The translations under genes and the position numbers were made by a program. Positions 1 through 64,000 of a stretch of DNA of 64,000 nucleotides are shown one piece after another (positions within the stretch are counted from its first letter, which is position 1; the number at the start of each line of letters is the position of its first letter). The notes beneath the pieces were generated by a model. The model was given only the letters and a program-made list of their open reading frames with translations, did no database searches and had not been told where the DNA came from. The stretch covers positions 1-64,000 of the IMG/VR virus record IMGVR_UViG_3300028829_003504; one strand, written 5' to 3'.

Positions 1-309
1 TATAATCAAGCGTTACGTTTAGCTAAGACACTAGCACCTCGCTTACCTGAAGTTAGAGTGGATATATCACCTGACGTATTAGTTAAGGCCGCCTTTGATA
101 TAGCACAGATTGTTCAGGCACTATCTAGATTCGTTGACGATAGTGACGTACAGCAGGTTAAGTTAACCAAGTTCACTGTAGGAAAGCTGCACGACAAACT
201 GGAGCCTATAGCGGAGTTCTTATTAGCGTTACCTAAGAACCACGTGGCTATAAAGCATTTAGATAGCCATATAGCTAGGCTCGGTACGTACATGAAATCT
301 ATAAAGTAA
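1..309 (+). CDS. hypothetical protein, 5'-truncated by window edge
   Basis: Frame is open from base 1 to TAA at 307-309; the ORF-track start at 58 (GTG) is probably internal. Confidence 0.6.
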   Translation, partial: YNQALRLAKTLAPRLPEVRVDISPDVLVKAAFDIAQIVQALSRFVDDSDVQQVKLTKFTVGKLHDKLEPIAEFLLALPKNHVAIKHLDSHIARLGTYMKSIK

Positions 310-313
310 CACT

Positions 314-345
314 AACCCATCTGATTATGTCATTTGGGTTTTTTT
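314..345 (+). terminator. intrinsic terminator
   Basis: AACCCA(314-319)/TGGGTT(335-340) stem followed by a T run, just after the stop codon. Confidence 0.6.
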
Positions 346-391
346 ACGTCTCCACTTCATATTTCTGTTGCGAGATCTAATTTCATATAGA

Positions 392-590
392 CAAACAGAG
401 AGATTGCACTCCTCTGTTTGGATATACCAAAAGCGGAGGGTATTTAGTTTATCCTACTTACCCTCCAATTCTGGCTATCCTGGTATTCTTGCAGGGATAT
501 CTAATAAGAGTTGAAGACCTACCTGTAGTTGTATTTCCGAAAGTACGCTCACTTTTGAAGCGCTACTTCCTGACAACTAGTACTTAGTAC
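392..590 (+). ncRNA. candidate structured RNA or long 5' leader
   Basis: ORF-free, with stems CAAACAGAG/CTCTGTTTG (392-420), GGAGGGTA/TACCCTCC (435-466) and TAGTTGT/ACAACTA (526-579); flanked by TAATTT motifs near 378 and 629. Confidence 0.4.
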
Positions 591-725
591 TTAAATCAGG
601 TTATTTAGCTAAAACATGCTGTATATCTTAATTTTTTACTAGTTCGCAAGAAAGTATGTTCTCTTGCGTAACTTTGATGATGTGAGAATCATATTTTCTT
701 GCTTAACTATTAGGAGTCGCTCGAT

Positions 726-2684
726 ATGGCGGTTAAGAAAAAACTCGGCAAAAGAATGGTACCAGCATTTGCTGGAATCATTGTAGCCGGTGCTTCAAAA
801 AATGAAGCTATCAACCATTACCGTGCCGTTGCCTCTGGTGAGGATGCTCAAGCCCTACGTTCTTCTGACAGTAAATACCAAATGGTAACTGTTGCAAGCT
901 CGGCTGACAGCTTTTTCGATCCATTGACAGGTAACCATGACATGGTAGCTATAGATGCTAATCTAGCATCGGAATCAAGCGGACTTTCGGAGCCTGTACA
1001 GGCGTTTATGACGGTTTGTGCTGACGGATGTGGACACGTTGTTATTGCTGACAGTGACCAAGCCGTTAAATTCTGCCCTAGCTGTTCAACGGCTATTCCG
1101 GACTTAGACAATGACGAAATTGATCGTTTGTGTGCTGAGTCGGAAACGGAGTCTGCTTTAGAAGGTCCTACTGGCCATCAAGGTGTAATAGTTGCTGCAA
1201 CGTCTTACGACGAAGCAGAAACCTTATTTCTTGAAGCCATGAATGGTGAAAATATTGTTGGTATTGTTGATACCACTGACGATGGTGCTAACGTATCAGA
1301 ATCTAGCAGTACTGGTTTAGCTTTTAACACGCATCGCAAATGCGGTGTCAACTTTAGTCCTTTCTTCGGTGAGTCATCTGTTGAAAAAAGTAACGAAGTT
1401 GTATCGGAATTTGAAGCAGTAGCCTCAAATGAAGATGGTGAGTCTGGCTTTGTAGGACAATACTTACTTTGTTCGGATGACACTAATTGTGGTATGCACA
1501 TTATAGCATCTAACAACGAAGCCGTATTCTGTCCATCATGTTCTGGCAACTTAGTCGACCCACAAGATCTTGTGGATATGGAAAATGAAGCGTTAGCCAC
1601 AGGTAATGAAATCTATGCTTCATCTGACGACGACGAAGATGACGACGAAGATGACGACGACAACGTCAGTGTTGATCCTTCAGGCGACGACGAAGATGAC
1701 GACGACGAAGATGACGATGACCTGAAATCTGAATCGACAGGCGACGACATGGACGAAGGCGACGACATGGACGAAGGTGAAGACTTCGAAGAAGAAGATA
1801 CGGATCTTGACGACCTTGACGACCTTGAAGACGATGAAGACGATGAAGACTTCGATTCAGAATCATCTAACCAAGAATTTAAAATCAATATGCTTCAACT
1901 TATCGCTTCTAACGAAGATGATGGCCTTGAAGCATCTCAACTGTCAGTTGCACATTGTGGTTCAATTGCAGGCGTTGAAACTTGGACGGCCTTTTATAAA
2001 GGTACTCCAGTAGCGATGGCTAAAGCAAACGCAGTACCTGACAGTGTATCTAATATTTTCAACACATCTAAGTTTGGCGAAGCCACTGCGGCATCCGCCC
2101 GAGAGCTTGGTGTTGAATCTGCTTTATCTTCTATGGGATTCCAGGCTATTGTACCTGACTGTTCTATGGAAGTTGCCGTTGCCCAAGCCATCCTTGATGA
2201 AGCCGATAGTATAAAGCAACAAGCTTTAGCCTCTGTCGATACTTTACGCAATGACATGGTAGCAAGCTTCGGTTCTGCACTAGCTACTTCCGCTATGGGT
2301 ATTAACCGTGGTGTGTTTGCAGGTGTAAGTAACCCTATCCGAGATAACTTAGTTGCATCTTTAAGTGCAGCGGGTATCAAAGATCCGGCACCACTTGTCG
2401 ACCGCGCTTTCGAGCAAGGCTCAGACTCGTATGCCAAAATTCTTCTGGCCAAAGCTTCGGACATAAACTCCAAGGCGCCTGAGGTTCAGAATCAAATAGC
2501 AGAGTCGGTCTCACAGACTAACTTCTTAGCAGCACATGCTTCTACACAAGGCGCAGAGTCTATTGGTACGGTTATCACCAGTACAAGTAGTAACCGCGAC
2601 AACGTAGCAGACCCGATGTTAAGTAAATCTAGTTCGTCGGACATGAAATCTATGGTTCAAGGTCTTAACCTAAGCCGTCGTTAA
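726..2684 (+). CDS. putative prohead core/scaffold-like structural protein
   Basis: 652 aa, very acidic, two repeats with C-x-x-x-C...FCPSCS zinc-ribbon motifs and a long D/E tract; two genes upstream of the capsid gene. Confidence 0.6.
   Translation: MAVKKKLGKRMVPAFAGIIVAGASKNEAINHYRAVASGEDAQALRSSDSKYQMVTVASSADSFFDPLTGNHDMVAIDANLASESSGLSEPVQAFMTVCADGCGHVVIADSDQAVKFCPSCSTAIPDLDNDEIDRLCAESETESALEGPTGHQGVIVAATSYDEAETLFLEAMNGENIVGIVDTTDDGANVSESSSTGLAFNTHRKCGVNFSPFFGESSVEKSNEVVSEFEAVASNEDGESGFVGQYLLCSDDTNCGMHIIASNNEAVFCPSCSGNLVDPQDLVDMENEALATGNEIYASSDDDEDDDEDDDDNVSVDPSGDDEDDDDEDDDDLKSESTGDDMDEGDDMDEGEDFEEEDTDLDDLDDLEDDEDDEDFDSESSNQEFKINMLQLIASNEDDGLEASQLSVAHCGSIAGVETWTAFYKGTPVAMAKANAVPDSVSNIFNTSKFGEATAASARELGVESALSSMGFQAIVPDCSMEVAVAQAILDEADSIKQQALASVDTLRNDMVASFGSALATSAMGINRGVFAGVSNPIRDNLVASLSAAGIKDPAPLVDRAFEQGSDSYAKILLAKASDINSKAPEVQNQIAESVSQTNFLAAHASTQGAESIGTVITSTSSNRDNVADPMLSKSSSSDMKSMVQGLNLSRR
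1626..1860 (+). repeat. low-complexity GAC/GAA/GAT repeats encoding a poly-acidic tract
   Basis: GACGACGAAGAT repeats and tandem GGCGACGACATGGACGAA x2 near 1740-1777. Confidence 0.8.
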
Positions 2685-2714
2685 TAACTTTTTTGGTAAC
2701 TTGGAGACATTAAT

Positions 2715-3413
2715 ATGTTGAATTACCGTGGTACAATTTTCACACAAACAGATAGCTCAAAAGTAGCAACTGGTGAAATCATAAATGAAGAAGGCGCAGC
2801 ATTAGTAATCTTACGTGAAGGTTCTAGTTCTGTAATACAAGAGTCGAAAGGTGCATCAGGTGAAATCTTTGCAGGTTTTTCTTATGAACGTACTCGTCGT
2901 CCATCTATCCTAGCTGCAATCGAAGAAGGCGTTATTGCTGATTCGATTATACGTTTAGGCCGTACCCCTGAGCCTGGTAAGATTGCTATCTGGGTTGCAG
3001 GTACAGAAATCACAATCGAAGTTGGCGCAGATGCACCTGATGATGCAACTACCGTTAACTTAAATGGAAGTGAAATCCTTACCCATGCTGACATGAATGA
3101 TAAAGATTTTATTGTTCAGTATCTATATGAGCCTACAGTTAGCGAAGCCCGTTTATTTGGTGAAGGTAACGAATTTTCTGCAACTCCAGCCTCTGCTGAT
3201 ATTGGTGTTTGTGGTCGTATTCTTGGTGGTGTAGTTTCAACTAACTTCTTCGACATTGATGCCGATTGGTCTGATGAAACTAAAATGCACCCAAGCCTCG
3301 GCGCAGATGGTCGTTTGACTATTGGCGGTCCTGGTACTGAGCTGACTAACCTTATCATTAAGGAAGCTCCTCGTTCAGATAGTGCTTTCCTTACTGTCGA
3401 ATTCATTCGCTAA
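2715..3413 (+). CDS. putative capsid decoration/structural protein
   Basis: 232 aa, beta-rich and acidic, strong GGAG RBS, immediately upstream of the capsid gene. Confidence 0.55.
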   Translation: MLNYRGTIFTQTDSSKVATGEIINEEGAALVILREGSSSVIQESKGASGEIFAGFSYERTRRPSILAAIEEGVIADSIIRLGRTPEPGKIAIWVAGTEITIEVGADAPDDATTVNLNGSEILTHADMNDKDFIVQYLYEPTVSEARLFGEGNEFSATPASADIGVCGRILGGVVSTNFFDIDADWSDETKMHPSLGADGRLTIGGPGTELTNLIIKEAPRSDSAFLTVEFIR

Positions 3414-3460
3414 TTAGTTACCTGGTAACTTTCTATTAAAACAAATTTGGAGTTTTAAAT

Positions 3461-4567
3461 ATGCAAAATTTACGTAACGTAAATCAAATGGTAACTAAGA
3501 CAGGTAGTCCCCTGAGCGGTGTTACGCTAAACGGCCGAGGTAATACTCCGTCAGTTTCAATCTCGAACGACGGTAATATCTCAGCTTACACTAATGCTGA
3601 TGCGTTAGCACAAGCCCAGCAATTAATGGCTTTAAGTTCTTCGCAGCAAGTTGTTCCTGCTCAGTCTGTTTCTACAGCCGCAGAACAACGCTTACAGAAT
3701 GAAAGTCGTCAAGAAGCAGTTGCCCGTGCTCAAGAATCGGACGTTGAATGGTCAGCACTTGGTGCCGCATTAGCGGATGAAATTCAAGAGCAAGCTGATC
3801 GTGACGGTTTCTTACGTCGCATTTGTCAAGGCCAAACTTTACGTCAAGGCGAATTGCCTCGAGTACCTATGGAGCAAAACATTGCGGAAGCAATTGTTGC
3901 AACTTCTGAGTCTCAAATGGGCTATCAACGCCTAACAGCTAAAGTAATGAACCCGCCTGAATTCCAAATCAAAGCAAACGTTCGCGTTGCTCAAATCGAT
4001 TTGGACCAAGTATCTGGTGATTTACTTGACAAAGCTTACAACGACGGCTTAAACGCTATCATGGTAGAAGAAGATCGTATGTGGAAACGTGCTGCCGACC
4101 AAGCTGTAGGTATCGTTAATCCGATTACATACATTCAAGGTCGTTTAAGTCCTCGTTACTTATCTGAGCTTCGTACGTCGGTAACTAACTGGAACTTACC
4201 TGTTTCAACTGCTATCTTAAGTAATGATTACTGGAACGACATTAATGGCGATCCTGAATGGGCTACAATGCTTGATCCAATCACACAGCATGATTTAGTT
4301 CTTCACGGCCAAATCGCAACGTTGCAAGGTATGACATTATTGACTGATGGTTACCGTGCACCTAACCAGATTGTTTTACGTCCTGGTGAAATCTACGTTG
4401 TTGCTGATGCTAAATACCACGGTTCTTACTCAACTCGTGGTGGTATTCGCTCTGAACCTACTTCAGGCGCTAATAGCGGTGATACTACTAAGGGCTGGTT
4501 AATGCACGAAACTTTTTCTTTTGTTTTGGCTAATCTACGTTCTGTTGCCAAAGGACAAAGAATCTAA
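3461..4567 (+). CDS. major capsid protein (HK97 fold)
   Basis: 368 aa; jumbo-phage capsid patterns such as EEDRMW and C-terminal GQIATLQGMTLLTDGYR...LRPGEIYVV...GWLMHE; strongly biased codons, strong RBS, head-module position. Confidence 0.85.
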   Translation: MQNLRNVNQMVTKTGSPLSGVTLNGRGNTPSVSISNDGNISAYTNADALAQAQQLMALSSSQQVVPAQSVSTAAEQRLQNESRQEAVARAQESDVEWSALGAALADEIQEQADRDGFLRRICQGQTLRQGELPRVPMEQNIAEAIVATSESQMGYQRLTAKVMNPPEFQIKANVRVAQIDLDQVSGDLLDKAYNDGLNAIMVEEDRMWKRAADQAVGIVNPITYIQGRLSPRYLSELRTSVTNWNLPVSTAILSNDYWNDINGDPEWATMLDPITQHDLVLHGQIATLQGMTLLTDGYRAPNQIVLRPGEIYVVADAKYHGSYSTRGGIRSEPTSGANSGDTTKGWLMHETFSFVLANLRSVAKGQRI

Positions 4568-4587
4568 GGTTAGTCCTTAAATTCTAA

Positions 4588-4758
4588 CAGGGTGTTGCAT
4601 TGCAGCGCCCAACCAAAACTCTTTCCGATTAATAGCGAACACGACCGGCCAGTCCTGACGAAGTCCAATCACTTTGTCTAACTCTATTAATCTGATTCAC
4701 AATGATTGGATTGAAACATGGAAAGAGTTTTGGTGGGCGCTGCTAGTGCCTTGCCTTG
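4588..4758 (+). ncRNA. long structured element in the capsid-gene 3' UTR
   Basis: About 30 bp stem 4597-4626/4720-4749 with G-U pairs on the + strand; inner stem 4662-4671/4703-4712; possible pseudoknot 4627-4635/4684-4692. Confidence 0.6.
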
Positions 4759-4802
4759 TGCATTGGTAAACTTCCCTGGGTCTATCAGCGATAGGCCTCT
4801 TT

Positions 4803-4836
4803 GGCTGAGTTGAAATACACTCAGTCTTTTTTTTTT
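4803..4836 (+). terminator. intrinsic terminator
   Basis: GGCTGAGT...ACTCAGTC hairpin followed by 10 T. Confidence 0.8.
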
Positions 4837-4849
4837 GTGGAGCGGTTTC

Positions 4850-5329
4850 ATGCAGAACAACGCTAAAGACCTTATTGCCTTAGCAGCCCTTGCCTTTAAT
4901 CGAAAAGATTTTGAGACAGCAGGTACATTATTTGCATCTGCTATGTCTACTAAAGATACCGGAGAGTTCATTGAAAGCCTTATGGCAGACAACTACTCAC
5001 TGGCGGCTTTGTCTAGTACACTTGAAAACATTTCGGAAGAAACAGAACTAGATAATCTAGCTTCTGCTGCTGCTACGTTAAGCCTTTCTATGGAAAGTAC
5101 ATTCAAAGATAAAACCAAAGCCGCCTTGTCGGAGAGTGGGTTTATTAATGAAGACGAATTATCTGAATCTTATAGTGGAGATCACTATGATGACGAGGAT
5201 GATGAAGATGACGATGACGATGACGATGACGCAGACGAGGATGATGGAGAGGATGATGAAGATCTAAAATCAGAATCTTCAACGATAGACTTCGGTGCCG
5301 TAAGGTCTCCAATTCAAATCATTGAATAG
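4850..5329 (+). CDS. acidic head-associated/scaffold-like protein
   Basis: ATG at 4850 with GGAG RBS preferred over the track start 4835; poly-D tract and S-E-S motifs as in 726..2684. Confidence 0.65.
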   Translation: MQNNAKDLIALAALAFNRKDFETAGTLFASAMSTKDTGEFIESLMADNYSLAALSSTLENISEETELDNLASAAATLSLSMESTFKDKTKAALSESGFINEDELSESYSGDHYDDEDDEDDDDDDDDADEDDGEDDEDLKSESSTIDFGAVRSPIQIIE

Positions 5330-5339
5330 TCCAAAATGA

Positions 5340-5380
5340 CCTCGACAGATGTAGTTTATGCTATATCCTCGAGGCTTTTT
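5340..5380 (+). terminator. possible terminator
   Basis: CCTCGA...TCGAGG stem followed by CTTTTT. Confidence 0.45.
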
Positions 5381-5389
5381 ACGTTTTAG

Positions 5390-6058
5390 GTGATAATCAT
5401 GACAGAACACGTACCAGCACGTTCCATTGATTTCCTAGATGGAGTGGAAAAGTCTGACGCTCCTCTTCTAGCTACGTTGCTTGGTTTTAGGACACAGGTA
5501 CAGAACCATCTACGTATTAAAAAGTTCCCTCTAATATTTGATGACGATCCTAAAGGCGCCATTAAACGGGCTTACGCAGGGTCTATATCTCTTCCTTACG
5601 GTTACTGGCGTATATCGTCAATGAACCTATCTGAGGACGACCAAGCTATACAACAAATCAAAAGAGCAGGCAGTGGCTTCTCTATGCCGGATTTAGAAGA
5701 TGCTGTTATTAATAAAGACTTCCTATTTAGGGCCAACATTGAGGTAGAGTGTACTTACATTAACGATGACCCTAGAGAAGTCTTAGCTTTCGTAGAGAGG
5801 TTAATGATCGTTAACGCTACTCGTATGTTAACCTTTGAGATACATCTTCCTACAGGCTCTAATTGGACTGTTACTCCTTTCGCTTCCGAGAAAGGTGCTA
5901 GTATTCCGCAAGCCACTAGGGAAGACGAAGGTAAACCTGGAGTAATGGAAGTTACCTTTAGTTATAGGCTGAGTACTAAGACTGGACTCATTAAACCTGT
6001 AGCTAAGATTAATAACGACGGTCACATAACTACTAATACCAAAATAGGGAGACCTTAA
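5390..6058 (+). CDS. putative neck/tail-completion structural protein
   Basis: 222 aa, between head genes and sheath; function inferred from position only. Confidence 0.45.
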   Translation: MIIMTEHVPARSIDFLDGVEKSDAPLLATLLGFRTQVQNHLRIKKFPLIFDDDPKGAIKRAYAGSISLPYGYWRISSMNLSEDDQAIQQIKRAGSGFSMPDLEDAVINKDFLFRANIEVECTYINDDPREVLAFVERLMIVNATRMLTFEIHLPTGSNWTVTPFASEKGASIPQATREDEGKPGVMEVTFSYRLSTKTGLIKPVAKINNDGHITTNTKIGRP

Positions 6059-6429
6059 TGCGAAAAAGAGCTAACCCGTATAAAGAGCAAGGACGAACCA
6101 TTGTAACACAGTTGGCTATGTCACTTACTAGAATTACTACACGTAGTAGTTTGTTTAAGCAGAGCGTATCAGCTAACATACCCGATGGTGAACCCTTTTA
6201 CAATATAGACCAGAATATGTCAGTTGATGTTCCACATGAAATCACAGGCATTAAGCATCTGCTTTATATTAAAACGCCACAGAAGGTTAATCTTACAATT
6301 GAAAAAGACGGAATGTCAATCACTCAAGAAGTCGATGGCCTTTATGTATTTCACGGTAAGATTGATGGGGTAATAAAAATTACCTCTGCACTTGAAGAAC
6401 CAGTCATGTGCAACTTGGTTTATTCGTAA
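6058..6429 (+). CDS. hypothetical virion protein
   Basis: 123 aa, translationally coupled (TAATG) to the upstream gene. Confidence 0.6.
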   Translation: MRKRANPYKEQGRTIVTQLAMSLTRITTRSSLFKQSVSANIPDGEPFYNIDQNMSVDVPHEITGIKHLLYIKTPQKVNLTIEKDGMSITQEVDGLYVFHGKIDGVIKITSALEEPVMCNLVYS

Positions 6430-6463
6430 TTTAGTTACATACTAAATAGAGGAGACATAGTAT

Positions 6464-8065
6464 ATGTTAGCAACTAACAGCCCTAGTGCTGGTGTCTATA
6501 CTGTCGAAAATGACAGGTCGCAACGTATTAAAGCGGCTTCTACTTCTATCGGAGCGATCGTTGGTGCAGCAAATAGAGGTCCAATAATGGAACCTACTAT
6601 CTGTTTCGACAATGAAGAATTCCGTCAGAAGTTCGGCAAGAAAGACCCACGCATCGGTTACATGCACTACTGCGCCGAAGCTTTTCTTGAGCAATCAAGA
6701 CTAAGCGTAGTACGTGTTGCATTAGATACAAAACTTGGCGGTGTTTACATTGCCACCGAATCGAATTTTTCCAAGCCTAGAACTTTACCTGCTGGTTTAG
6801 ACTCTGCTGACTTGTTAGACTTCGGAGTCGAAGACATAATGTTTATTTATGCCGTAGACCCGGGCAAATGGAATAACGAACTACGTATAGTTTGGTACCC
6901 AGATGTAAACGACGCAGAAGGTCAGGCTTTCTTTATTCAGGTATACGAAGGTAATACAGGTATCGCTACCGAGATTCACCATTGTACTACTCATGAAAAA
7001 GTTAACGGTAACGGTACTCAGATGTTTGTTGAAGACGTTATTAATGAAGGCTCAAATTTAATCCGAGTCCGCATTAATGAGAACCATCCTGCATTTGACA
7101 ACAATGATGAACCTGTACTTATAAACGCTGTAGGTGAAGCTACCCTTACTGGAGGCGATGATGGTTTACCTTTTAGCTTAGGTGAGCCTAGATTCGTAGC
7201 AGCGTGCTTACAAGCCTGGGAGTTGTATTCTGATTGGGAACAAGTCGAAGTTAATATCTTAATTAACGGCGGTTTGTCTATACCTTCAATCCAATTGAAG
7301 ATGGATGAAATCTGTATACGTAGACAGGATTGTATTGCTGTACTTGATATACCTAGCGATAAGCAAGACCCTATAGATGCAGTGGATTATCGACGTAATA
7401 CCTTGAATTTGAATAGTTCATTAAGTGCTTCTTATGCACCTGATATTTTAATCAGAGACAAAGATAACGGACGTGATCAATACGTTCCACCTTCAGGCCA
7501 TGTTGCAGCGCGTTACGCCTTTACGGATAATGACTTCGCTACTTGGTTTGCACCAGGCGGTCTTACTAGAGGTAGAATGCCTACTGCTATTGGCTTACGC
7601 CATAACTACAAGTTAAGTCACAGAAACATTCTTACTGAGAACCAAATCAACTCGATTATATCAGTTGAAGGTAACGGTATTAATATCTGGAATGCCGATA
7701 CTATGTATGCAATAAAGTCAGCATTAAACGACATTGGTATTCGTCGTATGCTATGCTTCTTACATTCTAGTGTTCGCATCAATAATTTGTATGCGGTATT
7801 TGAACCTAACGATAGTATCTTACGCCAACGTCAACGTTCTTCTGTGGAAGACTTGCTTGAGCCTATTTTACGAGGCCGAGGTTTATACTGGTACCAGGTA
7901 GTATGTGACGAAAGAAATAACACGGCTGAAACAACGGATAATGGCGACTTGATTGTTGACATTTACCTAGACCCAGTCCGATACACTAAGCGAATCCATT
8001 TAAGTGCGATTATTCCTCGTACAGGCCAAATAGATTTTGCTGAAAAACTTATTAACAATAGTTAA
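6464..8065 (+). CDS. tail sheath protein
   Basis: N-terminal SAGVYTVEND...GAIVGAANRGP, PGKWNN, PPSG, WFAPGG..RG and C-terminal IRR...FEPND motifs of contractile sheaths. Confidence 0.93.
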   Translation: MLATNSPSAGVYTVENDRSQRIKAASTSIGAIVGAANRGPIMEPTICFDNEEFRQKFGKKDPRIGYMHYCAEAFLEQSRLSVVRVALDTKLGGVYIATESNFSKPRTLPAGLDSADLLDFGVEDIMFIYAVDPGKWNNELRIVWYPDVNDAEGQAFFIQVYEGNTGIATEIHHCTTHEKVNGNGTQMFVEDVINEGSNLIRVRINENHPAFDNNDEPVLINAVGEATLTGGDDGLPFSLGEPRFVAACLQAWELYSDWEQVEVNILINGGLSIPSIQLKMDEICIRRQDCIAVLDIPSDKQDPIDAVDYRRNTLNLNSSLSASYAPDILIRDKDNGRDQYVPPSGHVAARYAFTDNDFATWFAPGGLTRGRMPTAIGLRHNYKLSHRNILTENQINSIISVEGNGINIWNADTMYAIKSALNDIGIRRMLCFLHSSVRINNLYAVFEPNDSILRQRQRSSVEDLLEPILRGRGLYWYQVVCDERNNTAETTDNGDLIVDIYLDPVRYTKRIHLSAIIPRTGQIDFAEKLINNS

Positions 8066-8076
8066 CGGAGCATACC

Positions 8077-8586
8077 ATGCCTAAAGTTGAACTAAAAGAA
8101 CTTCAAGATAACGTTAAAGACCCGTTGCTATCTGATAACTACGAAATCGTTTTCGCTTTACCTTCCGGTATAGGCGGTGATGCAGCCTCGTTACGTGTGC
8201 AATGTAAATCTGCCGCAAAGCCGGGTAGTACTATCGAGCAACAAATGGTAGAAGTGTTTGGTCACACTACACGACACGCTGGACGTAAAACATTCAGTGG
8301 TACCATGTCAATTTCTTTCCAAGAGAACAGTACTGCAACAATTACTACTATCTTAGAAGATTGGCACGAACTTATCCGTAGTACGGAAGGTCAAATTGGT
8401 GCATTCAAATCTGAATACGCTACTAACGCTGAGTTCCATCTTCTTAACCAGAAGGGAGAGCCTATTCGTTCATACAAGATTCATGCGGTATGGCCTACAG
8501 AAGTTCCTGAAATTCCAATGGAACAATCTGCTACGGCAATTGAATTATCTGCAACATTCTCGTTTGACCACTATACTCCTATCTAA
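8077..8586 (+). CDS. tail tube protein (T4 gp19-like)
   Basis: 169 aa after the sheath; AGRKTFSGTMSISFQE...W...VWP...F.FD pattern. Confidence 0.85.
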   Translation: MPKVELKELQDNVKDPLLSDNYEIVFALPSGIGGDAASLRVQCKSAAKPGSTIEQQMVEVFGHTTRHAGRKTFSGTMSISFQENSTATITTILEDWHELIRSTEGQIGAFKSEYATNAEFHLLNQKGEPIRSYKIHAVWPTEVPEIPMEQSATAIELSATFSFDHYTPI

Positions 8587-8603
8587 CAGAGTATTCTCGG
8601 TAA

Positions 8604-8624
8604 AGGGGGCTTCGGCCCTCATTT
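8604..8624 (+). terminator. UUCG hairpin terminator
   Basis: GGGGGC-TTCG-GCCCTC-ATTT after the tube gene. Confidence 0.55.
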
Positions 8625-8660
8625 ACATTATCTTAAGCTAATTAAAGAGCAGCTATTTTT

Positions 8661-9335
8661 ATGTTAGTTTCGTTATCAGCTAAAGCCAAAGTGACAGACT
8701 TTCAGTGGTATACTTTTGAAGGTACGCGTAAGGTCTTGATAGAAAATGCAAACAGACACTACGACCTTGAGATAACCAAGGGTGAGCATTTCGGCCTAAA
8801 GTTAGGACGTACTCATTTCTGGCTGGTTCAAGTCGAAGAGGAATCTGGGGATATTATCAAATTTAAGTTAGAGCCTAAGAACGCTCGAACTATAGTTGAG
8901 AAGTCAAAAGGATTCAGCGGTAAGATAGGTAAGACTAAAGTCCAGCCTGGTACTTTCGGCAAAGAGCGTAAAGCCTCAGGTAAACCTCTTGGTACTACTC
9001 CTACTAGCGCATCACCTTTACCTGGTGGTGTACCTAGAGAAAATAAAGTAATAACCAAAGCAGTTAAAAAGATTAAGTTCCCAGGAGCCTCTAAGATAAC
9101 TCATGTTATGACTCAACGTGCCATCGAGGGTGAGATTTACCATTACTATGATATCAGCGACACATTACCTGGTTATCGACGTAAGCATAAACTTACTGTT
9201 AGAGAGGTAGGTAACTGGGCTAAAGATATTGAAGCCGCCGCCGAGTCTTCTATCAAGGGTATTGATGCTGAGATTGGTACGGTAAGATGGAAAGGTAAGT
9301 TGATAAGAGTGATGGCCTTATTAGAATTGGAGTAG
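8661..9335 (+). CDS. basic protein with MLVSLS leader, putative internal head protein
   Basis: 224 aa, Lys-rich; N-terminal domain aligns with an internal domain of 31602..34613 and with 10628/11337/25016. Confidence 0.6.
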   Translation: MLVSLSAKAKVTDFQWYTFEGTRKVLIENANRHYDLEITKGEHFGLKLGRTHFWLVQVEEESGDIIKFKLEPKNARTIVEKSKGFSGKIGKTKVQPGTFGKERKASGKPLGTTPTSASPLPGGVPRENKVITKAVKKIKFPGASKITHVMTQRAIEGEIYHYYDISDTLPGYRRKHKLTVREVGNWAKDIEAAAESSIKGIDAEIGTVRWKGKLIRVMALLELE

Positions 9336-9338
9336 TCT

Positions 9339-9860
9339 ATGTCAATGAAGAAGACTCTTGAGTTAGCCAAATCACTTAACGAAGGAGATAAGACTCCCTT
9401 ACCTAAATGGTTATGGAAAGTCGAGTCAATGCCTGCCTTCGACGGTGTGACATTAGAGCCTGAATACATCCAACAGTTTGGACTACCTTTTCCTAAGTTC
9501 GATACAGGTAATCAAATTGAAGTCGCCGGCGCTACGTTAACGTTTCCCGGTAAAATAGATGTGTCAAGTGTCACTATGCTTATACACGAAGACAATAAAG
9601 TCCGTGCATTGAAATATATATTCCAATGGATGTCAAACATTAGAAACCCAGTTACTGGGGGTTACTTCTTACCATCTAGATACAAGAAAGGTATTAACGT
9701 AGTCCTCCATGATAACAAGGGTGATCCCTTAGCCAAAGCTTCTTTACGAGGCGTATGGCCTAGTGCCATCCAAGATTGGGAACTGGTATATAACGATGAT
9801 GGGTTTCATCAAGTCAGTGTTCAACTGGAAGTTGACGCTTCCTACTTAGAAATTCTGTAA
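9339..9860 (+). CDS. second tail-tube-fold protein (tube initiator-like)
   Basis: FPGK...HED...W...GVWP pattern parallels the tube at 8077. Confidence 0.7.
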   Translation: MSMKKTLELAKSLNEGDKTPLPKWLWKVESMPAFDGVTLEPEYIQQFGLPFPKFDTGNQIEVAGATLTFPGKIDVSSVTMLIHEDNKVRALKYIFQWMSNIRNPVTGGYFLPSRYKKGINVVLHDNKGDPLAKASLRGVWPSAIQDWELVYNDDGFHQVSVQLEVDASYLEIL

Positions 9861-9871
9861 AGGTAAATATA

Positions 9872-10618
9872 ATGCAAATACTAAAAGAAAAGCTAGCCGC
9901 TGGAGGTATATGTTTTGGTGAAGGGTCTCCAGAACATGTTACTATAAACCCAATTGGCATGACTGAACTCAGTATGCTATCTGAGTCAGCCACACTAAAC
10001 AAACATGTAACCTTTGTCGATGCAATACTAAGTACGGTTGAAGGCGTTGAAGATCATCAATTATCAATGGGTGAGTTCTTCCAAATAGTCGCATACCACA
10101 GAATACACGCATTCCCTGATAGCCCAATTGAATTGAACTGGACTTGCTCTGGATTTATGTTCGTAGACCTTGACGGCAATGAACTACGTTACACTGATGT
10201 AGACAGCAAAGACAAAGAGTTCCAGAAGACTTTACGTCCTAAGCCTTGTGGTCAAACTTGTCACGTTGACTTTGATTACGATGATTTAGATATATTGATA
10301 ATGCCTGAGCGTGAACTGCCTGAAGGCTTCTCCGTTCCTACTTCCTCTCTATATGCTGAGTATGTAGAGTTATCTAATGACCCTAAACTGGCTAAGATTA
10401 TTCCAGCGGCCCAATGGATTGCACACGGTAATACGATTGAAGATAAGATTAAATTCTTACGCAAGCAAACAGACTTAAAGATGTTTGACCAAGCCAGTCG
10501 ATTGAATCATGAACTTAGACATGGGCCTCTCAACAAATTACACGCAGCTTGTCCTAATTGCGGCACCCAAGTTGAACAAGGTATAGTGTTCGACCAATAC
10601 TCATTTTTTAGACAATAA
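9872..10618 (+). CDS. putative baseplate hub assembly protein (T4 gp26/gp51-like)
   Basis: LSMGEFFQIVAYHRIHAFP, CPNCG zinc ribbon, C-terminal FF; paralog of 12222..13175. Confidence 0.6.
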   Translation: MQILKEKLAAGGICFGEGSPEHVTINPIGMTELSMLSESATLNKHVTFVDAILSTVEGVEDHQLSMGEFFQIVAYHRIHAFPDSPIELNWTCSGFMFVDLDGNELRYTDVDSKDKEFQKTLRPKPCGQTCHVDFDYDDLDILIMPERELPEGFSVPTSSLYAEYVELSNDPKLAKIIPAAQWIAHGNTIEDKIKFLRKQTDLKMFDQASRLNHELRHGPLNKLHAACPNCGTQVEQGIVFDQYSFFRQ

Positions 10619-10627
10619 GAGACTACC

Positions 10628-11275
10628 ATGAGAATATTTATAAGCGAATCAGCTAGACTAACTAAGTCACTACGCGGCGCTACGGCCTATATCGCCAAGT
10701 CCAGTATCAAAGTAGGTGATGACGACCACGAAAGTAATATCAAGAAGGGTGAGAAGTTTTACTTGAAGACTCTTGGTAAGAAACATTACCTAATGGACGT
10801 TGAAGGTAAAGAGATTTATCAATTCGTTATTGATGAAAAGACTTTCAAAGCTTTGGACAACAAACATGAAGCCTTTAAGGATGAAGGTAAAGCGGCTACG
10901 CAGAAGAAAGGTAAAGCCAAGACTCATACTGACGGTGCTACTGGTATGAAAGAGAAACGCAAGCAAGCTAAATCGTCTAAAGGCGCCAATACGAAAAAGA
11001 TTAAGTCCTTATTGGACGATGGTTATAATAAAAATCTAGGCATCGGAGAATCAGATGCTAAGACTGCTATATCTGATGCTTTTAAAGGTAAGACCCACGC
11101 CCAAAGAGTTAAAGACATTAACAAGTCTAAGCTAGGTTTACACGAATATGATCCGGAAGACTTTGACTTGGACGAATCGGAATACGATAAGTTAGTTGGC
11201 AAACTTAAGAAAAAGCTAATAGACGTTTCTAAGAATATGGACTCAGGTGATAAACTCTCTGACTTCGGTCTATAG
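10628..11275 (+). CDS. basic protein with MRIFISES leader (paralog 1)
   Basis: 215 aa, Lys-rich; near-identical N and C termini to 11337..12221. Confidence 0.75.
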   Translation: MRIFISESARLTKSLRGATAYIAKSSIKVGDDDHESNIKKGEKFYLKTLGKKHYLMDVEGKEIYQFVIDEKTFKALDNKHEAFKDEGKAATQKKGKAKTHTDGATGMKEKRKQAKSSKGANTKKIKSLLDDGYNKNLGIGESDAKTAISDAFKGKTHAQRVKDINKSKLGLHEYDPEDFDLDESEYDKLVGKLKKKLIDVSKNMDSGDKLSDFGL

Positions 11276-11283
11276 TAAACTAG

Positions 11284-11340
11284 ATGGATTGGGAAACCTC
11301 AATCCGTGGCACTCGATTCAACCTTAAGAGACTACCATGA
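11284..11340 (+). pseudogene. 18-codon remnant of the 5' end of the 12222 gene
   Basis: MDWETSIRGTRF versus MDWETAIHDTRF; its TGA overlaps the ATG at 11337. Confidence 0.7.
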
Positions 11341-12221
11341 GAATATTTATAAGCGAATCAGCTAGATTAACTAAATCACTCAGAGGCGCTACGGCCTATG
11401 AGGCCAAGTCTACTGTTAAAGTAGATGACGACGATCACGAAAGTAATATAAAGAAGGGTGAGAAGTTCTATCTTAAGAAGTTAGGTAAGAAGCATTACGT
11501 TATCGACCTTGAGAAAGAAGGCGGTAAGACTGTCTATTACCAATTTGCAGTCGATGAAGCCACTTACGATAAGTTAGCCAAGAAGCATACGAACACCGAT
11601 GATGCTCCTGGTATGAAAGAGAAACGCGAGCAGGCAGCAGGTCGTAAGGCTACTCAAAATAAGAAAGCTTCGGTCGGTTTAAAGTACACCCCCGCTAAAG
11701 GCAAGCACGACAACGTGGACCCTAAAATAAAGAAGAAGCTTAGAAAAGAATTCGAGACTGAGATTAAAGAGTTGAGGAAAACGGGCCAACACTTTGTAGG
11801 TAAACCTGGACTCAAGAAAGCCAAAGCTGCTTTCAAGAAAGCCATGGACCTCGCTGAGAAAGCAGGTAAAGCCAAAGACGGTAAAGGCAAGATTGCTCAA
11901 CGTGCAGACACTAAGAAAACTCAGAATAAAAAGAAAATCGTAACTGGAATCTTAAAGAATAAGAAATATCAAGAATTGGGCATGGGGGATTCCGCGAATC
12001 AGAGCGCCATGCTAGACGCGTTTAAAGGTAAGACACATGACCAGCGAGTTAAGGCTATTAAGAAATCAAATTTAGGCCTTTTCGAGTGGGACGAAGACGA
12101 TGATATATCTGAAAAAGAGCATAACGCTACTTTGGCAAAGATTAAGTCTGAACTTATTGATCTGTCAAAAAATATGAATAAAGGCGATAAGCTTTCCGAC
12201 TTCGGCCTAGATTATTTATAG
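11337..12221 (+). CDS. basic protein with MRIFISES leader (paralog 2)
   Basis: 294 aa; has an extra K/A-rich middle segment relative to paralog 1. Confidence 0.75.
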   Translation: MRIFISESARLTKSLRGATAYEAKSTVKVDDDDHESNIKKGEKFYLKKLGKKHYVIDLEKEGGKTVYYQFAVDEATYDKLAKKHTNTDDAPGMKEKREQAAGRKATQNKKASVGLKYTPAKGKHDNVDPKIKKKLRKEFETEIKELRKTGQHFVGKPGLKKAKAAFKKAMDLAEKAGKAKDGKGKIAQRADTKKTQNKKKIVTGILKNKKYQELGMGDSANQSAMLDAFKGKTHDQRVKAIKKSNLGLFEWDEDDDISEKEHNATLAKIKSELIDLSKNMNKGDKLSDFGLDYL

Positions 12222-13175
12222 ATGGATTGGGAAACCGCAATCCATGACACTCGGTTCAGAGACATAGGCGATCTCCCCACGGGTTTTCGCCTATACTCGT
12301 TTAAAGAGCTTATGATTCGTCCATTTAGTTTGAACGAACTATACATAGTCGGTGCAGGACATAGGGCAGATTCAATACGCCATGTTATCCGTGCCGCAGA
12401 AATCGTAACGTCATGTGATGTAAACCAATTAACGGATGGTGACTTCGCTTATGTGCTTGCTTGGCTAAGAATCAATTCATATCCTGAAAGCCCAATCAAT
12501 GCCGTATGGCAATGTAAAAGTAAATCACTCCTCGACCACAAACGTAGACCTCTTAATATGTCGAAAGCAGCAGGCAAGTCCTTTGCCGAGATTGATAGAC
12601 TAGGTTGGACGTTAAAAGAATGTGGCCACGAAAACGTTTACCTGGCACATAATGCCTCAATGGACATTACTGTACTGGAAGACTTCGACTTACCCGAGGG
12701 ACTTTCGTTTCCTACTGTATCGACATTAGTTGAAGCCGAAGACCTAATGGAAGAACCTGAGTTCACCCATATACTTGATGCACTACGTTGGATTAAAGAG
12801 GGTAAAACCCTTAGAGATAAATACGAATATGTCAAATCACTAGGTAACTTAGAACTCTTTAACAAAGCCAAAGAAATGGCTAACGGTAGAATAACCCACG
12901 GTATAACTGAGACCGTACCAATTGAATGTATGATGTGTAGCACTAAGCAAACCGTATTCGATAAAGTACCATCGTTTATAAAGTTCTTTGCCGCTTACAC
13001 TGAAACCTCTCTGTACAACATTCAGTATAACCTGACTACGGCCTTTAATATATTCATTGAAGATACTATGCCTAGTCAGAAACTTTTATACATGCACAGT
13101 TCTTACGTTAAGGACCTTAACGAGAAGAAAGAGCGTGACGCCTTGAAAGCCGCTACGCGACGCAAAGGTAGATAG
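12222..13175 (+). CDS. putative baseplate hub assembly protein (gp26/gp51-like)
   Basis: LPTG...IRPF, LTDGDFAYVLAWLRINSYP, CMMC; paralog of 9872..10618. Confidence 0.6.
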   Translation: MDWETAIHDTRFRDIGDLPTGFRLYSFKELMIRPFSLNELYIVGAGHRADSIRHVIRAAEIVTSCDVNQLTDGDFAYVLAWLRINSYPESPINAVWQCKSKSLLDHKRRPLNMSKAAGKSFAEIDRLGWTLKECGHENVYLAHNASMDITVLEDFDLPEGLSFPTVSTLVEAEDLMEEPEFTHILDALRWIKEGKTLRDKYEYVKSLGNLELFNKAKEMANGRITHGITETVPIECMMCSTKQTVFDKVPSFIKFFAAYTETSLYNIQYNLTTAFNIFIEDTMPSQKLLYMHSSYVKDLNEKKERDALKAATRRKGR

Positions 13176-13189
13176 ATAGAGGAGCATGT

Positions 13190-15757
13190 ATGTTAGACCC
13201 AATTGAACTCATGGCCGAACGCGCCGGCGAGTTGGAACAGACATACGAAAATAATGTAATGCTACCGGGGCTTCCTGCTCCGGGAGTGTTAGCGTTTAAA
13301 TCTGAACCCGGACTCCCTACACCTTATACAGGAAGAGGCAGTGTGGATAGAGGAGTAATCGAAGGCCAGCTAGTTCCAAATGATAACGCCGACCTTAGAC
13401 TTGCACCGTCGACTGGGATGGTATCGCCTGGTAACAACATGACGTTATCCGAACTGGACAACGTTTATGATGCAGCTACCGAAGAAGTCTTAGATGCCTT
13501 ATTCTTAATAGATGAAGACCTTAATAGCGGTCTTGATATCCTTTCAAACTCTATCACTACTTATAATGGTAAGAGTATGCGATTGCAAATACAGCAACGC
13601 GATATGATGAAAGAAATGGGTAAGATATTTAGAGATTGGTGGGAAGTAACGCAACGTGACCGCAACAAGCCAGAAGTTCTAAAGACTAAGGATACTGATG
13701 TAGGTCCAGGTACTGGCTTAGCTGTTGATACAAGTCAATCTACCAATAGCGATTCAGGTAGTCTACTTGATGGCCTAAACATAGGTGGTAGTAGATCAAG
13801 TAAAGACGATGACAAAAAGAATAACAGACGTAACGAGAAACGAAGCAAGCGACCTAAAGGTAAGTGGGCTGGACTGGCTTGGGATGTTAAAACTTATGGA
13901 GGTAAAGCATTAGACTTCGCTAAAGGTAATGCAGGCAAGTTAGCGTTAGGCGCTGGTGCAGGCTATTTAGCGTATAATGCTATATCCGATAATCGTGAAG
14001 AAGACGTCATGACTCCGGAGAAGGTATTGGCTAAACAGAAGGCTGAGCGTACTGGAACTATGATGGACCCTCAATCTGGTGAACAAATCACTTGGGATGA
14101 GTATGACAGTAAGTATGGGCAAGCGAAAACTAGCGAAATTAATGCCTCTACCACTGCGCCAGCTACCTCTACCACACCCGTATTAGAGCCAGGGCAGGCA
14201 TCAATTCCTAGTCGTGTACAAGACGTATCAGATGGCAGTTTTAGCACTTCTCAGATGATTGGTGCTGCGGGGTTGACAGCAATGGGAGGAACGGTAGCAG
14301 CACAGCACATGCGTAATAGGTCTACTATTCCTAAGCCTACAGCAGGTTTACTTCCACAGAGCCCAGATGTCCCCAAAGCTAATACTCCTAAGACTAATGC
14401 TAAAGTACCTAAGAAAGGCATACTTAGCACTTTGAAGAAAGTTCCTAAGCTAGGTGCCTTGAATGCGGTACTAGGTGCTGCTAATATATACGGTACGGCT
14501 ACTGATGATTCTCTTGATAGCAGAGAGAAGACTACAGGCATAGCTGACTCTGTTGGTTCTATGGGAGCTTATGCAGGTGCAATGGCACTAGGGCCTTTAG
14601 CGCCTTTCGCATTAAGTGCCCTTGGTATTTCTGATGGTATTAGTTTTGCAGGCGACTTAATGGGTTACGATATACCTAGTTTAAGTGGTGCTGCTGGAAG
14701 TATGGTGAGCGGTGCTGCTGGAGGAATCTATGATGGTGCCTCTGCTGTCGGTGACTTCTTCGGATTCGGCGATGACCCTACAGAAGAAAATGTACAGACG
14801 GCCGCAGCCCTGACTAGTACTAATGCTAGCATACCTACTGGCGGTGACGAGTTTGGTGATATTAATATGGCACCACCAGTAGCTGCAACCCGTAAGTCTG
14901 AGAAGATTAAAGAACTCCAAAAGGTCGTCAGTAACAATCAAACTAATATGATTACTACCAATCCTGTGCAGGCTGTTGTTAATAAACAGAAGCAGGATGA
15001 AGGTATAGGTAAAGCCCTATCTTTATTAAAAGATAAGCCAGCACTTGAGCGTAAGAGTTCTGAATCCGCAGTGACTAGTAGTTTGTTTACCGCTGCGTCT
15101 GCAATGAGCCCGGGTCTTAGCTCAGGTGTAAATGCCATGTATGGAAATACTGATATATCTGATATAACCAACATGTATAGTTCTCCTACTACAGTGGCTA
15201 ATAATAGAAATACTTCCGGAGGTAGCGACTCAGTTATAAACGAAGGCTCCCTATATAGTAATAAGAAAATACACGAGACTCAAAGTTTCTTTGGTAGTAT
15301 GATGGACAGAGTTAGTTCTGCTGCAAGTAAAGCTTACGACTTCACACCAATGGGAATGATTAGTAACCTCAAGACATCGCCTGCTATTTCCAATTCACTG
15401 AGCAGCGTATCGAATAGTATACTAGGCGCCGACCCTAGTACGGTTAATACCAATCAGTCTCAGGCAGGTACTTCGAGTGTTGATACTGTTCAGGTAAATG
15501 CTAACACGGTTGAAGTTCTTCCTAAAGTCGAAAGCACTGAACGTTCTAATTTTACTACTATAAAAGAAGCATCTGCACCTATGGTTGATAGCACACCGCA
15601 AGCTCCTATCGTAGTACAAGCACCTGCTCCTAAAACCGCACCTAAACAGCATACTCGAATTATCAAACAAGTTGTTCAACCAAGACCGACTATTGATGAT
15701 ACACCTACCATGATTGGTAACGGCGGTCTTGGCCTTATAGGCAACACACTTGTATAG
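13190..15757 (+). CDS. putative tape-measure/baseplate hub-like protein
   Basis: 855 aa, G/A/S-rich with hydrophobic G/A helices, located among tail genes. Confidence 0.5.
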   Translation: MLDPIELMAERAGELEQTYENNVMLPGLPAPGVLAFKSEPGLPTPYTGRGSVDRGVIEGQLVPNDNADLRLAPSTGMVSPGNNMTLSELDNVYDAATEEVLDALFLIDEDLNSGLDILSNSITTYNGKSMRLQIQQRDMMKEMGKIFRDWWEVTQRDRNKPEVLKTKDTDVGPGTGLAVDTSQSTNSDSGSLLDGLNIGGSRSSKDDDKKNNRRNEKRSKRPKGKWAGLAWDVKTYGGKALDFAKGNAGKLALGAGAGYLAYNAISDNREEDVMTPEKVLAKQKAERTGTMMDPQSGEQITWDEYDSKYGQAKTSEINASTTAPATSTTPVLEPGQASIPSRVQDVSDGSFSTSQMIGAAGLTAMGGTVAAQHMRNRSTIPKPTAGLLPQSPDVPKANTPKTNAKVPKKGILSTLKKVPKLGALNAVLGAANIYGTATDDSLDSREKTTGIADSVGSMGAYAGAMALGPLAPFALSALGISDGISFAGDLMGYDIPSLSGAAGSMVSGAAGGIYDGASAVGDFFGFGDDPTEENVQTAAALTSTNASIPTGGDEFGDINMAPPVAATRKSEKIKELQKVVSNNQTNMITTNPVQAVVNKQKQDEGIGKALSLLKDKPALERKSSESAVTSSLFTAASAMSPGLSSGVNAMYGNTDISDITNMYSSPTTVANNRNTSGGSDSVINEGSLYSNKKIHETQSFFGSMMDRVSSAASKAYDFTPMGMISNLKTSPAISNSLSSVSNSILGADPSTVNTNQSQAGTSSVDTVQVNANTVEVLPKVESTERSNFTTIKEASAPMVDSTPQAPIVVQAPAPKTAPKQHTRIIKQVVQPRPTIDDTPTMIGNGGLGLIGNTLV

Positions 15758-15765
15758 GATATAAT

Positions 15766-16554
15766 ATGGCTAATTATTTAATTGATGTAACAGGTAGGCC
15801 GTTGTCTAAAGGTACAGACTCAATCCGAGATACTTTTGATGGAGGTGCCGCAGCGGCTGACTTGTATTACACATGTTTCTTGTATAACAGAAACCCAAAC
15901 CCTGACGAGCAAATAAGCATATATGGTAAGCTGCCTGCTGACTTCTCACTGGATTTAAACTCTTCGTGGGATGCACCTTTTGATTCTACATTCGGCGATC
16001 TGTCAGGTGGTGCAGGTGCTGCGTTAGGCGCACTGGCAGGTAACGCGGCAATAGGTCAACAGTTAGGAAGCGTGACCGGTAAAGCCACGGGGGTTACTCG
16101 CGCTGTAATCGGCAGTGCTAAGACTTGGACCGGTAATACTGATATTGATATTACCTTACCTATTAAGATTCAAGCCTATGATGATACTACTAAAGAAATC
16201 ATGGAACCTATGAAGCGTATACTTAAAGCAGTAACGCCTCACTTAAACAAAGCAGGTATCTTAATTCCACCAGGCCCTTCCATTATCAACTTCGATACTT
16301 CAACGTTCGGCGCAGGTAATGAGAAAGAATGGGCCAGTGCGATGCTTGCCGGCTTTGGTAAGAAAGCATTCTATGTTCAGATTGGTACATGGTTCAAAAT
16401 GTTCCCTGCTATAATTGAAGGTGTATCAGTACAGTTCGACGGTCTAGTTGAAGACGGTACTGGTCATCCTATGTTCATGGAAGCAACATTCAAAGTTAAG
16501 TCCTACTTGACTCCTACCAAATACGATATAGATAACTGGATTAATATACGATGA
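15766..16554 (+). CDS. putative baseplate/tail-tube cap protein
   Basis: 262 aa with a tube-like C-terminal pattern (AIIEGVSVQFD...P...EATFKV); positional support. Confidence 0.5.
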   Translation: MANYLIDVTGRPLSKGTDSIRDTFDGGAAAADLYYTCFLYNRNPNPDEQISIYGKLPADFSLDLNSSWDAPFDSTFGDLSGGAGAALGALAGNAAIGQQLGSVTGKATGVTRAVIGSAKTWTGNTDIDITLPIKIQAYDDTTKEIMEPMKRILKAVTPHLNKAGILIPPGPSIINFDTSTFGAGNEKEWASAMLAGFGKKAFYVQIGTWFKMFPAIIEGVSVQFDGLVEDGTGHPMFMEATFKVKSYLTPTKYDIDNWINIR

Positions 16555-16874
16555 GGCATAAAGCTATACACGTTGACCGATTCGGGATCGACCCATTAAA
16601 AGATAACGTATCGGAAAACCTACATAAGATTACTGACTACCAGGAGCACCTAATAACGTTCCCTGATGTCGGTAACATTGATACAATATCCGACTTATAC
16701 TACGAGACCTCAAGTCTTGGTTTTATTCTACTGGATTATAATGGTATAGGTCATGAAATGCAACTTGAAGTTGGACAGATGTTAAAGATACCAAGCAAGC
16801 TAAAAGTGTTGACTTTGTTCTCAGAGAAGTCAAAACCTAAAGCCATCGGTACTACAAGCAGAGTCTCCATCTAG
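16551..16874 (+). CDS. LysM/gp53-like baseplate protein
   Basis: IDTISDLYY...ILLDYNGI...LEVGQMLKIP LysM-like pattern. Confidence 0.65.
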   Translation: MRHKAIHVDRFGIDPLKDNVSENLHKITDYQEHLITFPDVGNIDTISDLYYETSSLGFILLDYNGIGHEMQLEVGQMLKIPSKLKVLTLFSEKSKPKAIGTTSRVSI

Positions 16875-16882
16875 GAACTATT

Positions 16883-18847
16883 ATGTCTATGAACGTTGAG
16901 GACTTAGGTGTCTTCGAATTAAAAGTAAACGGGTCGAGTATTAGTGCAGGGTTGAATGTCTTTAGGGAAGGCATCATGCAATCTGGATACGGTCTGCCTG
17001 TAGCAACGGCTAAGTTTGTGTTTGCCGATCACCACGGAGCATTAGTTGGTGACCAAGCACTGAACGACGGTACTAAACTTGAAATCCTATTAGGGCAAAC
17101 GCCAGAGGACTCAGTTACGTATGTATTTTCGGTCTACAGCATAAACTCGTACGAAGATAATGGTGCTAATATTCAAGAAGCCTATTGCATGTTGGACGTT
17201 CCTGCATTAACTATCGGTGCATTCAGAGACATGTACGAAGATACGAGCAGCGGTGTAGTTGGGGCTATTGCAGGTGAAGTTGGTCTTGAATTCGATGGAC
17301 CTGACTCCACAGATGATAGCATGACATGGATTAATTGCGGTAGTACACGCTTACAATTTCTAGAACAAACCTGCCTAAGGGCCTACGCCTCAGATAAGTC
17401 CTGTATCTCACTTGCGGTCGACTTCGATACCATTCGAATGAAAGACCTATTCGCACAGTTCAGTAAAGAGCCTGAGTACAGCCTCTACTATTCAATTAAT
17501 ATAGATGATGACGACCCAGGCATTAAAGTTAGTATGGATGAAAGCAAGCCCTGCTCTCGTAATGGCTTCTATAATCAAGCCACTAACTATGGCCATACCC
17601 ATTGGCAGCATTCTCTTTCAGGCGAACCTATTAAGCTGGACAAGATTGACCCAGTTGTTTTAGGTGATGGTTTACCTATCAACAGCGACATTAAAGGTCA
17701 AGTTGAAGCTTCTGCGTTTACGATGGGACCGGGTTTCGATACAGGTAGTGGTGACTTGCCTGGAGCAAACGTCCATGAGAACTACTACAAAGCACGGTAT
17801 CAAAACTTAAGGTTCTTGAGTTTGTTTACCGAGGGTGTTACAACCCTGTCACGAACATTCTTAAACATACCTCTATTCACTCCTGTTAGATACGTACATG
17901 GTTCTGTAAGAGACGACGATAGTGCCGAAAGTAAAAAGCATACTGGTAATTATATCGTAGGTGGTAAAACTCTATTACTCAGAGGTAAGCACTATGCGGA
18001 ACTTTATGACTTATATAGACCTTTCATCAATGAGACAGGTAATACTCCAACTGTAGGCGGTCCTTCTAGCAGCAGTGCCTCAGACGGAAGTCCTACACCT
18101 CAGATAAGTAGAGAGCAGGACCTCGATGCAGCGCCTACTAGTTCGGATAGTGTAAATAGTATATCAGCTAAAGCGACTAACGCTACAGGAAATAAACCAA
18201 GCATCAAGCAGCCTAGTATTATAGATAAAGCCAACGATGTTAATGGCCAAATCAATAGTAATGTATCAGGCATCGCGTCAAATGGTGATACATTATTTGA
18301 CGATACGGTCAAAACCCTTAATGATAACTTAGATAAAGCCGAGAAGAAACTTAAAGACTTAGGCGACTCCCTAGGTGCTGACTTCCTCGCCGATAAATAC
18401 GGCGCGGGTTATGATAAAGCCGATGCTCTTATGAATGAATTCCAAGGAGCTATGGCTCAAATGGACCTATGTAAGAAACTAAGTGGACTTGAAACCCTTA
18501 CCGTTGACTTCACAATGAATAACAAAGACAAAGTACTTAATGTTATCTCCGAAAGGGAGAGTGTTTTGCAAGGTGCTCTTGACTCTAATATAGGTGCAGT
18601 GAATGCCCTTATAGATAAAGGCGGAGTTCCTGATAGCTATGTCGATGCACCTGATATTAAAGCTAAATGTAATGCTGAAACCGTAAGCGAGATTAATAAA
18701 GCTCTTAAGGATACATTACCCGATAAATGCTTAGATAAAAGGGACATCGATAAGCTTAATGGTCCTAGTATTGACCTTTCCCAGAAGCTTCGTAAGTTAC
18801 AGAAACAATTAGAAGACCTTTTATGTGCAATGGGTCTAGGAGTATAA
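16883..18847 (+). CDS. putative baseplate hub protein (gp27/VgrG-like) with helical C-terminal extension
   Basis: 654 aa between the LysM gene and the spike gene. Confidence 0.55.
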   Translation: MSMNVEDLGVFELKVNGSSISAGLNVFREGIMQSGYGLPVATAKFVFADHHGALVGDQALNDGTKLEILLGQTPEDSVTYVFSVYSINSYEDNGANIQEAYCMLDVPALTIGAFRDMYEDTSSGVVGAIAGEVGLEFDGPDSTDDSMTWINCGSTRLQFLEQTCLRAYASDKSCISLAVDFDTIRMKDLFAQFSKEPEYSLYYSINIDDDDPGIKVSMDESKPCSRNGFYNQATNYGHTHWQHSLSGEPIKLDKIDPVVLGDGLPINSDIKGQVEASAFTMGPGFDTGSGDLPGANVHENYYKARYQNLRFLSLFTEGVTTLSRTFLNIPLFTPVRYVHGSVRDDDSAESKKHTGNYIVGGKTLLLRGKHYAELYDLYRPFINETGNTPTVGGPSSSSASDGSPTPQISREQDLDAAPTSSDSVNSISAKATNATGNKPSIKQPSIIDKANDVNGQINSNVSGIASNGDTLFDDTVKTLNDNLDKAEKKLKDLGDSLGADFLADKYGAGYDKADALMNEFQGAMAQMDLCKKLSGLETLTVDFTMNNKDKVLNVISERESVLQGALDSNIGAVNALIDKGGVPDSYVDAPDIKAKCNAETVSEINKALKDTLPDKCLDKRDIDKLNGPSIDLSQKLRKLQKQLEDLLCAMGLGV

Positions 18848-18848
18848 A

Positions 18849-19649
18849 ATGAAGTCCAATATTAATCTACCTCGACACCTAGAGCGTAAGGGTCTTAATC
18901 CAAGAAAGCCCTACCTTGCAAAAGTTGTTGATAACCGTGACCCTGCGGAGCTAGGTAGAATACGTGCAAGGATAGACGGATTTTTTGATCACGTACCTGA
19001 TGATAAGCTTCCTTGGTCAATCCCTAGATGGGATCATCCTCAGGGATTGAAAGGAGGTAGTGATACAGATAGGACAGGTACGGCCTGTATACCAAAGCGT
19101 GATACTAAGGTCTCATTGCAGTTTCCTCACGATGGAGACCCGATGCAGTCTGAGTACAGTACTAAGTTACCTTGGGACCAAGAGAACCAACTACCTGAGT
19201 TCTTAGAAAACTATCCGGATAGACTAGGTACTAAGTTAGATAATGGCTACACTAAGATTATTGACACTAAGACCAATGAGATATTTATCATTAACCCTGG
19301 CGATGCGAACGTTACTATCTTAGGTGACACTAACGTTCAAACTATAGGAAACTTGCAGTGGCATGTTACTAGTGATACAGGTAAGATACCCGGCTATTTA
19401 CTTAATGCTCCTGCAACAGTACTAAGTCAACTAAGTCAGAATCAACAAGGCCAGATAAGTTTCGAAGGCCTATATGGAGGGAATAGCGGCAACGTCCACT
19501 TCGATGTGGAAAATCATTTTACTATTAAGACAGGAGGTAACATGAAGTTTGATGTCGGTGGTAAGATGGAGCATAAGACAGGCGGTAAGTACGATATTAA
19601 AGCAGGTGGTGCATACAAAGCGAAAGCCACCCGCATTGACTTAAACTAA
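18849..19649 (+). CDS. baseplate central spike (gp5/gpV-like)
   Basis: OB-fold motif AKVVDNRDPAELGRIRARI...LPW and C-terminal beta-helix repeats ending RIDLN. Confidence 0.85.
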   Translation: MKSNINLPRHLERKGLNPRKPYLAKVVDNRDPAELGRIRARIDGFFDHVPDDKLPWSIPRWDHPQGLKGGSDTDRTGTACIPKRDTKVSLQFPHDGDPMQSEYSTKLPWDQENQLPEFLENYPDRLGTKLDNGYTKIIDTKTNEIFIINPGDANVTILGDTNVQTIGNLQWHVTSDTGKIPGYLLNAPATVLSQLSQNQQGQISFEGLYGGNSGNVHFDVENHFTIKTGGNMKFDVGGKMEHKTGGKYDIKAGGAYKAKATRIDLN

Positions 19650-19661
19650 CAAGGAGGCCTC

Positions 19662-20057
19662 GTGGCTTTCCAAAAAGTATTAAAACCAAAAGCAAAGGAC
19701 TTCAGGCGATTAACAGTTACTACCGATGGTAAAGTATTCAAACGTAGTTATGCCCTGTACCTTCCTCGATGTCCTAAACCTAAACGGCACCTCATATTCT
19801 TACCGAAAGATATCGTTGTTCAAGAAGGCCAGCATGTAGAAATGCTATGGCTTGTAGCATCGGATGAACAGAACGGTAAGCCTACTAAACCTCTAAAGGG
19901 CTATCACCTAAAACATCACTACACTGCATTCCTAGAAGATAGAATGCACGACTGGGATATACATAACGATGAAAAAGGTAAACCTTATTTAAGCTATGCA
20001 GGCTCAGGTACACGGGGTGAAGTATGGCTAATTATTATCATTAAAGGAGATAAGTAG
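19662..20057 (+). CDS. hypothetical protein
   Basis: 131 aa, GTG start with AGGAGG RBS. Confidence 0.65.
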   Translation: MAFQKVLKPKAKDFRRLTVTTDGKVFKRSYALYLPRCPKPKRHLIFLPKDIVVQEGQHVEMLWLVASDEQNGKPTKPLKGYHLKHHYTAFLEDRMHDWDIHNDEKGKPYLSYAGSGTRGEVWLIIIIKGDK

Positions 20058-20629
20058 TGGACGATTATAGAAAACGAGCACAGGTAGGAATGCTACATAT
20101 CAGTATAGAGGGATACAACTCTACCCATAGAAGTATGATTCATACCGTAAACCTATCAACGCCTACCGACGAACTTAGAACGTCACGAAGATTCGGCGAA
20201 ACAGGCTTTGCTAAGATTGATATATCTGATACCTTAGGGAACAAAAGCTATAGTAACTTCATGTGTAGTAATATGGAAGGCTATACTTCCAAGTTCGAAC
20301 ATACGCACGAAGAATGGAACGTTGAAGTTAGACTTACCACAGCCATTGAATTTCTTAATATATTCCACTCGGTATCACAAGACGTATTAACTCAAGACCA
20401 ATACTTCGAAGCCTTGTACTTCCTATATGATAATCACATTAAACATTATGTAGGTAAGCCAGAACTGGTAGAGTACGCCGAACGTAAATTCCGTACGAGG
20501 TCAGATAAGATTCCTTTCTTATCTAACCCTAAGGTAATGGGTTGGATCTCAATATTAACTGCATGTGTTAAACGTAACTCCAGACCCTGTTGGGTACGTA
20601 GGGCCTCAGGCGAACCTTTTTCCCAATAG
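20057..20629 (+). CDS. hypothetical protein
   Basis: 190 aa, coupled to the upstream ORF. Confidence 0.6.
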   Translation: MDDYRKRAQVGMLHISIEGYNSTHRSMIHTVNLSTPTDELRTSRRFGETGFAKIDISDTLGNKSYSNFMCSNMEGYTSKFEHTHEEWNVEVRLTTAIEFLNIFHSVSQDVLTQDQYFEALYFLYDNHIKHYVGKPELVEYAERKFRTRSDKIPFLSNPKVMGWISILTACVKRNSRPCWVRRASGEPFSQ

Positions 20630-20640
20630 AGAAGTTAACA

Positions 20641-20660
20641 AGCCTCAATTGAGGCTTTTT
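20641..20660 (+). terminator. intrinsic terminator
   Basis: AGCCTC-AATT-GAGGCT-TTTT. Confidence 0.65.
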
Positions 20661-20693
20661 CTATTTTAATATTAAAGTCATAGAGGCTCAAGC

Positions 20694-21062
20694 ATGATAA
20701 ACATAGCATTAATTACCGATGGGTTTATAGAAGACTACCTGCTAGAAACAAGACTAGACTCGTTAATTAGTAAAACCATCAAAGCCCATCCTACTGCGAG
20801 AAGTCCAGCCGCGGTGAGATTACATATCCAATATTCTCCCGATGATTGTAATTTGTCATCAGACGTCCACAATTATATGCAAACATCATCCGTTGGTTTT
20901 CAGTCATACCACTCTATATCAAAAACCACCGCATCCAACACAGTTAAGAAAATGATGTTGTCCAATTGTGAGTACGCCATTCTATATATCACGATACCTA
21001 AACTACAAGAACAGGTTATAGCGTATTGTCGAAAACTCAATATCAAATTTCATCTAGGATAG
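20694..21062 (+). CDS. hypothetical protein, possibly degenerate SLOG/YspA-like
   Basis: Similar architecture to the next ORF (N-terminal beta strand, EYAILY, C-terminal C(R/K)K). Confidence 0.45.
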   Translation: MINIALITDGFIEDYLLETRLDSLISKTIKAHPTARSPAAVRLHIQYSPDDCNLSSDVHNYMQTSSVGFQSYHSISKTTASNTVKKMMLSNCEYAILYITIPKLQEQVIAYCRKLNIKFHLG

Positions 21063-21066
21063 CATT

Positions 21067-21411
21067 TTGAAAATAGGAATAGTAGGTCCCGAGGGATACA
21101 AGAACCCTGATATACTTTCTATAATAGGGAAAGTAGTTACCAAGGTTATGAAAGCCCATAACTTGACCGAAGAACATATACAGCTACAGGTTATAGGAGC
21201 AGACAATGTCTCTTCATCCGTATTAGACTTTATTACGGACAGGTCATTTCAATATTACTCGACAGGCAGGTGGTTACGAAAAGACGCCCTACCTACTATG
21301 GCAGGAAGAATCGACTACGCTTTAATCTTCTCACCGAGTAGTGAGGAATGCTTAGAGATGTTCGTTGAGGAGTGTAAGAAGTTCAAAGTAAAAAGGAAAG
21401 TCATACTATGA
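21067..21411 (+). CDS. SLOG/YspA-like protein
   Basis: MKIGIVG...GADNV...DYALIF...MFVEECKK pattern. Confidence 0.45.
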   Translation: MKIGIVGPEGYKNPDILSIIGKVVTKVMKAHNLTEEHIQLQVIGADNVSSSVLDFITDRSFQYYSTGRWLRKDALPTMAGRIDYALIFSPSSEECLEMFVEECKKFKVKRKVIL

Positions 21412-21845
21412 AAGAAGTGGACGTGGCCTCTATAAAGACTACATGCCTGGAGTATGGTAACTTCAAGTTTAGCGTATCTTCCAACTGTACCTCTCTTGAC
21501 CATCCTGATAGCCTAGAAGTATCAGTGGATTTTAGCTGTAAGGTTAATACTAATAGTCAATTCTTTATAGTTATCGTAGTACCTAATAGTAATAAAAGGA
21601 ATTTAGATTTCCACATGACCTATCCGTCAGACTTGGAACCTCATACAACTTCACATGAAATAGTCCCAGTAGTCAACTATGAGGAGCTAACATCATGTGT
21701 TTCTATGATAATAGGAATACTCGGTCGGGTTTATGGCCAAACCTACAAAGAACTACATCAATTTAATAGCCCTCTATTGTCTATTATATCTATACTTTTC
21801 TTTGAAGTAATAGGCTTTAGCGGTATAGGAAATGAGCCTCATTAA
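21408..21845 (+). CDS. hypothetical protein
   Basis: 145 aa ORF overlapping the previous stop (ATGA). Confidence 0.5.
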   Translation: MKEVDVASIKTTCLEYGNFKFSVSSNCTSLDHPDSLEVSVDFSCKVNTNSQFFIVIVVPNSNKRNLDFHMTYPSDLEPHTTSHEIVPVVNYEELTSCVSMIIGILGRVYGQTYKELHQFNSPLLSIISILFFEVIGFSGIGNEPH

Positions 21846-21924
21846 ACTTATATTCGTAATTTAATCAATGATGAAAGCAACAGCTTTTGTTACACTTTAA
21901 AGTAACTGAGAGGTAACCTCCCCT

Positions 21925-23601
21925 ATGAAGGCACATACTATTGATGTCTTAGGTAGATGTACACTACCTGGCCTACCAAATAACGACCTAGATGCGGCTC
22001 CAAAGCTCTACGTCGATTTAGCGACGGCTGGTGGTATATTTATCACAGATATTACACCGACTAACGAAGGTGGTAACAACATAGTTGGTCTAAAGACCTA
22101 TGAAGCAGATACAATTCCTGCGGATTTCTTAATGACCAATGGCATTACAAACGTTGCGGCTATACGCATCCATTTCCTAGCTGAGCCAAAACATGCGCTA
22201 TATAAGCTTGCAGTTATAGCTAAGTACGCAGATGGAGCTAGCGAAGTTGCGGCACAAAGTATTACACAACATGCAAACGACATGCGTATGTATGAAGGCT
22301 ACGTGGATATAGTAGTTGACGACCAGAAGATGGAAGAAACTATTACACTGGTTTCTTCTACAGGGACAGAAGCTACTGTCCACCTTGATCTATTAATAGG
22401 CGGTCCTGAAGTTTCGGCCTTTACTATCGGTTCATTGCCTGATGGTCAAACTGAACTTAAGGAAGGTGACGTAGTTTCAGTTAGCGGCGTAGTATCTAAC
22501 GATGCAACCTCGGTTAAGGTCCTTAACTCGGGAGTATCAATAGATTCCCATAACTTAAGTATAGGTGAAGAAGACTCAGGCGGTGCGGGTTCTCGTACTT
22601 TCTCAGGCTCTGTGACTGTATCTAGCCTAAGTGGATCGCTGGTAGCACAAGCTGTCGGTACGAACATGTTAGGTACTGAAGGCGATGCGTTTGATAGTAA
22701 CTCTGTTACGTTAAACCAGACACATCCTTCAATAGGTGCTGCAACTTATTCTTATCCTGGTACGCAAGAAGCAATTAAGGAAAGCGAAAGCGTAGGCATT
22801 GACGTTACTATTACTGATGCCGACGACTACGACTATTCTGCCGCAGCGGGTCTTTCGATTGACTCGCCTTCGGACTATTCAGTTTCTAAAACTGTTACCC
22901 GTGAAGATGAAACGATTCAATATAGCGTAGATGCTGACCTATTAACTATCACAGCCACTAAAGAAAGTAACGGTGCTGTTACTGTTAAGACTTTTAGCAT
23001 TAACGTAGTAAACACTCCGCCTAGTGCTGCCCTTTCTTTCGTAGGCAATCCAGCCCGTTTAAGATCTGATGCCAATGGAGAGACGTATAAGTTACAGATT
23101 ACTCCTAACCAACCTCTACTTAACGCACCTGACGCCCTTATGTCTGCTGCTAATGCTGGTGAGTTTACAGGTAATTGGTCTACATCTGGTCAGAACTACC
23201 GTCACAATTTTAAAGTTGTCGATACTGACTTACGTGGCGTACATAATTGGGATGGTCTTATTATTACAGGTCTTTCTGGTATACAGGCAAGCACAATCAC
23301 TAGTGGTTCTATCTATGAAATAGGTGGCTTCCTTGCTCGTACGCTTACTATACCTGCTTTAGCTCAGTTCGCCTCGATAGGTGCATTCGTATCAGACTTC
23401 TCTAAAGTCCGCGCAATGTACGTTGGTGCCGACGAGTTAGTCCGTCAGGTTGATTTGGCTCAAGTTGTTAAAGCATTCACTATCGTAGATTCAGGCGGCG
23501 CTTTAGATAACAACGGTGATCACCTATTCTTAAATGATGCAAACTTTGCAGGTACTAATACAACAGGTACCCTGCAGGTTGAAGTGGAGGAGTTAGAATA
23601 A
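21925..23601 (+). CDS. Ig-like repeat virion/fibre protein
   Basis: 558 aa, T/S/G/V-rich beta repeats, preceded by a TAATTT motif. Confidence 0.55.
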   Translation: MKAHTIDVLGRCTLPGLPNNDLDAAPKLYVDLATAGGIFITDITPTNEGGNNIVGLKTYEADTIPADFLMTNGITNVAAIRIHFLAEPKHALYKLAVIAKYADGASEVAAQSITQHANDMRMYEGYVDIVVDDQKMEETITLVSSTGTEATVHLDLLIGGPEVSAFTIGSLPDGQTELKEGDVVSVSGVVSNDATSVKVLNSGVSIDSHNLSIGEEDSGGAGSRTFSGSVTVSSLSGSLVAQAVGTNMLGTEGDAFDSNSVTLNQTHPSIGAATYSYPGTQEAIKESESVGIDVTITDADDYDYSAAAGLSIDSPSDYSVSKTVTREDETIQYSVDADLLTITATKESNGAVTVKTFSINVVNTPPSAALSFVGNPARLRSDANGETYKLQITPNQPLLNAPDALMSAANAGEFTGNWSTSGQNYRHNFKVVDTDLRGVHNWDGLIITGLSGIQASTITSGSIYEIGGFLARTLTIPALAQFASIGAFVSDFSKVRAMYVGADELVRQVDLAQVVKAFTIVDSGGALDNNGDHLFLNDANFAGTNTTGTLQVEVEELE

Positions 23602-24008
23602 TGACTGCATTTACTGACTTTATTCAAGTAGAACTTCCTAAGAGACCTTACTTAGAAAGTGACGTACCTAAGAACTCTGTTATTATACGTAATGGAGCAG
23701 GCCCTCGTCAATTAGATGGTATACAACTGCTACCTGGGCAGATCATTATGAACATAGGTGGGACGGTACAAGCTGTGGCTATTGAGGATGTAGCGGGTAA
23801 TACCTCCACATTCGTGCAGCTGGTAGAAACCGCCTCGGCTCAATGGACATTGAATCACGGAGGTAGCTCCGAGAATGTGTTAATTGCACTGTATGATACC
23901 TCTGGACGTTATATGATTCCTGATGAAATCACAATTGTAGACGGTGATACAATTACTGTAGACTTTGGTACTGCTATCGACGGTAAAGCCGTTGTGCTAT
24001 ACTTCTAG
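23601..24008 (+). CDS. tail-fibre-associated protein
   Basis: WTLNH...V.ALYD..G....PD.I..VD.DTITVDF...G.AVV motif typical of fibre-associated domains. Confidence 0.6.
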   Translation: MTAFTDFIQVELPKRPYLESDVPKNSVIIRNGAGPRQLDGIQLLPGQIIMNIGGTVQAVAIEDVAGNTSTFVQLVETASAQWTLNHGGSSENVLIALYDTSGRYMIPDEITIVDGDTITVDFGTAIDGKAVVLYF

Positions 24009-24057
24009 TAGGTATTAGCCTAGTGTGGGGACTTCGGTCCTCGCTCTTGGCTTTAAT

Positions 24058-24546
24058 ATGGGAAAGCTTAACAGGAAGATAGTAACCGAAGGGTTGACTA
24101 AAGCTTCTACTAACTACTGGGTTAAAAAATTATATTCCGTGTATACGGAAGTTGGACTCCAGAAGAAAACAAAGGGCGCTATTCGTGCCGACGTAATTGC
24201 TTTCAATATGAAGCAGCAGTTTATTATTAGTGAAATCAAAAGTTGCTGGAGTGACTATACCAGTGATAATAAATGGTCCACATATCTACCTTTCTCCAAC
24301 AAAATGTACTTTGTTTTACATAGAGGACTATGTGATACAGACAAAGGCAAAATCATTTGTGAAGACGCCAAGTTCCAAGGCGTAGGCGTAATGCGCTTAG
24401 GTACAGATGGTACTCTATCCGTTGTCCAGAATGCTAAGAGCAGAGAGTTAGACCCTGACCGAAAACAATGGCTTTTAACTAAACTAGCTTGGCGTGGCGG
24501 GCAAAGCCGCTACAATATGAAAAAAATTAAAAGAGTCTACATATAG
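24058..24546 (+). CDS. MmcB-like PD-(D/E)xK nuclease
   Basis: RADVIA...ISEIKS..SDY.SDNKW..YLPFSNKMYF; ATG at 24058 preferred over GTG at 24025. Confidence 0.75.
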   Translation: MGKLNRKIVTEGLTKASTNYWVKKLYSVYTEVGLQKKTKGAIRADVIAFNMKQQFIISEIKSCWSDYTSDNKWSTYLPFSNKMYFVLHRGLCDTDKGKIICEDAKFQGVGVMRLGTDGTLSVVQNAKSRELDPDRKQWLLTKLAWRGGQSRYNMKKIKRVYI

Positions 24547-24553
24547 GACTACT

Positions 24554-24751
24554 ATGAAGCTAAACGAATTTCCAGTTGGTTGTACTGAAAACGGAACAAC
24601 TCTTTACGTAGACGTTGCGGCGGCTACTTCGCAAGAAGCACAGGCATTTATTGAACTCAATAGGCCTAGACTTGATATCATACATGTAGGTGAGTCATTA
24701 GGTGAGGTCAAAGTACCTAAGCCTATGATAATGCGACTACGCGCCTCATAA
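24554..24751 (+). CDS. hypothetical protein
   Basis: 65 aa with AGGA RBS. Confidence 0.6.
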   Translation: MKLNEFPVGCTENGTTLYVDVAAATSQEAQAFIELNRPRLDIIHVGESLGEVKVPKPMIMRLRAS

Positions 24752-24759
24752 GGAATACT

Positions 24760-25014
24760 ATGAAGCCCATTGAAATAAGCCTTTCGGCATCTCCCGTTGA
24801 AAAGAAAACAATAGAACTAGCTTTACTGAAAGAGTCACTAGAGGCAGCTAAAGAGAAGCTACCTATCTTAGTGAAAGCTTTACGTATGCAAGACTCTCAA
24901 AAAGGTAAGACTAAATACCGCTTACAGATAAAGAAACTTAACTTGAACATTAAGAAGAAATCCAAGAAAATCCAAAAAGTTTCTTTAACCCTACGTAAAA
25001 CTAAACGAGGTTAA
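24760..25014 (+). CDS. small basic coiled-coil protein with ISLS leader
   Basis: 84 aa, MKPIEISLS start, Lys-rich. Confidence 0.6.
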   Translation: MKPIEISLSASPVEKKTIELALLKESLEAAKEKLPILVKALRMQDSQKGKTKYRLQIKKLNLNIKKKSKKIQKVSLTLRKTKRG

Positions 25015-25015
25015 T

Positions 25016-25918
25016 ATGCAGACATTTATTGTAGAGTCAGCTGCAAAAGTACGAAAAGGAAATCTACCTAAAGAAGCCGTTGCGTATCGCTCAGTAGGAC
25101 GCGTTAAAGTAGAAGATGATAAGCATGAATCCGATATTAAGAAGGGCGAGAAATTCTACTTGATGGAATTCCGTAAGAAGTTTTATCTGCTTGACGTTGA
25201 AGGCAATGATATATACAAGTTTGCCATTGATGAAAAGACCTACAGACGTATATCTAAGAAGCATACCTTGTTGTCGGCTCCTAAATTTAAGTCAAAGCCG
25301 CTACCTGTCAAATTCAATAAACCCAATTACGGTTTCATTAAATCCGAAGTCCGTAAAGCAATGCAGCTTGTTAATGACGACCCCGGCCTTGCAGGTATCA
25401 TTGATGTCCTATACCGCGAAGACCATACGCATATAATCGTATACGGTTCGGCCAAAGGCTCGACTGTTACCTTGACTCACGTTTCTAAAGGCAAATGGTC
25501 TGCGGGTAGTTACGACGGAGAAAGTGTTGAGTATAGAAGCCCTACTAAACTTGAAGTAGCGTTTGCTCAAGCTAAAGCTATGTCGTTACCTAGCTGGAAG
25601 GGAGGTAAGCCTACGGCTAAAGCCGCTCCTGGTGATTTATTGAAGTATTTAGAAGACAACGTACATTTTAATTCCAGAACCGCCAACGTAAATTCTTTCC
25701 TTGTATCAGGTGATAAGAACCGTATTGACATTGATGCCGAAACAAGAGGCTATCCTGAAGATGCAGCGCGAGCCTTGCGTAGTAAACTAAACTCAAGTAA
25801 GATCAAGCAGTTGATTACTGAGGGTGGCTGGAAAGAAACTAATTTTAGCTCAGGCGAGGGCGACGATAGCAACTATGCTGGAGACCATGCCGCCTCCTCT
25901 ATAACTTACAAGCGATAG
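25016..25918 (+). CDS. basic protein of the 10628/11337 family
   Basis: Shares HES.IKKGEKFYL...DVEG..IY.F.IDEKT with 10628. Confidence 0.75.
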   Translation: MQTFIVESAAKVRKGNLPKEAVAYRSVGRVKVEDDKHESDIKKGEKFYLMEFRKKFYLLDVEGNDIYKFAIDEKTYRRISKKHTLLSAPKFKSKPLPVKFNKPNYGFIKSEVRKAMQLVNDDPGLAGIIDVLYREDHTHIIVYGSAKGSTVTLTHVSKGKWSAGSYDGESVEYRSPTKLEVAFAQAKAMSLPSWKGGKPTAKAAPGDLLKYLEDNVHFNSRTANVNSFLVSGDKNRIDIDAETRGYPEDAARALRSKLNSSKIKQLITEGGWKETNFSSGEGDDSNYAGDHAASSITYKR

Positions 25919-25925
25919 GATACTC

Positions 25926-26402
25926 ATGGAAATTTTCATTAGTGAGAGCAAGACTCGTATAAGCGAAAGCACGTTACCTAAGTTTAAGAAGCCTCGTAAG
26001 CAAGGGGCCGTCATACCTTACATGTTCGACGATAAAGGTAATATACTGATTGTCCTTATCAAGTCAAAGCATGGCGGTAACTGGGGTCTTCCTAAAGGTG
26101 CTATTGAAAAGCATCTTACCAATAAGAAAAGTGCAAAGATGGAAGCACTTGAAGAAGCAGGACTTAAAGGTAAAATGGGTATGAAGATAGGTGAATATGA
26201 ATACGTTAAAGGTCTTACTGAACGTAAGCAGCATGTACGCGTATACCCTATGTTAGTTAAGAAGATGCTAAAGACCTACCTAGAAAGCAAATGGCGGATA
26301 CGTGAAGTAATGCCTGCACATAAAGCTATTAAGAAACTCAAAAAGAAGCAGTCTGTTTTGGTCAAGGCCCTTGTTTTAGAATTGTCTAAGCAAAGACTAT
26401 AA
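25926..26402 (+). CDS. Nudix hydrolase
   Basis: WGLPKG...AKMEALEEAG Nudix box; MEIFISES leader. Confidence 0.85.
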   Translation: MEIFISESKTRISESTLPKFKKPRKQGAVIPYMFDDKGNILIVLIKSKHGGNWGLPKGAIEKHLTNKKSAKMEALEEAGLKGKMGMKIGEYEYVKGLTERKQHVRVYPMLVKKMLKTYLESKWRIREVMPAHKAIKKLKKKQSVLVKALVLELSKQRL

Positions 26403-26483
26403 GACCTTACATGGTGCAGTACACGTAGATTAGCTCCATCGGCGCTAACTTAAATAATAAGAATTAAACCTTAAGGCCAAAAT

Positions 26484-27125
26484 ATGTTACCTATATCCAT
26501 AAAATTAAACCCTCTAGACTCAGAATCGAATCTTCTTCAATACCTTCCTGACTTTGAAGAAGGGGAATCTACCTCGTCTCTCATAGAGAGTACAGAGAAG
26601 AAATTTGGTTCTATTGTAGTTTACCTACATGCGCTAGGTTCTTATAACTACCGTATTGAATGGTTCAGCAAAATGACAGGTGCATCTACTAGTCTTGTCA
26701 GATCATCTAAAGGAAAGTACTTAGTTGTACGTAAATGGGCAGCTATTAAAAAGATGCCTGATGTAAGCTCACTGTTTACAAGCCGCAAACAGGCGCTAAT
26801 ACACTTTTTATCTAATGTGGACGTTATCAAAGCTGCGGATACTACTATGAATTCCGCAAAGCAGTTATGCTTAGAACTATTTGCCAAACAGGAAGGCTTG
26901 AAAGAGATTAAGCCTACACGCTTCCCTAGAATTAGAATGCAGGGTGCAATAGGAAGACGTATTGAAGTACGTGCACCTAATAGTACGAAAGACAGAGTAG
27001 TAGCCTATGGAGTTCTACTACAAATAATAGGAAACCTCGCCGAAGTTAAGATAACTGAACGAATCGATCTTTCTAACCCGAGTGATTTCCAGAAATTCCC
27101 AATGAAGCAGATTTACTTACCTTAA
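26484..27125 (+). CDS. hypothetical protein
   Basis: 213 aa ORF. Confidence 0.65.
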   Translation: MLPISIKLNPLDSESNLLQYLPDFEEGESTSSLIESTEKKFGSIVVYLHALGSYNYRIEWFSKMTGASTSLVRSSKGKYLVVRKWAAIKKMPDVSSLFTSRKQALIHFLSNVDVIKAADTTMNSAKQLCLELFAKQEGLKEIKPTRFPRIRMQGAIGRRIEVRAPNSTKDRVVAYGVLLQIIGNLAEVKITERIDLSNPSDFQKFPMKQIYLP

Positions 27126-27135
27126 GGGGAAATTC

Positions 27136-27516
27136 ATGAGACCTATACTAATTAGTCTATCTAAATCAGGGTTTAGTACAGACCCTAAGAGAATCCTCTC
27201 TCGCATAAAAGATTACGTAGCAGGACGACCTACCAATTTCGCATCACATGGTAACTTATGCTACGGCGTAGTGGCGGACTATATTAAAGCTCTAGGTGAT
27301 ACCTCGGGATACACTATAGTTCTTTTAGGTTCTGGTGACTATAGTATACATGGCATATTACTTGATCCAAAAGGCGAAGTAGTAGCAGATAAACAAGAAG
27401 GTTTAGGTAAATGGGATGGTAAGAAGTACAACAAACGTAAAGTGCTTACTAGAAAAGGAATTAAGACTTTACCTAAACCTATCTCATACTCAGTGGTTCT
27501 AAAGGAATCACTTTAG
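27136..27516 (+). CDS. hypothetical protein with ISLS leader
   Basis: 126 aa, MRPILISLS start; GNLCY...H pattern could be a papain-like/transglutaminase-like core (weak). Confidence 0.55.
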   Translation: MRPILISLSKSGFSTDPKRILSRIKDYVAGRPTNFASHGNLCYGVVADYIKALGDTSGYTIVLLGSGDYSIHGILLDPKGEVVADKQEGLGKWDGKKYNKRKVLTRKGIKTLPKPISYSVVLKESL

Positions 27517-27525
27517 GAAAAATAC

Positions 27526-29187
27526 ATGAAACAATTTACATCAATCAGTGCTGTAGATACTGACTCGGTGAAGGCATTTTCTCAGGTAATGGTATACTTG
27601 GCATACATGCGAGGAATCGGTGCCTTATCAAACTCTGCTTTGAAAACACTAGCCTCTCTAGAATCTAGATCTTATCCTTTCCTTGAGAGATTCAAAATAA
27701 GAAAGCCCTTATTCAAACGTATTATTGAAGATACAAGTAACAATGAATACGACGAAGATGATTGGTTGGCCTTAGTTAAAATACTTAGAGCCAAAAAAGA
27801 TATCATACATGCTGAGACTGACATAGACACTCACTTCTATAAACTAATATTCGATTGTGCTAGCTATATGATACGAGGCACGGATAGTGCATTAGTCCGT
27901 ATAGGTAAGGCTGTGTCTCACTTCCAAGACCCGAACTTGGGCCGAATGTTCTTAACATCCGTTGCAGACCAAGGTGACATATTAACTAAATTGAAGACAA
28001 TAGTACGACGGATGGTTAAACGCGATGGCCTTGAGATAGACGCCGACGAACGTAAAGTACTTAAGGTTAAAAAGCCCGATCTACTTAAACAGTACAACAA
28101 GTTACGCCGCGATCTTAATGCCGTACCTAAAGACTTTGTGTCCTCCTATATAAGACAAACTGGTAATAGTTTAGTAGCGATACATGAAGTTATTGACCAA
28201 CTCCATAAAGCAGGTATCAAGCACCATAGTATACCTAGAGGTTTCAAAGGCTATTTGGATGATACTCTTTCATTTTATACAGAAGCTAAGTTGAAGCTTA
28301 ACGGGGTTCCTGCAGGTGAAGTCTTAATGAATCCCTCATACGATCCTAAGAAAGATAACGGGTACGTGTGTCAGGCTAAAGCTCCTATGGCAAAAGACTA
28401 TTCTCGTATATATACGGTCAAATTCAAATCAGATAGCACAAAGAAGAAATTTGATGCTGTAGGTAATCTATCTACTAAGGTAAGTTCTATTAGGGCCAAG
28501 TGGCTCTCTGACTTACGTAAAGGTACTGCCGAACGTGCTGCTGTTCTAGCTATGTGCTGTGAACTGATTTACTTGACTTCCGCCAGAATAGGTTCAACTA
28601 AAGGATCGACGGCTGGTGAGAAAACTTACGGTTTTACCTCACTGATAGTAGGCCACTATAAGAAGAAAGGTAAAGCTAGATTACTTGAATATAAAGGTAA
28701 GAAATCACAAACCCAGAGACATACCATTCCAGATAACCCCTTAAGTTCAAAAATCTGTATTGAGTATTTAGACGAAATGGTCATAGGCAAGAAACGCGCT
28801 GACCGATTGATTACTTTTAGGGGCAGGCCTGTCTCGCCTAAGTCCATTAACGATTATCTAAGAACTCTAGGTGTACCTGAAGGCGTTACTATACATAAGT
28901 TTAGAACTTTACGGGGGACTATGATAGCACGTAAAGCTATAGATAGAAGCCCTTTCAAGAATAGAACAAAACAACCTACACAGAAACAAGTAAACGATTG
29001 GTTGAAGAAAAGTTTAGAGAAGGTAGCCAAAGAGTTAGGCCACTTTAATAATGGTAAACTTACTGTTAATACCGCTATACAGAATTACATCGACCCGTCC
29101 ATACTTGAAGAATTCTATGAAGAAGCAGGAGTAAGACCTCTTGCTGTAATTGAACGTAGTATCAAGCTAGCCAAAGGCAATGTGTAA
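27526..29187 (+). CDS. DNA topoisomerase IB
   Basis: Catalytic pentad in order: SARIG (R), YKGKK (K), HKFRT (R), ELGH (H), QNYIDP (Y). Confidence 0.85.
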   Translation: MKQFTSISAVDTDSVKAFSQVMVYLAYMRGIGALSNSALKTLASLESRSYPFLERFKIRKPLFKRIIEDTSNNEYDEDDWLALVKILRAKKDIIHAETDIDTHFYKLIFDCASYMIRGTDSALVRIGKAVSHFQDPNLGRMFLTSVADQGDILTKLKTIVRRMVKRDGLEIDADERKVLKVKKPDLLKQYNKLRRDLNAVPKDFVSSYIRQTGNSLVAIHEVIDQLHKAGIKHHSIPRGFKGYLDDTLSFYTEAKLKLNGVPAGEVLMNPSYDPKKDNGYVCQAKAPMAKDYSRIYTVKFKSDSTKKKFDAVGNLSTKVSSIRAKWLSDLRKGTAERAAVLAMCCELIYLTSARIGSTKGSTAGEKTYGFTSLIVGHYKKKGKARLLEYKGKKSQTQRHTIPDNPLSSKICIEYLDEMVIGKKRADRLITFRGRPVSPKSINDYLRTLGVPEGVTIHKFRTLRGTMIARKAIDRSPFKNRTKQPTQKQVNDWLKKSLEKVAKELGHFNNGKLTVNTAIQNYIDPSILEEFYEEAGVRPLAVIERSIKLAKGNV

Positions 29188-29247
29188 ATATAGCCAAACA
29201 CATGCCTCTTAACCGGGGCCCTTAATTTTAAAGAAAGAGACTTAGGT

Positions 29248-30297
29248 ATGGTACCTTTATCCCACAACGTAAAATCCGTTAAATACGTAAGGTCACCCAG
29301 TGACGTATTTAAGTTAGAGCCACTTCCTGCGGGTATTAAAGAACAAACTATTGGTTTTAGAACACAGCTGGCACGTATACTAACAAACGACGACTACCGA
29401 CGTATTGTTATATTAGGCCCCTGTAGTATCCATGATACCGAAGCAGGTTTAGAGTACGCAAACTTAGTCAAAGAATGGCAAAAGAAGTTACCTCACCTGT
29501 TACTTGTTATGCGTGTTTATTTTGAAAAACCAAGAACAACTACAGGCTGGAAGGGATTCATCAACGACCCTAACTTGGATGGATCTTTTGATATCAATCT
29601 AGGCTTACTTAAGGCTCGTGATTTCTTAATCAAGATTGCCCAAATAGGCGTGCCTACTGCTACCGAGTTTCTCGATCCATTCACGCCGAACTACTTCAGG
29701 CATTTGTTTTCTTGGGGAGCTATAGGTGCAAGGACTCTAGAGTCTCAAATACACCGTGAACTTGCATCAGGTTTGCCTATGCCTATTGGCTTCAAGAACT
29801 CGACCGGCGGTAACTCTAAGTTATTGGTTAATGCTATTAAGTCCGCACGGAGTCCACACTCTTATTTAGGTATCGACTCCGAGGCAAGACTATCTATAAT
29901 GGAGTCTGAGGGTAATCCTTATGCACATACAGTCCTCAGAGGTTGCACCAATGGACCTAATTACAATAAGAACAGCTTAATGTCTACTACGGTGTTATTG
30001 CAGAGAAATAACGTAAGTGATAGTATAATTGTAGATTGTTCGCATGACAATTGTGACGGTGATTACAAAAAGCAGTATGGGATATCAAGATACGTATTCG
30101 CCGAGATTCGCCAAGGGCACTACAACGTTAAAGGTGTTATGCTTGAATCGTTCCTTGAGGAGGGACGACAATCTATAAGCGATTCACTGACTTACGGAAA
30201 GTCAATCACGGACCCTTGTTTAGGTAAAGCAACCACTGCGTCTCTTCTTATAGACTTAAATGGCCAAGCGTCTTCACTGGAGTTATACTATGCGTAA
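29248..30297 (+). CDS. class I DAHP synthase (AroF/G/H family)
   Basis: GPCSIHD, RVYFEKPRTTTGWKG, IGART, GFKN, VDCSH, GVMLES, YGKSITDPCL. Confidence 0.95.
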   Translation: MVPLSHNVKSVKYVRSPSDVFKLEPLPAGIKEQTIGFRTQLARILTNDDYRRIVILGPCSIHDTEAGLEYANLVKEWQKKLPHLLLVMRVYFEKPRTTTGWKGFINDPNLDGSFDINLGLLKARDFLIKIAQIGVPTATEFLDPFTPNYFRHLFSWGAIGARTLESQIHRELASGLPMPIGFKNSTGGNSKLLVNAIKSARSPHSYLGIDSEARLSIMESEGNPYAHTVLRGCTNGPNYNKNSLMSTTVLLQRNNVSDSIIVDCSHDNCDGDYKKQYGISRYVFAEIRQGHYNVKGVMLESFLEEGRQSISDSLTYGKSITDPCLGKATTASLLIDLNGQASSLELYYA

Positions 30298-30940
30298 ACT
30301 TAAATCAAACTTTGTAGTAGTTGAAGGAGCGGATGGGGCTGGTAAAACGGCACTGCTAACTAACTTAAAATCAAAGTTAGAGGAATTGGGCTACACTGTG
30401 GTTGTAGGCCGAGAGCCTGGTGGTACCATCTGGTCTGAACTTATTCGTGATGCTGTCCTTTACGCTCCCTCAGAAGATAAACCTAGTAATAAGTGTGTCC
30501 TTACAGGAATGTTCCTTAGCCGATTTAATCTATACGAAAAGCGGATAGCTCCGGCGTTAAGTGAGGATAAGGTCTTTCTGTGTGATAGGTTCGTAGCTAG
30601 TTCTTTTGCTTACCAAGTATATGGTAAAGACCCTATATACTATGATATGTTTGATTCTTTAAATCACTTTGGTCAGTTCAGTAGGTACCAATCCATTGTC
30701 CTTGACGTGACGTATGCTGAAAGTATTAAGCGTAGAGGTAAAGGTCGCGACCTTCTTTTTGAAGACGATATGGAGATTCAAAATAGCTCCGAAGATAAAT
30801 TCAATAACCTACGAGAAGGTGTTAAGGACTTTTACAAAAGTACTCAACACGGTACTTACATCCTAATAGATACTACAACTAAGTCATTGGATGAAGTTAA
30901 CGACTTGGCTCTTGACAGCCTATTTAAGCAGGTAGATTAA
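30290..30940 (+). CDS. tmk: thymidylate kinase
   Basis: VVEGADGAGKT, REPGGT, CDRF..SS.AYQ; ATG at 30290 with GGAG RBS. Confidence 0.92.
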   Translation: MRKLKSNFVVVEGADGAGKTALLTNLKSKLEELGYTVVVGREPGGTIWSELIRDAVLYAPSEDKPSNKCVLTGMFLSRFNLYEKRIAPALSEDKVFLCDRFVASSFAYQVYGKDPIYYDMFDSLNHFGQFSRYQSIVLDVTYAESIKRRGKGRDLLFEDDMEIQNSSEDKFNNLREGVKDFYKSTQHGTYILIDTTTKSLDEVNDLALDSLFKQVD

Positions 30941-30941
30941 T

Positions 30942-31451
30942 ATGAAGAACTTACCTATTTATATTAGACCGAAACGTCTGCCCCTAGATATAAGAAAAGA
31001 GCTTATAGGAAATATCGATAACCAGATGGACCTATTTACCCATCTGAGTAAAATGGTCCACGTAAGACGGGGTGTCATGTTGAATCACCGCATAAAGAAT
31101 CTAACGCGCTCCCACGATAACGCTATAGAGTGCGCTAGAGAGAATGGGTATGAGGTATTCCTCGGTTACTTTGTGTGGAAGTATACGGACGAACCTTGGC
31201 AATATAGACCACATTCTTTTTGCGTTGATGGAAAGGGCAAAGTAGTAGAACCTAGCGCTGTTCCTAATTGGACTAGCGTAAGAAGTTACTATATAGGAAT
31301 TCCTATCCCTGAAAGAGAGCTTATAGGTAATAAGCATCTTATTAACTTCAATTCTAAATCTTTTGTAGACGAGCATTCACCTTTGGCTTTATTCGACTTA
31401 GATTATAAGAAGGACCCGGATAGCGCTAAAGGTATAGTACGTAGGAGTTAA
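30942..31451 (+). CDS. hypothetical protein
   Basis: 169 aa; SHDNA...GY...HSF...VVEP pattern of a phage hypothetical family. Confidence 0.65.
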   Translation: MKNLPIYIRPKRLPLDIRKELIGNIDNQMDLFTHLSKMVHVRRGVMLNHRIKNLTRSHDNAIECARENGYEVFLGYFVWKYTDEPWQYRPHSFCVDGKGKVVEPSAVPNWTSVRSYYIGIPIPERELIGNKHLINFNSKSFVDEHSPLALFDLDYKKDPDSAKGIVRRS

Positions 31452-31601
31452 CCTCCCGTCCTCTCTTCTGTTGTCTATAAACTAATTAAACTGTAGTGGT
31501 CTTAAACTGTAATATAAGACCATCAAGTAAAACTTTACTGGATATAGAAAAGCCTTACAGCTTGACTCTATCCTCAACGAAATATACGTAGGTAATTAAC
31601 T

Positions 31602-34600
31602 ATGCTAGGAAATCAAATAGCCAGAGCCATAGGCACACTTAAGTCAACTGGAATACTTTCAAATTTAACTGTAGACTACCAGAGTCAGAGTGCCTCCGTA
31701 CAACTCCTCACTAGTACCTCAAGTGCTGATGAAAACGGCTTTAATAGAACTACGGTTGCTACTCACATGATGCCAGAACGTGGCTACCTGATTAGAACTG
31801 AGCAAGTGTATCAGGATGGTGATGAAGACAACGAGTTTGAAATGAAAACTGCGTTCACCATGAATGAAGAATATATAGGAGACCCTGAGTGGGCTGAACG
31901 TCTATACAATATGGGTATTGTTCCTCAACTAGCTAGCCCTAAACATAAAGTATGTTCAGTAGGCTACTGTGAGAAAGAAGACAAATGGTACGGCTGGAGC
32001 CATAGAGCGATTAGTGGTTTCGGAGTAGGTAGTGAGGTGACCAGAGGTCATTGTGCATATAAACCTTCTACTAAGGCAGAATTCCTACAAAGCTTAGATG
32101 ATTGGTATCGCCACAACGGCAACGAAGTGAATGTTATTCCTACTGACGATGGTGCTATCGTAAACACTACATCTTTTCGAGTGACTGATGGTAAGCCTTT
32201 ACGATATACCCACATTGAAGAGTTTAAACCAGGTCGCGGTTCATTTAAGGTTTGTGATATGGATGAGGCTAAGACACTAGCCTTGGATTTCGCCGAATCC
32301 GTCAGCGCTGCTGCGGTTAACGTAGATTCCGCTATAGTACAGGATTCGGTACTCAGTGAACTGTCTAAACGTTTTCAAGAGATGTCGGCACGTATGCTAA
32401 CGAAGGCCAATCAACTACTTCGTATACAGAGATTCCTCAATGTAAATACAGATGGAGACTTAGACGGTCCAGGCTGCGCCGATAAATTTCATACTAATCT
32501 TAAATCAACCATAGAAGCCCTTAACGGTCCTAATGACAGTGACGCTAACTTTGGTCTTACTACACGTAAAGCTTCTTTGGTTAATATACCCTCAGGTGAT
32601 AATCAACCTGATGTAGGAACTCCTCCTAAACCAGTCGAAGAAGTAGGCCCTGTTGTAGGGGAAAAAGACGACGATGAAGATTACACGGATAGACTAGATA
32701 GGCTTAAAGCTCGACACGGTAGTACAAACTACATTGAATCAGAAATACAACAACGTACCATTGAGATGTTCTCCGGAGCTGAAAGTCCCGTTAGCCTTAG
32801 CATGGAGAGTGAGGAATCAGAAGAAATACTGGCTGAGTGCGAACACAGTCGTATTATCCGTAACGTTATCCACTTTGACGAGTATGCCCCTGCCTCGGGT
32901 TTACCCTTTGTTAAAAACAAAGAAAATGGTAACACGAGTAGCATCCTGGATGCCAATTTGTCGGATTATAAGGTCATGGACGAACGTTGTGCTTCTATAA
33001 TACAAGAAGCCCGACTTAAAATTATATCTAATCGAGAAGCGTATAAGGCCCGAACTGAAAAGCAGAAATCAGAAGATGACAACTGGTCAAAGGTCATCAA
33101 TAAGATGCTCACTGGGTCAGAGTTGAATGAAGGTCCAGTTAGATCCAGTAGAACGAGCGGTGTTGATTCAGGTATGGCCTCAGAAGCAGCGGCAAAGTTT
33201 GCACCTACTGAGTTTAGTTGGTTCAAGTATATAGGTAAGAAGACACGCAGCTTCGATCACCATAAGCAAGACGTTGAACTTGAAATCGAAACTAATGAGC
33301 GTTTCGGTATTATGTATAATTCAAGACTTAAAGCCTACATTATAGTTGAAGCATCTATGTTTGGCGCAAGGGGAGAGGTGTGGGAATTCCGCATTAACGA
33401 AAAGGAACTTAAACTTCTAGTTAAGTCTAGTAGACCTTTCAATGGTAAAATCGGCGGACAGAAGATTGTTAAAGGTGAACCTACTAACTTAAACCTGTTT
33501 ACTAATCGTAAGCAAGTAGAAGTTAAACCGTTGCAGGATACAGGAATGGTTGCTCCTAATCGACGAGTTAAAAAGACGGGAGGTGTTAAGATCATTAAAC
33601 GCCTTGATATGGATGATGTTGAAGACGGTGTTAAGATTAAACGTAAGCCTGTCTATATTGGTGTGTTCCAACCTAGCGGTAGTAGTGACAAGTATAACTT
33701 GGTGACCAACGAGAAACTATCCGAATTGAAGACTGACCTACAATCTAGAATGGAAGCCTTGCCTGATATCGGCTCGTTTGCTACTATATACCAATTACGT
33801 TCTGATAATCGTTTCGTCATTAAGGCATTGAAGGCTAAAGTACCTAAGATACAACCAGCACATAAATCCATACTTGATCGTGAGTCTCTCATAAAGCCTG
33901 TTGAGTTCAAAGGTAAAAATATACGTTTACGTAATGATAGTGTACCACTACCTCATTTCCAACCAGGTGCTCCTGAGTTTACCGAACCTATGTTCTTCGG
34001 TAACCAGACAAACGTGTTGGCTGAGATTCGTGACTCCATAGTATTGGATAAATACTTTAGTGGTGCATTCACTTTGCTTGACCCTAAAGGTTATATGCAA
34101 AAGAAATCTTACAAGCGATCGTTAAACCAAGGTAAGGCTAGTGAGCGTCGAAGCAAAATGGGTATTAGAGATTTAAAGTCGAAAGGTATGGTGTTCTTAG
34201 AACTAGTTGCTTTGCATGATTCAAATTCTTTTGAGGACGAAGCTTATGCCTTACTTATACGTTTACGTAAACAGTTCGGTAAGAAGATTATAGGTCAGGT
34301 CGAAGTGAAGCGTTTGAAGCTAGATGGTATCAATAAAGAGTACCTAACAGTTAGACTAATCGCTAACATTAAGCCAGTGAGCGATGAAATTAAAAAACGA
34401 TCACTTAAACTGTATGACCTAATTGAGTCTAATAAGCTTTCTATAGGAATCAATCAATATGGATTTATGGTAGGTGACAAGCTAATTCCTTGTGCTGTGA
34501 TTGAACCCGTGTATACGGAAGGTAGCATTAAGGTCCAACCTACTAATGCTCAGCTACGTCCAGAAGTTGTGTCCGATTTATATGACTTAAATGGTACTGT

Positions 34601-34613
34601 TAAACTATTCTAG
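31602..34613 (+). CDS. large multidomain protein, probably virion-internal
   Basis: 1003 aa; SVGYCEKEDKWYGWSHRA domain, acidic linker with S-x-S motifs, then a basic domain homologous to 8661..9335. Confidence 0.65.
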   Translation: MLGNQIARAIGTLKSTGILSNLTVDYQSQSASVQLLTSTSSADENGFNRTTVATHMMPERGYLIRTEQVYQDGDEDNEFEMKTAFTMNEEYIGDPEWAERLYNMGIVPQLASPKHKVCSVGYCEKEDKWYGWSHRAISGFGVGSEVTRGHCAYKPSTKAEFLQSLDDWYRHNGNEVNVIPTDDGAIVNTTSFRVTDGKPLRYTHIEEFKPGRGSFKVCDMDEAKTLALDFAESVSAAAVNVDSAIVQDSVLSELSKRFQEMSARMLTKANQLLRIQRFLNVNTDGDLDGPGCADKFHTNLKSTIEALNGPNDSDANFGLTTRKASLVNIPSGDNQPDVGTPPKPVEEVGPVVGEKDDDEDYTDRLDRLKARHGSTNYIESEIQQRTIEMFSGAESPVSLSMESEESEEILAECEHSRIIRNVIHFDEYAPASGLPFVKNKENGNTSSILDANLSDYKVMDERCASIIQEARLKIISNREAYKARTEKQKSEDDNWSKVINKMLTGSELNEGPVRSSRTSGVDSGMASEAAAKFAPTEFSWFKYIGKKTRSFDHHKQDVELEIETNERFGIMYNSRLKAYIIVEASMFGARGEVWEFRINEKELKLLVKSSRPFNGKIGGQKIVKGEPTNLNLFTNRKQVEVKPLQDTGMVAPNRRVKKTGGVKIIKRLDMDDVEDGVKIKRKPVYIGVFQPSGSSDKYNLVTNEKLSELKTDLQSRMEALPDIGSFATIYQLRSDNRFVIKALKAKVPKIQPAHKSILDRESLIKPVEFKGKNIRLRNDSVPLPHFQPGAPEFTEPMFFGNQTNVLAEIRDSIVLDKYFSGAFTLLDPKGYMQKKSYKRSLNQGKASERRSKMGIRDLKSKGMVFLELVALHDSNSFEDEAYALLIRLRKQFGKKIIGQVEVKRLKLDGINKEYLTVRLIANIKPVSDEIKKRSLKLYDLIESNKLSIGINQYGFMVGDKLIPCAVIEPVYTEGSIKVQPTNAQLRPEVVSDLYDLNGTVKLF

Positions 34614-34730
34614 TATATAGTGTATGACACGAAAAATAGCCTCCTATAGACGCCTCTACCTATAAGCTAAACGCCACATAGGTAGAGATATTTTAGGTAA
34701 TACGGGCTAAAATAGCATAGTATAGATAGC

Positions 34731-34758
34731 AAAAAGGGAGCAAATTGCTCCCTTCTTT
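34731..34758. terminator. bidirectional terminator at the convergence of the two blocks
   Basis: AAAAA-GGGAGCAA-A-TTGCTCCC-TTCTTT. Confidence 0.8.
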
Positions 34759-34769
34759 ACGTCTGAGGT

Positions 34770-35699
34770 TTATATTTCTGTACATAGATTGGTAACGATA
34801 ACCTCAATAGTATTATTGGACTTGCCTGAGTCAGAGGCTCTATTTAAAACGTAAGCCTGACCCTTGCCTGTGAATTCAGGAAATCTTACATTAAGGTTAC
34901 TACTATTATTTTTAATCCAACGTATTAATAGGTTGTTGACATGTCGCCTATGTTTCAGTACATTAGATAGCATAAACTTAATGTTATTATCCAACATGTA
35001 CTGTAGGTGATTTAAAAGTTCCTCCTCAAGTCCTTCTGACCAATCACCCGCATATACGTTGTCTCCGCTTGCTAGGTAAGGAGGGTCAAAGTAGAATATC
35101 TGGTACTTGTTGCGGTTCATATACTCGGCATTGTACAGTGTACGCTTTAAATACCTTTGATATGACATACGGGACATACGGACTTGCTTGAAGCTCTCTA
35201 ACCACTTCGTTATCTTGTTAGTCCTGTCCTTACCCTCGACAAATCCACGCTTACCCCAGGAATAGTTGAACTCACCTGAACCGTTGAATCTTATTAATGA
35301 ACTAAATGCGTGTTTAGATAGCACCCAAAGTTTGAAAGGGCCTGGGTTCTCATTATAGTAATCCCGAAAAGCATAAAAGGCTTTCTCTTTCTTTAGGGCG
35401 TCTTTAGCAGAAGTACCTTTACCTAAACCCCACTTCTCCACGTGGTAATCCAAGCCGTCGGCAATCTGCCTTGGATTGCCTGCGCTCTGCAATCTCCTGA
35501 GGACCGAGAAGACATTACGGTCAATCTCATTATATCGAACTATATGAGACTTATCTAACATGTTAATTCCAACTGTGCCGCTTCCACCAAACACGTCATG
35601 GAATATATCACAAGCAGGCATTAAACTTCTTAACTCAGGTATCAATCTATACTTACTTCCTTGGTATGATAGTAGCGACCTTATTGTTTTATACGACAT
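34770..35699 (-). CDS. D12/Dam-family N6-adenine DNA methyltransferase
   Basis: YQGSKYRL, DVFGGSG, YFDPPY, FMLSN. Confidence 0.9.
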   Translation of the reverse strand: MSYKTIRSLLSYQGSKYRLIPELRSLMPACDIFHDVFGGSGTVGINMLDKSHIVRYNEIDRNVFSVLRRLQSAGNPRQIADGLDYHVEKWGLGKGTSAKDALKKEKAFYAFRDYYNENPGPFKLWVLSKHAFSSLIRFNGSGEFNYSWGKRGFVEGKDRTNKITKWLESFKQVRMSRMSYQRYLKRTLYNAEYMNRNKYQIFYFDPPYLASGDNVYAGDWSEGLEEELLNHLQYMLDNNIKFMLSNVLKHRRHVNNLLIRWIKNNSSNLNVRFPEFTGKGQAYVLNRASDSGKSNNTIEVIVTNLCTEI

Positions 35700-35928
35700 T
35701 GGCTTTTCTCAATAGAATTATTTGACTTTCAGATAAGAAGTCACCGTTACTTAGTTCATAGATTAATATATTACGGCCGAATGAATCTCGGTAAATCCCC
35801 ACACTTTTAACTGTATGTTCTGTTTGGCTTATGATAGCACCGCAGCATCCTGAAGGTATGGTCCGTACTACTAAGTCACCTATGCCAATTTTTAGCTTTA
35901 GTTCTGCTAGAACTCTCTCTATATCCAT
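35689..35928 (-). CDS. hypothetical protein
   Basis: 79 aa, AGGAG RBS. Confidence 0.55.
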   Translation of the reverse strand: MDIERVLAELKLKIGIGDLVVRTIPSGCCGAIISQTEHTVKSVGIYRDSFGRNILIYELSNGDFLSESQIILLRKANVV

Positions 35929-35985
35929 ACAACTCCTTAAAGGTCCAAGACTTATGTGCTTACCTTGCCTTTGGTTTGGACCACA

Positions 35986-36414
35986 TCATGCAGCTCTCTT
36001 GCGTTGGCGTTTAAGTTTATTTCTATTGACGTTGACTTTAGGCTCTAGGCCTCCATCCATTTGACGCATCGCTTTCAAGAATACATTATCTTTAGGGTGG
36101 CAGTCAGGAGAACTAGCCACTCCGCAGGTTGACCAAAAGAACTGATCAAATATCCAATCCGCTTTCTCAGGAAGTCGCTGGAGGACTTCACACATTTCAG
36201 CCACAGCAGGCTCTTTAGTTTTCTTAGCTACCTGCTTTGCTTCGTTAAAGAAGAAGAAGGTACGGTCGACACCGCTTACGTTCTGTATTAGACTGTTCCA
36301 ACTGAGTGCCGTGTGGACACAGAAATCTAAGATGCAATCTTGTCTCATTCTAGTACCAATGTTATGTTGATGGGAAATGGCGAGCAACGACCATAGCCTA
36401 TAATACCGTTGCAA
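35986..36414 (-). CDS. hypothetical protein
   Basis: ORF in the - strand operon; real start is probably the ATG of MRQDC, overlapping the upstream stop. Confidence 0.5.
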   Translation of the reverse strand: MQRYYRLWSLLAISHQHNIGTRMRQDCILDFCVHTALSWNSLIQNVSGVDRTFFFFNEAKQVAKKTKEPAVAEMCEVLQRLPEKADWIFDQFFWSTCGVASSPDCHPKDNVFLKAMRQMDGGLEPKVNVNRNKLKRQRKRAA

Positions 36415-36656
36415 AACTTAAGGTCATCTGATACACCGAGACCTACATCAGATCCTATTTCAGTTAGTCTGTACTTGTGGTGTTTACCTAGAAGGCCTGA
36501 GGCGGGTCTTGCCGATAGCTCACTGTGTTTAAGTAAGTTCATAGTTTTTAAATGTGCGGTATCTTTAAGAATTTTAGAGCATCTCTTGGCATTTGCCTTA
36601 ATCTTAGCAGCTTTGTTAACTTTCTTTTTCTTTGTTTTTGGATTTGTCATAATCAA
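36345..36656 (-). CDS. hypothetical basic protein
   Basis: 103 aa ORF. Confidence 0.5.
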   Translation of the reverse strand: MIMTNPKTKKKKVNKAAKIKANAKRCSKILKDTAHLKTMNLLKHSELSARPASGLLGKHHKYRLTEIGSDVGLGVSDDLKFCNGIIGYGRCSPFPINITLVLE

Positions 36657-36732
36657 CCCCCTAATGAGTTAAGTAAATCGACTGCGGCTTTCGGGGCAAA
36701 GTCTATTTGCTTATCCCTCAGAGCAGTCATAG

Positions 36733-37089
36733 CTAATCTCTCTTTATAGGCTTACTAGGCTTAGGCATAACAGAAGTCTCAGCCCCTGCTAAGCATTCGC
36801 TATTAATTATATCACACGCTTTAGTCAGAACAATATGGTGCGTACTTTTCTCCGCGCGTAATACCGTACGCTCATGGCGGAGTTGTTCAAGACGGTCACG
36901 ATCAGAAGTTAATTGTTCTACTGCGGCCTTGTAGCTGACGTACCCGGTAGTTCCTGCTGCACCTCTTAAATGTACCTCTTCACCTTTAAGACGTTTAATA
37001 TCATCTTCTATGTAGGCACACTTATCACGGAGTTGGCTTATAGCACTGGTGATGTCATCCATTGTTATTGACTGTGGATTATATTTCAT
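36733..37089 (-). CDS. hypothetical coiled-coil protein
   Basis: 118 aa, downstream of the AAACTGTAAATA motif. Confidence 0.6.
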   Translation of the reverse strand: MKYNPQSITMDDITSAISQLRDKCAYIEDDIKRLKGEEVHLRGAAGTTGYVSYKAAVEQLTSDRDRLEQLRHERTVLRAEKSTHHIVLTKACDIINSECLAGAETSVMPKPSKPIKRD

Positions 37090-37118
37090 GGGATTCCTTA
37101 ATCGGGTTGCTTAACTAG

Positions 37119-37130
37119 TATTTACAGTTT
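37119..37130 (-). promoter_or_regulatory. phage promoter-like motif AAACTGTAAATA
   Basis: Identical or near-identical intergenic copies at 42545, 43189, 48494, 49902, 51123 and 54077. Confidence 0.7.
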
Positions 37131-37142
37131 CTTCCTTTAGAT

Positions 37143-37174
37143 AAAAAAAGGGCAGCCGAAGCTACCCTTTTTTT
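37143..37174. terminator. UUCG-loop terminator (bidirectional-capable)
   Basis: A7-GGGCAGCCGAAGCTACCC-T7; near-copy at 50855-50879. Confidence 0.85.
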
Positions 37175-37202
37175 GTAACGCTTACTTTAAGTCACGAGAT
37201 TT

Positions 37203-37991
37203 TTAGTTCTTGCGTTTTTTAACAGAAACGCCCATCGCTAATAATGCAATACCCATTAGCGCTAATGGTTTTGGTTCTGGTACTTCTACGGCTGTAATAC
37301 TACCGACTGTAACATCAAAAGACCGCACTCTATGTCCTTCAGGCAGGTCTTCACCACCGATAAAGTCTAGGTATTCTGCAGGTGCGGATACATTACCGCC
37401 TACTACGAGTGCCGTAACGTCTGTAAGATCTGCAAACTCAAATACTCCATAATTCAAGAAAGCATTATGAGGAGTCACGTAATCATCATGGCCGGGGCCT
37501 AACACGGTAACCTTTTCAGATTTAGTACCTGCGTCCCACCAAATTTCAACTTCGAATAGGTAGTTTTCATCTGCAAAAACTGTCTCAGTCATGAATGCAC
37601 TAAGCCCTTCTTCCAGGAAATTAACCCCACGCCCAGTAACCAAGTCCATTAAACCGCTTGTGTTGACTTCGGACGAATTGTCTTCACCATCCCACTGCAT
37701 CCAGAAACTTGCGTCCACTGTTGACTGTGCTGAAAAAGACATATTGCCATCGGCTACACCTATCGCGGCAGTATATTCTTCATTCAAGGCACCGTAGTTT
37801 GTAACGACTAAGTCACGCTCGCCTCCCAAGATACCTGCGCCGAATACTGAACTCGAAACAGTCTCACCGACTTCCGCCGTTATGAATTCTTGGTCTGTAT
37901 TAAAAGTATCTATGATACCCGCGTTTGCTACACTTGACATCGAGACTAGTATCACTGCCAGTACTAACAGTATGTTAATAATAGTTTTCAT
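37203..37991 (-). CDS. PEP-CTERM protein (exosortase substrate)
   Basis: Signal peptide ending VANA-G, acidic beta-rich body, C-terminal VPEP + hydrophobic helix + KKRKN. Confidence 0.9.
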   Translation of the reverse strand: MKTIINILLVLAVILVSMSSVANAGIIDTFNTDQEFITAEVGETVSSSVFGAGILGGERDLVVTNYGALNEEYTAAIGVADGNMSFSAQSTVDASFWMQWDGEDNSSEVNTSGLMDLVTGRGVNFLEEGLSAFMTETVFADENYLFEVEIWWDAGTKSEKVTVLGPGHDDYVTPHNAFLNYGVFEFADLTDVTALVVGGNVSAPAEYLDFIGGEDLPEGHRVRSFDVTVGSITAVEVPEPKPLALMGIALLAMGVSVKKRKN

Positions 37992-38032
37992 TTTGTTTCC
38001 TTTATCCGTATGTTTATATTTGGATTAAACAG

Positions 38033-38368
38033 GAGACCATCAAGGGTCACGGGAGTAATCATTATTAGAGGTGATGACTAGCACCACCTCGTATGAACGC
38101 TTTTTTACTGTGGTAATCACTGTTACGATATTCGGTCTGCACAGGGTTGGATTGTATCAGAAGCGTAATCCCCAAAACGCTATAGTGCTTGGGCTCCGTA
38201 GAACCTATGTGACCTTGATGCGGTCTTATCAAGCTAATCGAGCTGGTGTCAGACTGTGTATTTATGCCTTGCGCCCACAGATTATATATTTGGCGCGCCC
38301 AACCTTCGTCTAACCGTTTTTGGGTGCTTGTATACTTGCAATGTTCTAGACCTAAATCTATCCGCCAG
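38033..38368. ncRNA. candidate structured RNA
   Basis: Long-range stem 38033-38050/38209-38227 plus hairpins 38068-38090, 38254-38280, 38295-38327 and stem 38243-38248/38363-38368. Confidence 0.45.
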
Positions 38369-38498
38369 AATCATAAGATATATATGAGAATAAAATGAGT
38401 TGGCAGAAGTCAATGCACTTATACTAGGACCGTTCAGCACGGTTATCCAAAGTAGGACTATGTAGTATTTAAACATATAGCCGCTCTTTACGTTTGTA

Positions 38499-39236
38499 TT
38501 AGTTTAAGCCAAGGTGCACTTCAATTGCGTTGGTAAGTGTAGCCATACCAACTTCGACTGATGCAAATATGACCGTGTCACCTGCCTTTAAATCAAGAAA
38601 TATGCTAGGTTGGGTGCGAACAAGTATAAATTTACCGTCCTTCTTAGTTACCATATCCATATCCTGCATAGCTATACTGACGGTACTGGCGTTCCAATCG
38701 TGTTTACTTTTAACGTGTGTCAAGAACGAAGCCCAAGGAATCATTAAGTCACCTGTGATTTTAGGAATGGTAACATCTGTACTTTGGGTTACTGGCTTTC
38801 TTACTGGTATGCGAGCCCGGGCATGCCTAGCACTTAGCTTAGGTTCTACCTCCGGCTTAGTTGGTTCTTCTGAAACCTCCACGGCAGCTTTAGTGTTTTG
38901 CCTATCGTTAAGTTTTCCTAACGTAGAAGCTTCTTTAGACCAAGCTTTCTTTGCGCGGTCCTTAACTTGAGCTTCAACCTCAAGCTTAGCCTTCATCTCT
39001 TCTCTATTCTTTTTAGTGAGAGTAGAGTTCCACCAGCCATTCATTTTAATTTCATTAAGTTCAACTAATCCTGATTTCTGTAGCAATTCAATAACTTTCT
39101 TACGTTTGATTTTCTTAGTCACGGTTAAGTCATAGATTACGTCGAAGGCTTTTGACAATTGTACGTAAATAGCGCTTTCGTGTTCAGGCTCTGTCTCATT
39201 CGCTAATTCTGCGAACTTTCTTAGATCTAATTCCAT
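38499..39236 (-). CDS. hypothetical protein
   Basis: 245 aa ORF. Confidence 0.65.
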   Translation of the reverse strand: MELDLRKFAELANETEPEHESAIYVQLSKAFDVIYDLTVTKKIKRKKVIELLQKSGLVELNEIKMNGWWNSTLTKKNREEMKAKLEVEAQVKDRAKKAWSKEASTLGKLNDRQNTKAAVEVSEEPTKPEVEPKLSARHARARIPVRKPVTQSTDVTIPKITGDLMIPWASFLTHVKSKHDWNASTVSIAMQDMDMVTKKDGKFILVRTQPSIFLDLKAGDTVIFASVEVGMATLTNAIEVHLGLN

Positions 39237-39247
39237 AAGGAGGCTCC

Positions 39248-39793
39248 TTAATATACGTGTTTATGTATGCAACCTAAAGCTCTAGTAGCGGCTTGGCTAA
39301 GGTTATCGTTTGTAATTCTGTATGTGTACTTGAACGCGTGGCACACTTCGTCTTCGGCAATATGGATACGTCTTTCGATTTCATCTTCTTTATCACCACG
39401 CTTCTTAAGACGCTTTCTTAAAATATCAATACTAGGAGGTTCTATGAATATAGAAACCACATTGTCGTACTTTTCAATAAAGGCATCAGCGCCATTTATA
39501 TCTAATATGATAATAGGATGTCTGTCACTGCTCTCCACGTCCTTAAGGGATGATATAGTAGTACCGTACAGGTTACCGTTGTATTCATTATACTCAATGA
39601 ATTCTTCCCGGGCGGCCATCATTTCAAAGCTGCTTCGCTCCATAAAATGATAGTCTATGCCATTCTTTTCGTCGTCGCGTTGGTTACGACTTGTATGAGT
39701 TACAACCGTAGCTAGACTTTTATTCCACGTTAAAAGTTTCTTTAGTATAGAATCTTTTCCTACACCACTAGGCCCTATTAGTACTATTATCAT
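39248..39793 (-). CDS. gmk: guanylate kinase
   Basis: GPSGVGKD, THTSR..R..E.NGIDYHF, YNGNLYGT, IFIEPPS. Confidence 0.93.
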   Translation of the reverse strand: MIIVLIGPSGVGKDSILKKLLTWNKSLATVVTHTSRNQRDDEKNGIDYHFMERSSFEMMAAREEFIEYNEYNGNLYGTTISSLKDVESSDRHPIIILDINGADAFIEKYDNVVSIFIEPPSIDILRKRLKKRGDKEDEIERRIHIAEDEVCHAFKYTYRITNDNLSQAATRALGCIHKHVY

Positions 39794-39796
39794 CGA

Positions 39797-40099
39797 TTAC
39801 TCAGTTTTAATTTTTGTTATTTTTACGGCGCCTGAATCATTAACAACGACTTCAAATTTGAAGTCGTTCAGTCTGCACCATTCCTCTATCAACCAGACAG
39901 CCTTAGTGCTATCTCCGTGATAACTTACGTTTACATTTTCGAACTCAGCTATTATGAATTTGGCAGTAGCTAGAGTGAAATTAGAAGTGCTTTGGGGATA
40001 ACGTAGTTCAAACTTAGGATTAGGTATAAGTACATCGAAGTTATTGCCTGATAGTTCTTTATTTAGAAAAGATGGTTTGACTGGCATCAGAACTCCCAT
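39797..40099 (-). CDS. miniature tail-tube-like protein
   Basis: LSGNNFDVLIP and VNVSYHGDSTKAV-WLIEEWCRL align with LLSDNYEIVFA and MSISFQENSTATITTILEDWHEL of the tube at 8077; start may be 40087. Confidence 0.55.
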   Translation of the reverse strand: MGVLMPVKPSFLNKELSGNNFDVLIPNPKFELRYPQSTSNFTLATAKFIIAEFENVNVSYHGDSTKAVWLIEEWCRLNDFKFEVVVNDSGAVKITKIKTE

Positions 40100-40730
40100 A
40101 CGTCATTTCTATAGCAAGTTCAGGATCACCCCCACTAGCGGTGTCTACGTTATTATGCAAATGGCAATCCTTAAACAGCATTTTAGTAATAGGTTTACCT
40201 CCGTACTTGCGAGTACACTTACCTCTAGGTAACTTAGCACCTTTAGAAAACGCATCGTTCTTCATCAAATAATATCCTTCAGGACAATCTTCTTGCCAGG
40301 GTACTGAGTATATATCGATGTCAGTACCTATAGGAGGAACGTCTTTCTGCTCAATAGGATTGACCATATCAACCCATCTGTTGAAGATACTCCCAATAGG
40401 CTTATGTTCTTCAAATAATACATCGAATGAACCTCGTATACTTGCTGACTTATCTCGGAATCCCATAGGCTCTTGAGGTCTATCTAGGATAGCTACATTA
40501 ACCTTACTATCTCTACTTATAGCAGTTGACATAGCGCGACCAAAAGTAGCGTCATGCCCTAATATAACAGGCTTGAACTCCGAGCATTTACCTATTACCT
40601 TAGGTAAGCTATTAAACTCAATAGTAACGCCACTTAGTTTTAATTCAGGTCTTTTCAATCGATCCAGTGCCTGTTCGTGTATCTCTGCGGACCAAACATC
40701 CTTGGGTGTACCACCAGTCTTGTTAGTCAT
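40059..40730 (-). CDS. protein with a tail-tube-like C-terminal half
   Basis: GSFDVLFEE...IGSIFNRWVDMV...GKPI...ELAIEMTY parallels GTMSISFQE...ITTILEDWHELI...GEPI...ELSATFSF of the tube. Confidence 0.5.
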   Translation of the reverse strand: MTNKTGGTPKDVWSAEIHEQALDRLKRPELKLSGVTIEFNSLPKVIGKCSEFKPVILGHDATFGRAMSTAISRDSKVNVAILDRPQEPMGFRDKSASIRGSFDVLFEEHKPIGSIFNRWVDMVNPIEQKDVPPIGTDIDIYSVPWQEDCPEGYYLMKNDAFSKGAKLPRGKCTRKYGGKPITKMLFKDCHLHNNVDTASGGDPELAIEMTYGSSDASQTIFSK

Positions 40731-41613
40731 TTAGTATATCCCAAAGTCGCTGTTTAGTAATTGTCGCACCTGCTGCATTCGTATGACCACCGCCTCCAAA
40801 TGCCTCAGCATGGTCGCGGGCAGAATGGTCGGCACTCCTAAAGCTCAGGTTAACTTCATCGTTCTTATCAATAGCGTAACACATAATGGTATCGTGTTTA
40901 TCTTTAATAGATTCAGCCAACTCACTAATAATATGTCCGGGGCAGTTAACTGCAAATACATTACCTTTACTTAGCTTAATAACACTACCACGCGCAACAT
41001 GGTCGCTAATCATTTTATCAACGTAGCTTAAAACCGCTTTACCTTGTTGAATAAACTTAACATAGAAGGCGCTATTTACATTAACCTTGTTTAAGGTGAA
41101 GTCTGAGTAAAGAGCAAGAGATATCTCACCGATAGGAGTTGCTTGCAGTGCAAGGTGTACAGCTTTAGCATTGGGGAAATCTTGCTGCCATCCTTTACGC
41201 CATAGGTCTCTTCTACCTACATCCTCCACTATCGGGTGGTAAGGTGTTTTGTATAGATAATCCCAAGCTAGCATAGCTCCTGAACGGTCGATGTCGAGTA
41301 CTAGTTCTACTGACTCAGGTATAGTACCTTCATCGGACATTAATTTAAGGGCATCTATGGCTTTACCGTGATGATCCATCATAGTAACATGATTAGACTT
41401 GGTTGCCAGTAAGGTAAGGTCTGCGCCGTGAAAAGAAAAGTCAACAACAAAGATTCGATGGTAAACACCTTCGTCGATATCAGGTAGGGGCTCACTGTAT
41501 TTAACAGCCTGCATTATAATTTCGTGGTCTTTACTTCGGAAGTAAGAGTGGACAACTGCTGCTGCGGTTTTACCGTCGTTACATTGGGCATGGTACATAA
41601 CTAGAATTTTCAT
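40723..41613 (-). CDS. DHH/DHHA1 phosphoesterase
   Basis: YH..C.DG, VVDFS, DHH, SGAMLAW, SFRS, GGGGH..AAG. Confidence 0.9.
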   Translation of the reverse strand: MKILVMYHAQCNDGKTAAAVVHSYFRSKDHEIIMQAVKYSEPLPDIDEGVYHRIFVVDFSFHGADLTLLATKSNHVTMMDHHGKAIDALKLMSDEGTIPESVELVLDIDRSGAMLAWDYLYKTPYHPIVEDVGRRDLWRKGWQQDFPNAKAVHLALQATPIGEISLALYSDFTLNKVNVNSAFYVKFIQQGKAVLSYVDKMISDHVARGSVIKLSKGNVFAVNCPGHIISELAESIKDKHDTIMCYAIDKNDEVNLSFRSADHSARDHAEAFGGGGHTNAAGATITKQRLWDILND

Positions 41614-41622
41614 AAATACTAC

Positions 41623-42291
41623 CTGATATAGTTTTCCTATTAAGTTAAAATTTGACGGCTAACAGATCGCTACATGCTACCGAGTATGCAGTGGAGGGCT
41701 ACTACCTTTGAATCCGGTAGCCCGAAATGCGATAACCTGTCTCCCTAACTGGGTCGTCCTGGACATAATTATCCATTCAGTTTACTATAATACGATAGCA
41801 GTTAGAGGTCTGGACCTAGGATTACATTGAGGGAAAAGGGCTAGAAAGTTACCCGATAAAACTCTATATTGTAACCAACTGATTAAATGATCAGTTCCGA
41901 TACACATGACAGTCAGAGGCTAGACTCTGTTCGCTACTCTGACTGGGACTCAAAATTAGGTTGACGATTAACAAACTCTGCTTATCATGAAGCTAAGGAA
42001 CACGTCTCCTTAAGGCAGCTATAAATAACCACCTTTCAGGGACACGCTGCTTGCGATCTCGTCTTCTCAGATTGCCTTTGGTTGAGATTAAGTAATTGCC
42101 TACTAAGCCTGGCCCCCGCTAAAAAGCATCCGCCAGTTATTTTCTCTATGATACACACTGAGTTCTGGGCTAAAGATATATCGACTGATTGAAGGATGGT
42201 TGGGCACCCTAACTGCTGTCATTATACCAATACCTTATATCCGAGGCATTCCGATTCGGTCGATAGTCTATCAATTAAACTAAACTATCAG
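41623..42291 (+). ncRNA. large (about 670 nt) highly structured non-coding RNA, class unrecognised
   Basis: About 715 bp ORF-free gap with more than 10 helices including long-range pairings; G-U wobbles favour the + strand. Confidence 0.65.
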
Positions 42292-42328
42292 TGAGCAGAT
42301 TTTTACATTTGAGTTTAAATTACATTCG

Positions 42329-42514
42329 TCAACGAATTAAATCTTCCGTAGGACTTATACTATAGTAAGAATTCATGCAGTCTGCATCGGTACAAAAGCG
42401 ATTACCTTGATCATCCCCATATACTCTAGAATTACATTTGTTGTGAAATTTAGCTAGGCTGTTAATCCAAAATTGATGTGGACCAAGTTTTATATCATCA
42501 TTAACTTTACTCAT
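42329..42514 (-). CDS. small Cys-containing hypothetical protein
   Basis: 61 aa, downstream of the promoter motif at 42545. Confidence 0.5.
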   Translation of the reverse strand: MSKVNDDIKLGPHQFWINSLAKFHNKCNSRVYGDDQGNRFCTDADCMNSYYSISPTEDLIR

Positions 42515-42544
42515 AGATTTATATCCTTCGCTACTTGTATCTAT

Positions 42545-42556
42545 TGTTTACAGTTT
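42545..42556 (-). promoter_or_regulatory. promoter-like motif AAACTGTAAACA
   Basis: Copy of the repeated motif. Confidence 0.6.
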
Positions 42557-42573
42557 AGTTGATTATACTAGAC

Positions 42574-42777
42574 TTAGGCGTCAGACAGCCACGTCATCGT
42601 TTCATGCCAACGAGTTATTGACTTAGACCATTTATATCCATTAGCACCGACGTAGCATACCGTTATAGGATACTCGTCATTAGTGCTATGTTCATTACGG
42701 ATATCATCGACTTCATATATACGGCCGCTATGGTGTTTCCATACACTCCTGAGCGATGGTATTTTATTCTTAGGCAC
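42574..42777 (-). CDS. DUF1653-like small protein
   Basis: WKHHSGRIYEV...V.Y...G..W pattern; GTG at 42777 with GGAG RBS. Confidence 0.55.
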   Translation of the reverse strand: MPKNKIPSLRSVWKHHSGRIYEVDDIRNEHSTNDEYPITVCYVGANGYKWSKSITRWHETMTWLSDA

Positions 42778-43177
42778 AGTTATTCTCCAGCATAGTAATA
42801 ATGCTTTGGACACATTCCTCTACGTCGAATGACTTAGGTACCATTACGGTCCCGATACGTTCACGCCTAGAGGGTGTGTCTTTAGGTTGAATTATTTGCT
42901 CAACATAGACTTCTCTACCTATTATCTCACCTACCATATTAAGGACAGCGTACATAACTAAAGGCATTTCTTCACACTCTCCGTTAGTCATTGAGGCGTT
43001 AACTCGCCAGTGGTCATCCCGACTGACAGTAGTATTTGGATTTAATCCGACCAGTTGTACTTGCAGTCTTCTACTCACTTCATTTGTAGCGAGTCTTACG
43101 TCAGTACTGCTTCTTACTTCTATAGTCAGCTCGTTCTCGGCTAACCACGTTACTAGGTTCATAGTAATCTCCATCAT
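42770..43177 (-). CDS. hypothetical protein
   Basis: About 130 aa, downstream of the promoter motif at 43189. Confidence 0.6.
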   Translation of the reverse strand: MMEITMNLVTWLAENELTIEVRSSTDVRLATNEVSRRLQVQLVGLNPNTTVSRDDHWRVNASMTNGECEEMPLVMYAVLNMVGEIIGREVYVEQIIQPKDTPSRRERIGTVMVPKSFDVEECVQSIITMLENNCA

Positions 43178-43188
43178 TGCTTACTGTG

Positions 43189-43200
43189 TATTTACAGTTT
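43189..43200 (-). promoter_or_regulatory. promoter-like motif AAACTGTAAATA
   Basis: Exact copy. Confidence 0.7.
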
Positions 43201-43233
43201 TAGTCTACATATCTTTTTACCTACCACAAGCAT

Positions 43234-43267
43234 AAAAAAAGGCACCGAGTCATTACAACAGGGTGCC
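43234..43267 (-). terminator. terminator after NAMPT
   Basis: GGCACC/GGTGCC stem with a U7 tail on the - strand. Confidence 0.65.
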
Positions 43268-43277
43268 CTTTATTAAA

Positions 43278-44729
43278 CTACGCAGCTAACAGTTTTTCAT
43301 AGAAACCGTAGGCCACTTCCCTAACTTCATCGAAGGTTTGATTGCGAAGAAGCTCGCCGGTATTCCAGACAGGCTCAAGAAGCCCGCTATTTATACGGTT
43401 ATCAACTTGCCTCCAAACGATATCACCAAATTCATTAAACTCTACGCAGAAGTAACCTTCTTTAGAATGTTTATTCGGATCAGCTTTAGGACGTTTGCTG
43501 GTTTTAGTAGGAACGCCGTTAATAGTCATCATGCTTGCTTTCATAGCGAAGCCACCATCGTCACGGCCGTGAGCTTGTAGTAGTTTACCGCCTTGACCAA
43601 ACACTAAATTTAAAGCGCTGAGCTTTTTGCTTCTCATTAAGTCTTGGATATCAGTGATAACTTGTACGTCAGTTCCGTCACCCTGTATTACACGAATGTA
43701 ATCAGGTAGAACTTTATAGCCTTTTCTATTGATCTCGTATCCGAAGATTTCCATCAAACGCTCAACTATACGTACAGGTTCGTTAACTGCATGACCTGAG
43801 TCAGGGCGTATTATCAAGCAACCCTTTCCCTTACCTTCTTTGAATGCTGCAATGACTTCATCTTTAAGTTCTTCCCAGTAGCCTAAAGCACGGTCTGTGT
43901 CATAGGTATCAGGTAGTACACTTACTTTGTCGCCGTTTGCTACATACGTTTTAAGTAGGAAAGAGAAAAGTTCTTTTTCACGGGCCTCACCCCAAGATAG
44001 AACTACGTTATGCTCAATAGCAAAAACAGAATATGCTGACATACCCTCTTTAGTGCCGTAAGCTTGCTCAGCAGTCCATGTACCTTCAAGAGTATCACTA
44101 CCCTTAGAAGTAACTTGGTGAGACATTCCACCAACTGATGCACCTTCACCACAATTTACACCTCTAGCACCGAAGTCATTAAGAGCAAAATCCATATAGC
44201 CGGCGATTAGATCATCGTCTATACTTTCATTGGCAAATTTACCTATAATAACTTTCTGCTCTAGACTCTTAGTTGCAACGGTAATAGAATACCAGATGCG
44301 CTGAATTAAAGCTTCGAAGTACATTGGTAACCACGCAAACTCTTTATCAGTGTTGGTAATAACCATCAGTGGAGTTTTCTGAGCCGTTACAGTACCTTCA
44401 GGTAGTGCGCGGAACTCAAGTGGAAGTTTACCATCATGCTTCGTAACAATAAGTTCCCAACCTTTACGATTGAACTTAGCGCCGTGCCGCAATGCGAAGT
44501 CCTCGCAGATATCAATCATTTCCATTGTGATACGTTCACTAAAGTAACGCTTAAGGATATATTGCAATCCAAAGAACATTGTTTTAGTCATACCGTAACG
44601 GCTTTCAAGATAGACGTAAGAGAATTCTAAACCTTCAACCAATTGTTCGTAGTGACCCAATTTGTAGCTGTCGGTTCTCAAGATTAATGGTACATCTGTA
44701 ATTAACATATTAGTGTTAAAAAGTTTCAT
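43278..44729 (-). CDS. nadV: nicotinamide phosphoribosyltransferase (NAMPT)
   Basis: TDSYKLGH, FFGLQY, DFGARG, GSDT, EHNV, DTYD, IRPDSG, IQGDG, FGQGGKLLQ, FAMKAS, KHSKEG. Confidence 0.95.
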   Translation of the reverse strand: MKLFNTNMLITDVPLILRTDSYKLGHYEQLVEGLEFSYVYLESRYGMTKTMFFGLQYILKRYFSERITMEMIDICEDFALRHGAKFNRKGWELIVTKHDGKLPLEFRALPEGTVTAQKTPLMVITNTDKEFAWLPMYFEALIQRIWYSITVATKSLEQKVIIGKFANESIDDDLIAGYMDFALNDFGARGVNCGEGASVGGMSHQVTSKGSDTLEGTWTAEQAYGTKEGMSAYSVFAIEHNVVLSWGEAREKELFSFLLKTYVANGDKVSVLPDTYDTDRALGYWEELKDEVIAAFKEGKGKGCLIIRPDSGHAVNEPVRIVERLMEIFGYEINRKGYKVLPDYIRVIQGDGTDVQVITDIQDLMRSKKLSALNLVFGQGGKLLQAHGRDDGGFAMKASMMTINGVPTKTSKRPKADPNKHSKEGYFCVEFNEFGDIVWRQVDNRINSGLLEPVWNTGELLRNQTFDEVREVAYGFYEKLLAA

Positions 44730-44730
44730 A

Positions 44731-44757
44731 GTTGTTCTCCTCGAACATTAGTTTACA
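44731..44757 (-). promoter_or_regulatory. 27 nt leader shared by the NAMPT and NadM-Nudix genes (copy 1)
   Basis: TGTAAACTAATGTTCGAGGAGAACAAC, identical to 48415-48441. Confidence 0.8.
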
Positions 44758-44916
44758 TTGCATTTAGTTAATAACCCACACTGTGGGGTTGCGTATTCGG
44801 ATTTCGCTAGGGCCGTTAAGACCCAAGTGGTAATAGCATCCACTGGTCACTGGTAGATATTCTATCACTGATAGATATATCAAATATGGTTATAGCCCGA
44901 CACTGTCAGGTCTATG

Positions 44917-45171
44917 TTATTCTTGAGGCGAGATAGCCTTTATGAAGCCTTGTTTAAGATTCAACATTGCTTCTTCTTTATCCTGTCCGTACCCTACCAA
45001 ATCAAGACTTCCGTTAATCATCGAGTCCCAGAAGTTAGTTTTAATATGACACTCATGACTCTGGTGTTTTTGCTTACCATCGTCTATGTGTTCAATTTTA
45101 AACTGCTGCATGAGTGTATCGACTAACGAAACGATTTCGCTACTCTGTTGGGTCGACATCACAGCCTCCAA
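44917..45171 (-). CDS. hypothetical protein
   Basis: About 80 aa; GYGQDKEEAMLNL resembles a HicB-like/dsRBD-type motif (weak). Confidence 0.55.
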   Translation of the reverse strand: MEAVMSTQQSSEIVSLVDTLMQQFKIEHIDDGKQKHQSHECHIKTNFWDSMINGSLDLVGYGQDKEEAMLNLKQGFIKAISPQE

Positions 45172-45634
45172 TGCAGGTACTATCTAACATTGCATCCTGT
45201 TGCTTACGGTCATCACTAGGGTAACGCGCTTCTACCGACGAGTGCTGCGCTTCATCAGAGGTACGATTGGCTACGGCTATAGTGTGCATTTCTTCAACGG
45301 CGTCATGGTCTTCTCGAATAATGTCCATCCACACTTCGTTCTTGTGCTTTAGCTTTTTTTGAAGCAAACCCATAACACTCAAAGGGTCTATGCTAAGAGT
45401 CTCACAAGCAAGAACAAAAGCACTTTGAATACTGTCGGCGAGTTCATCTATAACCCCGTCAACGGCAACGGGTTTCTTGTGCCTTACTTTACCTGCATGG
45501 ATTAAGCAGGCTTCGGCGAGTTCACTAGTTTCTTTTTGAGAATAACTAGCCAACGTACCTAAGTCATTGTTCTGTTTACCTACAACCGATGCTATCTCAA
45601 TTAAGTCAGTCGCTAAATGGGATAGGCCATCCAT
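45140..45634 (-). CDS. MazG-like NTP pyrophosphatase family protein
   Basis: KETSELAEA...DELAD all-alpha pattern. Confidence 0.6.
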   Translation of the reverse strand: MDGLSHLATDLIEIASVVGKQNNDLGTLASYSQKETSELAEACLIHAGKVRHKKPVAVDGVIDELADSIQSAFVLACETLSIDPLSVMGLLQKKLKHKNEVWMDIIREDHDAVEEMHTIAVANRTSDEAQHSSVEARYPSDDRKQQDAMLDSTCIGGCDVDPTE

Positions 45635-45978
45635 TAGCTTTTCTTCTTAGTGGATTTAGCTTTAACTGCCTTAGTACTCGGAGCAATATATACAGGGAAC
45701 ACAGGTGACTTGAAATCCACAAGACGTTTAGCCGCTGCTTTCAAGCGACTGTCATGCTCGCCGTGGGCATTTAAGATCATACCCATTATCAAGTCACGTC
45801 TAGCTACAAGTTCTTCAAGATAACATAACATATCCGTTATATTATCTTCGGGCTCACGCGAGAACGCATCAGGCTTCTGGCCTACCAGTTCTTCATAGTG
45901 TACCGACGCTTCTGTTATTTGAGCTTTAGCTATTTCGATTTGTTCTATAATATTTTCTGAATTTATTAGTGCTTGCAT
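45634..45978 (-). CDS. hypothetical protein
   Basis: 114 aa, GAGG RBS. Confidence 0.6.
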   Translation of the reverse strand: MQALINSENIIEQIEIAKAQITEASVHYEELVGQKPDAFSREPEDNITDMLCYLEELVARRDLIMGMILNAHGEHDSRLKAAAKRLVDFKSPVFPVYIAPSTKAVKAKSTKKKS

Positions 45979-46090
45979 GGTTATTCCTCGTTAGTGTATA
46001 AGGTTGGTGTTTATAATCGCTGAAATTCAATCCTTCTTCGACATTCATGTCCTATATAGGCTTTACAAAACTATCCCATTAGTAGGTACA

Positions 46091-46351
46091 CTAGGTTTCT
46101 TCTGAGTAGTCGCGTAGAGGTCCTAAGCAGAAAGGACAGGCATTCATTACAATACCCGCAGGTACATGGCTACCACTGTGTGCAGTGAAACAGGTACCAA
46201 GACGTTCGTTGCTGGAAGTATTTACTGTAAAAACGTAGAAAATACCTTTTTGATTTTTACGTCGGGCTAATCCGCCAGGTTCTGCTACCTCTTTAAGGCT
46301 TTCGCATTGGGTAGCTGAATACCCACCAGTCTGCGAAGTACATCTGGTCAT
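46091..46351 (-). CDS. small zinc-finger-like protein
   Basis: C...C and CPFC motifs. Confidence 0.55.
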   Translation of the reverse strand: MTRCTSQTGGYSATQCESLKEVAEPGGLARRKNQKGIFYVFTVNTSSNERLGTCFTAHSGSHVPAGIVMNACPFCLGPLRDYSEET

Positions 46352-46474
46352 TACTTTCTCCTATACACCTGCTTTATCTTCATCATCTTTGGCTTTACGT
46401 AAAGACAATATATGTGAATCTACATTGCCTTGGAGTTCTTCTATACGTAAAGGGCCTCAGGATTCAATTGTTTT

Positions 46475-46978
46475 CTACCCACCAGACAAACCTTTAATAG
46501 GATTATACTGAACACTTTTGCTGAACATTATTACACCGTCAGCCTCGAACATACTAAAATTACTAACGCTATTGCCATAACGTCCTTCGACATTACCTAT
46601 ACAACGCGCTGCAATGTCTTTGATGGTAAGTTCTTCGGGTATACCGCAGTTAATACCGTAGAATTTGAGTATGGCCTTAACTGCATCATAAATCTTAGGA
46701 GGCATAGGCTGGACAGCGTAGCGCATATCCTCTTCGAATATTTCACCTGCTGTTTCGTCTTCGACTTCAAACTTAACGTTGTCGCGGCTTGTGCCTGTTA
46801 GCCTAACATTGAACGGTACGAAGTCAGGAAGGTCGTCACGCAGAATTACTTCATATATACTACACGAATGGAATCCAGTAGGATGATTTAATGTTTTGGC
46901 CACAGCGTTAGCGTGTGAGGCTTTAACATCTCCGCAAGCCTCATCAAATGCTGCGTTACTTGGAAGTAAGTTATTCAT
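46475..46978 (-). CDS. hypothetical protein
   Basis: 167 aa ORF. Confidence 0.6.
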   Translation of the reverse strand: MNNLLPSNAAFDEACGDVKASHANAVAKTLNHPTGFHSCSIYEVILRDDLPDFVPFNVRLTGTSRDNVKFEVEDETAGEIFEEDMRYAVQPMPPKIYDAVKAILKFYGINCGIPEELTIKDIAARCIGNVEGRYGNSVSNFSMFEADGVIMFSKSVQYNPIKGLSGG

Positions 46979-46981
46979 AAT

Positions 46982-47281
46982 CTATCCGTACAAGTTAATG
47001 TTTGAAACATCAACTCCCTTATGGTTTAATAAATCACGTAAGCTCATAGGGCCTTTATGTTCTAGTCCTGTACCGAAGCTATACATTTTATCAGAATGGC
47101 TCGTTTCTTCACACATAGCATCCAATATATTCAATTCGCTTTTCTGGTAATTGTCCTGAATGTATAGTAGGTGTTCTTTATTTTCGACATAGCCACTTAG
47201 CTTTCTGCATGACCACCAGAATACTGGGAATTTCAAAATAGCTTCGTTTAGGTCGTCTTCCGTAATTTCTTGTCTTAACAT
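46982..47281 (-). CDS. hypothetical protein, paralog of 53696..54022
   Basis: KFPVFWW...G.V....HL..I...Y.KS...N.LDA...FG...EH.G; ATG at 47281 with AAGGA RBS. Confidence 0.65.
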   Translation of the reverse strand: MLRQEITEDDLNEAILKFPVFWWSCRKLSGYVENKEHLLYIQDNYQKSELNILDAMCEETSHSDKMYSFGTGLEHKGPMSLRDLLNHKGVDVSNINLYG

Positions 47282-47336
47282 GAGGGTGTTCCTTAGATAG
47301 ATGGGGGCACAACTCGTACCCCGATAAAGTTTACAT

Positions 47337-48413
47337 TTAGTCTTGTTGAGTGAAACCTGTTCCGTAACCACTAGCTAACATGTTTTGAATAATGAAGTAG
47401 TGATCCGCGTACAAGGCTTTACTCATTCTACGTACTTGAGCAAAAGGGAACCAACGAGCTTCTTTAGCATCGTCCATCCCTTTTACCTTAGGTAATTTTG
47501 AATCAGTAAGAATGAAAGATCCAACATGTGTGGTGAAATCACCACGGTCATCTCGCATAGGGTCTTCAAACATCTTCTTACCCCGATATGCCTGTTCTAG
47601 CGCACGAGGCGGTACGTTAATGTCTGTTTCTTCTTTAAGCTCACGTAAGATACAATCTCTTGCATACTCACCTGGGTTCTTAAAGCCACCAGGTAAAGCC
47701 CATTGGTCTTTGCCTGGGAAGTCTCTGCGTTTAATCAACAATAAGTGACCGTGGCAAACTACAAGTGCATCTCCCGTTATGAAATTAATTCCGTGAGGCA
47801 GATCCTTGTAGTCATTCTTGTATGCTAGGACTGAGCGATTGTGACCTACCAACCACTCGTACTCCTTTGTTTTACGAAACTTCTCCAAAAACACATTAGT
47901 CGAAGTTGGACAATTCGCAAAAGAAACTTGAGGATATACTGCGTTGTTGAAGTATATCTCACGTAACGGAGTTGCAGATATAGCATCCAAGTTATCTACA
48001 TGATGTTTCTTCCAACGAGGAAAGCCTCTAAGATAATAACTAGTATTATCTTTCAAGTGACCAACAAGTGCAATGTCATCGGGAAGACCCAAATGCTGCG
48101 CATGGTCATGGGCTAAACGTTGTACTTCTGATTCCCAATCATATTCAACATAAAGGTAATCGTTGAGCGGCTTAACTTGACATTTGAAGGATTTGGTTCC
48201 TGTCAGTGCAGGTCGAATCATTTCTAAACGTTCTTCGTATGAGAACGGATTTGCCAAGCTACGACTACGGTTGATTGATCCAATAAGTATCAATACATTG
48301 TCAGCAATCTTGCACGCTTCATCAATTAAGTAATCGTGACCGTTATGGTATATATGACTACGCATAATCACAACAGCCAAAGCTACCTTACCTTTTACTT
48401 TAAAATCTTTCAT
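47337..48413 (-). CDS. bifunctional NMN adenylyltransferase / ADP-ribose pyrophosphatase (NadM-Nudix)
   Basis: HNGH, GS...RS..NPF...ER, GHLKDNTSYYL, ISATPLR, WALPGGF...RELKEET, DDAKEARW, DH. Confidence 0.93.
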   Translation of the reverse strand: MKDFKVKGKVALAVVIMRSHIYHNGHDYLIDEACKIADNVLILIGSINRSRSLANPFSYEERLEMIRPALTGTKSFKCQVKPLNDYLYVEYDWESEVQRLAHDHAQHLGLPDDIALVGHLKDNTSYYLRGFPRWKKHHVDNLDAISATPLREIYFNNAVYPQVSFANCPTSTNVFLEKFRKTKEYEWLVGHNRSVLAYKNDYKDLPHGINFITGDALVVCHGHLLLIKRRDFPGKDQWALPGGFKNPGEYARDCILRELKEETDINVPPRALEQAYRGKKMFEDPMRDDRGDFTTHVGSFILTDSKLPKVKGMDDAKEARWFPFAQVRRMSKALYADHYFIIQNMLASGYGTGFTQQD

Positions 48414-48414
48414 G

Positions 48415-48441
48415 GTTGTTCTCCTCGAACATTAGTTTACA
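48415..48441 (-). promoter_or_regulatory. 27 nt shared leader (copy 2)
   Basis: Identical to 44731-44757. Confidence 0.8.
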
Positions 48442-48493
48442 CTTGAGTATGTGGATTAAGTCCACGGCTATATAGACTACTATCTATATTACT

Positions 48494-48505
48494 TATTTAC
48501 AGTTT
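48494..48505 (-). promoter_or_regulatory. promoter-like motif AAACTGTAAATA
   Basis: Exact copy upstream of the NadM-Nudix gene. Confidence 0.7.
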
Positions 48506-48509
48506 CGTG

Positions 48510-49196
48510 CTATTTGCGAAACTTGCCTAAAATAGAGCCCAAGCAGTTTGTAAGACTTTCGGCATGTACATCGAATGCCACAAGGCCTGGTCTACTAGGA
48601 AAGTTTACCACCAGTTGGAATCGATCGCCCAGGTAGTTAACCTTAACTGCGTCATTAGGGGTATTACCAATAAGAACTCTATCTCGAAGCAGGATGTCCA
48701 CTGAATCATCAAAGATCCTCTGAGCGACACGGTATTTACGTTCCTCTAAGATACTATGTGATAGGTCCTTTAGTACTATAGCCTCAGATAATCCAGAAGA
48801 GGTCATTCGAGCAACAAGTCCTCTAATAACGACTGCTTCAAAGATACTAAATTCGCAGCCTCTAATGTAATTACCGTATACCGCCCAGCCATGTCTTCCG
48901 TAATGCTTAATGGGATTAAGATCCATACAGGATACTCTATCCCACTGGGACGTGGTTAGGGAAAACTCACTAGGTAAGTCAAGCGTGTTCTTAATAATAG
49001 GACCACCACAAGACTGACTACCTAGTAGTACATCGTTGATATAGCTATTGATTTGTTTCAATTGGCCTTCGTTAGGCTTGGCTCCAACTACATATCCAAT
49101 ACCTTCATACTTGAAATCATCTTGTTGAACTTCGTCGAAGCTGAACACTTCCCATTTAGTAGGTATAAACGTCTCTAGAACTACAGGCCATCTCAT
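48510..49196 (-). CDS. hypothetical protein
   Basis: 228 aa ORF. Confidence 0.6.
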   Translation of the reverse strand: MRWPVVLETFIPTKWEVFSFDEVQQDDFKYEGIGYVVGAKPNEGQLKQINSYINDVLLGSQSCGGPIIKNTLDLPSEFSLTTSQWDRVSCMDLNPIKHYGRHGWAVYGNYIRGCEFSIFEAVVIRGLVARMTSSGLSEAIVLKDLSHSILEERKYRVAQRIFDDSVDILLRDRVLIGNTPNDAVKVNYLGDRFQLVVNFPSRPGLVAFDVHAESLTNCLGSILGKFRK

Positions 49197-49205
49197 ATAG
49201 ATTCC

Positions 49206-49868
49206 TTATTTGGTTTGTTGTATTTGGGCGCTACGAATTTTACTACGAGCTTCGTGCATCGCACGTTTAGCTAACTTATCTACATGGCAGTTTGACATGT
49301 AGTGAGGTCCTGTATTCTCACGACCACGAGCTACGTGGATTATATCGTAGCTTGAGAACGTACTTAGCTCCCCGTAAGCTTGACGCGCCAGGATATTAGT
49401 ACTAATGGAGTATCCTGCTGATGCTTTCTCAATATGCTTCGCAGCTTCAAGACTGTCGGAATATATAACTAAGTGCGTATCGGAATTATTAAATACCGTG
49501 CCGTTTAACTCACGCGTAACATGTTTAGCCGTTAAGAGAATCGCATATATTTCAGCCTTTGTTGAATCCATCGTAGGACTAGCGTCCCCGAACACTTCGG
49601 CTTTCTGTAGGCCACCTAAGTTAAACATACTGGCTATACCTACCGCGGTAGAATCACTATCGAAGGATCCATCACAGTAAGCTACTATGCGTTTAGTCAT
49701 TAGCTCAAGGTAATCTTCAAATTCTTCACCAAACAACTCACGAGATAAGCTTCCGTCGGTATCTTTGGCGTTTTCTCGCCTGAGGACATTTTCAGGATGT
49801 TCAATAAGTATTTCACCTACTTTAAGTATTTGCCGTAAATCTTGAATTACTCTATATCTTCTTTTCAT
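49206..49868 (-). CDS. RNase HI-like protein with N-terminal extension
   Basis: YCDGS, KAEIYAI, IYSDS, HV, VDKLAK catalytic D-E-D-D pattern. Confidence 0.8.
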   Translation of the reverse strand: MKRRYRVIQDLRQILKVGEILIEHPENVLRRENAKDTDGSLSRELFGEEFEDYLELMTKRIVAYCDGSFDSDSTAVGIASMFNLGGLQKAEVFGDASPTMDSTKAEIYAILLTAKHVTRELNGTVFNNSDTHLVIYSDSLEAAKHIEKASAGYSISTNILARQAYGELSTFSSYDIIHVARGRENTGPHYMSNCHVDKLAKRAMHEARSKIRSAQIQQTK

Positions 49869-49901
49869 TTTTGGTCCAAAAGAGTCACTGCGACTCTAAT
49901 A

Positions 49902-49913
49902 AATTTACAGTTC
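49902..49913 (-). promoter_or_regulatory. promoter-like motif variant GAACTGTAAATT
   Basis: Near copy of the repeated motif. Confidence 0.55.
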
Positions 49914-50777
49914 CTAGTGTCTATAGAACACTCGTATATTTTCATTCATGCGGGCTATATTACCGTCAGGGTGAAATACTTTAAAGTATGCGTGCTTAAG
50001 GATTAGTTTACTTGCGTTACCTTCAATCCATTGGGACATTCTAGCGGCCGCTATAACACGACCTATCTTTCCGGGTCTCACGCCCATAGCAGACGCTACT
50101 TCCTCCTCCGAGTGTTTGCTCATTTTAAGTTCAATGATCTGCTCGAATGCTTGCCTGTTTTTATTTATCCAGGCAAGCTCGGTAGTGTGCTTACTGTACA
50201 TGTCATCTTTATGTTTAAGGCCTGTTATTTTACGGAAGTTAAAGCAGATTAATTTATAGCGTGCGGGGATTTCTTTCTTTCTACCTTGTATGGCGGATAC
50301 TCGCTTGTCCTCCATTTCTCTGCTGAATTCCTCGAGACTTAAGTACATGGATTTTTCGTCGCCTTCAAATGTACGAGATAGGACTGATCGTACTCTAGTA
50401 GCTTCATTTTCAGTATTACAAGGACTAAAGTTTCGATTATGGACTAGGTAACCTAGGACATCTACATAGCGTATTCCCTTGTTACTAAGTTTTATTAGAA
50501 ACGTCTGCGTATCTACAAGGACACCGCATAGTCGATTGGATTCTTGATATTTATTTAAAGATTCCAGTGCATCTCGGTCAGCCGCTTCACGGAGGAAACT
50601 AGAAGGAAGGTCCATTTCAATCTCAGGAGGGCTATCAGGTATAGACATTTCGCTCAATTCTACGGCATTGCTAGTCTCTATTTTACGTTTGAGTGCTTTT
50701 TTCTTGACTACCAATTGAGCACCTACTCTAGTTAATTTTTTAGTCTTCTTCTTTTTCACCACTGTGCTTTCTCTCAT
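49914..50777 (-). CDS. hypothetical protein with possible C-terminal HTH
   Basis: SEEEVASAMGVRPGKIGRVI resembles a sigma-region-4-like HTH. Confidence 0.55.
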   Translation of the reverse strand: MRESTVVKKKKTKKLTRVGAQLVVKKKALKRKIETSNAVELSEMSIPDSPPEIEMDLPSSFLREAADRDALESLNKYQESNRLCGVLVDTQTFLIKLSNKGIRYVDVLGYLVHNRNFSPCNTENEATRVRSVLSRTFEGDEKSMYLSLEEFSREMEDKRVSAIQGRKKEIPARYKLICFNFRKITGLKHKDDMYSKHTTELAWINKNRQAFEQIIELKMSKHSEEEVASAMGVRPGKIGRVIAAARMSQWIEGNASKLILKHAYFKVFHPDGNIARMNENIRVFYRH

Positions 50778-50854
50778 GATAATATCCTAGTTGTTTAAAA
50801 TTTACGTTTTTAATTGTTTTTTCTTTTTCGGGATTTTAAGCCTACACAAATAGG

Positions 50855-50879
50855 AAAGGGCAGCCGAAGCCACCCTTTT
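50855..50879 (-). terminator. UUCG-loop hairpin/terminator
   Basis: GGGTGGC-TTCG-GCTGCCC-TTT on the - strand; near-copy of 37143-37174. Confidence 0.65.
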
Positions 50880-51115
50880 AGGTATATGAGTTTATAGAAA
50901 CCAATCTTTGCGGTCGTCTTGATTACGACACCTCCGCTTTACCTAAGACAAAGACTTAGAAACCTTGGGGAAGTCTTTGTCACGGAGAATGGTCATTGCA
51001 TACTTTCTATTTAGTATTTTAGACTGAGGCAGTAGTTTGTACCTAAGTACGTTTACCTCAATTAGGTGTCTACCCAATATTATGGAGTAATATTTGTCAT
51101 ATACTATTACTCACT
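50880..51115 (-). ncRNA. candidate small structured RNA
   Basis: ORF-free unit between a promoter motif (51123) and a terminator (50879); stems 50927-50933/51064-51070, 50947-50957/50971-50981, 51025-51029/51056-51060, 51085-51092/51105-51112. Confidence 0.5.
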
Positions 51116-51122
51116 TAGTATG

Positions 51123-51134
51123 TATTTACAGTTT
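51123..51134 (-). promoter_or_regulatory. promoter-like motif AAACTGTAAATA
   Basis: Exact copy. Confidence 0.7.
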
Positions 51135-51135
51135 C

Positions 51136-53142
51136 CTATATAGCTACTTCACCATCTAGCTTGGGGCCATGTTCATAATTATGGAGAACAAAATGGTCAC
51201 CTGTCAACTCGTCGAAACTCTCAAAGGGCTTGACTTCTAATGAAGGCATAGGTTTAACTTCTTGCTTCATCTGTTCTTCAAATAGATCTCGATGGAAGTC
51301 ATAGATATGATAGTCACCAAACATGTGAAAGAAGTTACGTGCTGCCATACCTGACTTCTGGGCAAAGGCCATAAGTAACGCACTGTAACTGCCTATGTTA
51401 AAGGGAACTCCGATGAACCAATCCGCGCTGCGCTGGTACATTGTCATATCAATGAAGTACTTAGGTACACCTTTAGAATCGAAGAATTCACCGACGACTC
51501 TTAGATGTTCCTCTTTATCGGCACAAGACATAGAGAATAACTCTTGACTAATTTTACTTTTGATTGTAACCACTACCATAGGGTTCTCAGGATTATAGTC
51601 TAAAAGACCTTCTCTCTCCATGAAGTAAGAGTCTTGCATTAACTCCGCAGTACGTATGTTCGACCAATGTTCATAGCGGTCGGAGTGACTCATAGGACTT
51701 GTACCTAATTGGAACATCATGTGACAGGGAGGTAACGCTTGCTGACCGACCGTTGCGTTTTCATGAGGCTCAAAATATCTTACTTTAGGAGCATCCACGT
51801 AGTCAAGTAAAGCTTCGAGTAATTCCTCCTCGTTCAGACCTTCGGGGAGATCTGAAGGTCCTCCATTGTGTAGGAGACTTTCGCAGTAATCACGCGCTTG
51901 CATTATGGGTGCTTCACCTCCAGAGTCAAGACGCCGTTCGGCCTCATCCATCCACTTCACATTAGCCATTACTTTTTCAATTTCACCGTCCAGATAGTGC
52001 TCTTTGCGATCTACTTGGTTTGCAAATGCTACTTGCGTAACAGGAGTTAAGCCTGGGTTCAAGGCAGTAACTAACATACGGCGGTCATTAGGATTGTTCT
52101 TCAAACTTTCGGCAACGGCATCCAGTTGATCAAACTTCTTAGTATACACAGTATGCTCGGCATCCCATTTACCTTCAATACCTAACGCATTAAGAACTCT
52201 ATAGTAAGTTTCAACGAAAGCGTTGTACTCAGGTAACTCTAAGACATTGTCCCCGAAGTACATTTGGATAGTGCCTTCACTGAGATCACGCCCAGAAGCT
52301 TCGGTAGTAGTAATTATACTAGAGCGCATGCCGTTTTGTTCAAGATAGCCCTGGAAGTCTTCGAGAGTGAAGTCGCCATTTTTAATCTTAGCCCGTAGTT
52401 CTTCATCCATTCTACTAGTTTGGTCAAAAGAGCCTTGTGCAATATAGTTCTGGTTTATTAAGAAGTCAATCATACCAGTATTAGTATCAGCCACGGTGCG
52501 TGTGTCTTCCCATGCTCGCCATTGTGCTCCGTATACAGGACCTAGATTCCCATTGTTGTCAGCCCAACCGTCCCATATTTTAGCACCTAATGTTTTAATG
52601 TTCGTTTCACCTCGACATAGCCAACCCAGCTCTTTCATGATACCTTTAAAGGCTGTGAACTTAGTAGTGACTAGAGGGAAACCATCACGCATATCGAATT
52701 GCATCATGTGGCCGAACAGCTTAGTAGTAGGCGTTGTAGTTCTGTTTCCGCTACGCGCTCCTGCGTAAAGAATGTCCTGAGCCGCAGATAGATACTGTAC
52801 ATCGACATGTCTTTTATTAGGATGATTCTGCCAGGTATTAGGTACTTCTTTTTCTAACGTACCTGATTTAACAAAAGTAATAACAGCATTACGGCCATCA
52901 TAATTACTGTACTGCGCCTGTACTACCACAAGAGGTCCACGTAATGTGTAAGGGCCTGTACGGTCTTCGTAGTGGCAATGCTGTATTAAATCACCTTCCT
53001 TGAAGCGGCTAGACATATCGCGGTCTATATTAAAGAAAGAAACAATATGGTAATGATCAATGTCAGTAGCCATCAGGTAATCACATTTAAGATGGACTGA
53101 TTTACCCATCATAACTTGATAAGGTATTTTAACTGATTCCAT
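51136..53142 (-). CDS. thyA: thymidylate synthase with N-terminal extension and three large insertions
   Basis: NRT, FPLVTTK, EL.W, IWDGWA, LGPVYGAQWR, DRRM, LPPCH, YQRSAD..GVPFN, GDYHIY. Confidence 0.92.
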   Translation of the reverse strand: MESVKIPYQVMMGKSVHLKCDYLMATDIDHYHIVSFFNIDRDMSSRFKEGDLIQHCHYEDRTGPYTLRGPLVVVQAQYSNYDGRNAVITFVKSGTLEKEVPNTWQNHPNKRHVDVQYLSAAQDILYAGARSGNRTTTPTTKLFGHMMQFDMRDGFPLVTTKFTAFKGIMKELGWLCRGETNIKTLGAKIWDGWADNNGNLGPVYGAQWRAWEDTRTVADTNTGMIDFLINQNYIAQGSFDQTSRMDEELRAKIKNGDFTLEDFQGYLEQNGMRSSIITTTEASGRDLSEGTIQMYFGDNVLELPEYNAFVETYYRVLNALGIEGKWDAEHTVYTKKFDQLDAVAESLKNNPNDRRMLVTALNPGLTPVTQVAFANQVDRKEHYLDGEIEKVMANVKWMDEAERRLDSGGEAPIMQARDYCESLLHNGGPSDLPEGLNEEELLEALLDYVDAPKVRYFEPHENATVGQQALPPCHMMFQLGTSPMSHSDRYEHWSNIRTAELMQDSYFMEREGLLDYNPENPMVVVTIKSKISQELFSMSCADKEEHLRVVGEFFDSKGVPKYFIDMTMYQRSADWFIGVPFNIGSYSALLMAFAQKSGMAARNFFHMFGDYHIYDFHRDLFEEQMKQEVKPMPSLEVKPFESFDELTGDHFVLHNYEHGPKLDGEVAI

Positions 53143-53368
53143 GTTCTACCTCCAAGAAGTCTACTAGGGCGTCGATGGTGTGGATGTCTTCGGCTTGTTT
53201 ATCTAAGATTTCAATGCCAAAAACTTCTTCAATTTCCATGAAAAACTCAACGTTGTCAAGTTCATCGAAACCTAAATCTTCCCAAGTGGTATCAATTTCG
53301 ATTTCATCTTCGTCGATACCAACTACTGTAATTGCGGCTTGCTTGATTTTATTAATAACTGATGACAC
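53129..53368 (-). CDS. acyl carrier protein-like protein lacking the phosphopantetheine Ser
   Basis: DLGFDELDNVEFFMEIEEVFGIEI.D..AE.I.T versus AcpP [20 protein letters not shown]; codon GAA (Glu) at the Ser position. Confidence 0.85.
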   Translation of the reverse strand: MSSVINKIKQAAITVVGIDEDEIEIDTTWEDLGFDELDNVEFFMEIEEVFGIEILDKQAEDIHTIDALVDFLEVEHGIS

Positions 53369-53389
53369 TATATATTCCTCTTCTTTTAG

Positions 53390-53647
53390 CTAGTTTAGTT
53401 CTTGAGTTAAATCTTTATAGTAAGGGCAAGTAACGCCCACGTCATTAAGTAACTCATGTAAGTGGTGATTGTTGTAGAAGCCATGATACTTCTGGGAGTT
53501 ACTAGGCATCGTATTTGGATTCTCTTGAACCCAATTGATTCTAATACCTTGTCTACCTTCAGAAGCGTACAACCGTATTTCCCAAGCATCTTTCACCATC
53601 GATATATATATAATCACCGCACGGTATATGAGACTTAGGCCCGCCAT
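53390..53647 (-). CDS. hypothetical protein
   Basis: 85 aa ORF. Confidence 0.4.
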   Translation of the reverse strand: MAGLSLIYRAVIIYISMVKDAWEIRLYASEGRQGIRINWVQENPNTMPSNSQKYHGFYNNHHLHELLNDVGVTCPYYKDLTQELN

Positions 53648-53695
53648 CGTTAAGTGTTGTAGGATGGACAGTGAAACCTAGAGAAGTTAGTAAGT

Positions 53696-54022
53696 CTATC
53701 GCTGACATAATTCAGGGTCCAGATTCAATTTAGATATATCCACTTTATGTTCTTTCAAGTACTCACCCAACGTAACACTACCGTTGTGCTCCATACGTAA
53801 ACCAAAGTTAGGCGGGGATAAAGTATTACCTAATGTTGATGCCTGGGCGTCAAGTACATTGATACGACCTGCTGCGCTTTTCTTGTAGTGCTCATGGATC
53901 CACTGCAGGTGCTGTACTTCGGTTACGAAGCCCCAACATTGATTGCTTTCCCACCAGAAGAATGGGAACTTACCTGATAATTCCGCTTTATCCTTGGCAC
54001 TTAATGATTGTTGTAGGCTCAT
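53696..54022 (-). CDS. hypothetical protein, paralog of 46982..47281
   Basis: KFPFFWW... motif; ATG at 54022 with AAGGA RBS. Confidence 0.65.
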   Translation of the reverse strand: MSLQQSLSAKDKAELSGKFPFFWWESNQCWGFVTEVQHLQWIHEHYKKSAAGRINVLDAQASTLGNTLSPPNFGLRMEHNGSVTLGEYLKEHKVDISKLNLDPELCQR

Positions 54023-54076
54023 GGTTCGGTCCTTATGTGTAGAGAGCAGACATAAGCGCCTACTCAAGTTATCATT

Positions 54077-54088
54077 TATTTACAGTTT
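54077..54088 (-). promoter_or_regulatory. promoter-like motif AAACTGTAAATA
   Basis: Exact copy. Confidence 0.7.
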
Positions 54089-54533
54089 ACTGCAAACGCT
54101 TTCTAAGAGTCACGGAGCTCTGTTCGTACCCGATGGCCTCAGAAGCAATAAGCATAAGCTGATTGTTTCGCATAGTACCGTACTCAATGTAGTGGACGCC
54201 TACATCGTTAGCGATCTTTTCAACTTCTTCTATGAGTTTACGGAAGATACCCTGCTGCCTATACAGAGGATTAACGTAAACGAACCCTACCCAAATGTAA
54301 GTATCATCCATTGAGTTTGCATGTATAGAGTAAGTTAAAACACCTAAGCCTTCGTTAGAGTCCCCATCTGTAATATAGATATACGGGTCACGCGCGCCTA
54401 GCGAGTAACCTCCATCGACTAGCACTAGGCGATTTGCTACTAATTCACTCCAGCCTTGTGCCGCAAACACGAAACCGCCACCATTACATAGCTGTTTAGA
54501 TTTCTCTATGATGTAAGGAATACTATCAAGCAT
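54087..54533 (-). CDS. GNAT acetyltransferase
   Basis: VYVNPLYRQQGIFRKLI (motif A), N..M......GY. Confidence 0.85.
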   Translation of the reverse strand: MLDSIPYIIEKSKQLCNGGGFVFAAQGWSELVANRLVLVDGGYSLGARDPYIYITDGDSNEGLGVLTYSIHANSMDDTYIWVGFVYVNPLYRQQGIFRKLIEEVEKIANDVGVHYIEYGTMRNNQLMLIASEAIGYEQSSVTLRKRLQ

Positions 54534-54534
54534 A

Positions 54535-55029
54535 CTACAGCGCCTCGACATAGCCAAGAAACTTAGTAGCTTTAGCCACACGTGCCTTGAACATTATGTC
54601 AGTAGGTATGCCCATTTTAATTCTAGATATATGTAAGGCAAGGGCCCCTAGAACAAGCTGTACCTCATGTGAATTACGCATACCTATTAGATAATCTATT
54701 ATTACACCTATAGCCGCATTTATATGAGCTACGGTTATTAGTGTACCCTGCTCACCGATAAAGACTACATCATAGGTCTCTTTTCTATCGAGGCTTTGTA
54801 CGTCAACCGGGAACTTAAATACAATGCCCATTTGAATAAGCATAGTTTCAACGTCAGCTACTTCGCAGGCTAGGTCATATAAAGAATCGTTATGGTTACG
54901 CTTAATACTAATATGATAGGTATTTATTATCTGCGCCGATAGCTCATTAAGTTCTTCGATAGTTTTCAATGTCTGCTCACGTTGGCCTTTGTGGGCCAAC
55001 ATAGTATTACACATTTTTAATAAATTCAT
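54535..55029 (-). CDS. MazG-like NTP pyrophosphatase family protein
   Basis: QTLKTIEELNEL...EVADVE; ATG at 55029 preferred. Confidence 0.6.
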   Translation of the reverse strand: MNLLKMCNTMLAHKGQREQTLKTIEELNELSAQIINTYHISIKRNHNDSLYDLACEVADVETMLIQMGIVFKFPVDVQSLDRKETYDVVFIGEQGTLITVAHINAAIGVIIDYLIGMRNSHEVQLVLGALALHISRIKMGIPTDIMFKARVAKATKFLGYVEAL

Positions 55030-55366
55030 TGCTATTCTTCCTGTGGCTAATATTATATACTTCGTCGTACATACGGCGACTGTTTGGACATAAGGCATTT
55101 ACGATACGACCAGAACACACGCTAACCCTGTTCTTAAAGCGTAGGCCTTTCTTCGCATAGTTGACTTCGTAGTCGTCGGTATGTCCTTTCTTGTGGTATT
55201 CAATTCTGTACTGGAGTAATTTCTCCAAGAGAAGTCCATCGGTGAAGATTTTAGTTTTGATGTGCCTACTGATACTGCAATCAAGCATAAGGTTTTGGCA
55301 GTCATTGGCTTTCATCAATTCGTTAATACGTGCGGCAAGTTGTCGTGCAAGGTACTCAGTAATCAT
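55007..55366 (-). CDS. hypothetical protein
   Basis: 119 aa ORF. Confidence 0.55.
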   Translation of the reverse strand: MITEYLARQLAARINELMKANDCQNLMLDCSISRHIKTKIFTDGLLLEKLLQYRIEYHKKGHTDDYEVNYAKKGLRFKNRVSVCSGRIVNALCPNSRRMYDEVYNISHRKNSNEFIKNV

Positions 55367-55885
55367 TTATTTATCCACGAATTGTTTGTATACGTTCTGT
55401 ATTATGAAGCTAGTCAAGGCGTTTATGTCATGTCGCCATACAGTAGAGAACACTAAGGACAAATGATTCTCTACGTATTTGAATAATTCATCGGATGTCC
55501 CATTGAAACTTTCATATAGTTCCTTTACGGAAACATCCCATCCACCTAGACCTCCACCTTTAACACTAAGCGCCGTACTGTATGTATGCAACACGTTACC
55601 TTCGGGCTCGAAATATAATTTTAAATCGCTGTAGCTGCCTATAATACCAAAAAGACCTAATGCCTCTGACCTAGATTGATTTTCGTTGGTATTATTAATT
55701 AAGAGTTCAATACACGCTTTTGCTTCTGCGCCTAGCTCATTAGGCTTTCTGCGGATTAGTACCAAATTGAATGAAGGAAGAGAAGCTGACATGGTATTAC
55801 CATCGGCGCTATCAATTTTAAATAAATTTAATTTTACTATTTTCATGTTAATCCCATATAGGGTCCACTTGTAACCAAGCTTCAC
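55367..55885 (-). CDS. hypothetical protein
   Basis: About 160 aa; probable start at MKIVKL. Confidence 0.55.
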   Translation of the reverse strand: MKLGYKWTLYGINMKIVKLNLFKIDSADGNTMSASLPSFNLVLIRRKPNELGAEAKACIELLINNTNENQSRSEALGLFGIIGSYSDLKLYFEPEGNVLHTYSTALSVKGGGLGGWDVSVKELYESFNGTSDELFKYVENHLSLVFSTVWRHDINALTSFIIQNVYKQFVDK

Positions 55886-56207
55886 CGTTGTTTATAAAAA
55901 TACAATCGGCTGATTGCACAAAACATGCCGTACCGGGCGATATCTCAATATTCATTAAGTTGGATATATGCTGCACATCACTTATGAAGGTAGTACCTAA
56001 TATACTAGAATAGAATCCTAAGGATATACTAGGTTCTGACTTGATGCCTTCTCGACCGAACGCCATCATAGCCTTAGCTAGGTCATCCTCCTTTATAGGT
56101 ATGACTACTACTGCCTTAGCTAAGATCTTTAAGAAAGATATTTTGTAGGAACAGGCTGATTTGACAAAAAACCTATCTATTAAATTCTGGACTTTACTAT
56201 CTTCCAT
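55848..56207 (-). CDS. miniature major-capsid-like protein
   Basis: GFYSSILGTTFISDVQHISN...ISPGTACFV aligns with capsid GQIATLQGMTLLTDGYRAPN..LRPGEIYVV. Confidence 0.55.
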   Translation of the reverse strand: MEDSKVQNLIDRFFVKSACSYKISFLKILAKAVVVIPIKEDDLAKAMMAFGREGIKSEPSISLGFYSSILGTTFISDVQHISNLMNIEISPGTACFVQSADCIFINNGEAWLQVDPIWD

Positions 56208-56538
56208 CTCTAAGCTCCTTTACCCTATTGTCTAATACTATTTTGTAGTTGTTACCGTGGCAGTCATCAGGACTGCACCAGCACACCAGTGCTATCTTCT
56301 CACCCTTTAATACCCTAAGAGCAAGTAGATTTAACTGTTTACGTAAATAACACTTACGTTTCATCTTTCTATTTACATAATCACGATGGGCAGCTATTGA
56401 GCGTCCTCGAGTATCTCGGTGCTCATTGTTACCAAACATCGTTGTCCTATCTATAAGAATGTGTGTGTATCCTTCAGGTATAGGTGCAGCACCTGCTCTC
56501 TTACTTACAACAATAATATCATCAGGTTCGAATAGCAT
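56197..56538 (-). CDS. DUF4326-like protein
   Basis: IDRTTMFGN...L.CWCSPDDCHG motif. Confidence 0.75.
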   Translation of the reverse strand: MLFEPDDIIVVSKRAGAAPIPEGYTHILIDRTTMFGNNEHRDTRGRSIAAHRDYVNRKMKRKCYLRKQLNLLALRVLKGEKIALVCWCSPDDCHGNNYKIVLDNRVKELRDGR

Positions 56539-56557
56539 TATTAACCTCCGTTAATCA

Positions 56558-57121
56558 TTACTGACAGGCAAAGTCCCTAGAAGCTTTCGCTTCATGTAAA
56601 CAGAAGGCATTAGCAATCATTTCTTTAGTTATATTAGGATTAACTTCCCACGTTGCTTTTTTAACACAAGCACCTTCAGTGCCGAACAAGTCTTCGGTTA
56701 TGCTAGGCTTATTATATCTAGTTAGCATAAGTATCGTAGGAATTTTCTCTTCCGTGCACACTTCACGTAGGGCTGTCATAACCCAAGTTACTTCACGGCC
56801 GTTTAGACCACACCAGTCGAAGTCTTCAAGTACTATTAATTCAGGTACCTTAGAGAACCTCGCGAGGTGCTTTATGTGATTAGTTATATCGCCAGGTGAC
56901 ATGGAGTATTCGAATACGTCACTGTTTGGGTATTCTTTTCTGTCACGTGCGGCTGAGGTAGAAAATACCATCATATTACATTTAGTATCTAATTCTTTTA
57001 TTACCTGTGACTTACCCGAGTGGCGACCCCATATAACTTTAAGCTCCTCGGTAGCAGACTTGTCCTCAATGCTACTAAGGACGTCATTGATTAAATTGAT
57101 TTGCTCAGGAAATAGATTCAT
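56558..57121 (-). CDS. truncated terminase large subunit ATPase-like protein
   Basis: LFPEQ (Q motif), WGRHSGKS (Walker A), LIVLEDFD (altered Walker B), ATWEVNP...RDFAC; only 187 aa and no nuclease domain. Confidence 0.6.
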   Translation of the reverse strand: MNLFPEQINLINDVLSSIEDKSATEELKVIWGRHSGKSQVIKELDTKCNMMVFSTSAARDRKEYPNSDVFEYSMSPGDITNHIKHLARFSKVPELIVLEDFDWCGLNGREVTWVMTALREVCTEEKIPTILMLTRYNKPSITEDLFGTEGACVKKATWEVNPNITKEMIANAFCLHEAKASRDFACQ

Positions 57122-59067
57122 TAGTATATATCCTTAAGTCCATCTAAACCGTATCCTCTCTCAGGGGCAAGCTCCTCAGAAGTAGGACCCTTAGAAGTGT
57201 CATACTCCACTAGGTCGACGGGGACTGTATCAAAGAAATAAACTGAATCCTCACTATCGTGTTTCTCATAATAGAAGTTACCTGTGGCATTAGGGACTCT
57301 GGTTATGAAAAGCTCATTCATGGCCCTCGTCAAGCACACGTATAGGATTCGTCTCTCTTCTTCGATCTGCTTATCACTACCTTGACTTCGGGCGTGTGGA
57401 TAGGAACCCGAACTTACATTAAGTGCAAAGCAGATTTTAGATTCAGCGCCTTTGGCGGAATGAACTGTTATTATAGTTACTAAGTCATCTTCGTCCGTTC
57501 TATCGGCTTCGGTCGAAGACATAGGTTCCAAAGTAAACGCATCAACAAAACGCTTAACCTTCTTATATCGCTTAGTGATCTTTTGGATAAGATCAAAATC
57601 TTTTTTCCTCTTATCCCAGTCCTTATATCTATTTTTCAGTAGATTAGACATAAGTTCGATAGACGCAGCGATACATTTTTGTGTATCTTCCTTGAGGGCT
57701 CGAATACGTTTAAATTCATCTATGGCCGCTATCCCATGGCGCTCCATACCTTCGTCACTGATGGTACCTTTATCTCTAAAGCTACTTACTATGGTATCTG
57801 CCGTCTTCTGTCCGACTTTAGGCCATAGCTGTAGGTATCTTGACCAGGCAAGGTCGTCACGCCTGTTTACGACTAGGCGTAACAGTGAAACTAAATCTTT
57901 AACATGAGCTGCTTTGTTGATAGCAGTTCCGCCTACGAATAAGTAGGGAATACCTCGTTTAAGGAATTCCGCTTCCACATAGCGAGCATCGTTGGCTGTT
58001 CTAACTAAGACCATCATATCGTTATAGGCTATATCTTTACTATATCTCTGTTCGATCTGATCTGCGACGTACCAAGCTTCTGTATAGTTGTTTTTAAAAT
58101 CCAAAAATTGAGGCTTGTATTCAGCTAGGCCCTTAGCCGCCTTTAAGTTGGCGCTGTAATCTAAGTTAGACTGACCTAACAGCCAGTTCGATACATCTAG
58201 AATTTCTTGATTACTACGGTAGTTAACATTTAAAGGAATGACTTCGCTACTTTTGAAGTTCTTCGTAAACTCGTATATATGCTTGAACTCAGCGCCCCTA
58301 AAGCCGTATATGGATTGCGCAGGATCTCCTACACAAAACAAACGGACTTTTTCTTTCGCAAATAGTCGCAGGAATCTAAACTGAATAGGATTTGTATCTT
58401 GGACTTCATCTACGCTCATTTCGTGAAATCTTGAACATAAATCTTTTCTGAGTTTCGGTTTTGCTTTGAGTGTTTTGACTACCATATCTAAAAGATCATC
58501 GAAGTCCAGGTAACCTCGTTTCTTCTTTGCTTTCTTATATGCAGAAATAATCGACTGACTCTTTTGGATTTCTTCGTCACATAGGTCTGTGTTTTCTTCA
58601 AGGTAGCTCTCTATGTCAATACAAGTGTTTCGACTATATGAGAAATATTTAAGTAGCTGGGTAGAGGTTACATCTAACTTATTCTTCTTATTTTCAAATT
58701 CTTTCCGCGTAAGATCCAGTAGAATCTTCTGGTCCTCAGAATCTAAAATAGTGCTACCTTTAAGCCCGAAACTTTTAGGCATTCGTTTTATCATACGTAA
58801 ACATATAGAATGGAAAGTACCTGTGACTATTTTACGAGCATCAGGGCCAATAGCCTGCGTAAGCCTGTCTTTAATTACTTTGGCTGCTCTGTTTGAGAAC
58901 GTTATTATGATAAGTGCTTTTGGGTCTACGCCTATGCTTATTAGGTACTCGGCCCGTGATATAATCACTTTAGTTTTGCCCGTACCTGCCCCAGCCATTA
59001 CTAATAAATTATTAGATGGACCTTCATAGTAAGCGGCTTTAGCTTGTTGTGTATTTAATTTAGACAT
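57121..59067 (-). CDS. UvrD/Rep/PcrA-family SF1 helicase
   Basis: LNTQQ, AGAGTGKT, TFSNRAA, TFHS, VDEVQDTN, VGDPAQSIYGFRGA, NYRS, TVHSAKGAE, EERRILYVCLTRA. Confidence 0.95.
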   Translation of the reverse strand: MSKLNTQQAKAAYYEGPSNNLLVMAGAGTGKTKVIISRAEYLISIGVDPKALIIITFSNRAAKVIKDRLTQAIGPDARKIVTGTFHSICLRMIKRMPKSFGLKGSTILDSEDQKILLDLTRKEFENKKNKLDVTSTQLLKYFSYSRNTCIDIESYLEENTDLCDEEIQKSQSIISAYKKAKKKRGYLDFDDLLDMVVKTLKAKPKLRKDLCSRFHEMSVDEVQDTNPIQFRFLRLFAKEKVRLFCVGDPAQSIYGFRGAEFKHIYEFTKNFKSSEVIPLNVNYRSNQEILDVSNWLLGQSNLDYSANLKAAKGLAEYKPQFLDFKNNYTEAWYVADQIEQRYSKDIAYNDMMVLVRTANDARYVEAEFLKRGIPYLFVGGTAINKAAHVKDLVSLLRLVVNRRDDLAWSRYLQLWPKVGQKTADTIVSSFRDKGTISDEGMERHGIAAIDEFKRIRALKEDTQKCIAASIELMSNLLKNRYKDWDKRKKDFDLIQKITKRYKKVKRFVDAFTLEPMSSTEADRTDEDDLVTIITVHSAKGAESKICFALNVSSGSYPHARSQGSDKQIEEERRILYVCLTRAMNELFITRVPNATGNFYYEKHDSEDSVYFFDTVPVDLVEYDTSKGPTSEELAPERGYGLDGLKDIY

Positions 59068-59750
59068 TAGCAGAATCTATCCTTCTGTAATCTATAGTAA
59101 GTAGAAGCTATATGTTCAATAACCTCATGTTTGGGTATGCAGACAACCTTAACACCTTTGGCCTGCAGATCAAGTAGTGGTTGTACGAGCCTATGCTGTT
59201 CGGTGAAATAAACTTCTTTGATGCCTGCCTTTAATATCCGTATACAGCATAACTCACAAGGACTACGAGTGGCCACTATAGATAAACCTTTTGTGTCTAT
59301 AGATAGGTCTCCAAGTTTGTCTAAAGCATTACGCTCTGCATGTATTACGATGTCTTGACCTAGGCTTTCGCCTTCATCATCTTCACATCTATTATCAGTG
59401 CCTGACTTCGTTCCATTGTAGCCGTCGCTTAGTATATTTGGAACGTCATGTCTATTATCGACTACTAACGCTCCTACCTTTAAATCAACAGCGTGTGATA
59501 ATTCGGCATTAGTGTAGGCTTTCGCTAACCAGCTAATAACATGCTTACGTTTAAGGAGACTGTACTTTGTAGCATCGTAGGCGATATATCCGTCTGCGCC
59601 CGTGTAAGAACCCGCAGAGTCAAGTCCTTGTAGGGTAGTAGGTCCCCCTGACATAAATTCTGTAGGAACAGCGAATGCCTTGGCAATCTTACTTAGTACA
59701 CGGCTGTGGTCGATATCAGGCTCAGGTTGAGGTTTATTAAGATCGGTCAT
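59067..59750 (-). CDS. dCMP deaminase with N-terminal extension
   Basis: KVGAL, GYNG, HAERNAL, SPCELC. Confidence 0.88.
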   Translation of the reverse strand: MTDLNKPQPEPDIDHSRVLSKIAKAFAVPTEFMSGGPTTLQGLDSAGSYTGADGYIAYDATKYSLLKRKHVISWLAKAYTNAELSHAVDLKVGALVVDNRHDVPNILSDGYNGTKSGTDNRCEDDEGESLGQDIVIHAERNALDKLGDLSIDTKGLSIVATRSPCELCCIRILKAGIKEVYFTEQHRLVQPLLDLQAKGVKVVCIPKHEVIEHIASTYYRLQKDRFC

Positions 59751-60088
59751 TACTTCTTCCTCATTCTTCCAATAGGATTGCGACTGGCTGCATCGTATAG
59801 GTCCCAGACGATAGGTACACTCTCAATACCTAAAGGTAGTTTCGTATATAGGATGCCTCCATGGACAGGAGTAGCAAACTCAAACTGTGAACTTTCTCTA
59901 GCTCCTAACTTAGACTCTATCCAATTACGTAGAGTGTAAATGACTCGACCTGAGGTAAAGCATCTATGTAATCTTCGTATGTCTTTAAATGATATGAATA
60001 CTCCGAAGGTAGATCGTATTGAAGAGGATTCGTACTGTATCTCCCGGCTGTGACTCATAGGTTCTTTTAACGTCCACCATCTATTCAT
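59750..60088 (-). CDS. hypothetical protein
   Basis: 112 aa, GAGG RBS. Confidence 0.55.
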   Translation of the reverse strand: MNRWWTLKEPMSHSREIQYESSSIRSTFGVFISFKDIRRLHRCFTSGRVIYTLRNWIESKLGARESSQFEFATPVHGGILYTKLPLGIESVPIVWDLYDAASRNPIGRMRKK

Positions 60089-60105
60089 AAATTTTACCTC
60101 AATAT

Positions 60106-60126
60106 AAAGAAAGGGACCTAAGTCCC
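60106..60126 (-). terminator. possible terminator
   Basis: GGGAC-TTAG-GTCCC-TTTCTTT on the - strand. Confidence 0.55.
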
Positions 60127-60142
60127 AATCAAATAAGTTAGT

Positions 60143-60622
60143 TTACTGTTCTCGACTCAGTCTACGGAGTCTAGCCTCTTCTAACAATAGTTCAAATTTA
60201 ACTTCATCGGCCTTTATATCTTCAACAGTTTCGATAACTTCAATCTGTTCAATGTTTTCGGCTTTGGTGATAGTAACTCGGTCGGTACTATCAACTACGT
60301 TTGTATTAAACGGAGATCGCTCTTCTGGATTGGATGAAATTGACAGGTTTGCTTTACGCCTTTCTTCGTTGTAGTTTTGCCTAATCTCATGAGTGCCTTT
60401 AGTCCAAGCACTATGGATTAATCCTACTCCGTAGAAGAGTGACCAGTACCCAAACAACGCTGCAAATATAGCATATAAGATAGTACGAAATTCCTCTATA
60501 AAGAAGTCTCTGTCTACTGCCCAGTACTTAATGCGCAGCGCGTGGTACTGTCTCATTCGAGGGTGCAGGATATAGACAAAAGGATATATGATAATTAAAA
60601 ATATTTTAGCAATAATCCCCAT
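60143..60622 (-). CDS. membrane protein
   Basis: Two hydrophobic segments; coupled to the upstream lipoprotein gene. Confidence 0.6.
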   Translation of the reverse strand: MGIIAKIFLIIIYPFVYILHPRMRQYHALRIKYWAVDRDFFIEEFRTILYAIFAALFGYWSLFYGVGLIHSAWTKGTHEIRQNYNEERRKANLSISSNPEERSPFNTNVVDSTDRVTITKAENIEQIEVIETVEDIKADEVKFELLLEEARLRRLSREQ

Positions 60623-61662
60623 TACTTATCACCATCTTCGCAAGAACCATCTTCCGAATTAGCATCACACTCAGAGGCAGCAGACACTTGAGCTTCAACC
60701 GATGCAATACGTTCCTTGAATGCTTTAAGCGCAGAAGCATTATTTACACTTACATTTGTTGTTTTCTCTAGTGCGGGTAATAGCATAGAAGGGTCAACCG
60801 CAAAAGGAATACCCGCATCGGCAAAGCGATTCGCAGTTTGCTGCCAGCCGTACGCTAATGTTCTAGGTGACATAAAATCCCGCTGAACCCCAAGCAACTC
60901 AAGTTCGTTTAAAGTTTCTTTCATACGGATAAGTTGCATACGAGCCATGCGGCGTTCTTTCATATCCAGTTCTTGTTTCTGTATAAGGTCATCGGAGATT
61001 AAACCTTCTTTACGTTTTTTCTTATCGATTAACTCACTAGGCTGGGCTATTCTACGTACCTGTACTTCAAGTACAATTAAAGGGCTGTTAATTTCTTCTA
61101 AATGGTCTTCAACGGCTTTACGCATTTTATCAAAGATATTACCGTTCTTTGCTATATTATAGTAAGCTACGCTTAACGTAAGAGGTTCAAGTATAGGTCG
61201 GATTTTAGATTTTATGGCAGCAGGGTTTAAATCAACCGAAGTTATGTCATACATGTTTGTTCTGAAAATTTGGTTATCCCGGGTATTACCTGTAACGCTG
61301 TATTTATATTGCTTGGCCGTTAACATAGCGCGTTCTCGTATTTTAGCAGAACCACCTAGTTTACTAAAAGCTACCTTAATATCAAGCTCCAGTGTTAAGT
61401 CCATATCATTAGACATAGGCATTGCGTACTCGCCTTTGATGTTTACTATTTCCTGGTGGGCTGGGAATATGTGGGCATCGTCACAGTGCTTTTCACAAAA
61501 ATCATTAAGCATGATGTTTTCACCGCTATACATACGTGTGTCCCACTCACCGCTAGATAGTAATTCGAAGGCAATTTCGTTTTGTTTAACAGGCACAACT
61601 TTAGTACATGCAGTTATACACAGGACTACCATTAATACGGTAATGGTTTTATATATACTCAT
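60622..61662 (-). CDS. lipoprotein, SPFH/band-7-like
   Basis: Lipobox ITAC, ACTKVVPV..NE start, LDIKV, PLIVLEVQVRRI..P followed by a coiled coil. Confidence 0.6.
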   Translation of the reverse strand: MSIYKTITVLMVVLCITACTKVVPVKQNEIAFELLSSGEWDTRMYSGENIMLNDFCEKHCDDAHIFPAHQEIVNIKGEYAMPMSNDMDLTLELDIKVAFSKLGGSAKIRERAMLTAKQYKYSVTGNTRDNQIFRTNMYDITSVDLNPAAIKSKIRPILEPLTLSVAYYNIAKNGNIFDKMRKAVEDHLEEINSPLIVLEVQVRRIAQPSELIDKKKRKEGLISDDLIQKQELDMKERRMARMQLIRMKETLNELELLGVQRDFMSPRTLAYGWQQTANRFADAGIPFAVDPSMLLPALEKTTNVSVNNASALKAFKERIASVEAQVSAASECDANSEDGSCEDGDK

Positions 61663-61907
61663 TTTATTTCCTTTATTTTATCAACAGGCCAACTGACCCA
61701 AATGTTATGGCTACCACTAGTGTAACCTCTACAGCCTTGACTGCTAGTATCGAACTGCGTCCAGGGCATATTAGTTTCTTTACAGATACCGTTGTTCCAC
61801 GCTTGCTTCTCAGCCTGCCTTGCGTATACAGCTACCAATGAGATGGCGATGATGAAAAGTAAAGCAGGCCAATACTCTAATGTGAATGAGGTAATAATTA
61901 AATTCAT
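61659..61907 (-). CDS. small membrane protein
   Basis: TM helix followed by WNNGIC...W..FD.SSQG.RGY. Confidence 0.65.
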   Translation of the reverse strand: MNLIITSFTLEYWPALLFIIAISLVAVYARQAEKQAWNNGICKETNMPWTQFDTSSQGCRGYTSGSHNIWVSWPVDKIKEIK

Positions 61908-61915
61908 AGTAACCT

Positions 61916-62626
61916 CTACAAGAATCGTTCAGGTATAGCACCCTTGACTATATGAAGGCAATCCTCGTATGAGTACGTACAGCTATACATACAATAATAC
62001 ATGTTAGCCACAATAGTTACGACTTCTGTATCTTTGTTTATGCTGCCCCACATCCCGAGACCTGGCCACAATACAGCCTGGGTATTACGTTTAACAAAAA
62101 CATTATCTTTCTTATATCTTAGGATTTCAGAAAATACTGTTCTTATGTCACAATTAGATACCATCTCGCCAATGTGTCCCGACACGTCTACTCTATAAAC
62201 ATTACGCACAAGCTTCCCGAAACTTAGGACAAGTTTCGTTCCTTCCGTAACAGTAGTAACCGAGTGAGGAATTATATCAGGCCTAAAGGTAATAGAATCG
62301 AAGCCTAATAGTTTTCGTCGCTTGATATATGCGGCCTTATTCTTCTTATGTCCCCATAGTTGAAGGACACCTCCACGTAAGGCATTACGTAAGGTGACGT
62401 CCGTTCTAAGATAATCATATCCTGCCCACCAGTGAGAATTATCTACGTGTTGGCATATCTTAGTGCCTTCTTGATACTTAATTAATTTAAGGTCACGCCT
62501 GATTAACTTGCTTAGCCATTGAGGTATGAGCCACATGACTAAGTATGGAGTTAAGAAGCTTGCGTTTTGCTTGTGTTCAATCCACTTTAAGAACTTTCTA
62601 TTTTTCCAGAGGTACATTACCTTCAT
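61916..62626 (-). CDS. 2OG-Fe(II) oxygenase-like protein
   Basis: Y..G...HVD, GG.L, FRPD..PHSV..V..G.K.VLSFG. Confidence 0.75.
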   Translation of the reverse strand: MKVMYLWKNRKFLKWIEHKQNASFLTPYLVMWLIPQWLSKLIRRDLKLIKYQEGTKICQHVDNSHWWAGYDYLRTDVTLRNALRGGVLQLWGHKKNKAAYIKRRKLLGFDSITFRPDIIPHSVTTVTEGTKLVLSFGKLVRNVYRVDVSGHIGEMVSNCDIRTVFSEILRYKKDNVFVKRNTQAVLWPGLGMWGSINKDTEVVTIVANMYYCMYSCTYSYEDCLHIVKGAIPERFL

Positions 62627-63422
62627 CCTTACTAATATTGAAGTTTACATTAACAGATTTAACAGTTGCATTAGGCATTATATGCAAATCAACTATCGTT
62701 TTAGGTGTTTGTATAGTAGCAGTGAAGCTCGCGTTTGTTCGGGCGTTATCTGTCCACATCTCCTCGTCAATCTCATACAAGAAACGACTCTTACCTTCTT
62801 CACCTGTAGGGTTATAGTCTACTACACTAGGCTCCAAGTTAATGAAGCTACGTGCCTGAAGCTTATATCCAAATAACAAGTGATACCATTTAACATCTTT
62901 AATGGTACTGCCTAGTACTCTACAAAGATATCTATTCCACATACCGCGTGCAGCACTAACGCCTTTCATTGTAGTCCATGTTTCTTGGTGTGCTGCTACT
63001 TTACTGTCAGTTAAAGATTTACATTGCACCATGGACTTCATCTGTTCTTCGAGGCTAGCGGACATGTCCTCTATCATATCGTCGTTAGTTGGCTTGTTGA
63101 TGTAAGCCGCAGTGACTTCCTCTACACTCTTTTGTACCATAGAGTTAAGGCGTCTTATAGCAGCGGCCTCTAGGTCATTATGATCGTTCTCGACTGATGT
63201 GGGACCCCAAATAGAAGGTTCTTCTTCTAAATCAATTTCATCGAGATTCCCCACTTTAGGATCATGATCAGTGGTCCATACTTTCCAAGTATCTCCTTCG
63301 ACGTGTATATAATCTAAGACCTTTTTAGGGCAATGTACGAAGCGGCCTAAGCCTTCAATGGTTAACTCCCTGCTAGGCTGGCAACCAACGATATCGCAAG
63401 GACATTCCATATCCACACTCAT
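62598..63422 (-). CDS. protein containing a tail-sheath C-terminal-like domain
   Basis: Ungapped alignments to the C terminus of the sheath at 6464 (IRR...SV...P; IVD....P....K). Confidence 0.6.
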   Translation of the reverse strand: MSVDMECPCDIVGCQPSRELTIEGLGRFVHCPKKVLDYIHVEGDTWKVWTTDHDPKVGNLDEIDLEEEPSIWGPTSVENDHNDLEAAAIRRLNSMVQKSVEEVTAAYINKPTNDDMIEDMSASLEEQMKSMVQCKSLTDSKVAAHQETWTTMKGVSAARGMWNRYLCRVLGSTIKDVKWYHLLFGYKLQARSFINLEPSVVDYNPTGEEGKSRFLYEIDEEMWTDNARTNASFTATIQTPKTIVDLHIMPNATVKSVNVNFNISKDEGNVPLEK

Positions 63423-63928
63423 TAGTAGATACCTTTACTAGCCAGGACTTGGTTCATTTCCATTTTCATTTTCTCAACAGCCATTGCCATCATGTCTCCG
63501 AACATATTAGTAGCCATGGTATTTGCGTGCTTTTCAAACTTGGCCTGCATAGCATCACTAGTGGCTATTTCAAGTTCTTCTTTATTATCAACCCATAGAC
63601 GTTGAATACTACACTTCCAGTCGTCGCCTTCCAGAAGCTTGGTCATCATAGGCTGTATTTCTTCAATCATGGCAGACCACACCATGTTTCTGAAAGGAGA
63701 GACCGAGGTCTGTACGTCATATAAAGTATCATTGCCGTGGAATCTACCATTGTATCTGCTAATGGTAACCTTTTTAGTAGGTTCTTCAAAGAATGCTTTC
63801 CACTCTTTCTCCACAAGAGCTTGGAACTGTTCGTCAGGTAATAAGTCAATCATTGTACCTTTGACCATGTTGCCTACTTTTTCTTGTATAGCTTTTGGGT
63901 CAAAATTTGTCATAGCATTAGTGCTCAT
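63422..63928 (-). CDS. hypothetical protein
   Basis: ATG at 63928 with GAGG RBS preferred over the track start 63961. Confidence 0.65.
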   Translation of the reverse strand: MSTNAMTNFDPKAIQEKVGNMVKGTMIDLLPDEQFQALVEKEWKAFFEEPTKKVTISRYNGRFHGNDTLYDVQTSVSPFRNMVWSAMIEEIQPMMTKLLEGDDWKCSIQRLWVDNKEELEIATSDAMQAKFEKHANTMATNMFGDMMAMAVEKMKMEMNQVLASKGIY

Positions 63929-64000
63929 GTTATATCCTCTCTGATGGGTGGTGGTCTTCAAAAATATGAGGGAACATAATATTTGCTTCCTCTTCTGTGA

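What the first reader, a model, noticed from the sequence alone, without database searches (positions are those of the whole stretch)
41623..42291. About 670 nt ornate non-coding RNA, antisense to the surrounding genes
The largest ORF-free gap in a dense genome is packed with helices. The ends pair (41623-41634/42282-42291). A 5' multibranch domain is closed by 41654-41659/41753-41758 and contains 41666-41670/41729-41733, 41673-41688 and 41696-41723. Hairpins lie at 41877-41896 and 41910-41945, and nested long-range stems at 41945-41952/42159-42166 and 41983-41988/42148-42153. An interrupted helix of about 28 bp (41786-41816/42198-42226) has its 3' strand inside the loop of stem 42181-42191/42252-42263, implying a large pseudoknot or a conformational switch. 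G-U wobbles consistently favour the + strand. It lacks tmRNA, RNase P and group I/II intron signatures. The size class recalls ROOL/GOLLD/OLE RNAs, but I cannot assign it.
Basis: partly seen in the sequence, partly recalled or inferred. Interest (0 to 1): 0.82.

Follow-up and report, generated by a model that had tools for sequence, protein, structure and literature searches.

The report
New large structured jumbo-phage RNA
The 715-base gene-free gap in this uncultured jumbo phage holds a conserved, heavily base-paired element of about 660 bases that matches no described RNA family. It is most likely a new large non-coding RNA, but which DNA strand encodes it and what it does are still open.

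Summary
The gap 41614-42328 is real and is the largest ORF-free stretch in the window. It has 14-20 stops in every frame, and its two homologues have 8-16. The window is a 262-kb IMG/VR jumbo-myovirus contig.

Homologous elements sit at the same place, upstream of a DHH phosphoesterase gene, in two other uncultured phages (L003, L004/L005). The flanking proteins there are only 49-56% identical. The element keeps invariant blocks separated by variable arms, with indels that are not multiples of three.

The consensus fold is far better than column-shuffled alignments (z = -5.4 and -5.8). Of 95 curated pairs, 24 show Watson-Crick to Watson-Crick double changes, against 1-6 in slid controls.

There is no Rfam 15 match for any of the three copies, no match in GenBank phages, and no tRNA nearby.

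Five of its helices are conserved. The end-to-end pairing, the 5' closing stems and the 28-bp 'switch' helix are window-only. The claim that G-U pairs favour the + strand is not supported (12 versus 8). Weak evidence leans to the gene-sense (-) strand.

Verdict: a new family of large structured phage RNA, known from three sequences, with strand and function unresolved.

The parts
41636..42296 (.). Conserved core of the element (~660 nt); alignable to L003:8688-9367 and L005:2311-2937
   Evidence: Alignments; nhmmer; coordinate map
41673..41688 (.). Hairpin P5a. The outer stem is CAU/AUG in the window and CAC(A)/(U)GUG in the homologues. The loop carries the conserved UACC(G/C).
   Evidence: U-A to C-G change
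41696..41723 (.). Hairpin P5b. Stems are GGGCUAC/GUAGCCC in the window, GGAC/GUCC in L005 and GGG(C)CUAG/CUAGCCC in L003.
   Evidence: 7-8 bp in all three, with different sequences
41677..41798 (.). Candidate pseudoknot PK. The P5a loop (41677-82) pairs with 41793-98: CUACCG/CGAUAG, UUACCC/GGGUAA and CUACCG/CGGUAG.
   Evidence: (columns 121-126/240-245), 64 and 71: 2 double changes. The window's only mismatch is C-A on the + strand, which is U-G on the - strand.
41722..42259 (.). Outer long-range helix Ha (arms 41722-31 / 42252-59). Tentative.
   Evidence: 20 of 24 cells Watson-Crick, 2 double changes, 4 mismatches. A local alternative exists.
41738..42248 (.). Long-range helix Hb (arms 41738-42 / 42244-48)
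   Evidence: UGUCU/AGGCA, GCCUU/GGGAC, UGCCU/AGGCA
41743..41807 (.). Arm H1 (stem 41743-51 / 41799-807). The stem has three different sequences.
   Evidence: 5-6 pairs with double changes. This is the best-supported helix.
41809..42176 (.). Central long-range helix H2 (arms 41809-19 / 42165-76). It is formed by the two conserved, look-alike blocks GGTCCAGACC and CCAGAAC.
   Evidence: 28 of 30 cells Watson-Crick. It is conserved rather than covarying.
41820..41876 (.). Arm H3 (stem 41820-24 / 41872-76). Its interior is variable: 47 nt in the window, 15 in L005 and 44 in L003.
41877..41896 (.). Invariant hairpin H4 with invariant flanks. The gene-sense reading is GTATCGGAACTGATC ... AATCAGTTGG.
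41899..42058 (.). Helix H5 (arms 41899-906 / 42052-58). Tentative: both arms are conserved and there is no double change.
41910..41945 (.). Arm H6. The outer stem is CAGU/ACUG, CGAC/GUCG and CAAC/AUUG. L005 carries a 17-nt insertion. The tip motif is conserved and reads AGCAGCAAC on the gene-sense strand.
   Evidence: 3 double changes
41978..42039 (.). Helix H6c (arms 41978-84 / 42035-39)
   Evidence: pair types differ among the three sequences at 4 of 5 positions
41983..42153 (.). Helix X (arms 41983-89 / 42147-53): UAUCAUG/UAUGAUA, CGCCAUG/UAUGGCG and UGCCACG/UAUGGCA. It crosses H5 and H7, so it is either a pseudoknot or an alternative to them.
   Evidence: (columns 447-453/636-642), 64, 71 and 72: 3 double changes
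42066..42162 (.). Helix H7 (arms 42066-70 / 42158-62): CUCAG/CUGAG, against CCCAG/CUGGG in L005
42084..42146 (.). Helix H8 (arms 42084-87 / 42143-46): GAGA/UCUC, against AAGGU/ACCUU in L005
42109..42136 (.). Arm H9: CUGGC/GCCAG against CUGAC/GUCAG. Tip insertions are variable, giving arm lengths of 28, 49 and 52 nt. The internal loop is purine-rich on the gene-sense strand.
42180..42189 (.). Small hairpin H10
42194..42242 (.). Variable arm H11. Each homologue forms a hairpin here, but the region aligns poorly.
42262..42293 (.). Terminal hairpin H12, next to the stop codon of the upstream gene. Stems are GAUAGU/ACUAUC, CAUCA/UGAUG and CCGUCGA/UCGACGG.
41692..41697 (-). Invariant CCTCCA on the gene-sense strand, which reads as a GGAGG-type motif on the + strand. 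It can pair with a downstream purine tract: the ribosome-binding site of the next gene in L003, or the 5' half of the terminator-like hairpin in L005.
40723..41613 (-). Flanking gene: DHH-family phosphoesterase. It served as the syntenic anchor for finding homologues.
42329..42514 (-). Flanking 61-aa ORF with no family match. The upstream neighbour differs in each of the three phages.

Best explanation
**What it is.** The gap encodes a previously undescribed family of large (~650-660 nt), multi-domain structured non-coding RNA. It is confined, as far as the data reach, to a small clade of uncultured jumbo myoviruses.

**Shown**
- The element is non-coding.
- It is under purifying selection.
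- It keeps a common nested architecture. Outer long-range helices Ha/Hb enclose arm H1 and a central long-range helix H2. H2 in turn encloses arms H3, H4, H5/H6 and H7/H8/H9. Hairpins H10-H12 follow, and a separate P5a/P5b domain sits at the other end.
- There are two candidate pseudoknots, PK and X.

**Inferred**
- It is read from the same strand as all surrounding genes (window - strand), as part of or processed from the long leftward transcription unit of nucleotide and NAD-metabolism genes.
- It acts in trans as a folded RNA: a scaffold, an RNP core, or an RNA-only assembly like other giant phage RNAs. It is probably not an antisense regulator or a DNA site.
- The biochemical function is not known.
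For: **Non-coding**
- Stops in all six frames in all three homologues.
- Indels are not multiples of three.

**Under selection**
- The element aligns at about 65-69% DNA identity, with invariant runs of 15 and 10 nt.
- The flanking DHH proteins are only 49-56% identical, and the neighbouring genes differ among the three phages.

**Structured**
- Consensus-fold energy is -72.9 and -74.0 kcal/mol, against -44 +/- 5 for 60 column shuffles: z = -5.4 and -5.8.
- In 17 curated helices (95 pairs), 253 of 285 cells are Watson-Crick and 24 pairs carry double changes. Controls slid by 1-3 columns give 44-63 Watson-Crick cells and 1-6 double changes.
- Variable-length hairpin insertions sit at helix tips.

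**Not a known family**
-.

**Gene-sense strand (weak)**
- 42 compensatory pairs against a null of 28 +/- 5 on the - strand (z = 2.6), versus 27 against 26 +/- 5 on the + strand (z = 0.25).
- Of 33 local-arm comparisons (11 arms in 3 phages; H9 lies inside H8), 21 are more stable on the - strand, 10 on the + strand, and 2 tie (sum -362 vs -322 kcal/mol).
- Unpaired G exceeds unpaired C on the - strand in all three sequences.
- L005 has a terminator-like hairpin plus T-tract on the gene-sense strand just 3' of the element.
- In L003 the element fills the whole space between the stop and start codons of co-oriented genes, so gene-sense read-through is hard to avoid.

**Not tied to one downstream gene**
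- L003 has a 210-aa gene between the element and DHH.
Against: - Only three distinct sequences exist, so no pair reaches formal statistical covariation, and the curated helix set was partly chosen on these same sequences.
- The strand is not settled:
  - G-U versus A-C counts are symmetric, 12 vs 8 and 19 vs 13.
  - Helices H2, Hb and H10 keep pairing only through G-U on the + strand.
  - Single-sequence z-scores are mixed: L003 favours +, L005 favours -.
  - Unpaired A exceeds U on the + strand in two of the three sequences.
- There are no transcription data.
- No promoter or terminator is conserved in all three.
- The trans-acting function is purely an analogy.
Confidence: 0.5

Rival explanations
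1. One reading: the same structured RNA, but transcribed from the + strand. It would be antisense to the gene block and act as an independent, convergently transcribed ncRNA.
For: - H2 in the window, Hb and H10 keep pairing through G-U only on the + strand.
- 41945-52/42159-66 is maintained between the window and L003 by C-G to U-G and G-U to A-U changes on the + strand.
- L003's MFE z-score is -3.0 on the + strand against -0.9 on the - strand.
- Hairpin H12 would be a 3'-terminal stem-loop.
Against: - There is no overall G-U excess on the + strand.
- Local arms and the compensatory-pair count favour the - strand.
- In L003 a + strand promoter would have to lie inside the 210-aa coding sequence.
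- Every gene from 34770 to 63961 is on the - strand.
- No terminator-like site was found on the + strand in the window.
Confidence: 0.25
2. A giant cis-acting leader on the gene-sense strand. A ligand- or protein-sensing fold would control the gene immediately downstream by termination, anti-termination or masking of the ribosome-binding site.
For: The invariant CCUCCA on the gene-sense strand can pair with three different downstream targets:
- in L005, the 5' half of the terminator-like hairpin (-10.1 kcal/mol, 7 bp);
- in L003, the GGAG ribosome-binding site of the next gene (-7.2 kcal/mol);
- in the window, only weakly (-3.6 kcal/mol, 3 bp).

The element always lies directly upstream of a co-oriented gene.
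Against: - The downstream gene is not the same: DHH in the window and L005, an unrelated 210-aa gene in L003.
- A terminator-like hairpin is present in only one of the three.
- In the window the complementary tract is 24 nt from the start codon and is not the ribosome-binding site.
- At 650 nt, with more than 15 helices, it is several times larger than known riboswitch or T-box leaders (general knowledge).
Confidence: 0.13
3. A DNA-level element, such as a replication origin, packaging site or protein-binding array, whose conserved blocks are binding sites rather than RNA helices.
For: - G-T and A-C mismatches are equally frequent, which is what a strand-symmetric constraint would give.
- Two conserved blocks are near-palindromic look-alikes, GGTCCAGACC and GGACCAGAAC.
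- No transcript evidence is available.
Against: - 24 Watson-Crick to Watson-Crick double changes sit in nested helices spanning up to about 530 nt. That is not expected for duplex DNA sites.
- There are no iterons or repeat families beyond two-copy matches.
- There is no A+T-rich unwinding region: G+C is 0.40-0.43, the same as the flanks.
Confidence: 0.07
4. A decaying gene remnant or neutral spacer whose apparent structure is chance.
For: - The window sequence alone folds only marginally better than shuffles: z = -1.2 to -1.8.
- The strongest single helix in the window (28 bp) is lineage-specific.
Against: - It is conserved at coding-like DNA identity across phages whose proteins are about 50% identical.
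- Consensus-fold z is below -5.
- The frame is not conserved, and none of the flanking proteins has a match inside the gap.
Confidence: 0.02

Closest known systems
GOLLD and ROOL RNAs (giant, ornate RNAs of phages and prophages)
   Same: - Size class of about 600-800 nt.
- Many helices and predicted pseudoknots.
- Phage-encoded, with function unknown (bioRxiv 10.1101/2024.12.08.627333, read).
   Different: - No match to any of the 4227 Rfam 15 covariance models, even at E <= 10. From memory, the GOLLD and ROOL models are among them; this was not checked.
- GOLLD and ROOL are 'often near tRNA islands', whereas this 64-kb window has no tRNA.
- This element sits among NAD and nucleotide-metabolism genes of a jumbo myovirus.
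- It is known from 3 sequences rather than many.
- Multimer formation was not tested.
OLE RNA
   Same: About 600 nt, with an ornate secondary structure interspersed with highly conserved nucleotides (PMC9723947, abstract seen).
   Different: - OLE is chromosomal, in Gram-positive extremophiles, and works with Oap proteins.
- No Rfam 15 model, OLE's presumably included, matches here.
- No partner genes are conserved next to this element.
Candidate structured RNAs from the IMG/VR-wide screen (PMC10690425)
   Same: Intergenic, phage-borne, and detected by comparative structure.
   Different: - Those candidates are 29-151 nt long and had to match at least 3 unique IMG/VR regions.
- This element is about 660 nt and occurs on one IMG/VR contig only, so that screen could not have reported it.
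Large cis-regulatory leaders (riboswitches, T-boxes)
   Same: Located upstream of a co-oriented gene. Possible pairing of a conserved CCUCC with a downstream terminator stem or ribosome-binding site.
   Different: - Several-fold larger.
- The downstream gene is not conserved.
- An expression platform is seen in one of the three only.

Membership tests
GOLLD, ROOL, OLE, HEARO and other large Rfam RNA families | Score against the family's covariance model (sequence plus structure) | tested here: not met
   No Rfam 15 family matches the window at gathering score. At E <= 10 on 41400-42600 the only hit is a chance snoRNA match outside the element. L003 and L005 give no hit at E <= 5.
GOLLD / ROOL | Typical genomic setting next to tRNA genes or islands in phages and prophages | tested here: not met
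   ARAGORN finds 0 tRNA or tmRNA genes in the 64-kb window. The setting is described in the paper read.
GOLLD / ROOL / OLE | Homo-oligomeric RNA-only assembly (cage or dimer) | not testable with these tools
   Needs native gels, mass photometry or cryo-EM.
tmRNA, RNase P RNA, group I and group II introns | Covariance-model match; tag peptide for tmRNA | tested here: not met
Structured non-coding RNA (generic) | Conserved secondary structure beyond that expected from sequence conservation | tested here: met
   Consensus-fold z = -5.4 and -5.8 against column shuffles. 24 double-change pairs against 1-6 in slid controls.
Structured non-coding RNA (generic) | Statistically significant covariation (R-scape-type test on a deep alignment) | tested here: inconclusive
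   Only 3 distinct sequences were found after the searches.
Structured non-coding RNA (generic) | A transcript of defined strand and ends | not testable with these tools
   No expression data. The strand indicators conflict.
Cis-regulatory leader / riboswitch | The same regulated gene immediately downstream in all members, with an expression platform | tested here: not met
   The downstream gene is DHH in the window and L005 but an unrelated 210-aa gene in L003. A terminator-like hairpin is present only in L005.
Replication origin / iteron array | Repeated binding sites and an A+T-rich unwinding region | tested here: not met
   Only short two-copy repeats. G+C is 0.40-0.43, the same as the flanks.
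Protein-coding gene or pseudogene | A conserved reading frame, or similarity to a protein family | tested here: not met
   8-20 stops per frame in all three. The frame is not kept across indels. tblastn with the neighbours' proteins finds nothing inside the gap.

The most novel reading that the evidence does not exclude
This is a new class of giant phage RNA machine, either a ribozyme or a self-assembling RNA-only particle comparable to the ROOL and GOLLD nanocages. It would be specific to jumbo phages and embedded in their NAD+ and nucleotide-salvage gene block, where it takes part in host takeover or counter-defence.
Probability: 0.15. Interest if true: 0.88.

Novelty: new variant of a known kind. 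Interest (0 to 1): 0.65.

Why it matters
Structured RNAs longer than about 500 nt with unknown function are very rare; to my knowledge fewer than a dozen bacterial or phage classes are known. Each one characterised so far has shown unexpected RNA capabilities: ROOL and GOLLD form cages, and OLE forms a membrane RNP.

A further, unrelated family in jumbo phages would add a target for structural and functional work. It would also show that large-RNA discovery in viral metagenomes is far from saturated, since the published IMG/VR screen was limited to motifs of at most 151 nt with at least 3 hits.

Its position among NAD+-salvage and nucleotide-metabolism genes gives a concrete setting in which to look for a function.

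Tried and rejected
**Searches for more homologues that added nothing**
- blastn of all three copies against GenBank phages.
- Pattern scans of IMG/VR, JGI metagenomes and GTDB genomes with conserved blocks. These returned only the same phage (L007, L019 identical) plus chance hits, checked by nhmmer.
- 80 IMG/VR loci encoding distant DHH relatives: no element within 10 kb.
- The 210-aa L003 protein: no relatives.
- Contigs carrying close NAMPT relatives (L100-L103): all end before the element.
- No second copy in the window.

**Rejected readings**
- Pseudogene or recoded gene.
- Candidate promoter motif AATGTAATT: not enriched.
- A + strand small ORF behind the GGAGG motif: by eye, its frame is not conserved across the indels.

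**Strand tests that gave no decision**
- Single-sequence z-scores.
- Helix duplex energies.
- G-U versus A-C counts.
- A versus U content of loops.

**Not done**
- Structure-aware alignment: mafft-qinsi is not installed.
- A covariance model. The full element exceeds the 400-column limit, and a sub-domain model would have been mostly a sequence profile, which nhmmer had already covered.

Full report
**Where the window comes from.** The window belongs to IMGVR_UViG_3300028829_003504, a 261.8-kb viral contig. It encodes tail-sheath proteins, a helicase and other phage functions, so it is an uncultured jumbo myovirus. Its DHH protein has only 25-32% identity to cultured jumbo phages. Every ORF of 100 aa or more from 34770 to 63961 that is not nested inside a longer ORF lies on the - strand. 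The finding sits between a DHH-family phosphoesterase gene (40723-41613, -) and a 61-aa ORF (42329-42514, -). Nearby genes encode guanylate kinase, NAMPT, a cytidylyltransferase-NUDIX protein and thymidylate synthase.

**The observation.**
- The gap 41614-42328 (715 nt) is the largest ORF-free stretch in the window; the next is 416 nt.
- All six frames carry 14-20 stops.
- G+C (0.40-0.43) does not differ from the flanks.
- Taken alone, the sequence folds only slightly better than dinucleotide shuffles: z is about -1.6 to -1.8 on the + strand and -1.15 on the - strand.

**Homologues.** Searching the DHH protein found three relatives at 49-56% identity, and their contigs were fetched.
- In L005 (and the identical L004), a 723-nt gene-free gap lies directly upstream of DHH.
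- In L003, a 311-kb contig, a 695-nt gap lies upstream of DHH with one extra 210-aa gene in between.
- The three gaps align over their whole length, with mean column identity 65%.
- Invariant runs include GTATCGGAACTGATC, AATCAGTTGG, GGTCCAGACC, CCAGAAC, ATCGCAT and CCTCCA in the gene-sense reading. Between them lie variable segments and indels of 1, 2, 4, 5, 7, 11, 17... nt.
- DNA identity in the element (68.8% over 459 nt between the window and L003) is like that of the neighbouring coding regions.
- The genes on the upstream side differ among the three phages.
- All frames are also closed in L003 and L005.
- The element is therefore a conserved, non-coding unit that stays put while its neighbours change.
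- A fourth copy (L019, a second JGI metagenome) is identical to the window.

**Is there a conserved structure?**
- RNAalifold on the three sequences gives -72.9 kcal/mol on the + strand and -74.0 on the - strand. Sixty column shuffles that keep gap pattern and conservation class give -44 +/- 5, so z = -5.4 and -5.8 (structures).
- I curated 17 helices (95 column pairs). Of 285 cells, 253 are Watson-Crick, 12 are G-U on the + strand, 8 are A-C on the + strand (that is, G-U on the - strand), and 12 are other mismatches.
- 24 pairs show a Watson-Crick to Watson-Crick change on both sides.
- Sliding the 3' partners by 1-3 columns gives 44-63 Watson-Crick cells and 1-6 such pairs.
- The best helices are:
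  - H1 (41743-51/41799-807), with three different sequences;
  - X (41983-89/42147-53);
  - the outer stem of H6;
  - PK (41677-82/41793-98);
  - H6c, H9, H7, H8 and H12.
- Arms H3, H6, H9 and H11 carry lineage-specific hairpin insertions at their tips, as expansion segments do in large RNAs.
- Caveat: three sequences cannot give formal covariation statistics, and the curated set was chosen on the same data. The shuffle z-scores do not have that circularity.

**Architecture (window coordinates; the helices are the same on either strand).**
- Ha (41722-31/42252-59, tentative) and Hb (41738-42/42244-48) close the main body.
- Inside them lies arm H1, then the conserved long-range helix H2 (41809-19/42165-76). 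H2 is made by the two look-alike blocks.
- H2 encloses H3, the invariant hairpin H4, H5 (tentative) with H6 and H6c, and H7 with H8 and H9.
- Hairpins H10 and H11 follow H2.
- H12 ends the element next to the upstream gene's stop codon.
- A separate domain (41640-41723) holds hairpins P5a and P5b.
- Two pairings cross the nested set. PK joins the P5a loop to the interior of H1. X joins the H5 interior to the H7 interior. Both have compensatory changes and are candidate pseudoknots, or alternatives to H5 and H7.

- Supported by comparison: hairpins 41673-88, 41696-723, 41877-96 and 41910-45, and stem 41983-88/42148-53.
- Not conserved: the end pairing 41623-34/42282-91, 41654-59/41753-58, 41666-70/41729-33, and stem 42181-91/42252-63.
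- Also not conserved: the ~28-bp helix 41786-816/42198-226, at -33.9 kcal/mol in the window against -10.7 and -10.3 in the others. It exists because CCCTAACTG occurs twice in the window only.
- The proposed large pseudoknot or switch is therefore a single-lineage feature at best.
- 41945-52/42159-66 is kept in L003 but not in L005, and it competes with H7 and H2.

Symmetric or mixed indicators:
- G-U versus A-C in a no-GU consensus: 19 vs 13.
- The same count in the curated helices: 12 vs 8.
- Summed duplex energies of 18 helices: -377 (+) vs -387 (-) kcal/mol.
- Single-sequence z-scores: L003 favours +, L005 favours -, the window neither.
- Loop A versus U content.

Leaning to the - (gene-sense) strand:
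- RNAalifold finds 42 compensatory pairs against a null of 28 +/- 5 on the - strand, and 27 against 26 +/- 5 on the + strand.
- Of 33 local-arm comparisons, 21 are more stable on the - strand, 10 on the + strand, and 2 tie (-362 vs -322 kcal/mol).
- Unpaired G exceeds unpaired C on the - strand in all three sequences.
- The H9 internal loop is purine-rich and the conserved H6 tip is A-rich on the - strand.
- L005 has a terminator-like hairpin plus T-tract on the gene-sense strand immediately 3' of the element.
- In L003 the element fills the space between a stop codon and the next start codon of co-oriented genes.
- All neighbouring genes are on the - strand.

Leaning to the + strand:
- H2 in the window, Hb and H10 stay paired only through G-U on the + strand.

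I put the gene-sense strand at roughly 0.6.

**What it is not.**
- No Rfam 15 family matches any of the three copies.
- There is no tRNA or tmRNA in the window.
- GenBank phages hold no similar DNA.
- There are no iterons and no A+T-rich region.
- Nothing in the 64-kb window that I annotated resembles a reverse transcriptase, and the genes within about 5 kb on either side are nucleotide- and NAD-metabolism genes or unassigned ORFs. A retron- or DRT-type template RNA is therefore unlikely.
- The IMG/VR-wide structured-RNA screen reports motifs of 29-151 nt that hit at least 3 IMG/VR regions (PMC10690425). This element occurs once in IMG/VR, so it was out of that screen's reach.
- I found no description of it in the literature searches.

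**How it most likely works.**
- Shown: a conserved, non-coding, multi-domain fold.
- Inferred: an RNA, probably gene-sense, made with the middle or early nucleotide-metabolism genes and acting as a folded molecule in trans.
- The closest analogues in kind are GOLLD and ROOL. They are phage-borne RNAs of 600-800 nt with unknown function that form RNA-only cages. Membership fails on the model match and on the tRNA-island setting.
- One cis-regulatory alternative deserves a test. The invariant gene-sense CCUCCA can pair with the 5' half of the L005 terminator hairpin (-10.1 kcal/mol) and with the ribosome-binding site of the next gene in L003 (-7.2). It pairs only weakly in the window (-3.6).
- Against that alternative: the downstream gene is not conserved, and the element is several times the size of known leaders.

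**Verdict.** This is a real and apparently undescribed family of large structured phage RNA, supported by three sequences. Interest is moderately high. The limits are the tiny family size, the unresolved strand and the absence of any functional clue.

Noticed in passing
window 51136-53142 (-): This thymidylate synthase ORF is 668 aa, about twice the usual size. The Pfam domain matches in three separate stretches, and PHROG hits cover residues 104-365 and 562-668. That suggests an insertion of a couple of hundred residues with no family match, possibly an intein or an inserted domain.
   Followed up: no
window 43278-44729 (-), 47337-48413 (-), 40723-41613 (-), 39248-39793 (-); L003 1039-12468: The element sits in a conserved block of NAD+ salvage and nucleotide-metabolism genes: NAMPT, a cytidylyltransferase-NUDIX protein, a DHH phosphoesterase and guanylate kinase. 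The same set surrounds it in L003.
   Followed up: partly
window 41743-41751 and 42207-42215: CCCTAACTG occurs twice, in the window only. It could be a lineage-specific alternative fold, or chance.
   Followed up: partly
window 41692-41697; L003 about 9305-9371; L005 2868-2952: CCTCCA is invariant on the gene-sense strand and resembles an anti-Shine-Dalgarno sequence; on the + strand it reads as GGAGG. Its best downstream partner is the ribosome-binding site of the next gene in L003 and the terminator-like stem in L005.
   Followed up: partly
L005 2931-2952: A terminator-like hairpin (8 bp, 5 of them G-C) plus a T-rich tail lies on the gene-sense strand between the element and the DHH start. 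It is absent from the window and L003.
   Followed up: partly
L019 (Ga0055584_100001604) 1-7158: A contig from a second JGI metagenome is 100% identical to the window over 7.2 kb, including the element. The same phage therefore occurs in at least two samples.
   Followed up: yes
window 310-725 and 50778-51135: These are the next largest ORF-free gaps, at 416 and 358 nt. They were not examined for conservation or structure.
   Followed up: no
window 42574-42813 (-): This 79-aa ORF matches only the first 67 positions of a 505-position PHROG profile (phrog_4767). It is 57% identical to the N-terminal half of a 130-aa protein in L005. It may be a small stand-alone domain or a truncated gene.
   Followed up: partly
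window 41895-41914 vs 42249-42268, and 41878-41891 vs 42184-42197: Internal direct repeats (TTCCGAT..., ACTGATT...) hint that the H4 module and the H10/H11 region may be an ancient internal duplication. L005 carries a second AUCGGAACUG...CAGUU hairpin at the H11 position (read by eye).
   Followed up: no

Follow-up and report, generated by a model that had tools for sequence, protein, structure and literature searches.

Acyl carrier proteins (ACPs) are among the most connected proteins of bacteria, and research on the partnerships they enter into other than as carriers is still under way. The attachment of 4'-phosphopantetheine requires a particular Ser of ACP. In the window, the stretch of 64,000 nucleotides analysed in this work, one gene encodes an ACP-like protein that carries Glu at the position of this Ser, which raises the question of what an ACP fold could do after its attachment site has been lost. 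The gene resides in a giant (jumbo) marine phage. The locus comprises the following features:

51136..53142, minus strand: enlarged thymidylate synthase ThyA, 668 aa (PF00303, 5e-73; AF2 pLDDT 86.6)
53129..53368, minus strand: ACP-fold gene, 79 aa, GTG start and TAA stop; putatively unable to act as a carrier, with Glu36 where the prosthetic group would attach
53129..53142, minus strand: 14-nt overlap of the end of the ACP-like gene with the thyA start (ATG at 53142)
53149-53153, minus strand: GGAGG site for thyA, located within the ACP-like gene
53261..53263, minus strand: GAA codon of Glu36, at the phosphopantetheine Ser position, the first residue of helix II
53377..53380, minus strand: GAGG Shine-Dalgarno site preceding the GTG by 8 nt, read directly from the sequence
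53390..53708, minus strand: conserved small gene directly upstream of the ACP-like gene
53696..54067, minus strand: conserved gene with the FPFFWWESNQCWG motif, part of the same syntenic block
54087..54581, minus strand: GNAT acetyltransferase gene (PF00583, 1.4e-7)

ACP fold and prosthetic-group site

The original prediction described the product as AcpP-like with Glu at the phosphopantetheine Ser, and domain searches, structure modelling and every alignment agree with this description. The protein matches the Pfam PP-binding domain PF00550 (E-value 1.6e-10, 41.6 bits, cut-off 20.8) and the phage family phrog_5934 'acyl carrier protein' (1.5e-16); its top solved relative is the ACP of Vibrio harveyi (2l0q, 1.2e-10), and E. 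coli AcpP is matched at 1.8e-9. The AF2 model (pLDDT 91.9) contains helices at residues 3-16, 36-50, 56-61 and 65-76, and its Foldseek comparison with solved AcpPs gave TM values of 0.84-0.90, both pointing to a four-helix ACP fold in which helix II begins with the prosthetic-group site. In all alignments, residue 36 pairs with the Ser of the conserved D-S-L motif, which in this protein reads DLGFD-E-LD (DLGFDELDNVE). A match to PF10501 (mitochondrial ribosomal protein L50; Pfam 'Ribosomal subunit 39S') reached 18.6 bits, below its cut-off of 25.1.

The protein resembles the AcpPs of E. coli and V. harveyi in length, fold and acidity, with 23 Asp and Glu versus three Lys and Arg residues among its 79 amino acids. 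The docking-helix residues D35, L37, D38, E41, E47, E48 and D56 are retained, the first six being the helix-II recognition residues of AcpP itself. Its identity to any bacterial AcpP is about 35-45%, and it misses the AcpP equivalog cut-offs of both TIGR00517 (54.7 versus 70.45 bits) and NF002148 (54.1 versus 71 bits). One of the Ser-bearing orthologs described below scores 69.1 bits with TIGR00517, and the lower score of the window protein suggests that it has drifted away from AcpP. A word-indexed protein search with the ACP-like protein returned only the protein itself, a viral-contig locus search with this protein and with ThyA gave no relatives, and a megablast search of the region against deposited phages gave no matches.

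Because Glu replaces Ser36, the protein should be unable to become holo- or acyl-ACP, and would carry neither phosphopantetheine nor acyl cargo, in contrast to AcpP with its Ser36. Established ACP biochemistry thus upholds the earlier claim that acyl chains cannot be carried, and the phage genome contains no gene for a PPTase, a second PP-binding protein or a PlsB/C-type acyltransferase. The laboratory apo-ACP and S36T forms of E. coli likewise expose the ACP surface without a prosthetic group; however, such laboratory or transient forms keep Ser or Thr, whereas the window protein occurs naturally as a fixed variant and bears an extra negative charge.

Coupling to an enlarged thymidylate synthase

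Unlike the bacterial gene for AcpP, the phage-borne ACP-like gene adjoins thyA and not a fab cluster. Its neighbours include thyA, the GNAT gene, a MazG-like gene, DUF4326 and a UvrD helicase gene, and no fab or pls gene is associated with it. The GGAGG site located within the ACP-like gene, together with the 14-nt overlap, indicates translational coupling with thyA. According to the alignment, the encoded ThyA combines an N-terminal beta domain (approximately residues 12-100), the ThyA core and three insertions. Complex prediction for the ACP-like protein and the 668-aa ThyA yielded a score of 0.00, which counts neither for nor against an interaction.

In three diverged jumbo phages, namely that of the window, L006 and L011, the ACP gene overlaps by 14 nt the start of a gene for a long ThyA (668 aa in the window, 672-674 aa in the other two), the ThyA proteins of the two latter lineages being 62% and 52% identical to that of the window. 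The respective ACP orthologs, P0011 (L006) and the C-terminal domain of P0273 (L011/L012), show 47% and 33% identity to the window protein and share with it the HGIS C-terminus, the ThyA overlap and a GNAT-containing block; these proteins are its nearest relatives, and together they form a clade of ThyA-coupled ACPs. In all three lineages, the GNAT gene keeps its place upstream of the ACP-ThyA pair. The coupled pair is therefore conserved across two jumbo-phage lineages besides that of the window. Both the overlap with the thyA start and the nearby GNAT gene (54087-54581) had been noted in the original prediction, and both are present; the overlap, which had been treated as incidental, turned out to be the most conserved contextual feature of the gene. 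ACP-like genes are also found 1.5-3.2 kb upstream of a long ThyA in L014 and in phage NCTB.

Unlike the window protein, both orthologs keep Ser (codons TCA and TCT) within an intact D-S-L-D motif and are, in principle, modifiable by a host PPTase. Judged by these sequences, the Ser-to-Glu swap is lineage-specific among the three coupled lineages. Since Ser is kept in the same arrangement, the ThyA-linked role does not need Glu, and in the phages with Ser-bearing orthologs it may employ the holo form. Two objections had been anticipated, namely that close homologs would have Ser and that the Glu codon would be a sequencing error: the first applies to the two true orthologs, and the second is contradicted by the agreement of the assemblies. 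The conservation of Glu among phage ACP homologs, which had been suggested as a check, does not extend to these two orthologs; Asp or Glu recurs elsewhere.

Acidic residues at the Ser site in other phages

A second group of such proteins was found in Ackermannviridae, where an 'acyl carrier protein' (Vi01_122c and homologs) is present in 271 phage records from isolates. The Ser site is occupied by Asp or Glu in all 10 members whose sequences were read (36-100% identity), so that the residue appears to be always acidic in this family, with Asp and Glu swapping freely. As in the window protein, the acidic residue lies in an intact helix-II motif of the type D-[DE]-L-D-x-h-E...EE (GGD[DE]LD and QCDDLD in Ackermannviridae, DLGFDELDNVE here). 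The family proteins differ in length, having 105-107 aa and being extended at the N-terminus, and in context, their gene following that of a ~733-aa vWA-domain protein whereas the window gene goes with thyA. The window protein has its nearest relatives among the Ser-type orthologs, which argues for an origin separate from the Vi01_122c family.

A physical tie to a thymidylate synthase was observed in one more case. In a complete 61-kb phage, a single 510-aa ORF (P0277, L171:856-2388) joins ThyX, via a Zn-ribbon-like linker, to a C-terminal ACP domain that has the GFDELD motif and is 39% identical to the window protein over the ACP domain. Here the ACP is fused to the C-terminus of ThyX, a flavin enzyme unrelated to ThyA, in contrast to the separate gene of the window. 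ThyX relatives of P0277 at 72% identity lack the ACP domain, and the closest relative of the latter is the Glu-type viral ACP of L026 (55%), which lies outside the window clade.

Motif scans of viral contigs, which required an E-E-x-F context and give Ser-type counts as a minimum, detected 19 contigs with Asp or Glu at the site (four codons) versus seven with any of the 16 other non-Ser codons (Thr or Ala in three; Asn, Lys, His or Gln in four). Asp and Glu are thus by far the commonest non-Ser residues at this site in viral ACP-like proteins, while each of their codons is at least two substitutions away from any Ser codon. About 70 bacterial examples with an acidic site were also found. Taken at the level of sequence, ACP-like proteins with Ser replaced by Asp or Glu have arisen independently and repeatedly. 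This bias, together with the uniformly acidic residue in the Ackermannviridae members read, indirectly favours the earlier idea of Glu as a phosphate mimic in so far as negative charge seems to matter. However, one Ser-less viral cluster mixes Asp, Gln and Ala, and phage NCTB carries Asn, which argues that charge is not obligatory everywhere.

In unrelated phages, other acidic-site ACP-like genes adjoin an SNF2 helicase gene or lie near RecT modules. The Thy association was noticed post hoc, and a Thy gene was found beside none of the other acidic-site ACP-like genes, at 18 further viral, ~80 genome and 120 metagenome loci, nor at any of the 120 Ser-type viral ACP loci listed. The Thy link is therefore local to the window lineage and not general. 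A partner domain common to the large proteins or regions adjoining acidic-site ACPs (the vWA protein of Kuttervirus, the 531-aa protein of L018, the 372-aa protein of L026, the ThyA inserts and the ThyX linker) was sought by BLASTP, which revealed no similarity among them. In the literature on phage ACP function, Ser-less ACPs, ACP-thymidylate synthase interaction and the Ackermannviridae ACP, only annotation-level mentions were found.

It is conceivable, if rather doubtful, that the Asp/Glu-for-Ser proteins as a whole are convergent and so far unrecognised phospho-mimic decoys or adaptors, recruited to thymidylate synthases in at least two unrelated phages (ThyA and ThyX). If so, phages and some bacteria would repeatedly have turned ACP into a permanently charged docking module independent of CoA and PPTase, and dTMP synthesis would seem to involve an ACP-type accessory subunit or regulator that had gone unnoticed. 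In practical terms, hundreds of phage genes that bear the label 'acyl carrier protein' cannot encode carriers, and their re-annotation is due.

Possible roles of the Glu36 protein

We tentatively propose, at a probability of about 0.4, that the product of the window gene docks to other proteins instead of carrying cargo, with a fixed negative charge at the prosthetic-group site, and that its partner is most likely ThyA or a nucleotide-synthesis complex containing it. The gene would be a functional phage gene in which the ACP fold has been kept and the carrier role abandoned. Glu36 would place a permanent negative charge at the N-terminus of helix II, where holo-ACP bears its phosphodiester, while the acidic docking helix recognised by ACP clients is otherwise intact. 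The protein may then act purely by docking to its partners, either as a regulator or as a small acidic subunit, and the overlap of the start codon would ensure its synthesis in a fixed proportion to the enlarged ThyA. Counted for a ThyA partner were the overlap in three jumbo phages and the independent ThyX-ACP fusion; counted against the proposal as a whole were the Ser of the orthologs, the local character of the Thy link and the fact that charge is not obligatory everywhere. A natural Ser-to-carboxylate ACP fold would separate docking from carrying, and, should it bind thymidylate synthases or host ACP clients, it would exemplify a new class of accessory subunits or takeover factors in phages and offer a ready-made probe for ACP-binding surfaces.

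The main rival, which we regard as possible, is the host-directed decoy of the original prediction, i.e., an unmodifiable AcpP mimic that would occupy host ACP-binding enzymes such as PlsB, the Fab/Lpx enzymes or AcpS and act in a dominant-negative manner, so that lipid synthesis is slowed or a host process or defence that depends on ACP is blocked. The protein shares its helix-II docking residues with gammaproteobacterial AcpP, a phosphate mimic would suit the acidic bias, and acidic-site ACP-like genes lie in accessory or early parts of unrelated phage genomes, as is typical of host-takeover genes. Moreover, apo-ACP was reported to inhibit glycerol-3-phosphate acyltransferase (PlsB) more strongly than holo-ACP and to halt the growth of E. 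coli (PMC3896788). On the other hand, sister phages retain Ser at the same locus, and an identity of about 35-45% to bacterial AcpP, below the equivalog cut-off, implies that the protein is no close copy of a host ACP. Two possible partners also fit poorly: IscS binding is reported to be lost with ACP S36T (PMC13343975), and SpoT, which had been suggested as a partner, was reported not to bind apo-ACP (PMC3896788).

An improbable alternative to the docking protein is decay or neutrality, in which an accessory ACP of this phage lineage would have lost its Ser and retained little or no function. It would account for a change limited to one of three orthologous lineages, for a profile score under that of the Ser-bearing ortholog and for the frameshift in the adjoining upstream gene of this assembly. 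However, nothing interrupts the ORF, its ribosome-binding site is good and the coupling overlap has been preserved; the predicted fold is confident (pLDDT 92) and all other conserved ACP residues are present. The path from TCA to GAA takes two substitutions through Ala, and neutral decay does not predict an acidic end state that reappears, and is maintained, in other phage families.

We consider it quite unlikely that the protein imitates DNA or RNA to counteract a host nuclease, restriction system or SMC-type complex, the ACP fold serving as a mere scaffold. The extreme charge, the location of the gene family in phage accessory regions and the structure of E. coli AcpP with MukBEF (9gm6, among the fold matches) fit this role, but canonical AcpP is equally acidic, so that acidity is not a specific signal, and the conserved ThyA coupling is left unexplained. 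Still less probable is a carrier with other chemistry, in which the carboxylate of Glu36 would be the cargo attachment point. In the amino-group carrier LysW, a C-terminal Glu is the attachment point; here too a reactive side chain occupies the carrier site of a retained carrier fold, and a GNAT gene is part of the block. Nevertheless, the interchange of Asp and Glu in Ackermannviridae and the presence of Gln, Ala and Asn elsewhere argue against an exact covalent chemistry, and neither an ATP-grasp nor a ligase gene was detected among the genes of the block.

A sequencing or assembly artefact behind Glu36 is a negligible prospect: all available runs derive from one marine sample, but GAA is at least two base changes from every Ser codon, so that a single miscall cannot explain the residue, and the JGI, ENA and Logan assemblies contain an identical protein. 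The contigs of two Logan runs, both from one sample that is possibly the source of the DNA itself, have the same letters at ~18x word depth with no variant. The conserved small gene at 53390..53708 is split by a frameshift in the (AT)n run at 53601 in this assembly and is whole (106 aa) in a +AT variant from run X2.

A glutamate at the phosphopantetheine site

The phage genome containing the window is complete (261,788 bp, direct terminal repeats, 41% G+C), and the window is its first 64 kb. The ACP-like ORF runs from 53368 to 53129 on the minus strand and comprises 79 codons; its start codon is a GTG that follows GAGG at a spacing of 8 nt, and the product contains 23 acidic versus 3 basic residues. 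It matches the Pfam PP-binding model (1.6e-10, 41.6 bits, cut-off 20.8) and PHROG 5934 'acyl carrier protein' (1.5e-16), and its nearest solved structures are the fatty-acid ACPs of Vibrio harveyi (1.2e-10) and E. coli (1.8e-9). The AlphaFold2 model, built from 38 input sequences, has four helices (pLDDT 91.9) and superposes on solved AcpPs with TM 0.84-0.90. In all alignments, the phosphopantetheine serine column corresponds to residue 36, the first in helix II, which is Glu (codon GAA at 53263-53261, minus strand). An AcpP-like protein with Glu at this site, overlapping thyA and near a GNAT gene, was the original prediction, and it proved right in every detail. The conserved ACP positions D35, L37, D38, E41, E47, D56 and T64 are all kept in the alignment. 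The window protein scores 54.7 bits with the AcpP equivalog model versus 69.1 for the Ser-bearing ortholog (cut-off 70.45), and has therefore drifted further from AcpP. Its fold and profile place it in the ACP superfamily, but it lacks the chemistry that defines the family and falls short of the AcpP equivalog cut-off.

Ser in all close homologs together with a read error would have counted against the original prediction: Ser is indeed present in the orthologs, while the assemblies and the codon distance speak against a sequencing error. The JGI, ENA and Logan assemblies encode the identical protein, and the contigs of two runs (~18x word depth) contain the gene in the same letters, with no variant, although both runs (marine metagenomes) represent one sample, possibly the source of this DNA, and thus indicate consistency, not independent replication. 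GAA is two substitutions away from TCA and three from all other Ser codons; the ortholog codons are TCA and TCT. With identical assemblies and at least two substitutions needed, an artefact is a minor possibility. The sole path from TCA to GAA without a stop goes via GCA (Ala), from which we infer that the lineage first tolerated losing the modification site and acquired the charge later.

Association with thymidylate synthases

Genes of the ACP-like and thymidylate synthase loci
51136-53142, minus strand: enlarged ThyA, 668 aa, ~2.5x the usual size
53390-53708, minus strand: gene immediately upstream of the ACP-like one, two ORFs, frameshift in an (AT)n run
54535-55098 and 56197-56538, minus strand: MazG-like NTP pyrophosphohydrolase (phrog_2245) and DUF4326 protein, block upstream of the GNAT gene
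LT598654.1 118328-118597 (phage NCTB, L021): Asn-type ACP-like ORF with KADNLD, unannotated, between BN7874_150 and BN7874_151
1.4 kb beyond the Asn-type ORF: BN7874_152, Ser-bearing ACP-like gene of NCTB
L171:856-2388, minus strand: ThyX-ACP fusion ORF, 510 aa, on an IMG/VR contig of 61,228 bp (complete phage)
L258:7001-7324: Ackermannviridae ACP-like gene (further genomes L259, L260, L261)

Searched exhaustively with HMMER, a set of 1.84 billion representative proteins contained no relative of the window protein above 50% identity. The best single-domain match, P0011 (47% identity), has the same C-terminal HGIS and is encoded on a 311-kb contig in the same order as in the window (GNAT, small genes, ACP, 674-aa ThyA), its gene overlapping the start of thyA by 14 nt. 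The same arrangement is found in a third jumbo-phage lineage (L011/L012) with a ThyA of 672 aa; the ThyAs of these two orthologous lineages are 62% and 52% identical to that of the window. Both orthologs keep D-S-L-D, and therefore the Ser-to-Glu change is specific to the window's lineage. In distant relatives with long ThyAs, ACP-like genes lie 1.5-3.2 kb upstream: one with Ser in L014, and two in phage NCTB, of which the first type has Ser and the other Asn. By descent, the window protein belongs to this small jumbo-phage clade of ThyA-coupled ACPs.

In the window ThyA, the N-terminal domain (~residues 12-100) is all-beta and modelled with confidence, three insertions are mostly helical, and the catalytic PPCH and YQRS motifs are retained. 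A DHFR gene in the phage genome (191046-191591, outside the window) is consistent with ThyA being a working thymidylate synthase; genes for a PPTase, a PlsB/C-type acyltransferase or a second PP-binding protein were not found in this genome. Similar long ThyAs (559-689 aa) occur on other jumbo-phage contigs, and the first insertion (~90 aa) is present only in the four lineages that have an ACP-like gene adjoining thyA or ~2 kb upstream. The long ThyA at L014:4001-6833 is called as a 559-aa gene and an 82-aa ThyA fragment, separated by a small ORF with an I-HmuI/NUMOD-like match, and a homing endonuclease or an intron seems to have inserted into this thyA.

The gene immediately upstream of the ACP-like one has one AT more at 53601 in X2, a public sequencing run containing the same phage, and this restores a single 106-aa ORF homologous over its full length to a 111-aa gene at L006:7663-7998 (the P0011 contig); the frameshift reflects either a slip in assembly or true variation in repeat length. 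The MazG-like and DUF4326 genes belong to a conserved island for nucleotide metabolism, syntenic in L005, L006 and L011, which also includes a dCMP deaminase and a UvrD-type helicase beyond the 64500 to 56000 stretch. Elsewhere in the phage genome (G000:C1:216615-216899, outside the window) is a gene for a protein with a RelA/SpoT-type HD hydrolase domain (PF13328); L013 has HD_4 genes close to its ThyA region, and L026 has them close to its Glu-type ACP.

Although unrelated to ThyA, ThyX catalyses the same step. The ThyX-ACP fusion, one of 19 acidic viral matches, comprises ThyX (PF02511), a Zn-ribbon-like linker (CxxC...CxxC) and a C-terminal ACP-like domain, which shares 39% identity with the window protein as well as its GFDELD, with Glu in the serine position. 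The ThyX relatives that are 72% identical (410-450 aa) end before the ACP-like domain, and the next gene there is an unrelated Lys-rich one; the fusion is therefore a unique acquisition. Neither ThyA nor ThyX was found among the 120 Ser-type viral ACP loci listed or at the other acidic-site loci examined; two lineages have the link to thymidylate synthases, which does not extend to the acidic-site class as a whole.

Acidic residues at the serine site in other phages and in bacteria

Two further stand-alone acidic-site proteins were found among the 150 best representatives: P0147, with Glu, has a sigma factor and an SNF2 helicase as its neighbours, and P0039, with Asp, lies together with YqaJ and RecT in the early region of a temperate phage. 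All IMG/VR contigs were scanned for G-x-D-X-L-D-x-h-E-x5-E-E-x-F, with the codon X alone varied. Asp or Glu (GAN) was observed in 19 contigs, all 19 with ACP-like ORFs, Ser (TCN) in at least 120, Thr or Ala in 3, and Asn, Lys, His or Gln in 4. The 26 Ser-less domains form 12 clusters at 50% identity (8 purely acidic, 1 mixed with Asp, Gln and Ala, 3 non-acidic), counts in which the motif requires an AcpP-like context, the Ser figure is a lower bound and the clusters are partly non-independent. Since Thr, Ala and Asn are one substitution from Ser and neither Asp nor Glu is, the acidic excess goes against mutational expectation and points to selection for charge.

The largest acidic cluster is an Ackermannviridae gene annotated as 'acyl carrier protein' (271 deposited genomes; hosts include Salmonella, Klebsiella, Escherichia and Dickeya). 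The site is Asp or Glu, never Ser, in 10 of the 10 members read (36-100% identity), for example Asp in Vi01 and CRW-SP2 and Glu in T751, and a vWA-domain gene (~733 aa) precedes in all cases. Judged from the sequence of the site, the carrier-protein annotation cannot be right. The window protein is like these and other phage acidic-site proteins by kind, not by descent, and its BLAST neighbours show that its Glu arose independently of the other acidic-site families. The acidic motif also occurs ~70 times in 185,579 bacterial species genomes and at least 120 times in metagenome contigs, and therefore the swap is not confined to phages.

Phage ACPs are mentioned only as annotations in the searched literature, where neither the Ser-to-Asp/Glu class nor a ThyX-ACP fusion is described, although silence there is not proof. 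Taken singly, the gene is of modest interest; what merits an experiment is the acidic swap, recurrent and conserved as it is, along with both thymidylate synthase links.

Possible role and further Ser-less domains

It is established biochemistry that holo-ACP cannot form without Ser36. What would remain to an ACP-like protein is its docking face, and the window protein may be a non-carrier binding module in which Glu36 would hard-wire the negative charge given by the phosphodiester in holo-ACP. The best candidate partner is the enlarged ThyA, given that the translational coupling is conserved and that an ACP-like domain is fused to ThyX in another phage; that the orthologs do the same job with Ser counts against this reading. 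The whole reading is tentative, with a probability of roughly 0.4.

The main rival, suggested in the original prediction, is a decoy for host ACP partners. Apo-ACP is reported to inhibit PlsB and growth more than holo-ACP (PMC3896788), and other acidic-site ACPs are located in accessory regions; however, SpoT is reported not to bind apo-ACP, IscS binding is reported lost with S36T, and the window protein has modest similarity to any bacterial AcpP, all of which weakens the case. A host decoy is somewhat less likely than the reading with ThyA as partner. Neutral decay, in line with a lineage-specific change and a lower profile score, is quite improbable for a protein with an intact fold, ribosome-binding site and coupling overlap, whose two-step path leads to a recurrent acidic end state. 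Mimicry of a nucleic acid and a carrier chemistry linked to Glu are minor possibilities.

On a contig in a Nostoc MAG bin (L241:6049-6291, plus strand), an ORF with GADELD, which we take to be nearly identical to E. coli AcpP save for Glu at Ser36 and a few other changes, adjoins a DDE transposase and has no match in the plasmid collection. Tandem ACP-like repeats with LGIDTVKQ, in which Thr replaces Ser in every repeat, are present in many large multi-domain proteins (P0010, P0013, P0016-P0019, P0026 and others).

What the first reader, a model, noticed from the sequence alone, without database searches (positions are those of the whole stretch)
56558..57121. Minimised terminase-ATPase-like protein with altered Walker B and no nuclease
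It has TerL hallmarks in order: Q motif LFPEQ, Walker A WGRHSGKS, and ATWEVNP...RDFAC, which I recall as the end of the ATPase domain in large-phage TerL. It is only 187 aa, Walker B reads LIVLED rather than hhhhDE, and it stops where the nuclease would start. The ATPase domain is the part recognised by terminase-sensing Avs proteins, so a catalytically dead decoy is plausible (inference).
Basis: partly seen in the sequence, partly recalled or inferred. Interest (0 to 1): 0.72.

Follow-up and report, generated by a model that had tools for sequence, protein, structure and literature searches.

The report
Shrunken terminase-ATPase-like orphan phage protein
A marine jumbo phage carries a small, very rare gene that looks like a cut-down and probably non-working copy of the motor half of its own DNA-packaging enzyme. 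It is always paired with a DUF4326 gene, its job is unknown, and the idea that it is an immune decoy is untested.

Summary

**Link to the terminase.** It is related to the phage's own large terminase (TerL; genome 120270-123830, 1186 aa, complete apart from an intein at Walker B). The significant sequence signal is confined to the last ~33 residues (TWEVNP...RDFACQ against TerL PTWEMNP...RDYGAQ; hhalign E about 2-4e-8). The Walker A match, the motif order and an ESMFold model (TM 0.82 to TerLs of the same family) fit a whole reduced TerL ATPase domain. AlphaFold models show only a generic P-loop fold.

**The family.** Only two relatives turned up in about 15 billion proteins. Both lack the Walker A lysine and the Q motif, and read DN where Walker B sits. 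ATP hydrolysis is therefore not the family's conserved function. All three genes sit directly upstream of a DUF4326 gene, in two different neighbourhoods, so the pair forms a two-gene cassette.

**Verdict.**
- A split terminase is excluded.
- The decoy idea has no direct support. The published analogues, T4 vs.8 and Ksap2, activate Avs2 rather than block it.
- Best reading: a degenerate TerL-ATPase paralogue reused as a binding module alongside DUF4326. This is a new variant of a known kind.

The parts
56558..57121 (-). 187-aa ORF: reduced TerL-ATPase-like P-loop protein (P0001)
   Evidence: ORF listing. Homologues. TerL relation.
57131..57135 (-). AAGGA Shine-Dalgarno-like site, 9 nt before the ATG. 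The ATG (57119-57121) overlaps the TAA of the upstream UvrD-like gene by 1 nt.
   Evidence: Sequence.
57101..57115 (-). LFPEQ (residues 3-7), Q-motif-like. Present only in this member of the family.
   Evidence: Not significant on its own.
57008..57031 (-). WGRHSGKS (residues 31-38), a Walker A-like P-loop on a predicted strand-loop-helix. Relatives read WGKETKRH and WGEDTGRV.
   Evidence: The BCSR5 TerL P-loop reads VWGQRSGK.
56822..56839 (-). LIVLED (residues 95-100), at the Walker B place on predicted strand 95-99. The acid pair is inverted (ED). Relatives read DN.
   Evidence: TerLs have invariant DE.
56702..56716 (-). YNKPS (residues 136-140). NKPS is invariant in the family. By position it corresponds to TerL motif III (NISSPSS).
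   Evidence: This part of the alignment has low confidence.
56561..56656 (-). ATWEVNP...RDFACQ (residues 156-187): the lid-end segment, the only part with statistically significant similarity to TerL.
56197..56538 (-). 113-aa DUF4326 gene, the conserved downstream partner of the cassette. GGAGG ribosome-binding site at 56545-56549.
   Evidence: Pfam PF14216, E 8.7e-10. Same adjacency in L003, L004 and L005. Alignment.
57121..59067 (-). UvrD-like SF1 helicase gene directly upstream. This is context, not part of the conserved cassette.
   Evidence: Pfam UvrD-helicase, E 2e-63. Absent upstream of the relatives.

Best explanation
The gene encodes a stand-alone, shrunken and fast-evolving derivative of the N-terminal ATPase domain of this phage lineage's own large terminase (the phrog_17415 / PF27249 type). 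It has no nuclease domain and lacks the N-terminal zinc-ribbon region.

It is not part of the packaging motor, because the genome has a complete TerL. ATP hydrolysis is not the family's conserved activity. The window's copy keeps a P-loop and may still bind a nucleotide, but its Walker B acids are inverted. Its two relatives have lost the P-loop altogether.

What is conserved is the C-terminal third: NKPS..TE.LF..EG...TWE.NP...[DN][FY].C, the motif III and lid region of TerL. The inference is that the protein works by binding rather than by catalysis.

It forms a mobile two-gene cassette with a DUF4326 protein, which the literature predicts to be a rhodanese-phosphatase-like enzyme acting on ADP-ribose-derived or nucleotide phosphates. 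The cassette sits among replication and nucleotide-metabolism genes and is probably expressed with them.

Most likely mechanism (inferred, not shown): it is a non-catalytic adaptor or nucleotide-binding partner for the DUF4326 enzyme, in an accessory function that may be conflict-related.
For: **Shown: relation to TerL.**
- The ORF and its motifs are present.
- A full TerL lies elsewhere in the genome.
- Profile similarity to TerL: E 1.8e-8 for the family, 4e-7 for P0001 alone, 4e-5 for P0002 plus P0003 alone, with clean controls.
- The two are reciprocal best paralogues within the genome.
- An independent TerL, from Burkholderia phage BCSR5, matches the same tail and has a 'WGQRSGK' P-loop.
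- The ESMFold model (pLDDT 0.77) matches PF27249 TerL clusters best, at TM 0.82 and 0.79 over 171-174 residues, against about 0.66-0.71 for the other clusters listed (mostly helicases). The top language-model neighbours are Terminase_6N clusters.

**Shown: the family and its catalytic motifs.**
- The family has 3 members.
- The catalytic motifs are not conserved.
- The P-loop place is the most variable stretch between P0002 and P0003, which are 57% identical overall.
- TerLs keep these residues invariant.

**Shown: the cassette.**
- DUF4326 lies directly downstream in all members, with overlapping stop and start in L003-L005.
- The cassette sits in different surroundings in the window and in L003/L004.
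- The partner is more conserved than the small protein: 47-50% and 70% identity, against 27-29% and 57%.

**From the literature.** The DUF4326 function is a prediction (PMC9503650, PMC7824862).
Against: - With the last 35 residues removed, sequence similarity to TerL is no better than shuffles. Whole-domain descent from TerL therefore rests on collinearity and one ESMFold model.
- AlphaFold2 models are poor to moderate (pLDDT 57 and 67, with the C-terminal third below 50). Their best matches are generic ASCE ATPases and helicases (KaiC, RecA, RadD, UvsW, Dda, Pex1/6), not TerL.
- The ESM model of P0003 is poor and also generic.
- No Pfam hit; the PHROG TerL hit is only E 0.034.
- The predicted complex with DUF4326 gave no answer.
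- The adaptor role is guilt by association from only two independent gene contexts.
- Expression timing is inferred from position only.
Confidence: 0.5

Rival explanations
1. Immune decoy. The protein mimics the TerL ATPase domain and binds TerL-sensing host receptors (Avs1-3, Upx) without activating them, shielding the real terminase.
For: - TerL-like tail, and in this copy a TerL-like P-loop.
- A rare, fast-evolving accessory gene placed in an early-type gene block.
- The same window carries a protein with a Tad6 (Thoeris inhibitor) domain.
- The partner domain DUF4326 is found fused to SLOG-family domains (YAcAr, mSLOG, DNA_processg_A). It is also fused to homologues of the anti-Avs3 protein ORF83 in amoeba viruses (bioRxiv 10.1101/2025.06.06.658234).
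- EcAvs2 needs only the ATPase domain (PMC13601566).
Against: - No direct evidence.
- Ligand binding is what switches Avs on.
- The two published stand-alone TerL-ATPase-like proteins, T4 vs.8 and Ksap2, are activators of Avs2 (PMC13601566, PMC11564622).
- EcAvs2 and SeAvs3 contact the ATP-loaded active site, and SeAvs3 also binds the nuclease domain. Two of the three family members lack the P-loop, and all lack the nuclease.
- The paper searches here found no TerL-like anti-Avs protein; the anti-Avs proteins discussed (ORF55, ORF83) are a DNA ligase and a nucleotide-binding Rossmann-fold protein.
Confidence: 0.12
2. Modulator or poison of the packaging motor. The retained lid/motif III region docks onto TerL (the phage's own or a competitor's), TerS or the portal. 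This would cap or delay motor assembly, for example keeping TerL silent early or excluding a co-infecting relative.
For: - The part shared with TerL and most conserved in the family is the motif III and lid end.
- Catalytic residues are dispensable in the family.
- From established knowledge of TerL motors (P74-26, T4), the lid subdomain takes part in inter-subunit and inter-domain contacts.
Against: - The gene sits among replication and nucleotide-metabolism genes, far from the packaging module at about 118-124 kb.
- Its conserved partner is DUF4326, not a packaging protein.
- No relative was found elsewhere in the collections that yielded at least 285 TerLs of this type. Phages with close TerLs therefore seem to manage without it (inference).
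Confidence: 0.1
3. An unrelated ASCE P-loop domain (helicase- or RecA-like) that shares only a short C-terminal segment with TerL, either by recombination or by chance. On this reading it is not a TerL ATPase paralogue.
For: - Without the tail there is no significant similarity.
- AlphaFold-based fold searches rank helicases, RecA/KaiC and AAA+ proteins above TerL.
Against: - The tail sits in the same place relative to the P-loop core as in TerL.
- Walker A aligns to Walker A with the same 'WG..SGK' context as a TerL.
- The ESMFold model superposes on TerL over 174 of 187 residues.
- T4 gp17 residues 137-357 align over model residues 1-174.
- The TerL ATPase fold is itself helicase-like, so generic hits are expected.
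- The genome's other P-loop proteins are not hit by the family HMM.
Confidence: 0.12
4. An active small NTPase or nucleotide kinase serving the neighbouring nucleotide-metabolism genes.
For: - An intact GKS P-loop in this copy.
- Neighbours are dCMP deaminase, thymidylate synthase and a MazG-like protein. In L003 a guanylate kinase lies nearby.
Against: - The P-loop is lost in both relatives, and the Walker B place is non-canonical in all three.
- No kinase or NTPase family hit in Pfam, NCBIfam, PHROGs or the PDB sequence search.
Confidence: 0.07
5. Half of a split terminase, or a decaying remnant of a TerL duplication with no function.
For: It is short, its catalytic motifs are degenerate, and the family is rare.
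Against: - A complete TerL is present.
- Three members at 27-57% identity keep the same length (184-187 aa), conserved motif blocks and the same partner gene.
- It has a good ribosome-binding site and compact operon placement.
Confidence: 0.03

Closest known systems
T4 vs.8, a stand-alone terminase-ATPase-like protein (PMC13601566; T4 NC_000866 64253-64912, 219 aa)
   Same: Both are small stand-alone proteins of a large phage that resemble the ATPase domain of that phage's own TerL. Both lack a nuclease domain, are encoded away from the packaging genes, and have no known function.
   Different: - No detectable sequence relation beyond the P-loop, so the two probably arose independently from different TerL lineages.
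- vs.8 keeps canonical Walker A and Walker B (IIDE). This family does not.
- vs.8 is not paired with DUF4326.
- vs.8 is reported to be toxic with EcAvs2. Nothing has been tested for this protein.
Ksap2 (Bas60_220), KpAvs2-stimulating protein 2 (PMC11564622)
   Same: A small, taxon-restricted phage protein of unknown function with a weak structural likeness to a TerL ATPase domain.
   Different: - Ksap2 is an experimentally shown binder and activator of KpAvs2.
- Its sequence was not compared here.
Large terminase ATPase domain of jumbo phages (phrog_17415; PF27249 by precomputed annotation). The solved reference is the T4 gp17 N-domain (PDB 2O0H).
   Same: - C-terminal TWE.NP...RD[FY]..Q segment.
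- In this copy, a TerL-style P-loop.
- The same order of strand and motif elements.
- It ends at the ATPase/nuclease boundary.
   Different: - About 120 residues from P-loop to lid, against about 200 in TerL.
- No N-terminal zinc-ribbon region and no nuclease domain.
- Walker B DE is not kept, and Walker A is not kept in the relatives.
- It does not reach any family threshold.
DUF4326-containing modules of large DNA viruses (PMC7824862, PMC9503650)
   Same: The partner gene is a typical stand-alone viral DUF4326. As in the literature, it sits among replication and nucleotide genes.
   Different: The described associations are fusions to Macro, SLOG, NADAR, replication or R-M domains. The papers read here do not mention pairing with a TerL-ATPase-like protein.

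Membership tests
Large terminase subunit (TerL) | Significant match to a TerL family profile at family level | tested here: not met
   No Pfam hit. phrog_17415 only E 0.034, over residues 153-185. Custom TerL HMM E 5e-7, but only through the 35-residue tail.
Large terminase subunit (TerL) | Walker A P-loop with conserved Lys-Ser/Thr | tested here: inconclusive
   Present in this protein (GRHSGKS) and aligned to the TerL P-loop. Absent in both relatives.
Large terminase subunit (TerL) | Walker B hhhhDE with catalytic glutamate | tested here: not met
   LIVLED here, MVMLDN and VIYMDN in the relatives. DE is invariant in 25 TerLs.
Large terminase subunit (TerL) | C-terminal RNase H-like nuclease domain | tested here: not met
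   The protein ends at the position aligned to TerL residue 428 of 728. The stop codon follows directly.
Large terminase subunit (TerL) | TerL-type ATPase fold including the lid subdomain | tested here: inconclusive
   [not shown]
Stand-alone TerL-ATPase-like phage proteins (vs.8 type) | A small separate protein homologous to the ATPase domain of the phage's own TerL, with a full TerL also present | tested here: met
Stand-alone TerL-ATPase-like phage proteins (vs.8 type) | Sequence homology to T4 vs.8 | tested here: not met
   BLASTP finds only the P-loop, E 0.09.
Stand-alone TerL-ATPase-like phage proteins (vs.8 type) | Recognition by Avs2-type sensors | not testable with these tools
   Needs co-expression or binding assays.
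Anti-Avs / immune decoy proteins | Blocks activation of a TerL-sensing receptor | not testable with these tools
SF1/SF2 helicases and RecA-like ATPases | ASCE core fold | tested here: met
   [not shown]
SF1/SF2 helicases and RecA-like ATPases | Family sequence motifs, and a second RecA-like domain (helicases) or oligomerisation elements | tested here: not met
   A single 187-aa domain. No Pfam, NCBIfam or PDB sequence hit.
DUF4326 (partner gene only) | Pfam PF14216 above the gathering score | tested here: met
   39.6 bits against a cut-off of 25. Confirmed.

The most novel reading that the evidence does not exclude
The TerL-ATPase mimic and its DUF4326 partner together form a two-gene counter-defence cassette aimed at terminase-sensing immunity (Avs1-3- or Upx-like). 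The mimic would engage the sensor, or a nucleotide signal, without triggering it, and DUF4326 would remove a nucleotide or ADP-ribose-derived product. This would be the first terminase-mimic immune antagonist.
Probability: 0.1. Interest if true: 0.8.

Novelty: new variant of a known kind. Interest (0 to 1): 0.48.

Why it matters
Stand-alone copies of the terminase ATPase domain have only just come to notice, because one of them (T4 vs.8) and a look-alike (Ksap2) set off Avs2 immunity. Their own function is unknown.

This family is an independent second origin of the same idea, in marine jumbo phages. It offers two extra clues: catalysis has been given up, and there is a fixed partner gene, DUF4326, itself an unsolved domain linked to NAD/ADP-ribose conflict systems.

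It gives a small, tractable pair of proteins for two questions. What are terminase-domain paralogues for? Are they liabilities (immune triggers) or weapons (mimics)?

Tried and rejected
- **Family libraries.** Pfam, NCBIfam, PADLOC and PDB sequence searches of the protein and the family gave nothing usable.
- **Phage records.** Megablast and tblastn against phage records found no relative. The single weak hit turned out to be a TerL.
- **Wider collections.** Scans of IMG/VR, JGI metagenomes (twice) and GTDB genomes returned only a contig carrying an identical copy of the protein.
- **AlphaFold2 models.** With 2 and 3 sequences the models were too weak at the C-terminus to discriminate TerL from helicases.
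- **Complex with DUF4326.** The predicted complex gave no answer, which is no evidence either way.
- **TerL against solved structures.** The TerL family profile finds no solved TerL by sequence, so the lid motif could not be mapped onto a crystal structure that way.
- **N-terminal alignment.** hhalign's low-confidence extension places the family's N-terminus on TerL 226-258 instead of on the P-loop. I rejected this because it puts a predicted helix on a TerL strand. The alignment of P0001 alone places P-loop on P-loop.
- **Rejected readings.** Split terminase: a full TerL is present. Helper of the UvrD helicase: that adjacency is not conserved. Recent horizontal acquisition: GC equals the flanks.
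- **Promoter and terminator scan.** Nothing above chance.

Full report
**The object.** On the minus strand, window 56558-57121 holds a 187-aa ORF.
- LFPEQ at residues 3-7
- WGRHSGKS at 31-38
- LIVLED at 95-100
- ATWEVNP at 156-162
- RDFACQ as the last six residues

An AAGGA lies 9 nt upstream of the ATG. The ATG overlaps the stop codon of the upstream gene by one base, and GC content equals that of the flanks. The window is the first 64 kb of a 261,788-bp virus record with direct terminal repeats, that is, a jumbo phage. It was assembled from a marine metagenome.

**Surroundings.** All neighbours run in the same direction. Upstream lie a dCMP deaminase and a UvrD-like SF1 helicase. Downstream lie a DUF4326 protein (56197-56538, with a GGAGG ribosome-binding site), three unknowns, a MazG-like pyrophosphohydrolase, a GNAT, and a long thymidylate synthase. 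This is a replication and nucleotide-metabolism block, not the packaging module. A promoter and terminator scan gave nothing above chance.

**Is there a real terminase?** Yes. Genome 120270-123830 (minus strand) encodes a 1186-aa protein that matches phrog_17415 'terminase large subunit' at E 2e-243. A 460-aa LAGLIDADG intein is inserted between ...RIFG and SVDEIGWFD, immediately before Walker B. With the intein set aside, both halves match an HMM of intein-free relatives end to end. The closest relative is 87% identical and intein-free. The small ORF is therefore not one half of a split terminase.

**Relation to TerL.**
- A search of the genome with the small protein finds, besides itself, only the TerL, at the PTWEMNP...RDYGAQ segment.
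- BLASTP against the spliced TerL gives two collinear pieces: the P-loop region and the tail.
- hhalign of the three-member family against 65 intein-free TerLs gives Prob 95.4 and E 1.8e-8. Thirteen reversed or shuffled controls reach at best E 0.009.
- The tool's own hhalign gives E 3.5e-8 over 33 columns.
- P0001 alone gives E 4e-7, with Walker A on Walker A.
- The two relatives alone give E 4e-5 in the same register.
- Within the genome's ORFs, the TerL HMM's second hit is this ORF (E 5e-7, next 1.3). The family HMM's second hit is TerL (E 3e-4, next 0.075).
- The one weak tblastn hit among 50,697 phage records lies inside an unannotated TerL of Burkholderia phage BCSR5. Its P-loop reads VWGQRSGK and its lid end aligns to residues 114-186.

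**Limits of that evidence.** When the last 35 residues are removed, neither the family nor P0001 alone scores above shuffles. The statistically secure homology is the C-terminal segment. The rest is supported only by collinearity and by predicted structure.

The structure evidence is mixed:
- The ESM Atlas model of P0001 (pLDDT 0.77) has as best neighbours two TerL clusters of the same PF27249 family, at TM 0.82 and 0.79 over 171-174 residues. The other clusters listed, mostly helicases, score about 0.66-0.71. Its nearest language-model neighbours are Terminase_6N clusters.
- My AlphaFold2 models were weak (pLDDT 57 and 67, with residues 137-187 below 50). They show a strand-P-loop-helix start and a five-stranded alpha/beta core.
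- Their best matches are generic ASCE proteins such as KaiC, RecA/Rad51, RadD, UvsW, Dda and Pex1/6.
- The ESM model of P0003 is poor and generic.

I read this as a strongly diverged, shortened TerL ATPase domain, at about 70% for whole-domain descent. An unrelated ASCE core with a TerL-like tail is the main alternative.

**The family.**
- A word-index search of 5.8 billion clusters found only the protein itself.
- An exhaustive phmmer run over 1.84 billion representatives found one relative, P0002 (184 aa, 29% identity, E 3e-14).
- A profile search added P0003 (187 aa).
- IMG/VR holds only a contig with an identical protein. Two metagenome scans and one genome scan found nothing.

In the alignment, the relatives read WGKETKRH and WGEDTGRV where this protein has WGRHSGKS. 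They have no Q motif, and they read DN where this protein has ED. Between P0002 and P0003, which are 57% identical, the P-loop place is the most variable stretch and the C-terminal third is almost identical.

By contrast, 25 TerLs keep G189 Q190 R191 G193 K194 S195 and D313 E314 invariant. The family has therefore dropped the constraint on catalysis. It keeps Y.[MI]S..D, NKPS.TE.LF..EG and TWE.NP. From my own knowledge of T4 gp17 mutagenesis (Rao laboratory), even conservative changes at D255 or E256 abolish function. An ED pair is thus expected to be hydrolysis-deficient; this is recalled, not tested here.

**The partner.** In all three members a DUF4326 gene follows directly, with overlapping stop and start in L003, L004 and L005.

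In L003 and L004 the cassette follows a 277- or 248-aa protein, and in L003 a guanylate kinase lies just before that protein. The window's homologues of these two lie at 38.5-39.8 kb, whereas the window's cassette follows UvrD at 57 kb. The pair therefore moves as a unit.

The partner is better conserved than the small protein: 47-50% identity to the window's copy and 70% between the two relatives.

The Aravind laboratory describes DUF4326 as a rhodanese-phosphatase-superfamily domain of large DNA viruses. [quoted passage not shown] Atlas neighbours confirm fusions to YAcAr, mSLOG and DprA-like SLOG domains. A preprint notes DUF4326 fused to amoeba-virus homologues of the anti-Avs3 protein ORF83 (10.1101/2025.06.06.658234). 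A predicted complex of the two window proteins gave no answer.

**Comparison with what is known.**
- Evans et al. 2026 (PMC13601566) report that T4 vs.8 is an uncharacterised ATPase-like protein homologous to the T4 terminase ATPase domain, with Walker A and B conserved, and that it is toxic with EcAvs2.
- The same paper shows that EcAvs2 is activated by the ATPase domain alone through an ATP-bridged interface. SeAvs3 also binds the nuclease domain. Upx binds an unfolded ATPase core.
- Béchon et al. 2024 (PMC11564622) show that Ksap2, a small protein with weak structural likeness to a TerL ATPase domain, binds and activates KpAvs2.

Stand-alone TerL-ATPase-like proteins are thus a known, if unexplained, kind, and where tested they are triggers. 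T4 vs.8 (219 aa) shares only the P-loop with this protein, so this is an independent instance derived from a different TerL lineage. The paper searches and the anti-defence preprint read here turned up no TerL-like anti-Avs protein.

**Verdict.**
- 'Minimised terminase-ATPase-like protein with altered Walker B and no nuclease' is supported, with the caveat that only the lid end is statistically secure.
- 'Catalytically dead' is likely for the family and plausible for this copy, which may still bind nucleotide.
- 'Avs decoy' remains a speculation, and the nearest published analogues point the other way.
- My best explanation is a non-catalytic binding module working with DUF4326 in an accessory, possibly conflict-related function. 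The mechanism is inferred from gene linkage only.

Noticed in passing
Own genome C1:120270-123830 (outside the window; L006): The TerL carries a 460-aa LAGLIDADG intein immediately before Walker B. Among the 120 closest TerL homologues, 48 have large inserts. These cluster at three places: about residue 191 (inside Walker A), about 305-312 (before Walker B) and about 127 (the CxxC region). Some homologues carry two inserts.
   Followed up: partly
window 31602-34613 (+): A 1003-aa protein with an N-terminal Tad6 domain ('Type I Thoeris inhibitor', PF25188, E 2.7e-42) and a KMPT-N domain. A homologue lies on L003. It is a likely counter-defence gene in the same early region.
   Followed up: partly
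L008:1771-4026 (Burkholderia phage BCSR5, MW460245.1 221950-224205): This ORF is annotated 'hypothetical protein' but is the large terminase: phrog_17415, E 8e-205.
   Followed up: yes
L009:3001-3327 (Ralstonia phage RSL2, NC_028950.1 177028-177354): The DUF4326 match begins 108 nt upstream of the annotated DNA polymerase start and runs into that gene. The same layout appears in RSF1, FLC6 and SURPRISE13-type jumbo phages. RSL2-type phages therefore probably encode a DUF4326-DNA polymerase fusion with a mis-set start.
   Followed up: no
Own genome C1:192610-192837 (+) (L013): A stand-alone YAcAr (SLOG-family) domain ORF of about 135 aa. This is the domain class most often fused to DUF4326 elsewhere, but here it is encoded 136 kb from the DUF4326 gene.
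   Followed up: no
window 51136-53142 (-): The thymidylate synthase is unusually long at 668 aa. BLASTP against the 573-aa homologue on L003 splits into two pieces, which suggests insertions or an added domain.
   Followed up: no
window 38499-39236 (-), L003:8921-9754, L004:329-1075: A conserved 245-277-aa protein with no family hit. It lies directly upstream of the cassette in L003 and L004, but next to guanylate kinase in the window.
   Followed up: partly
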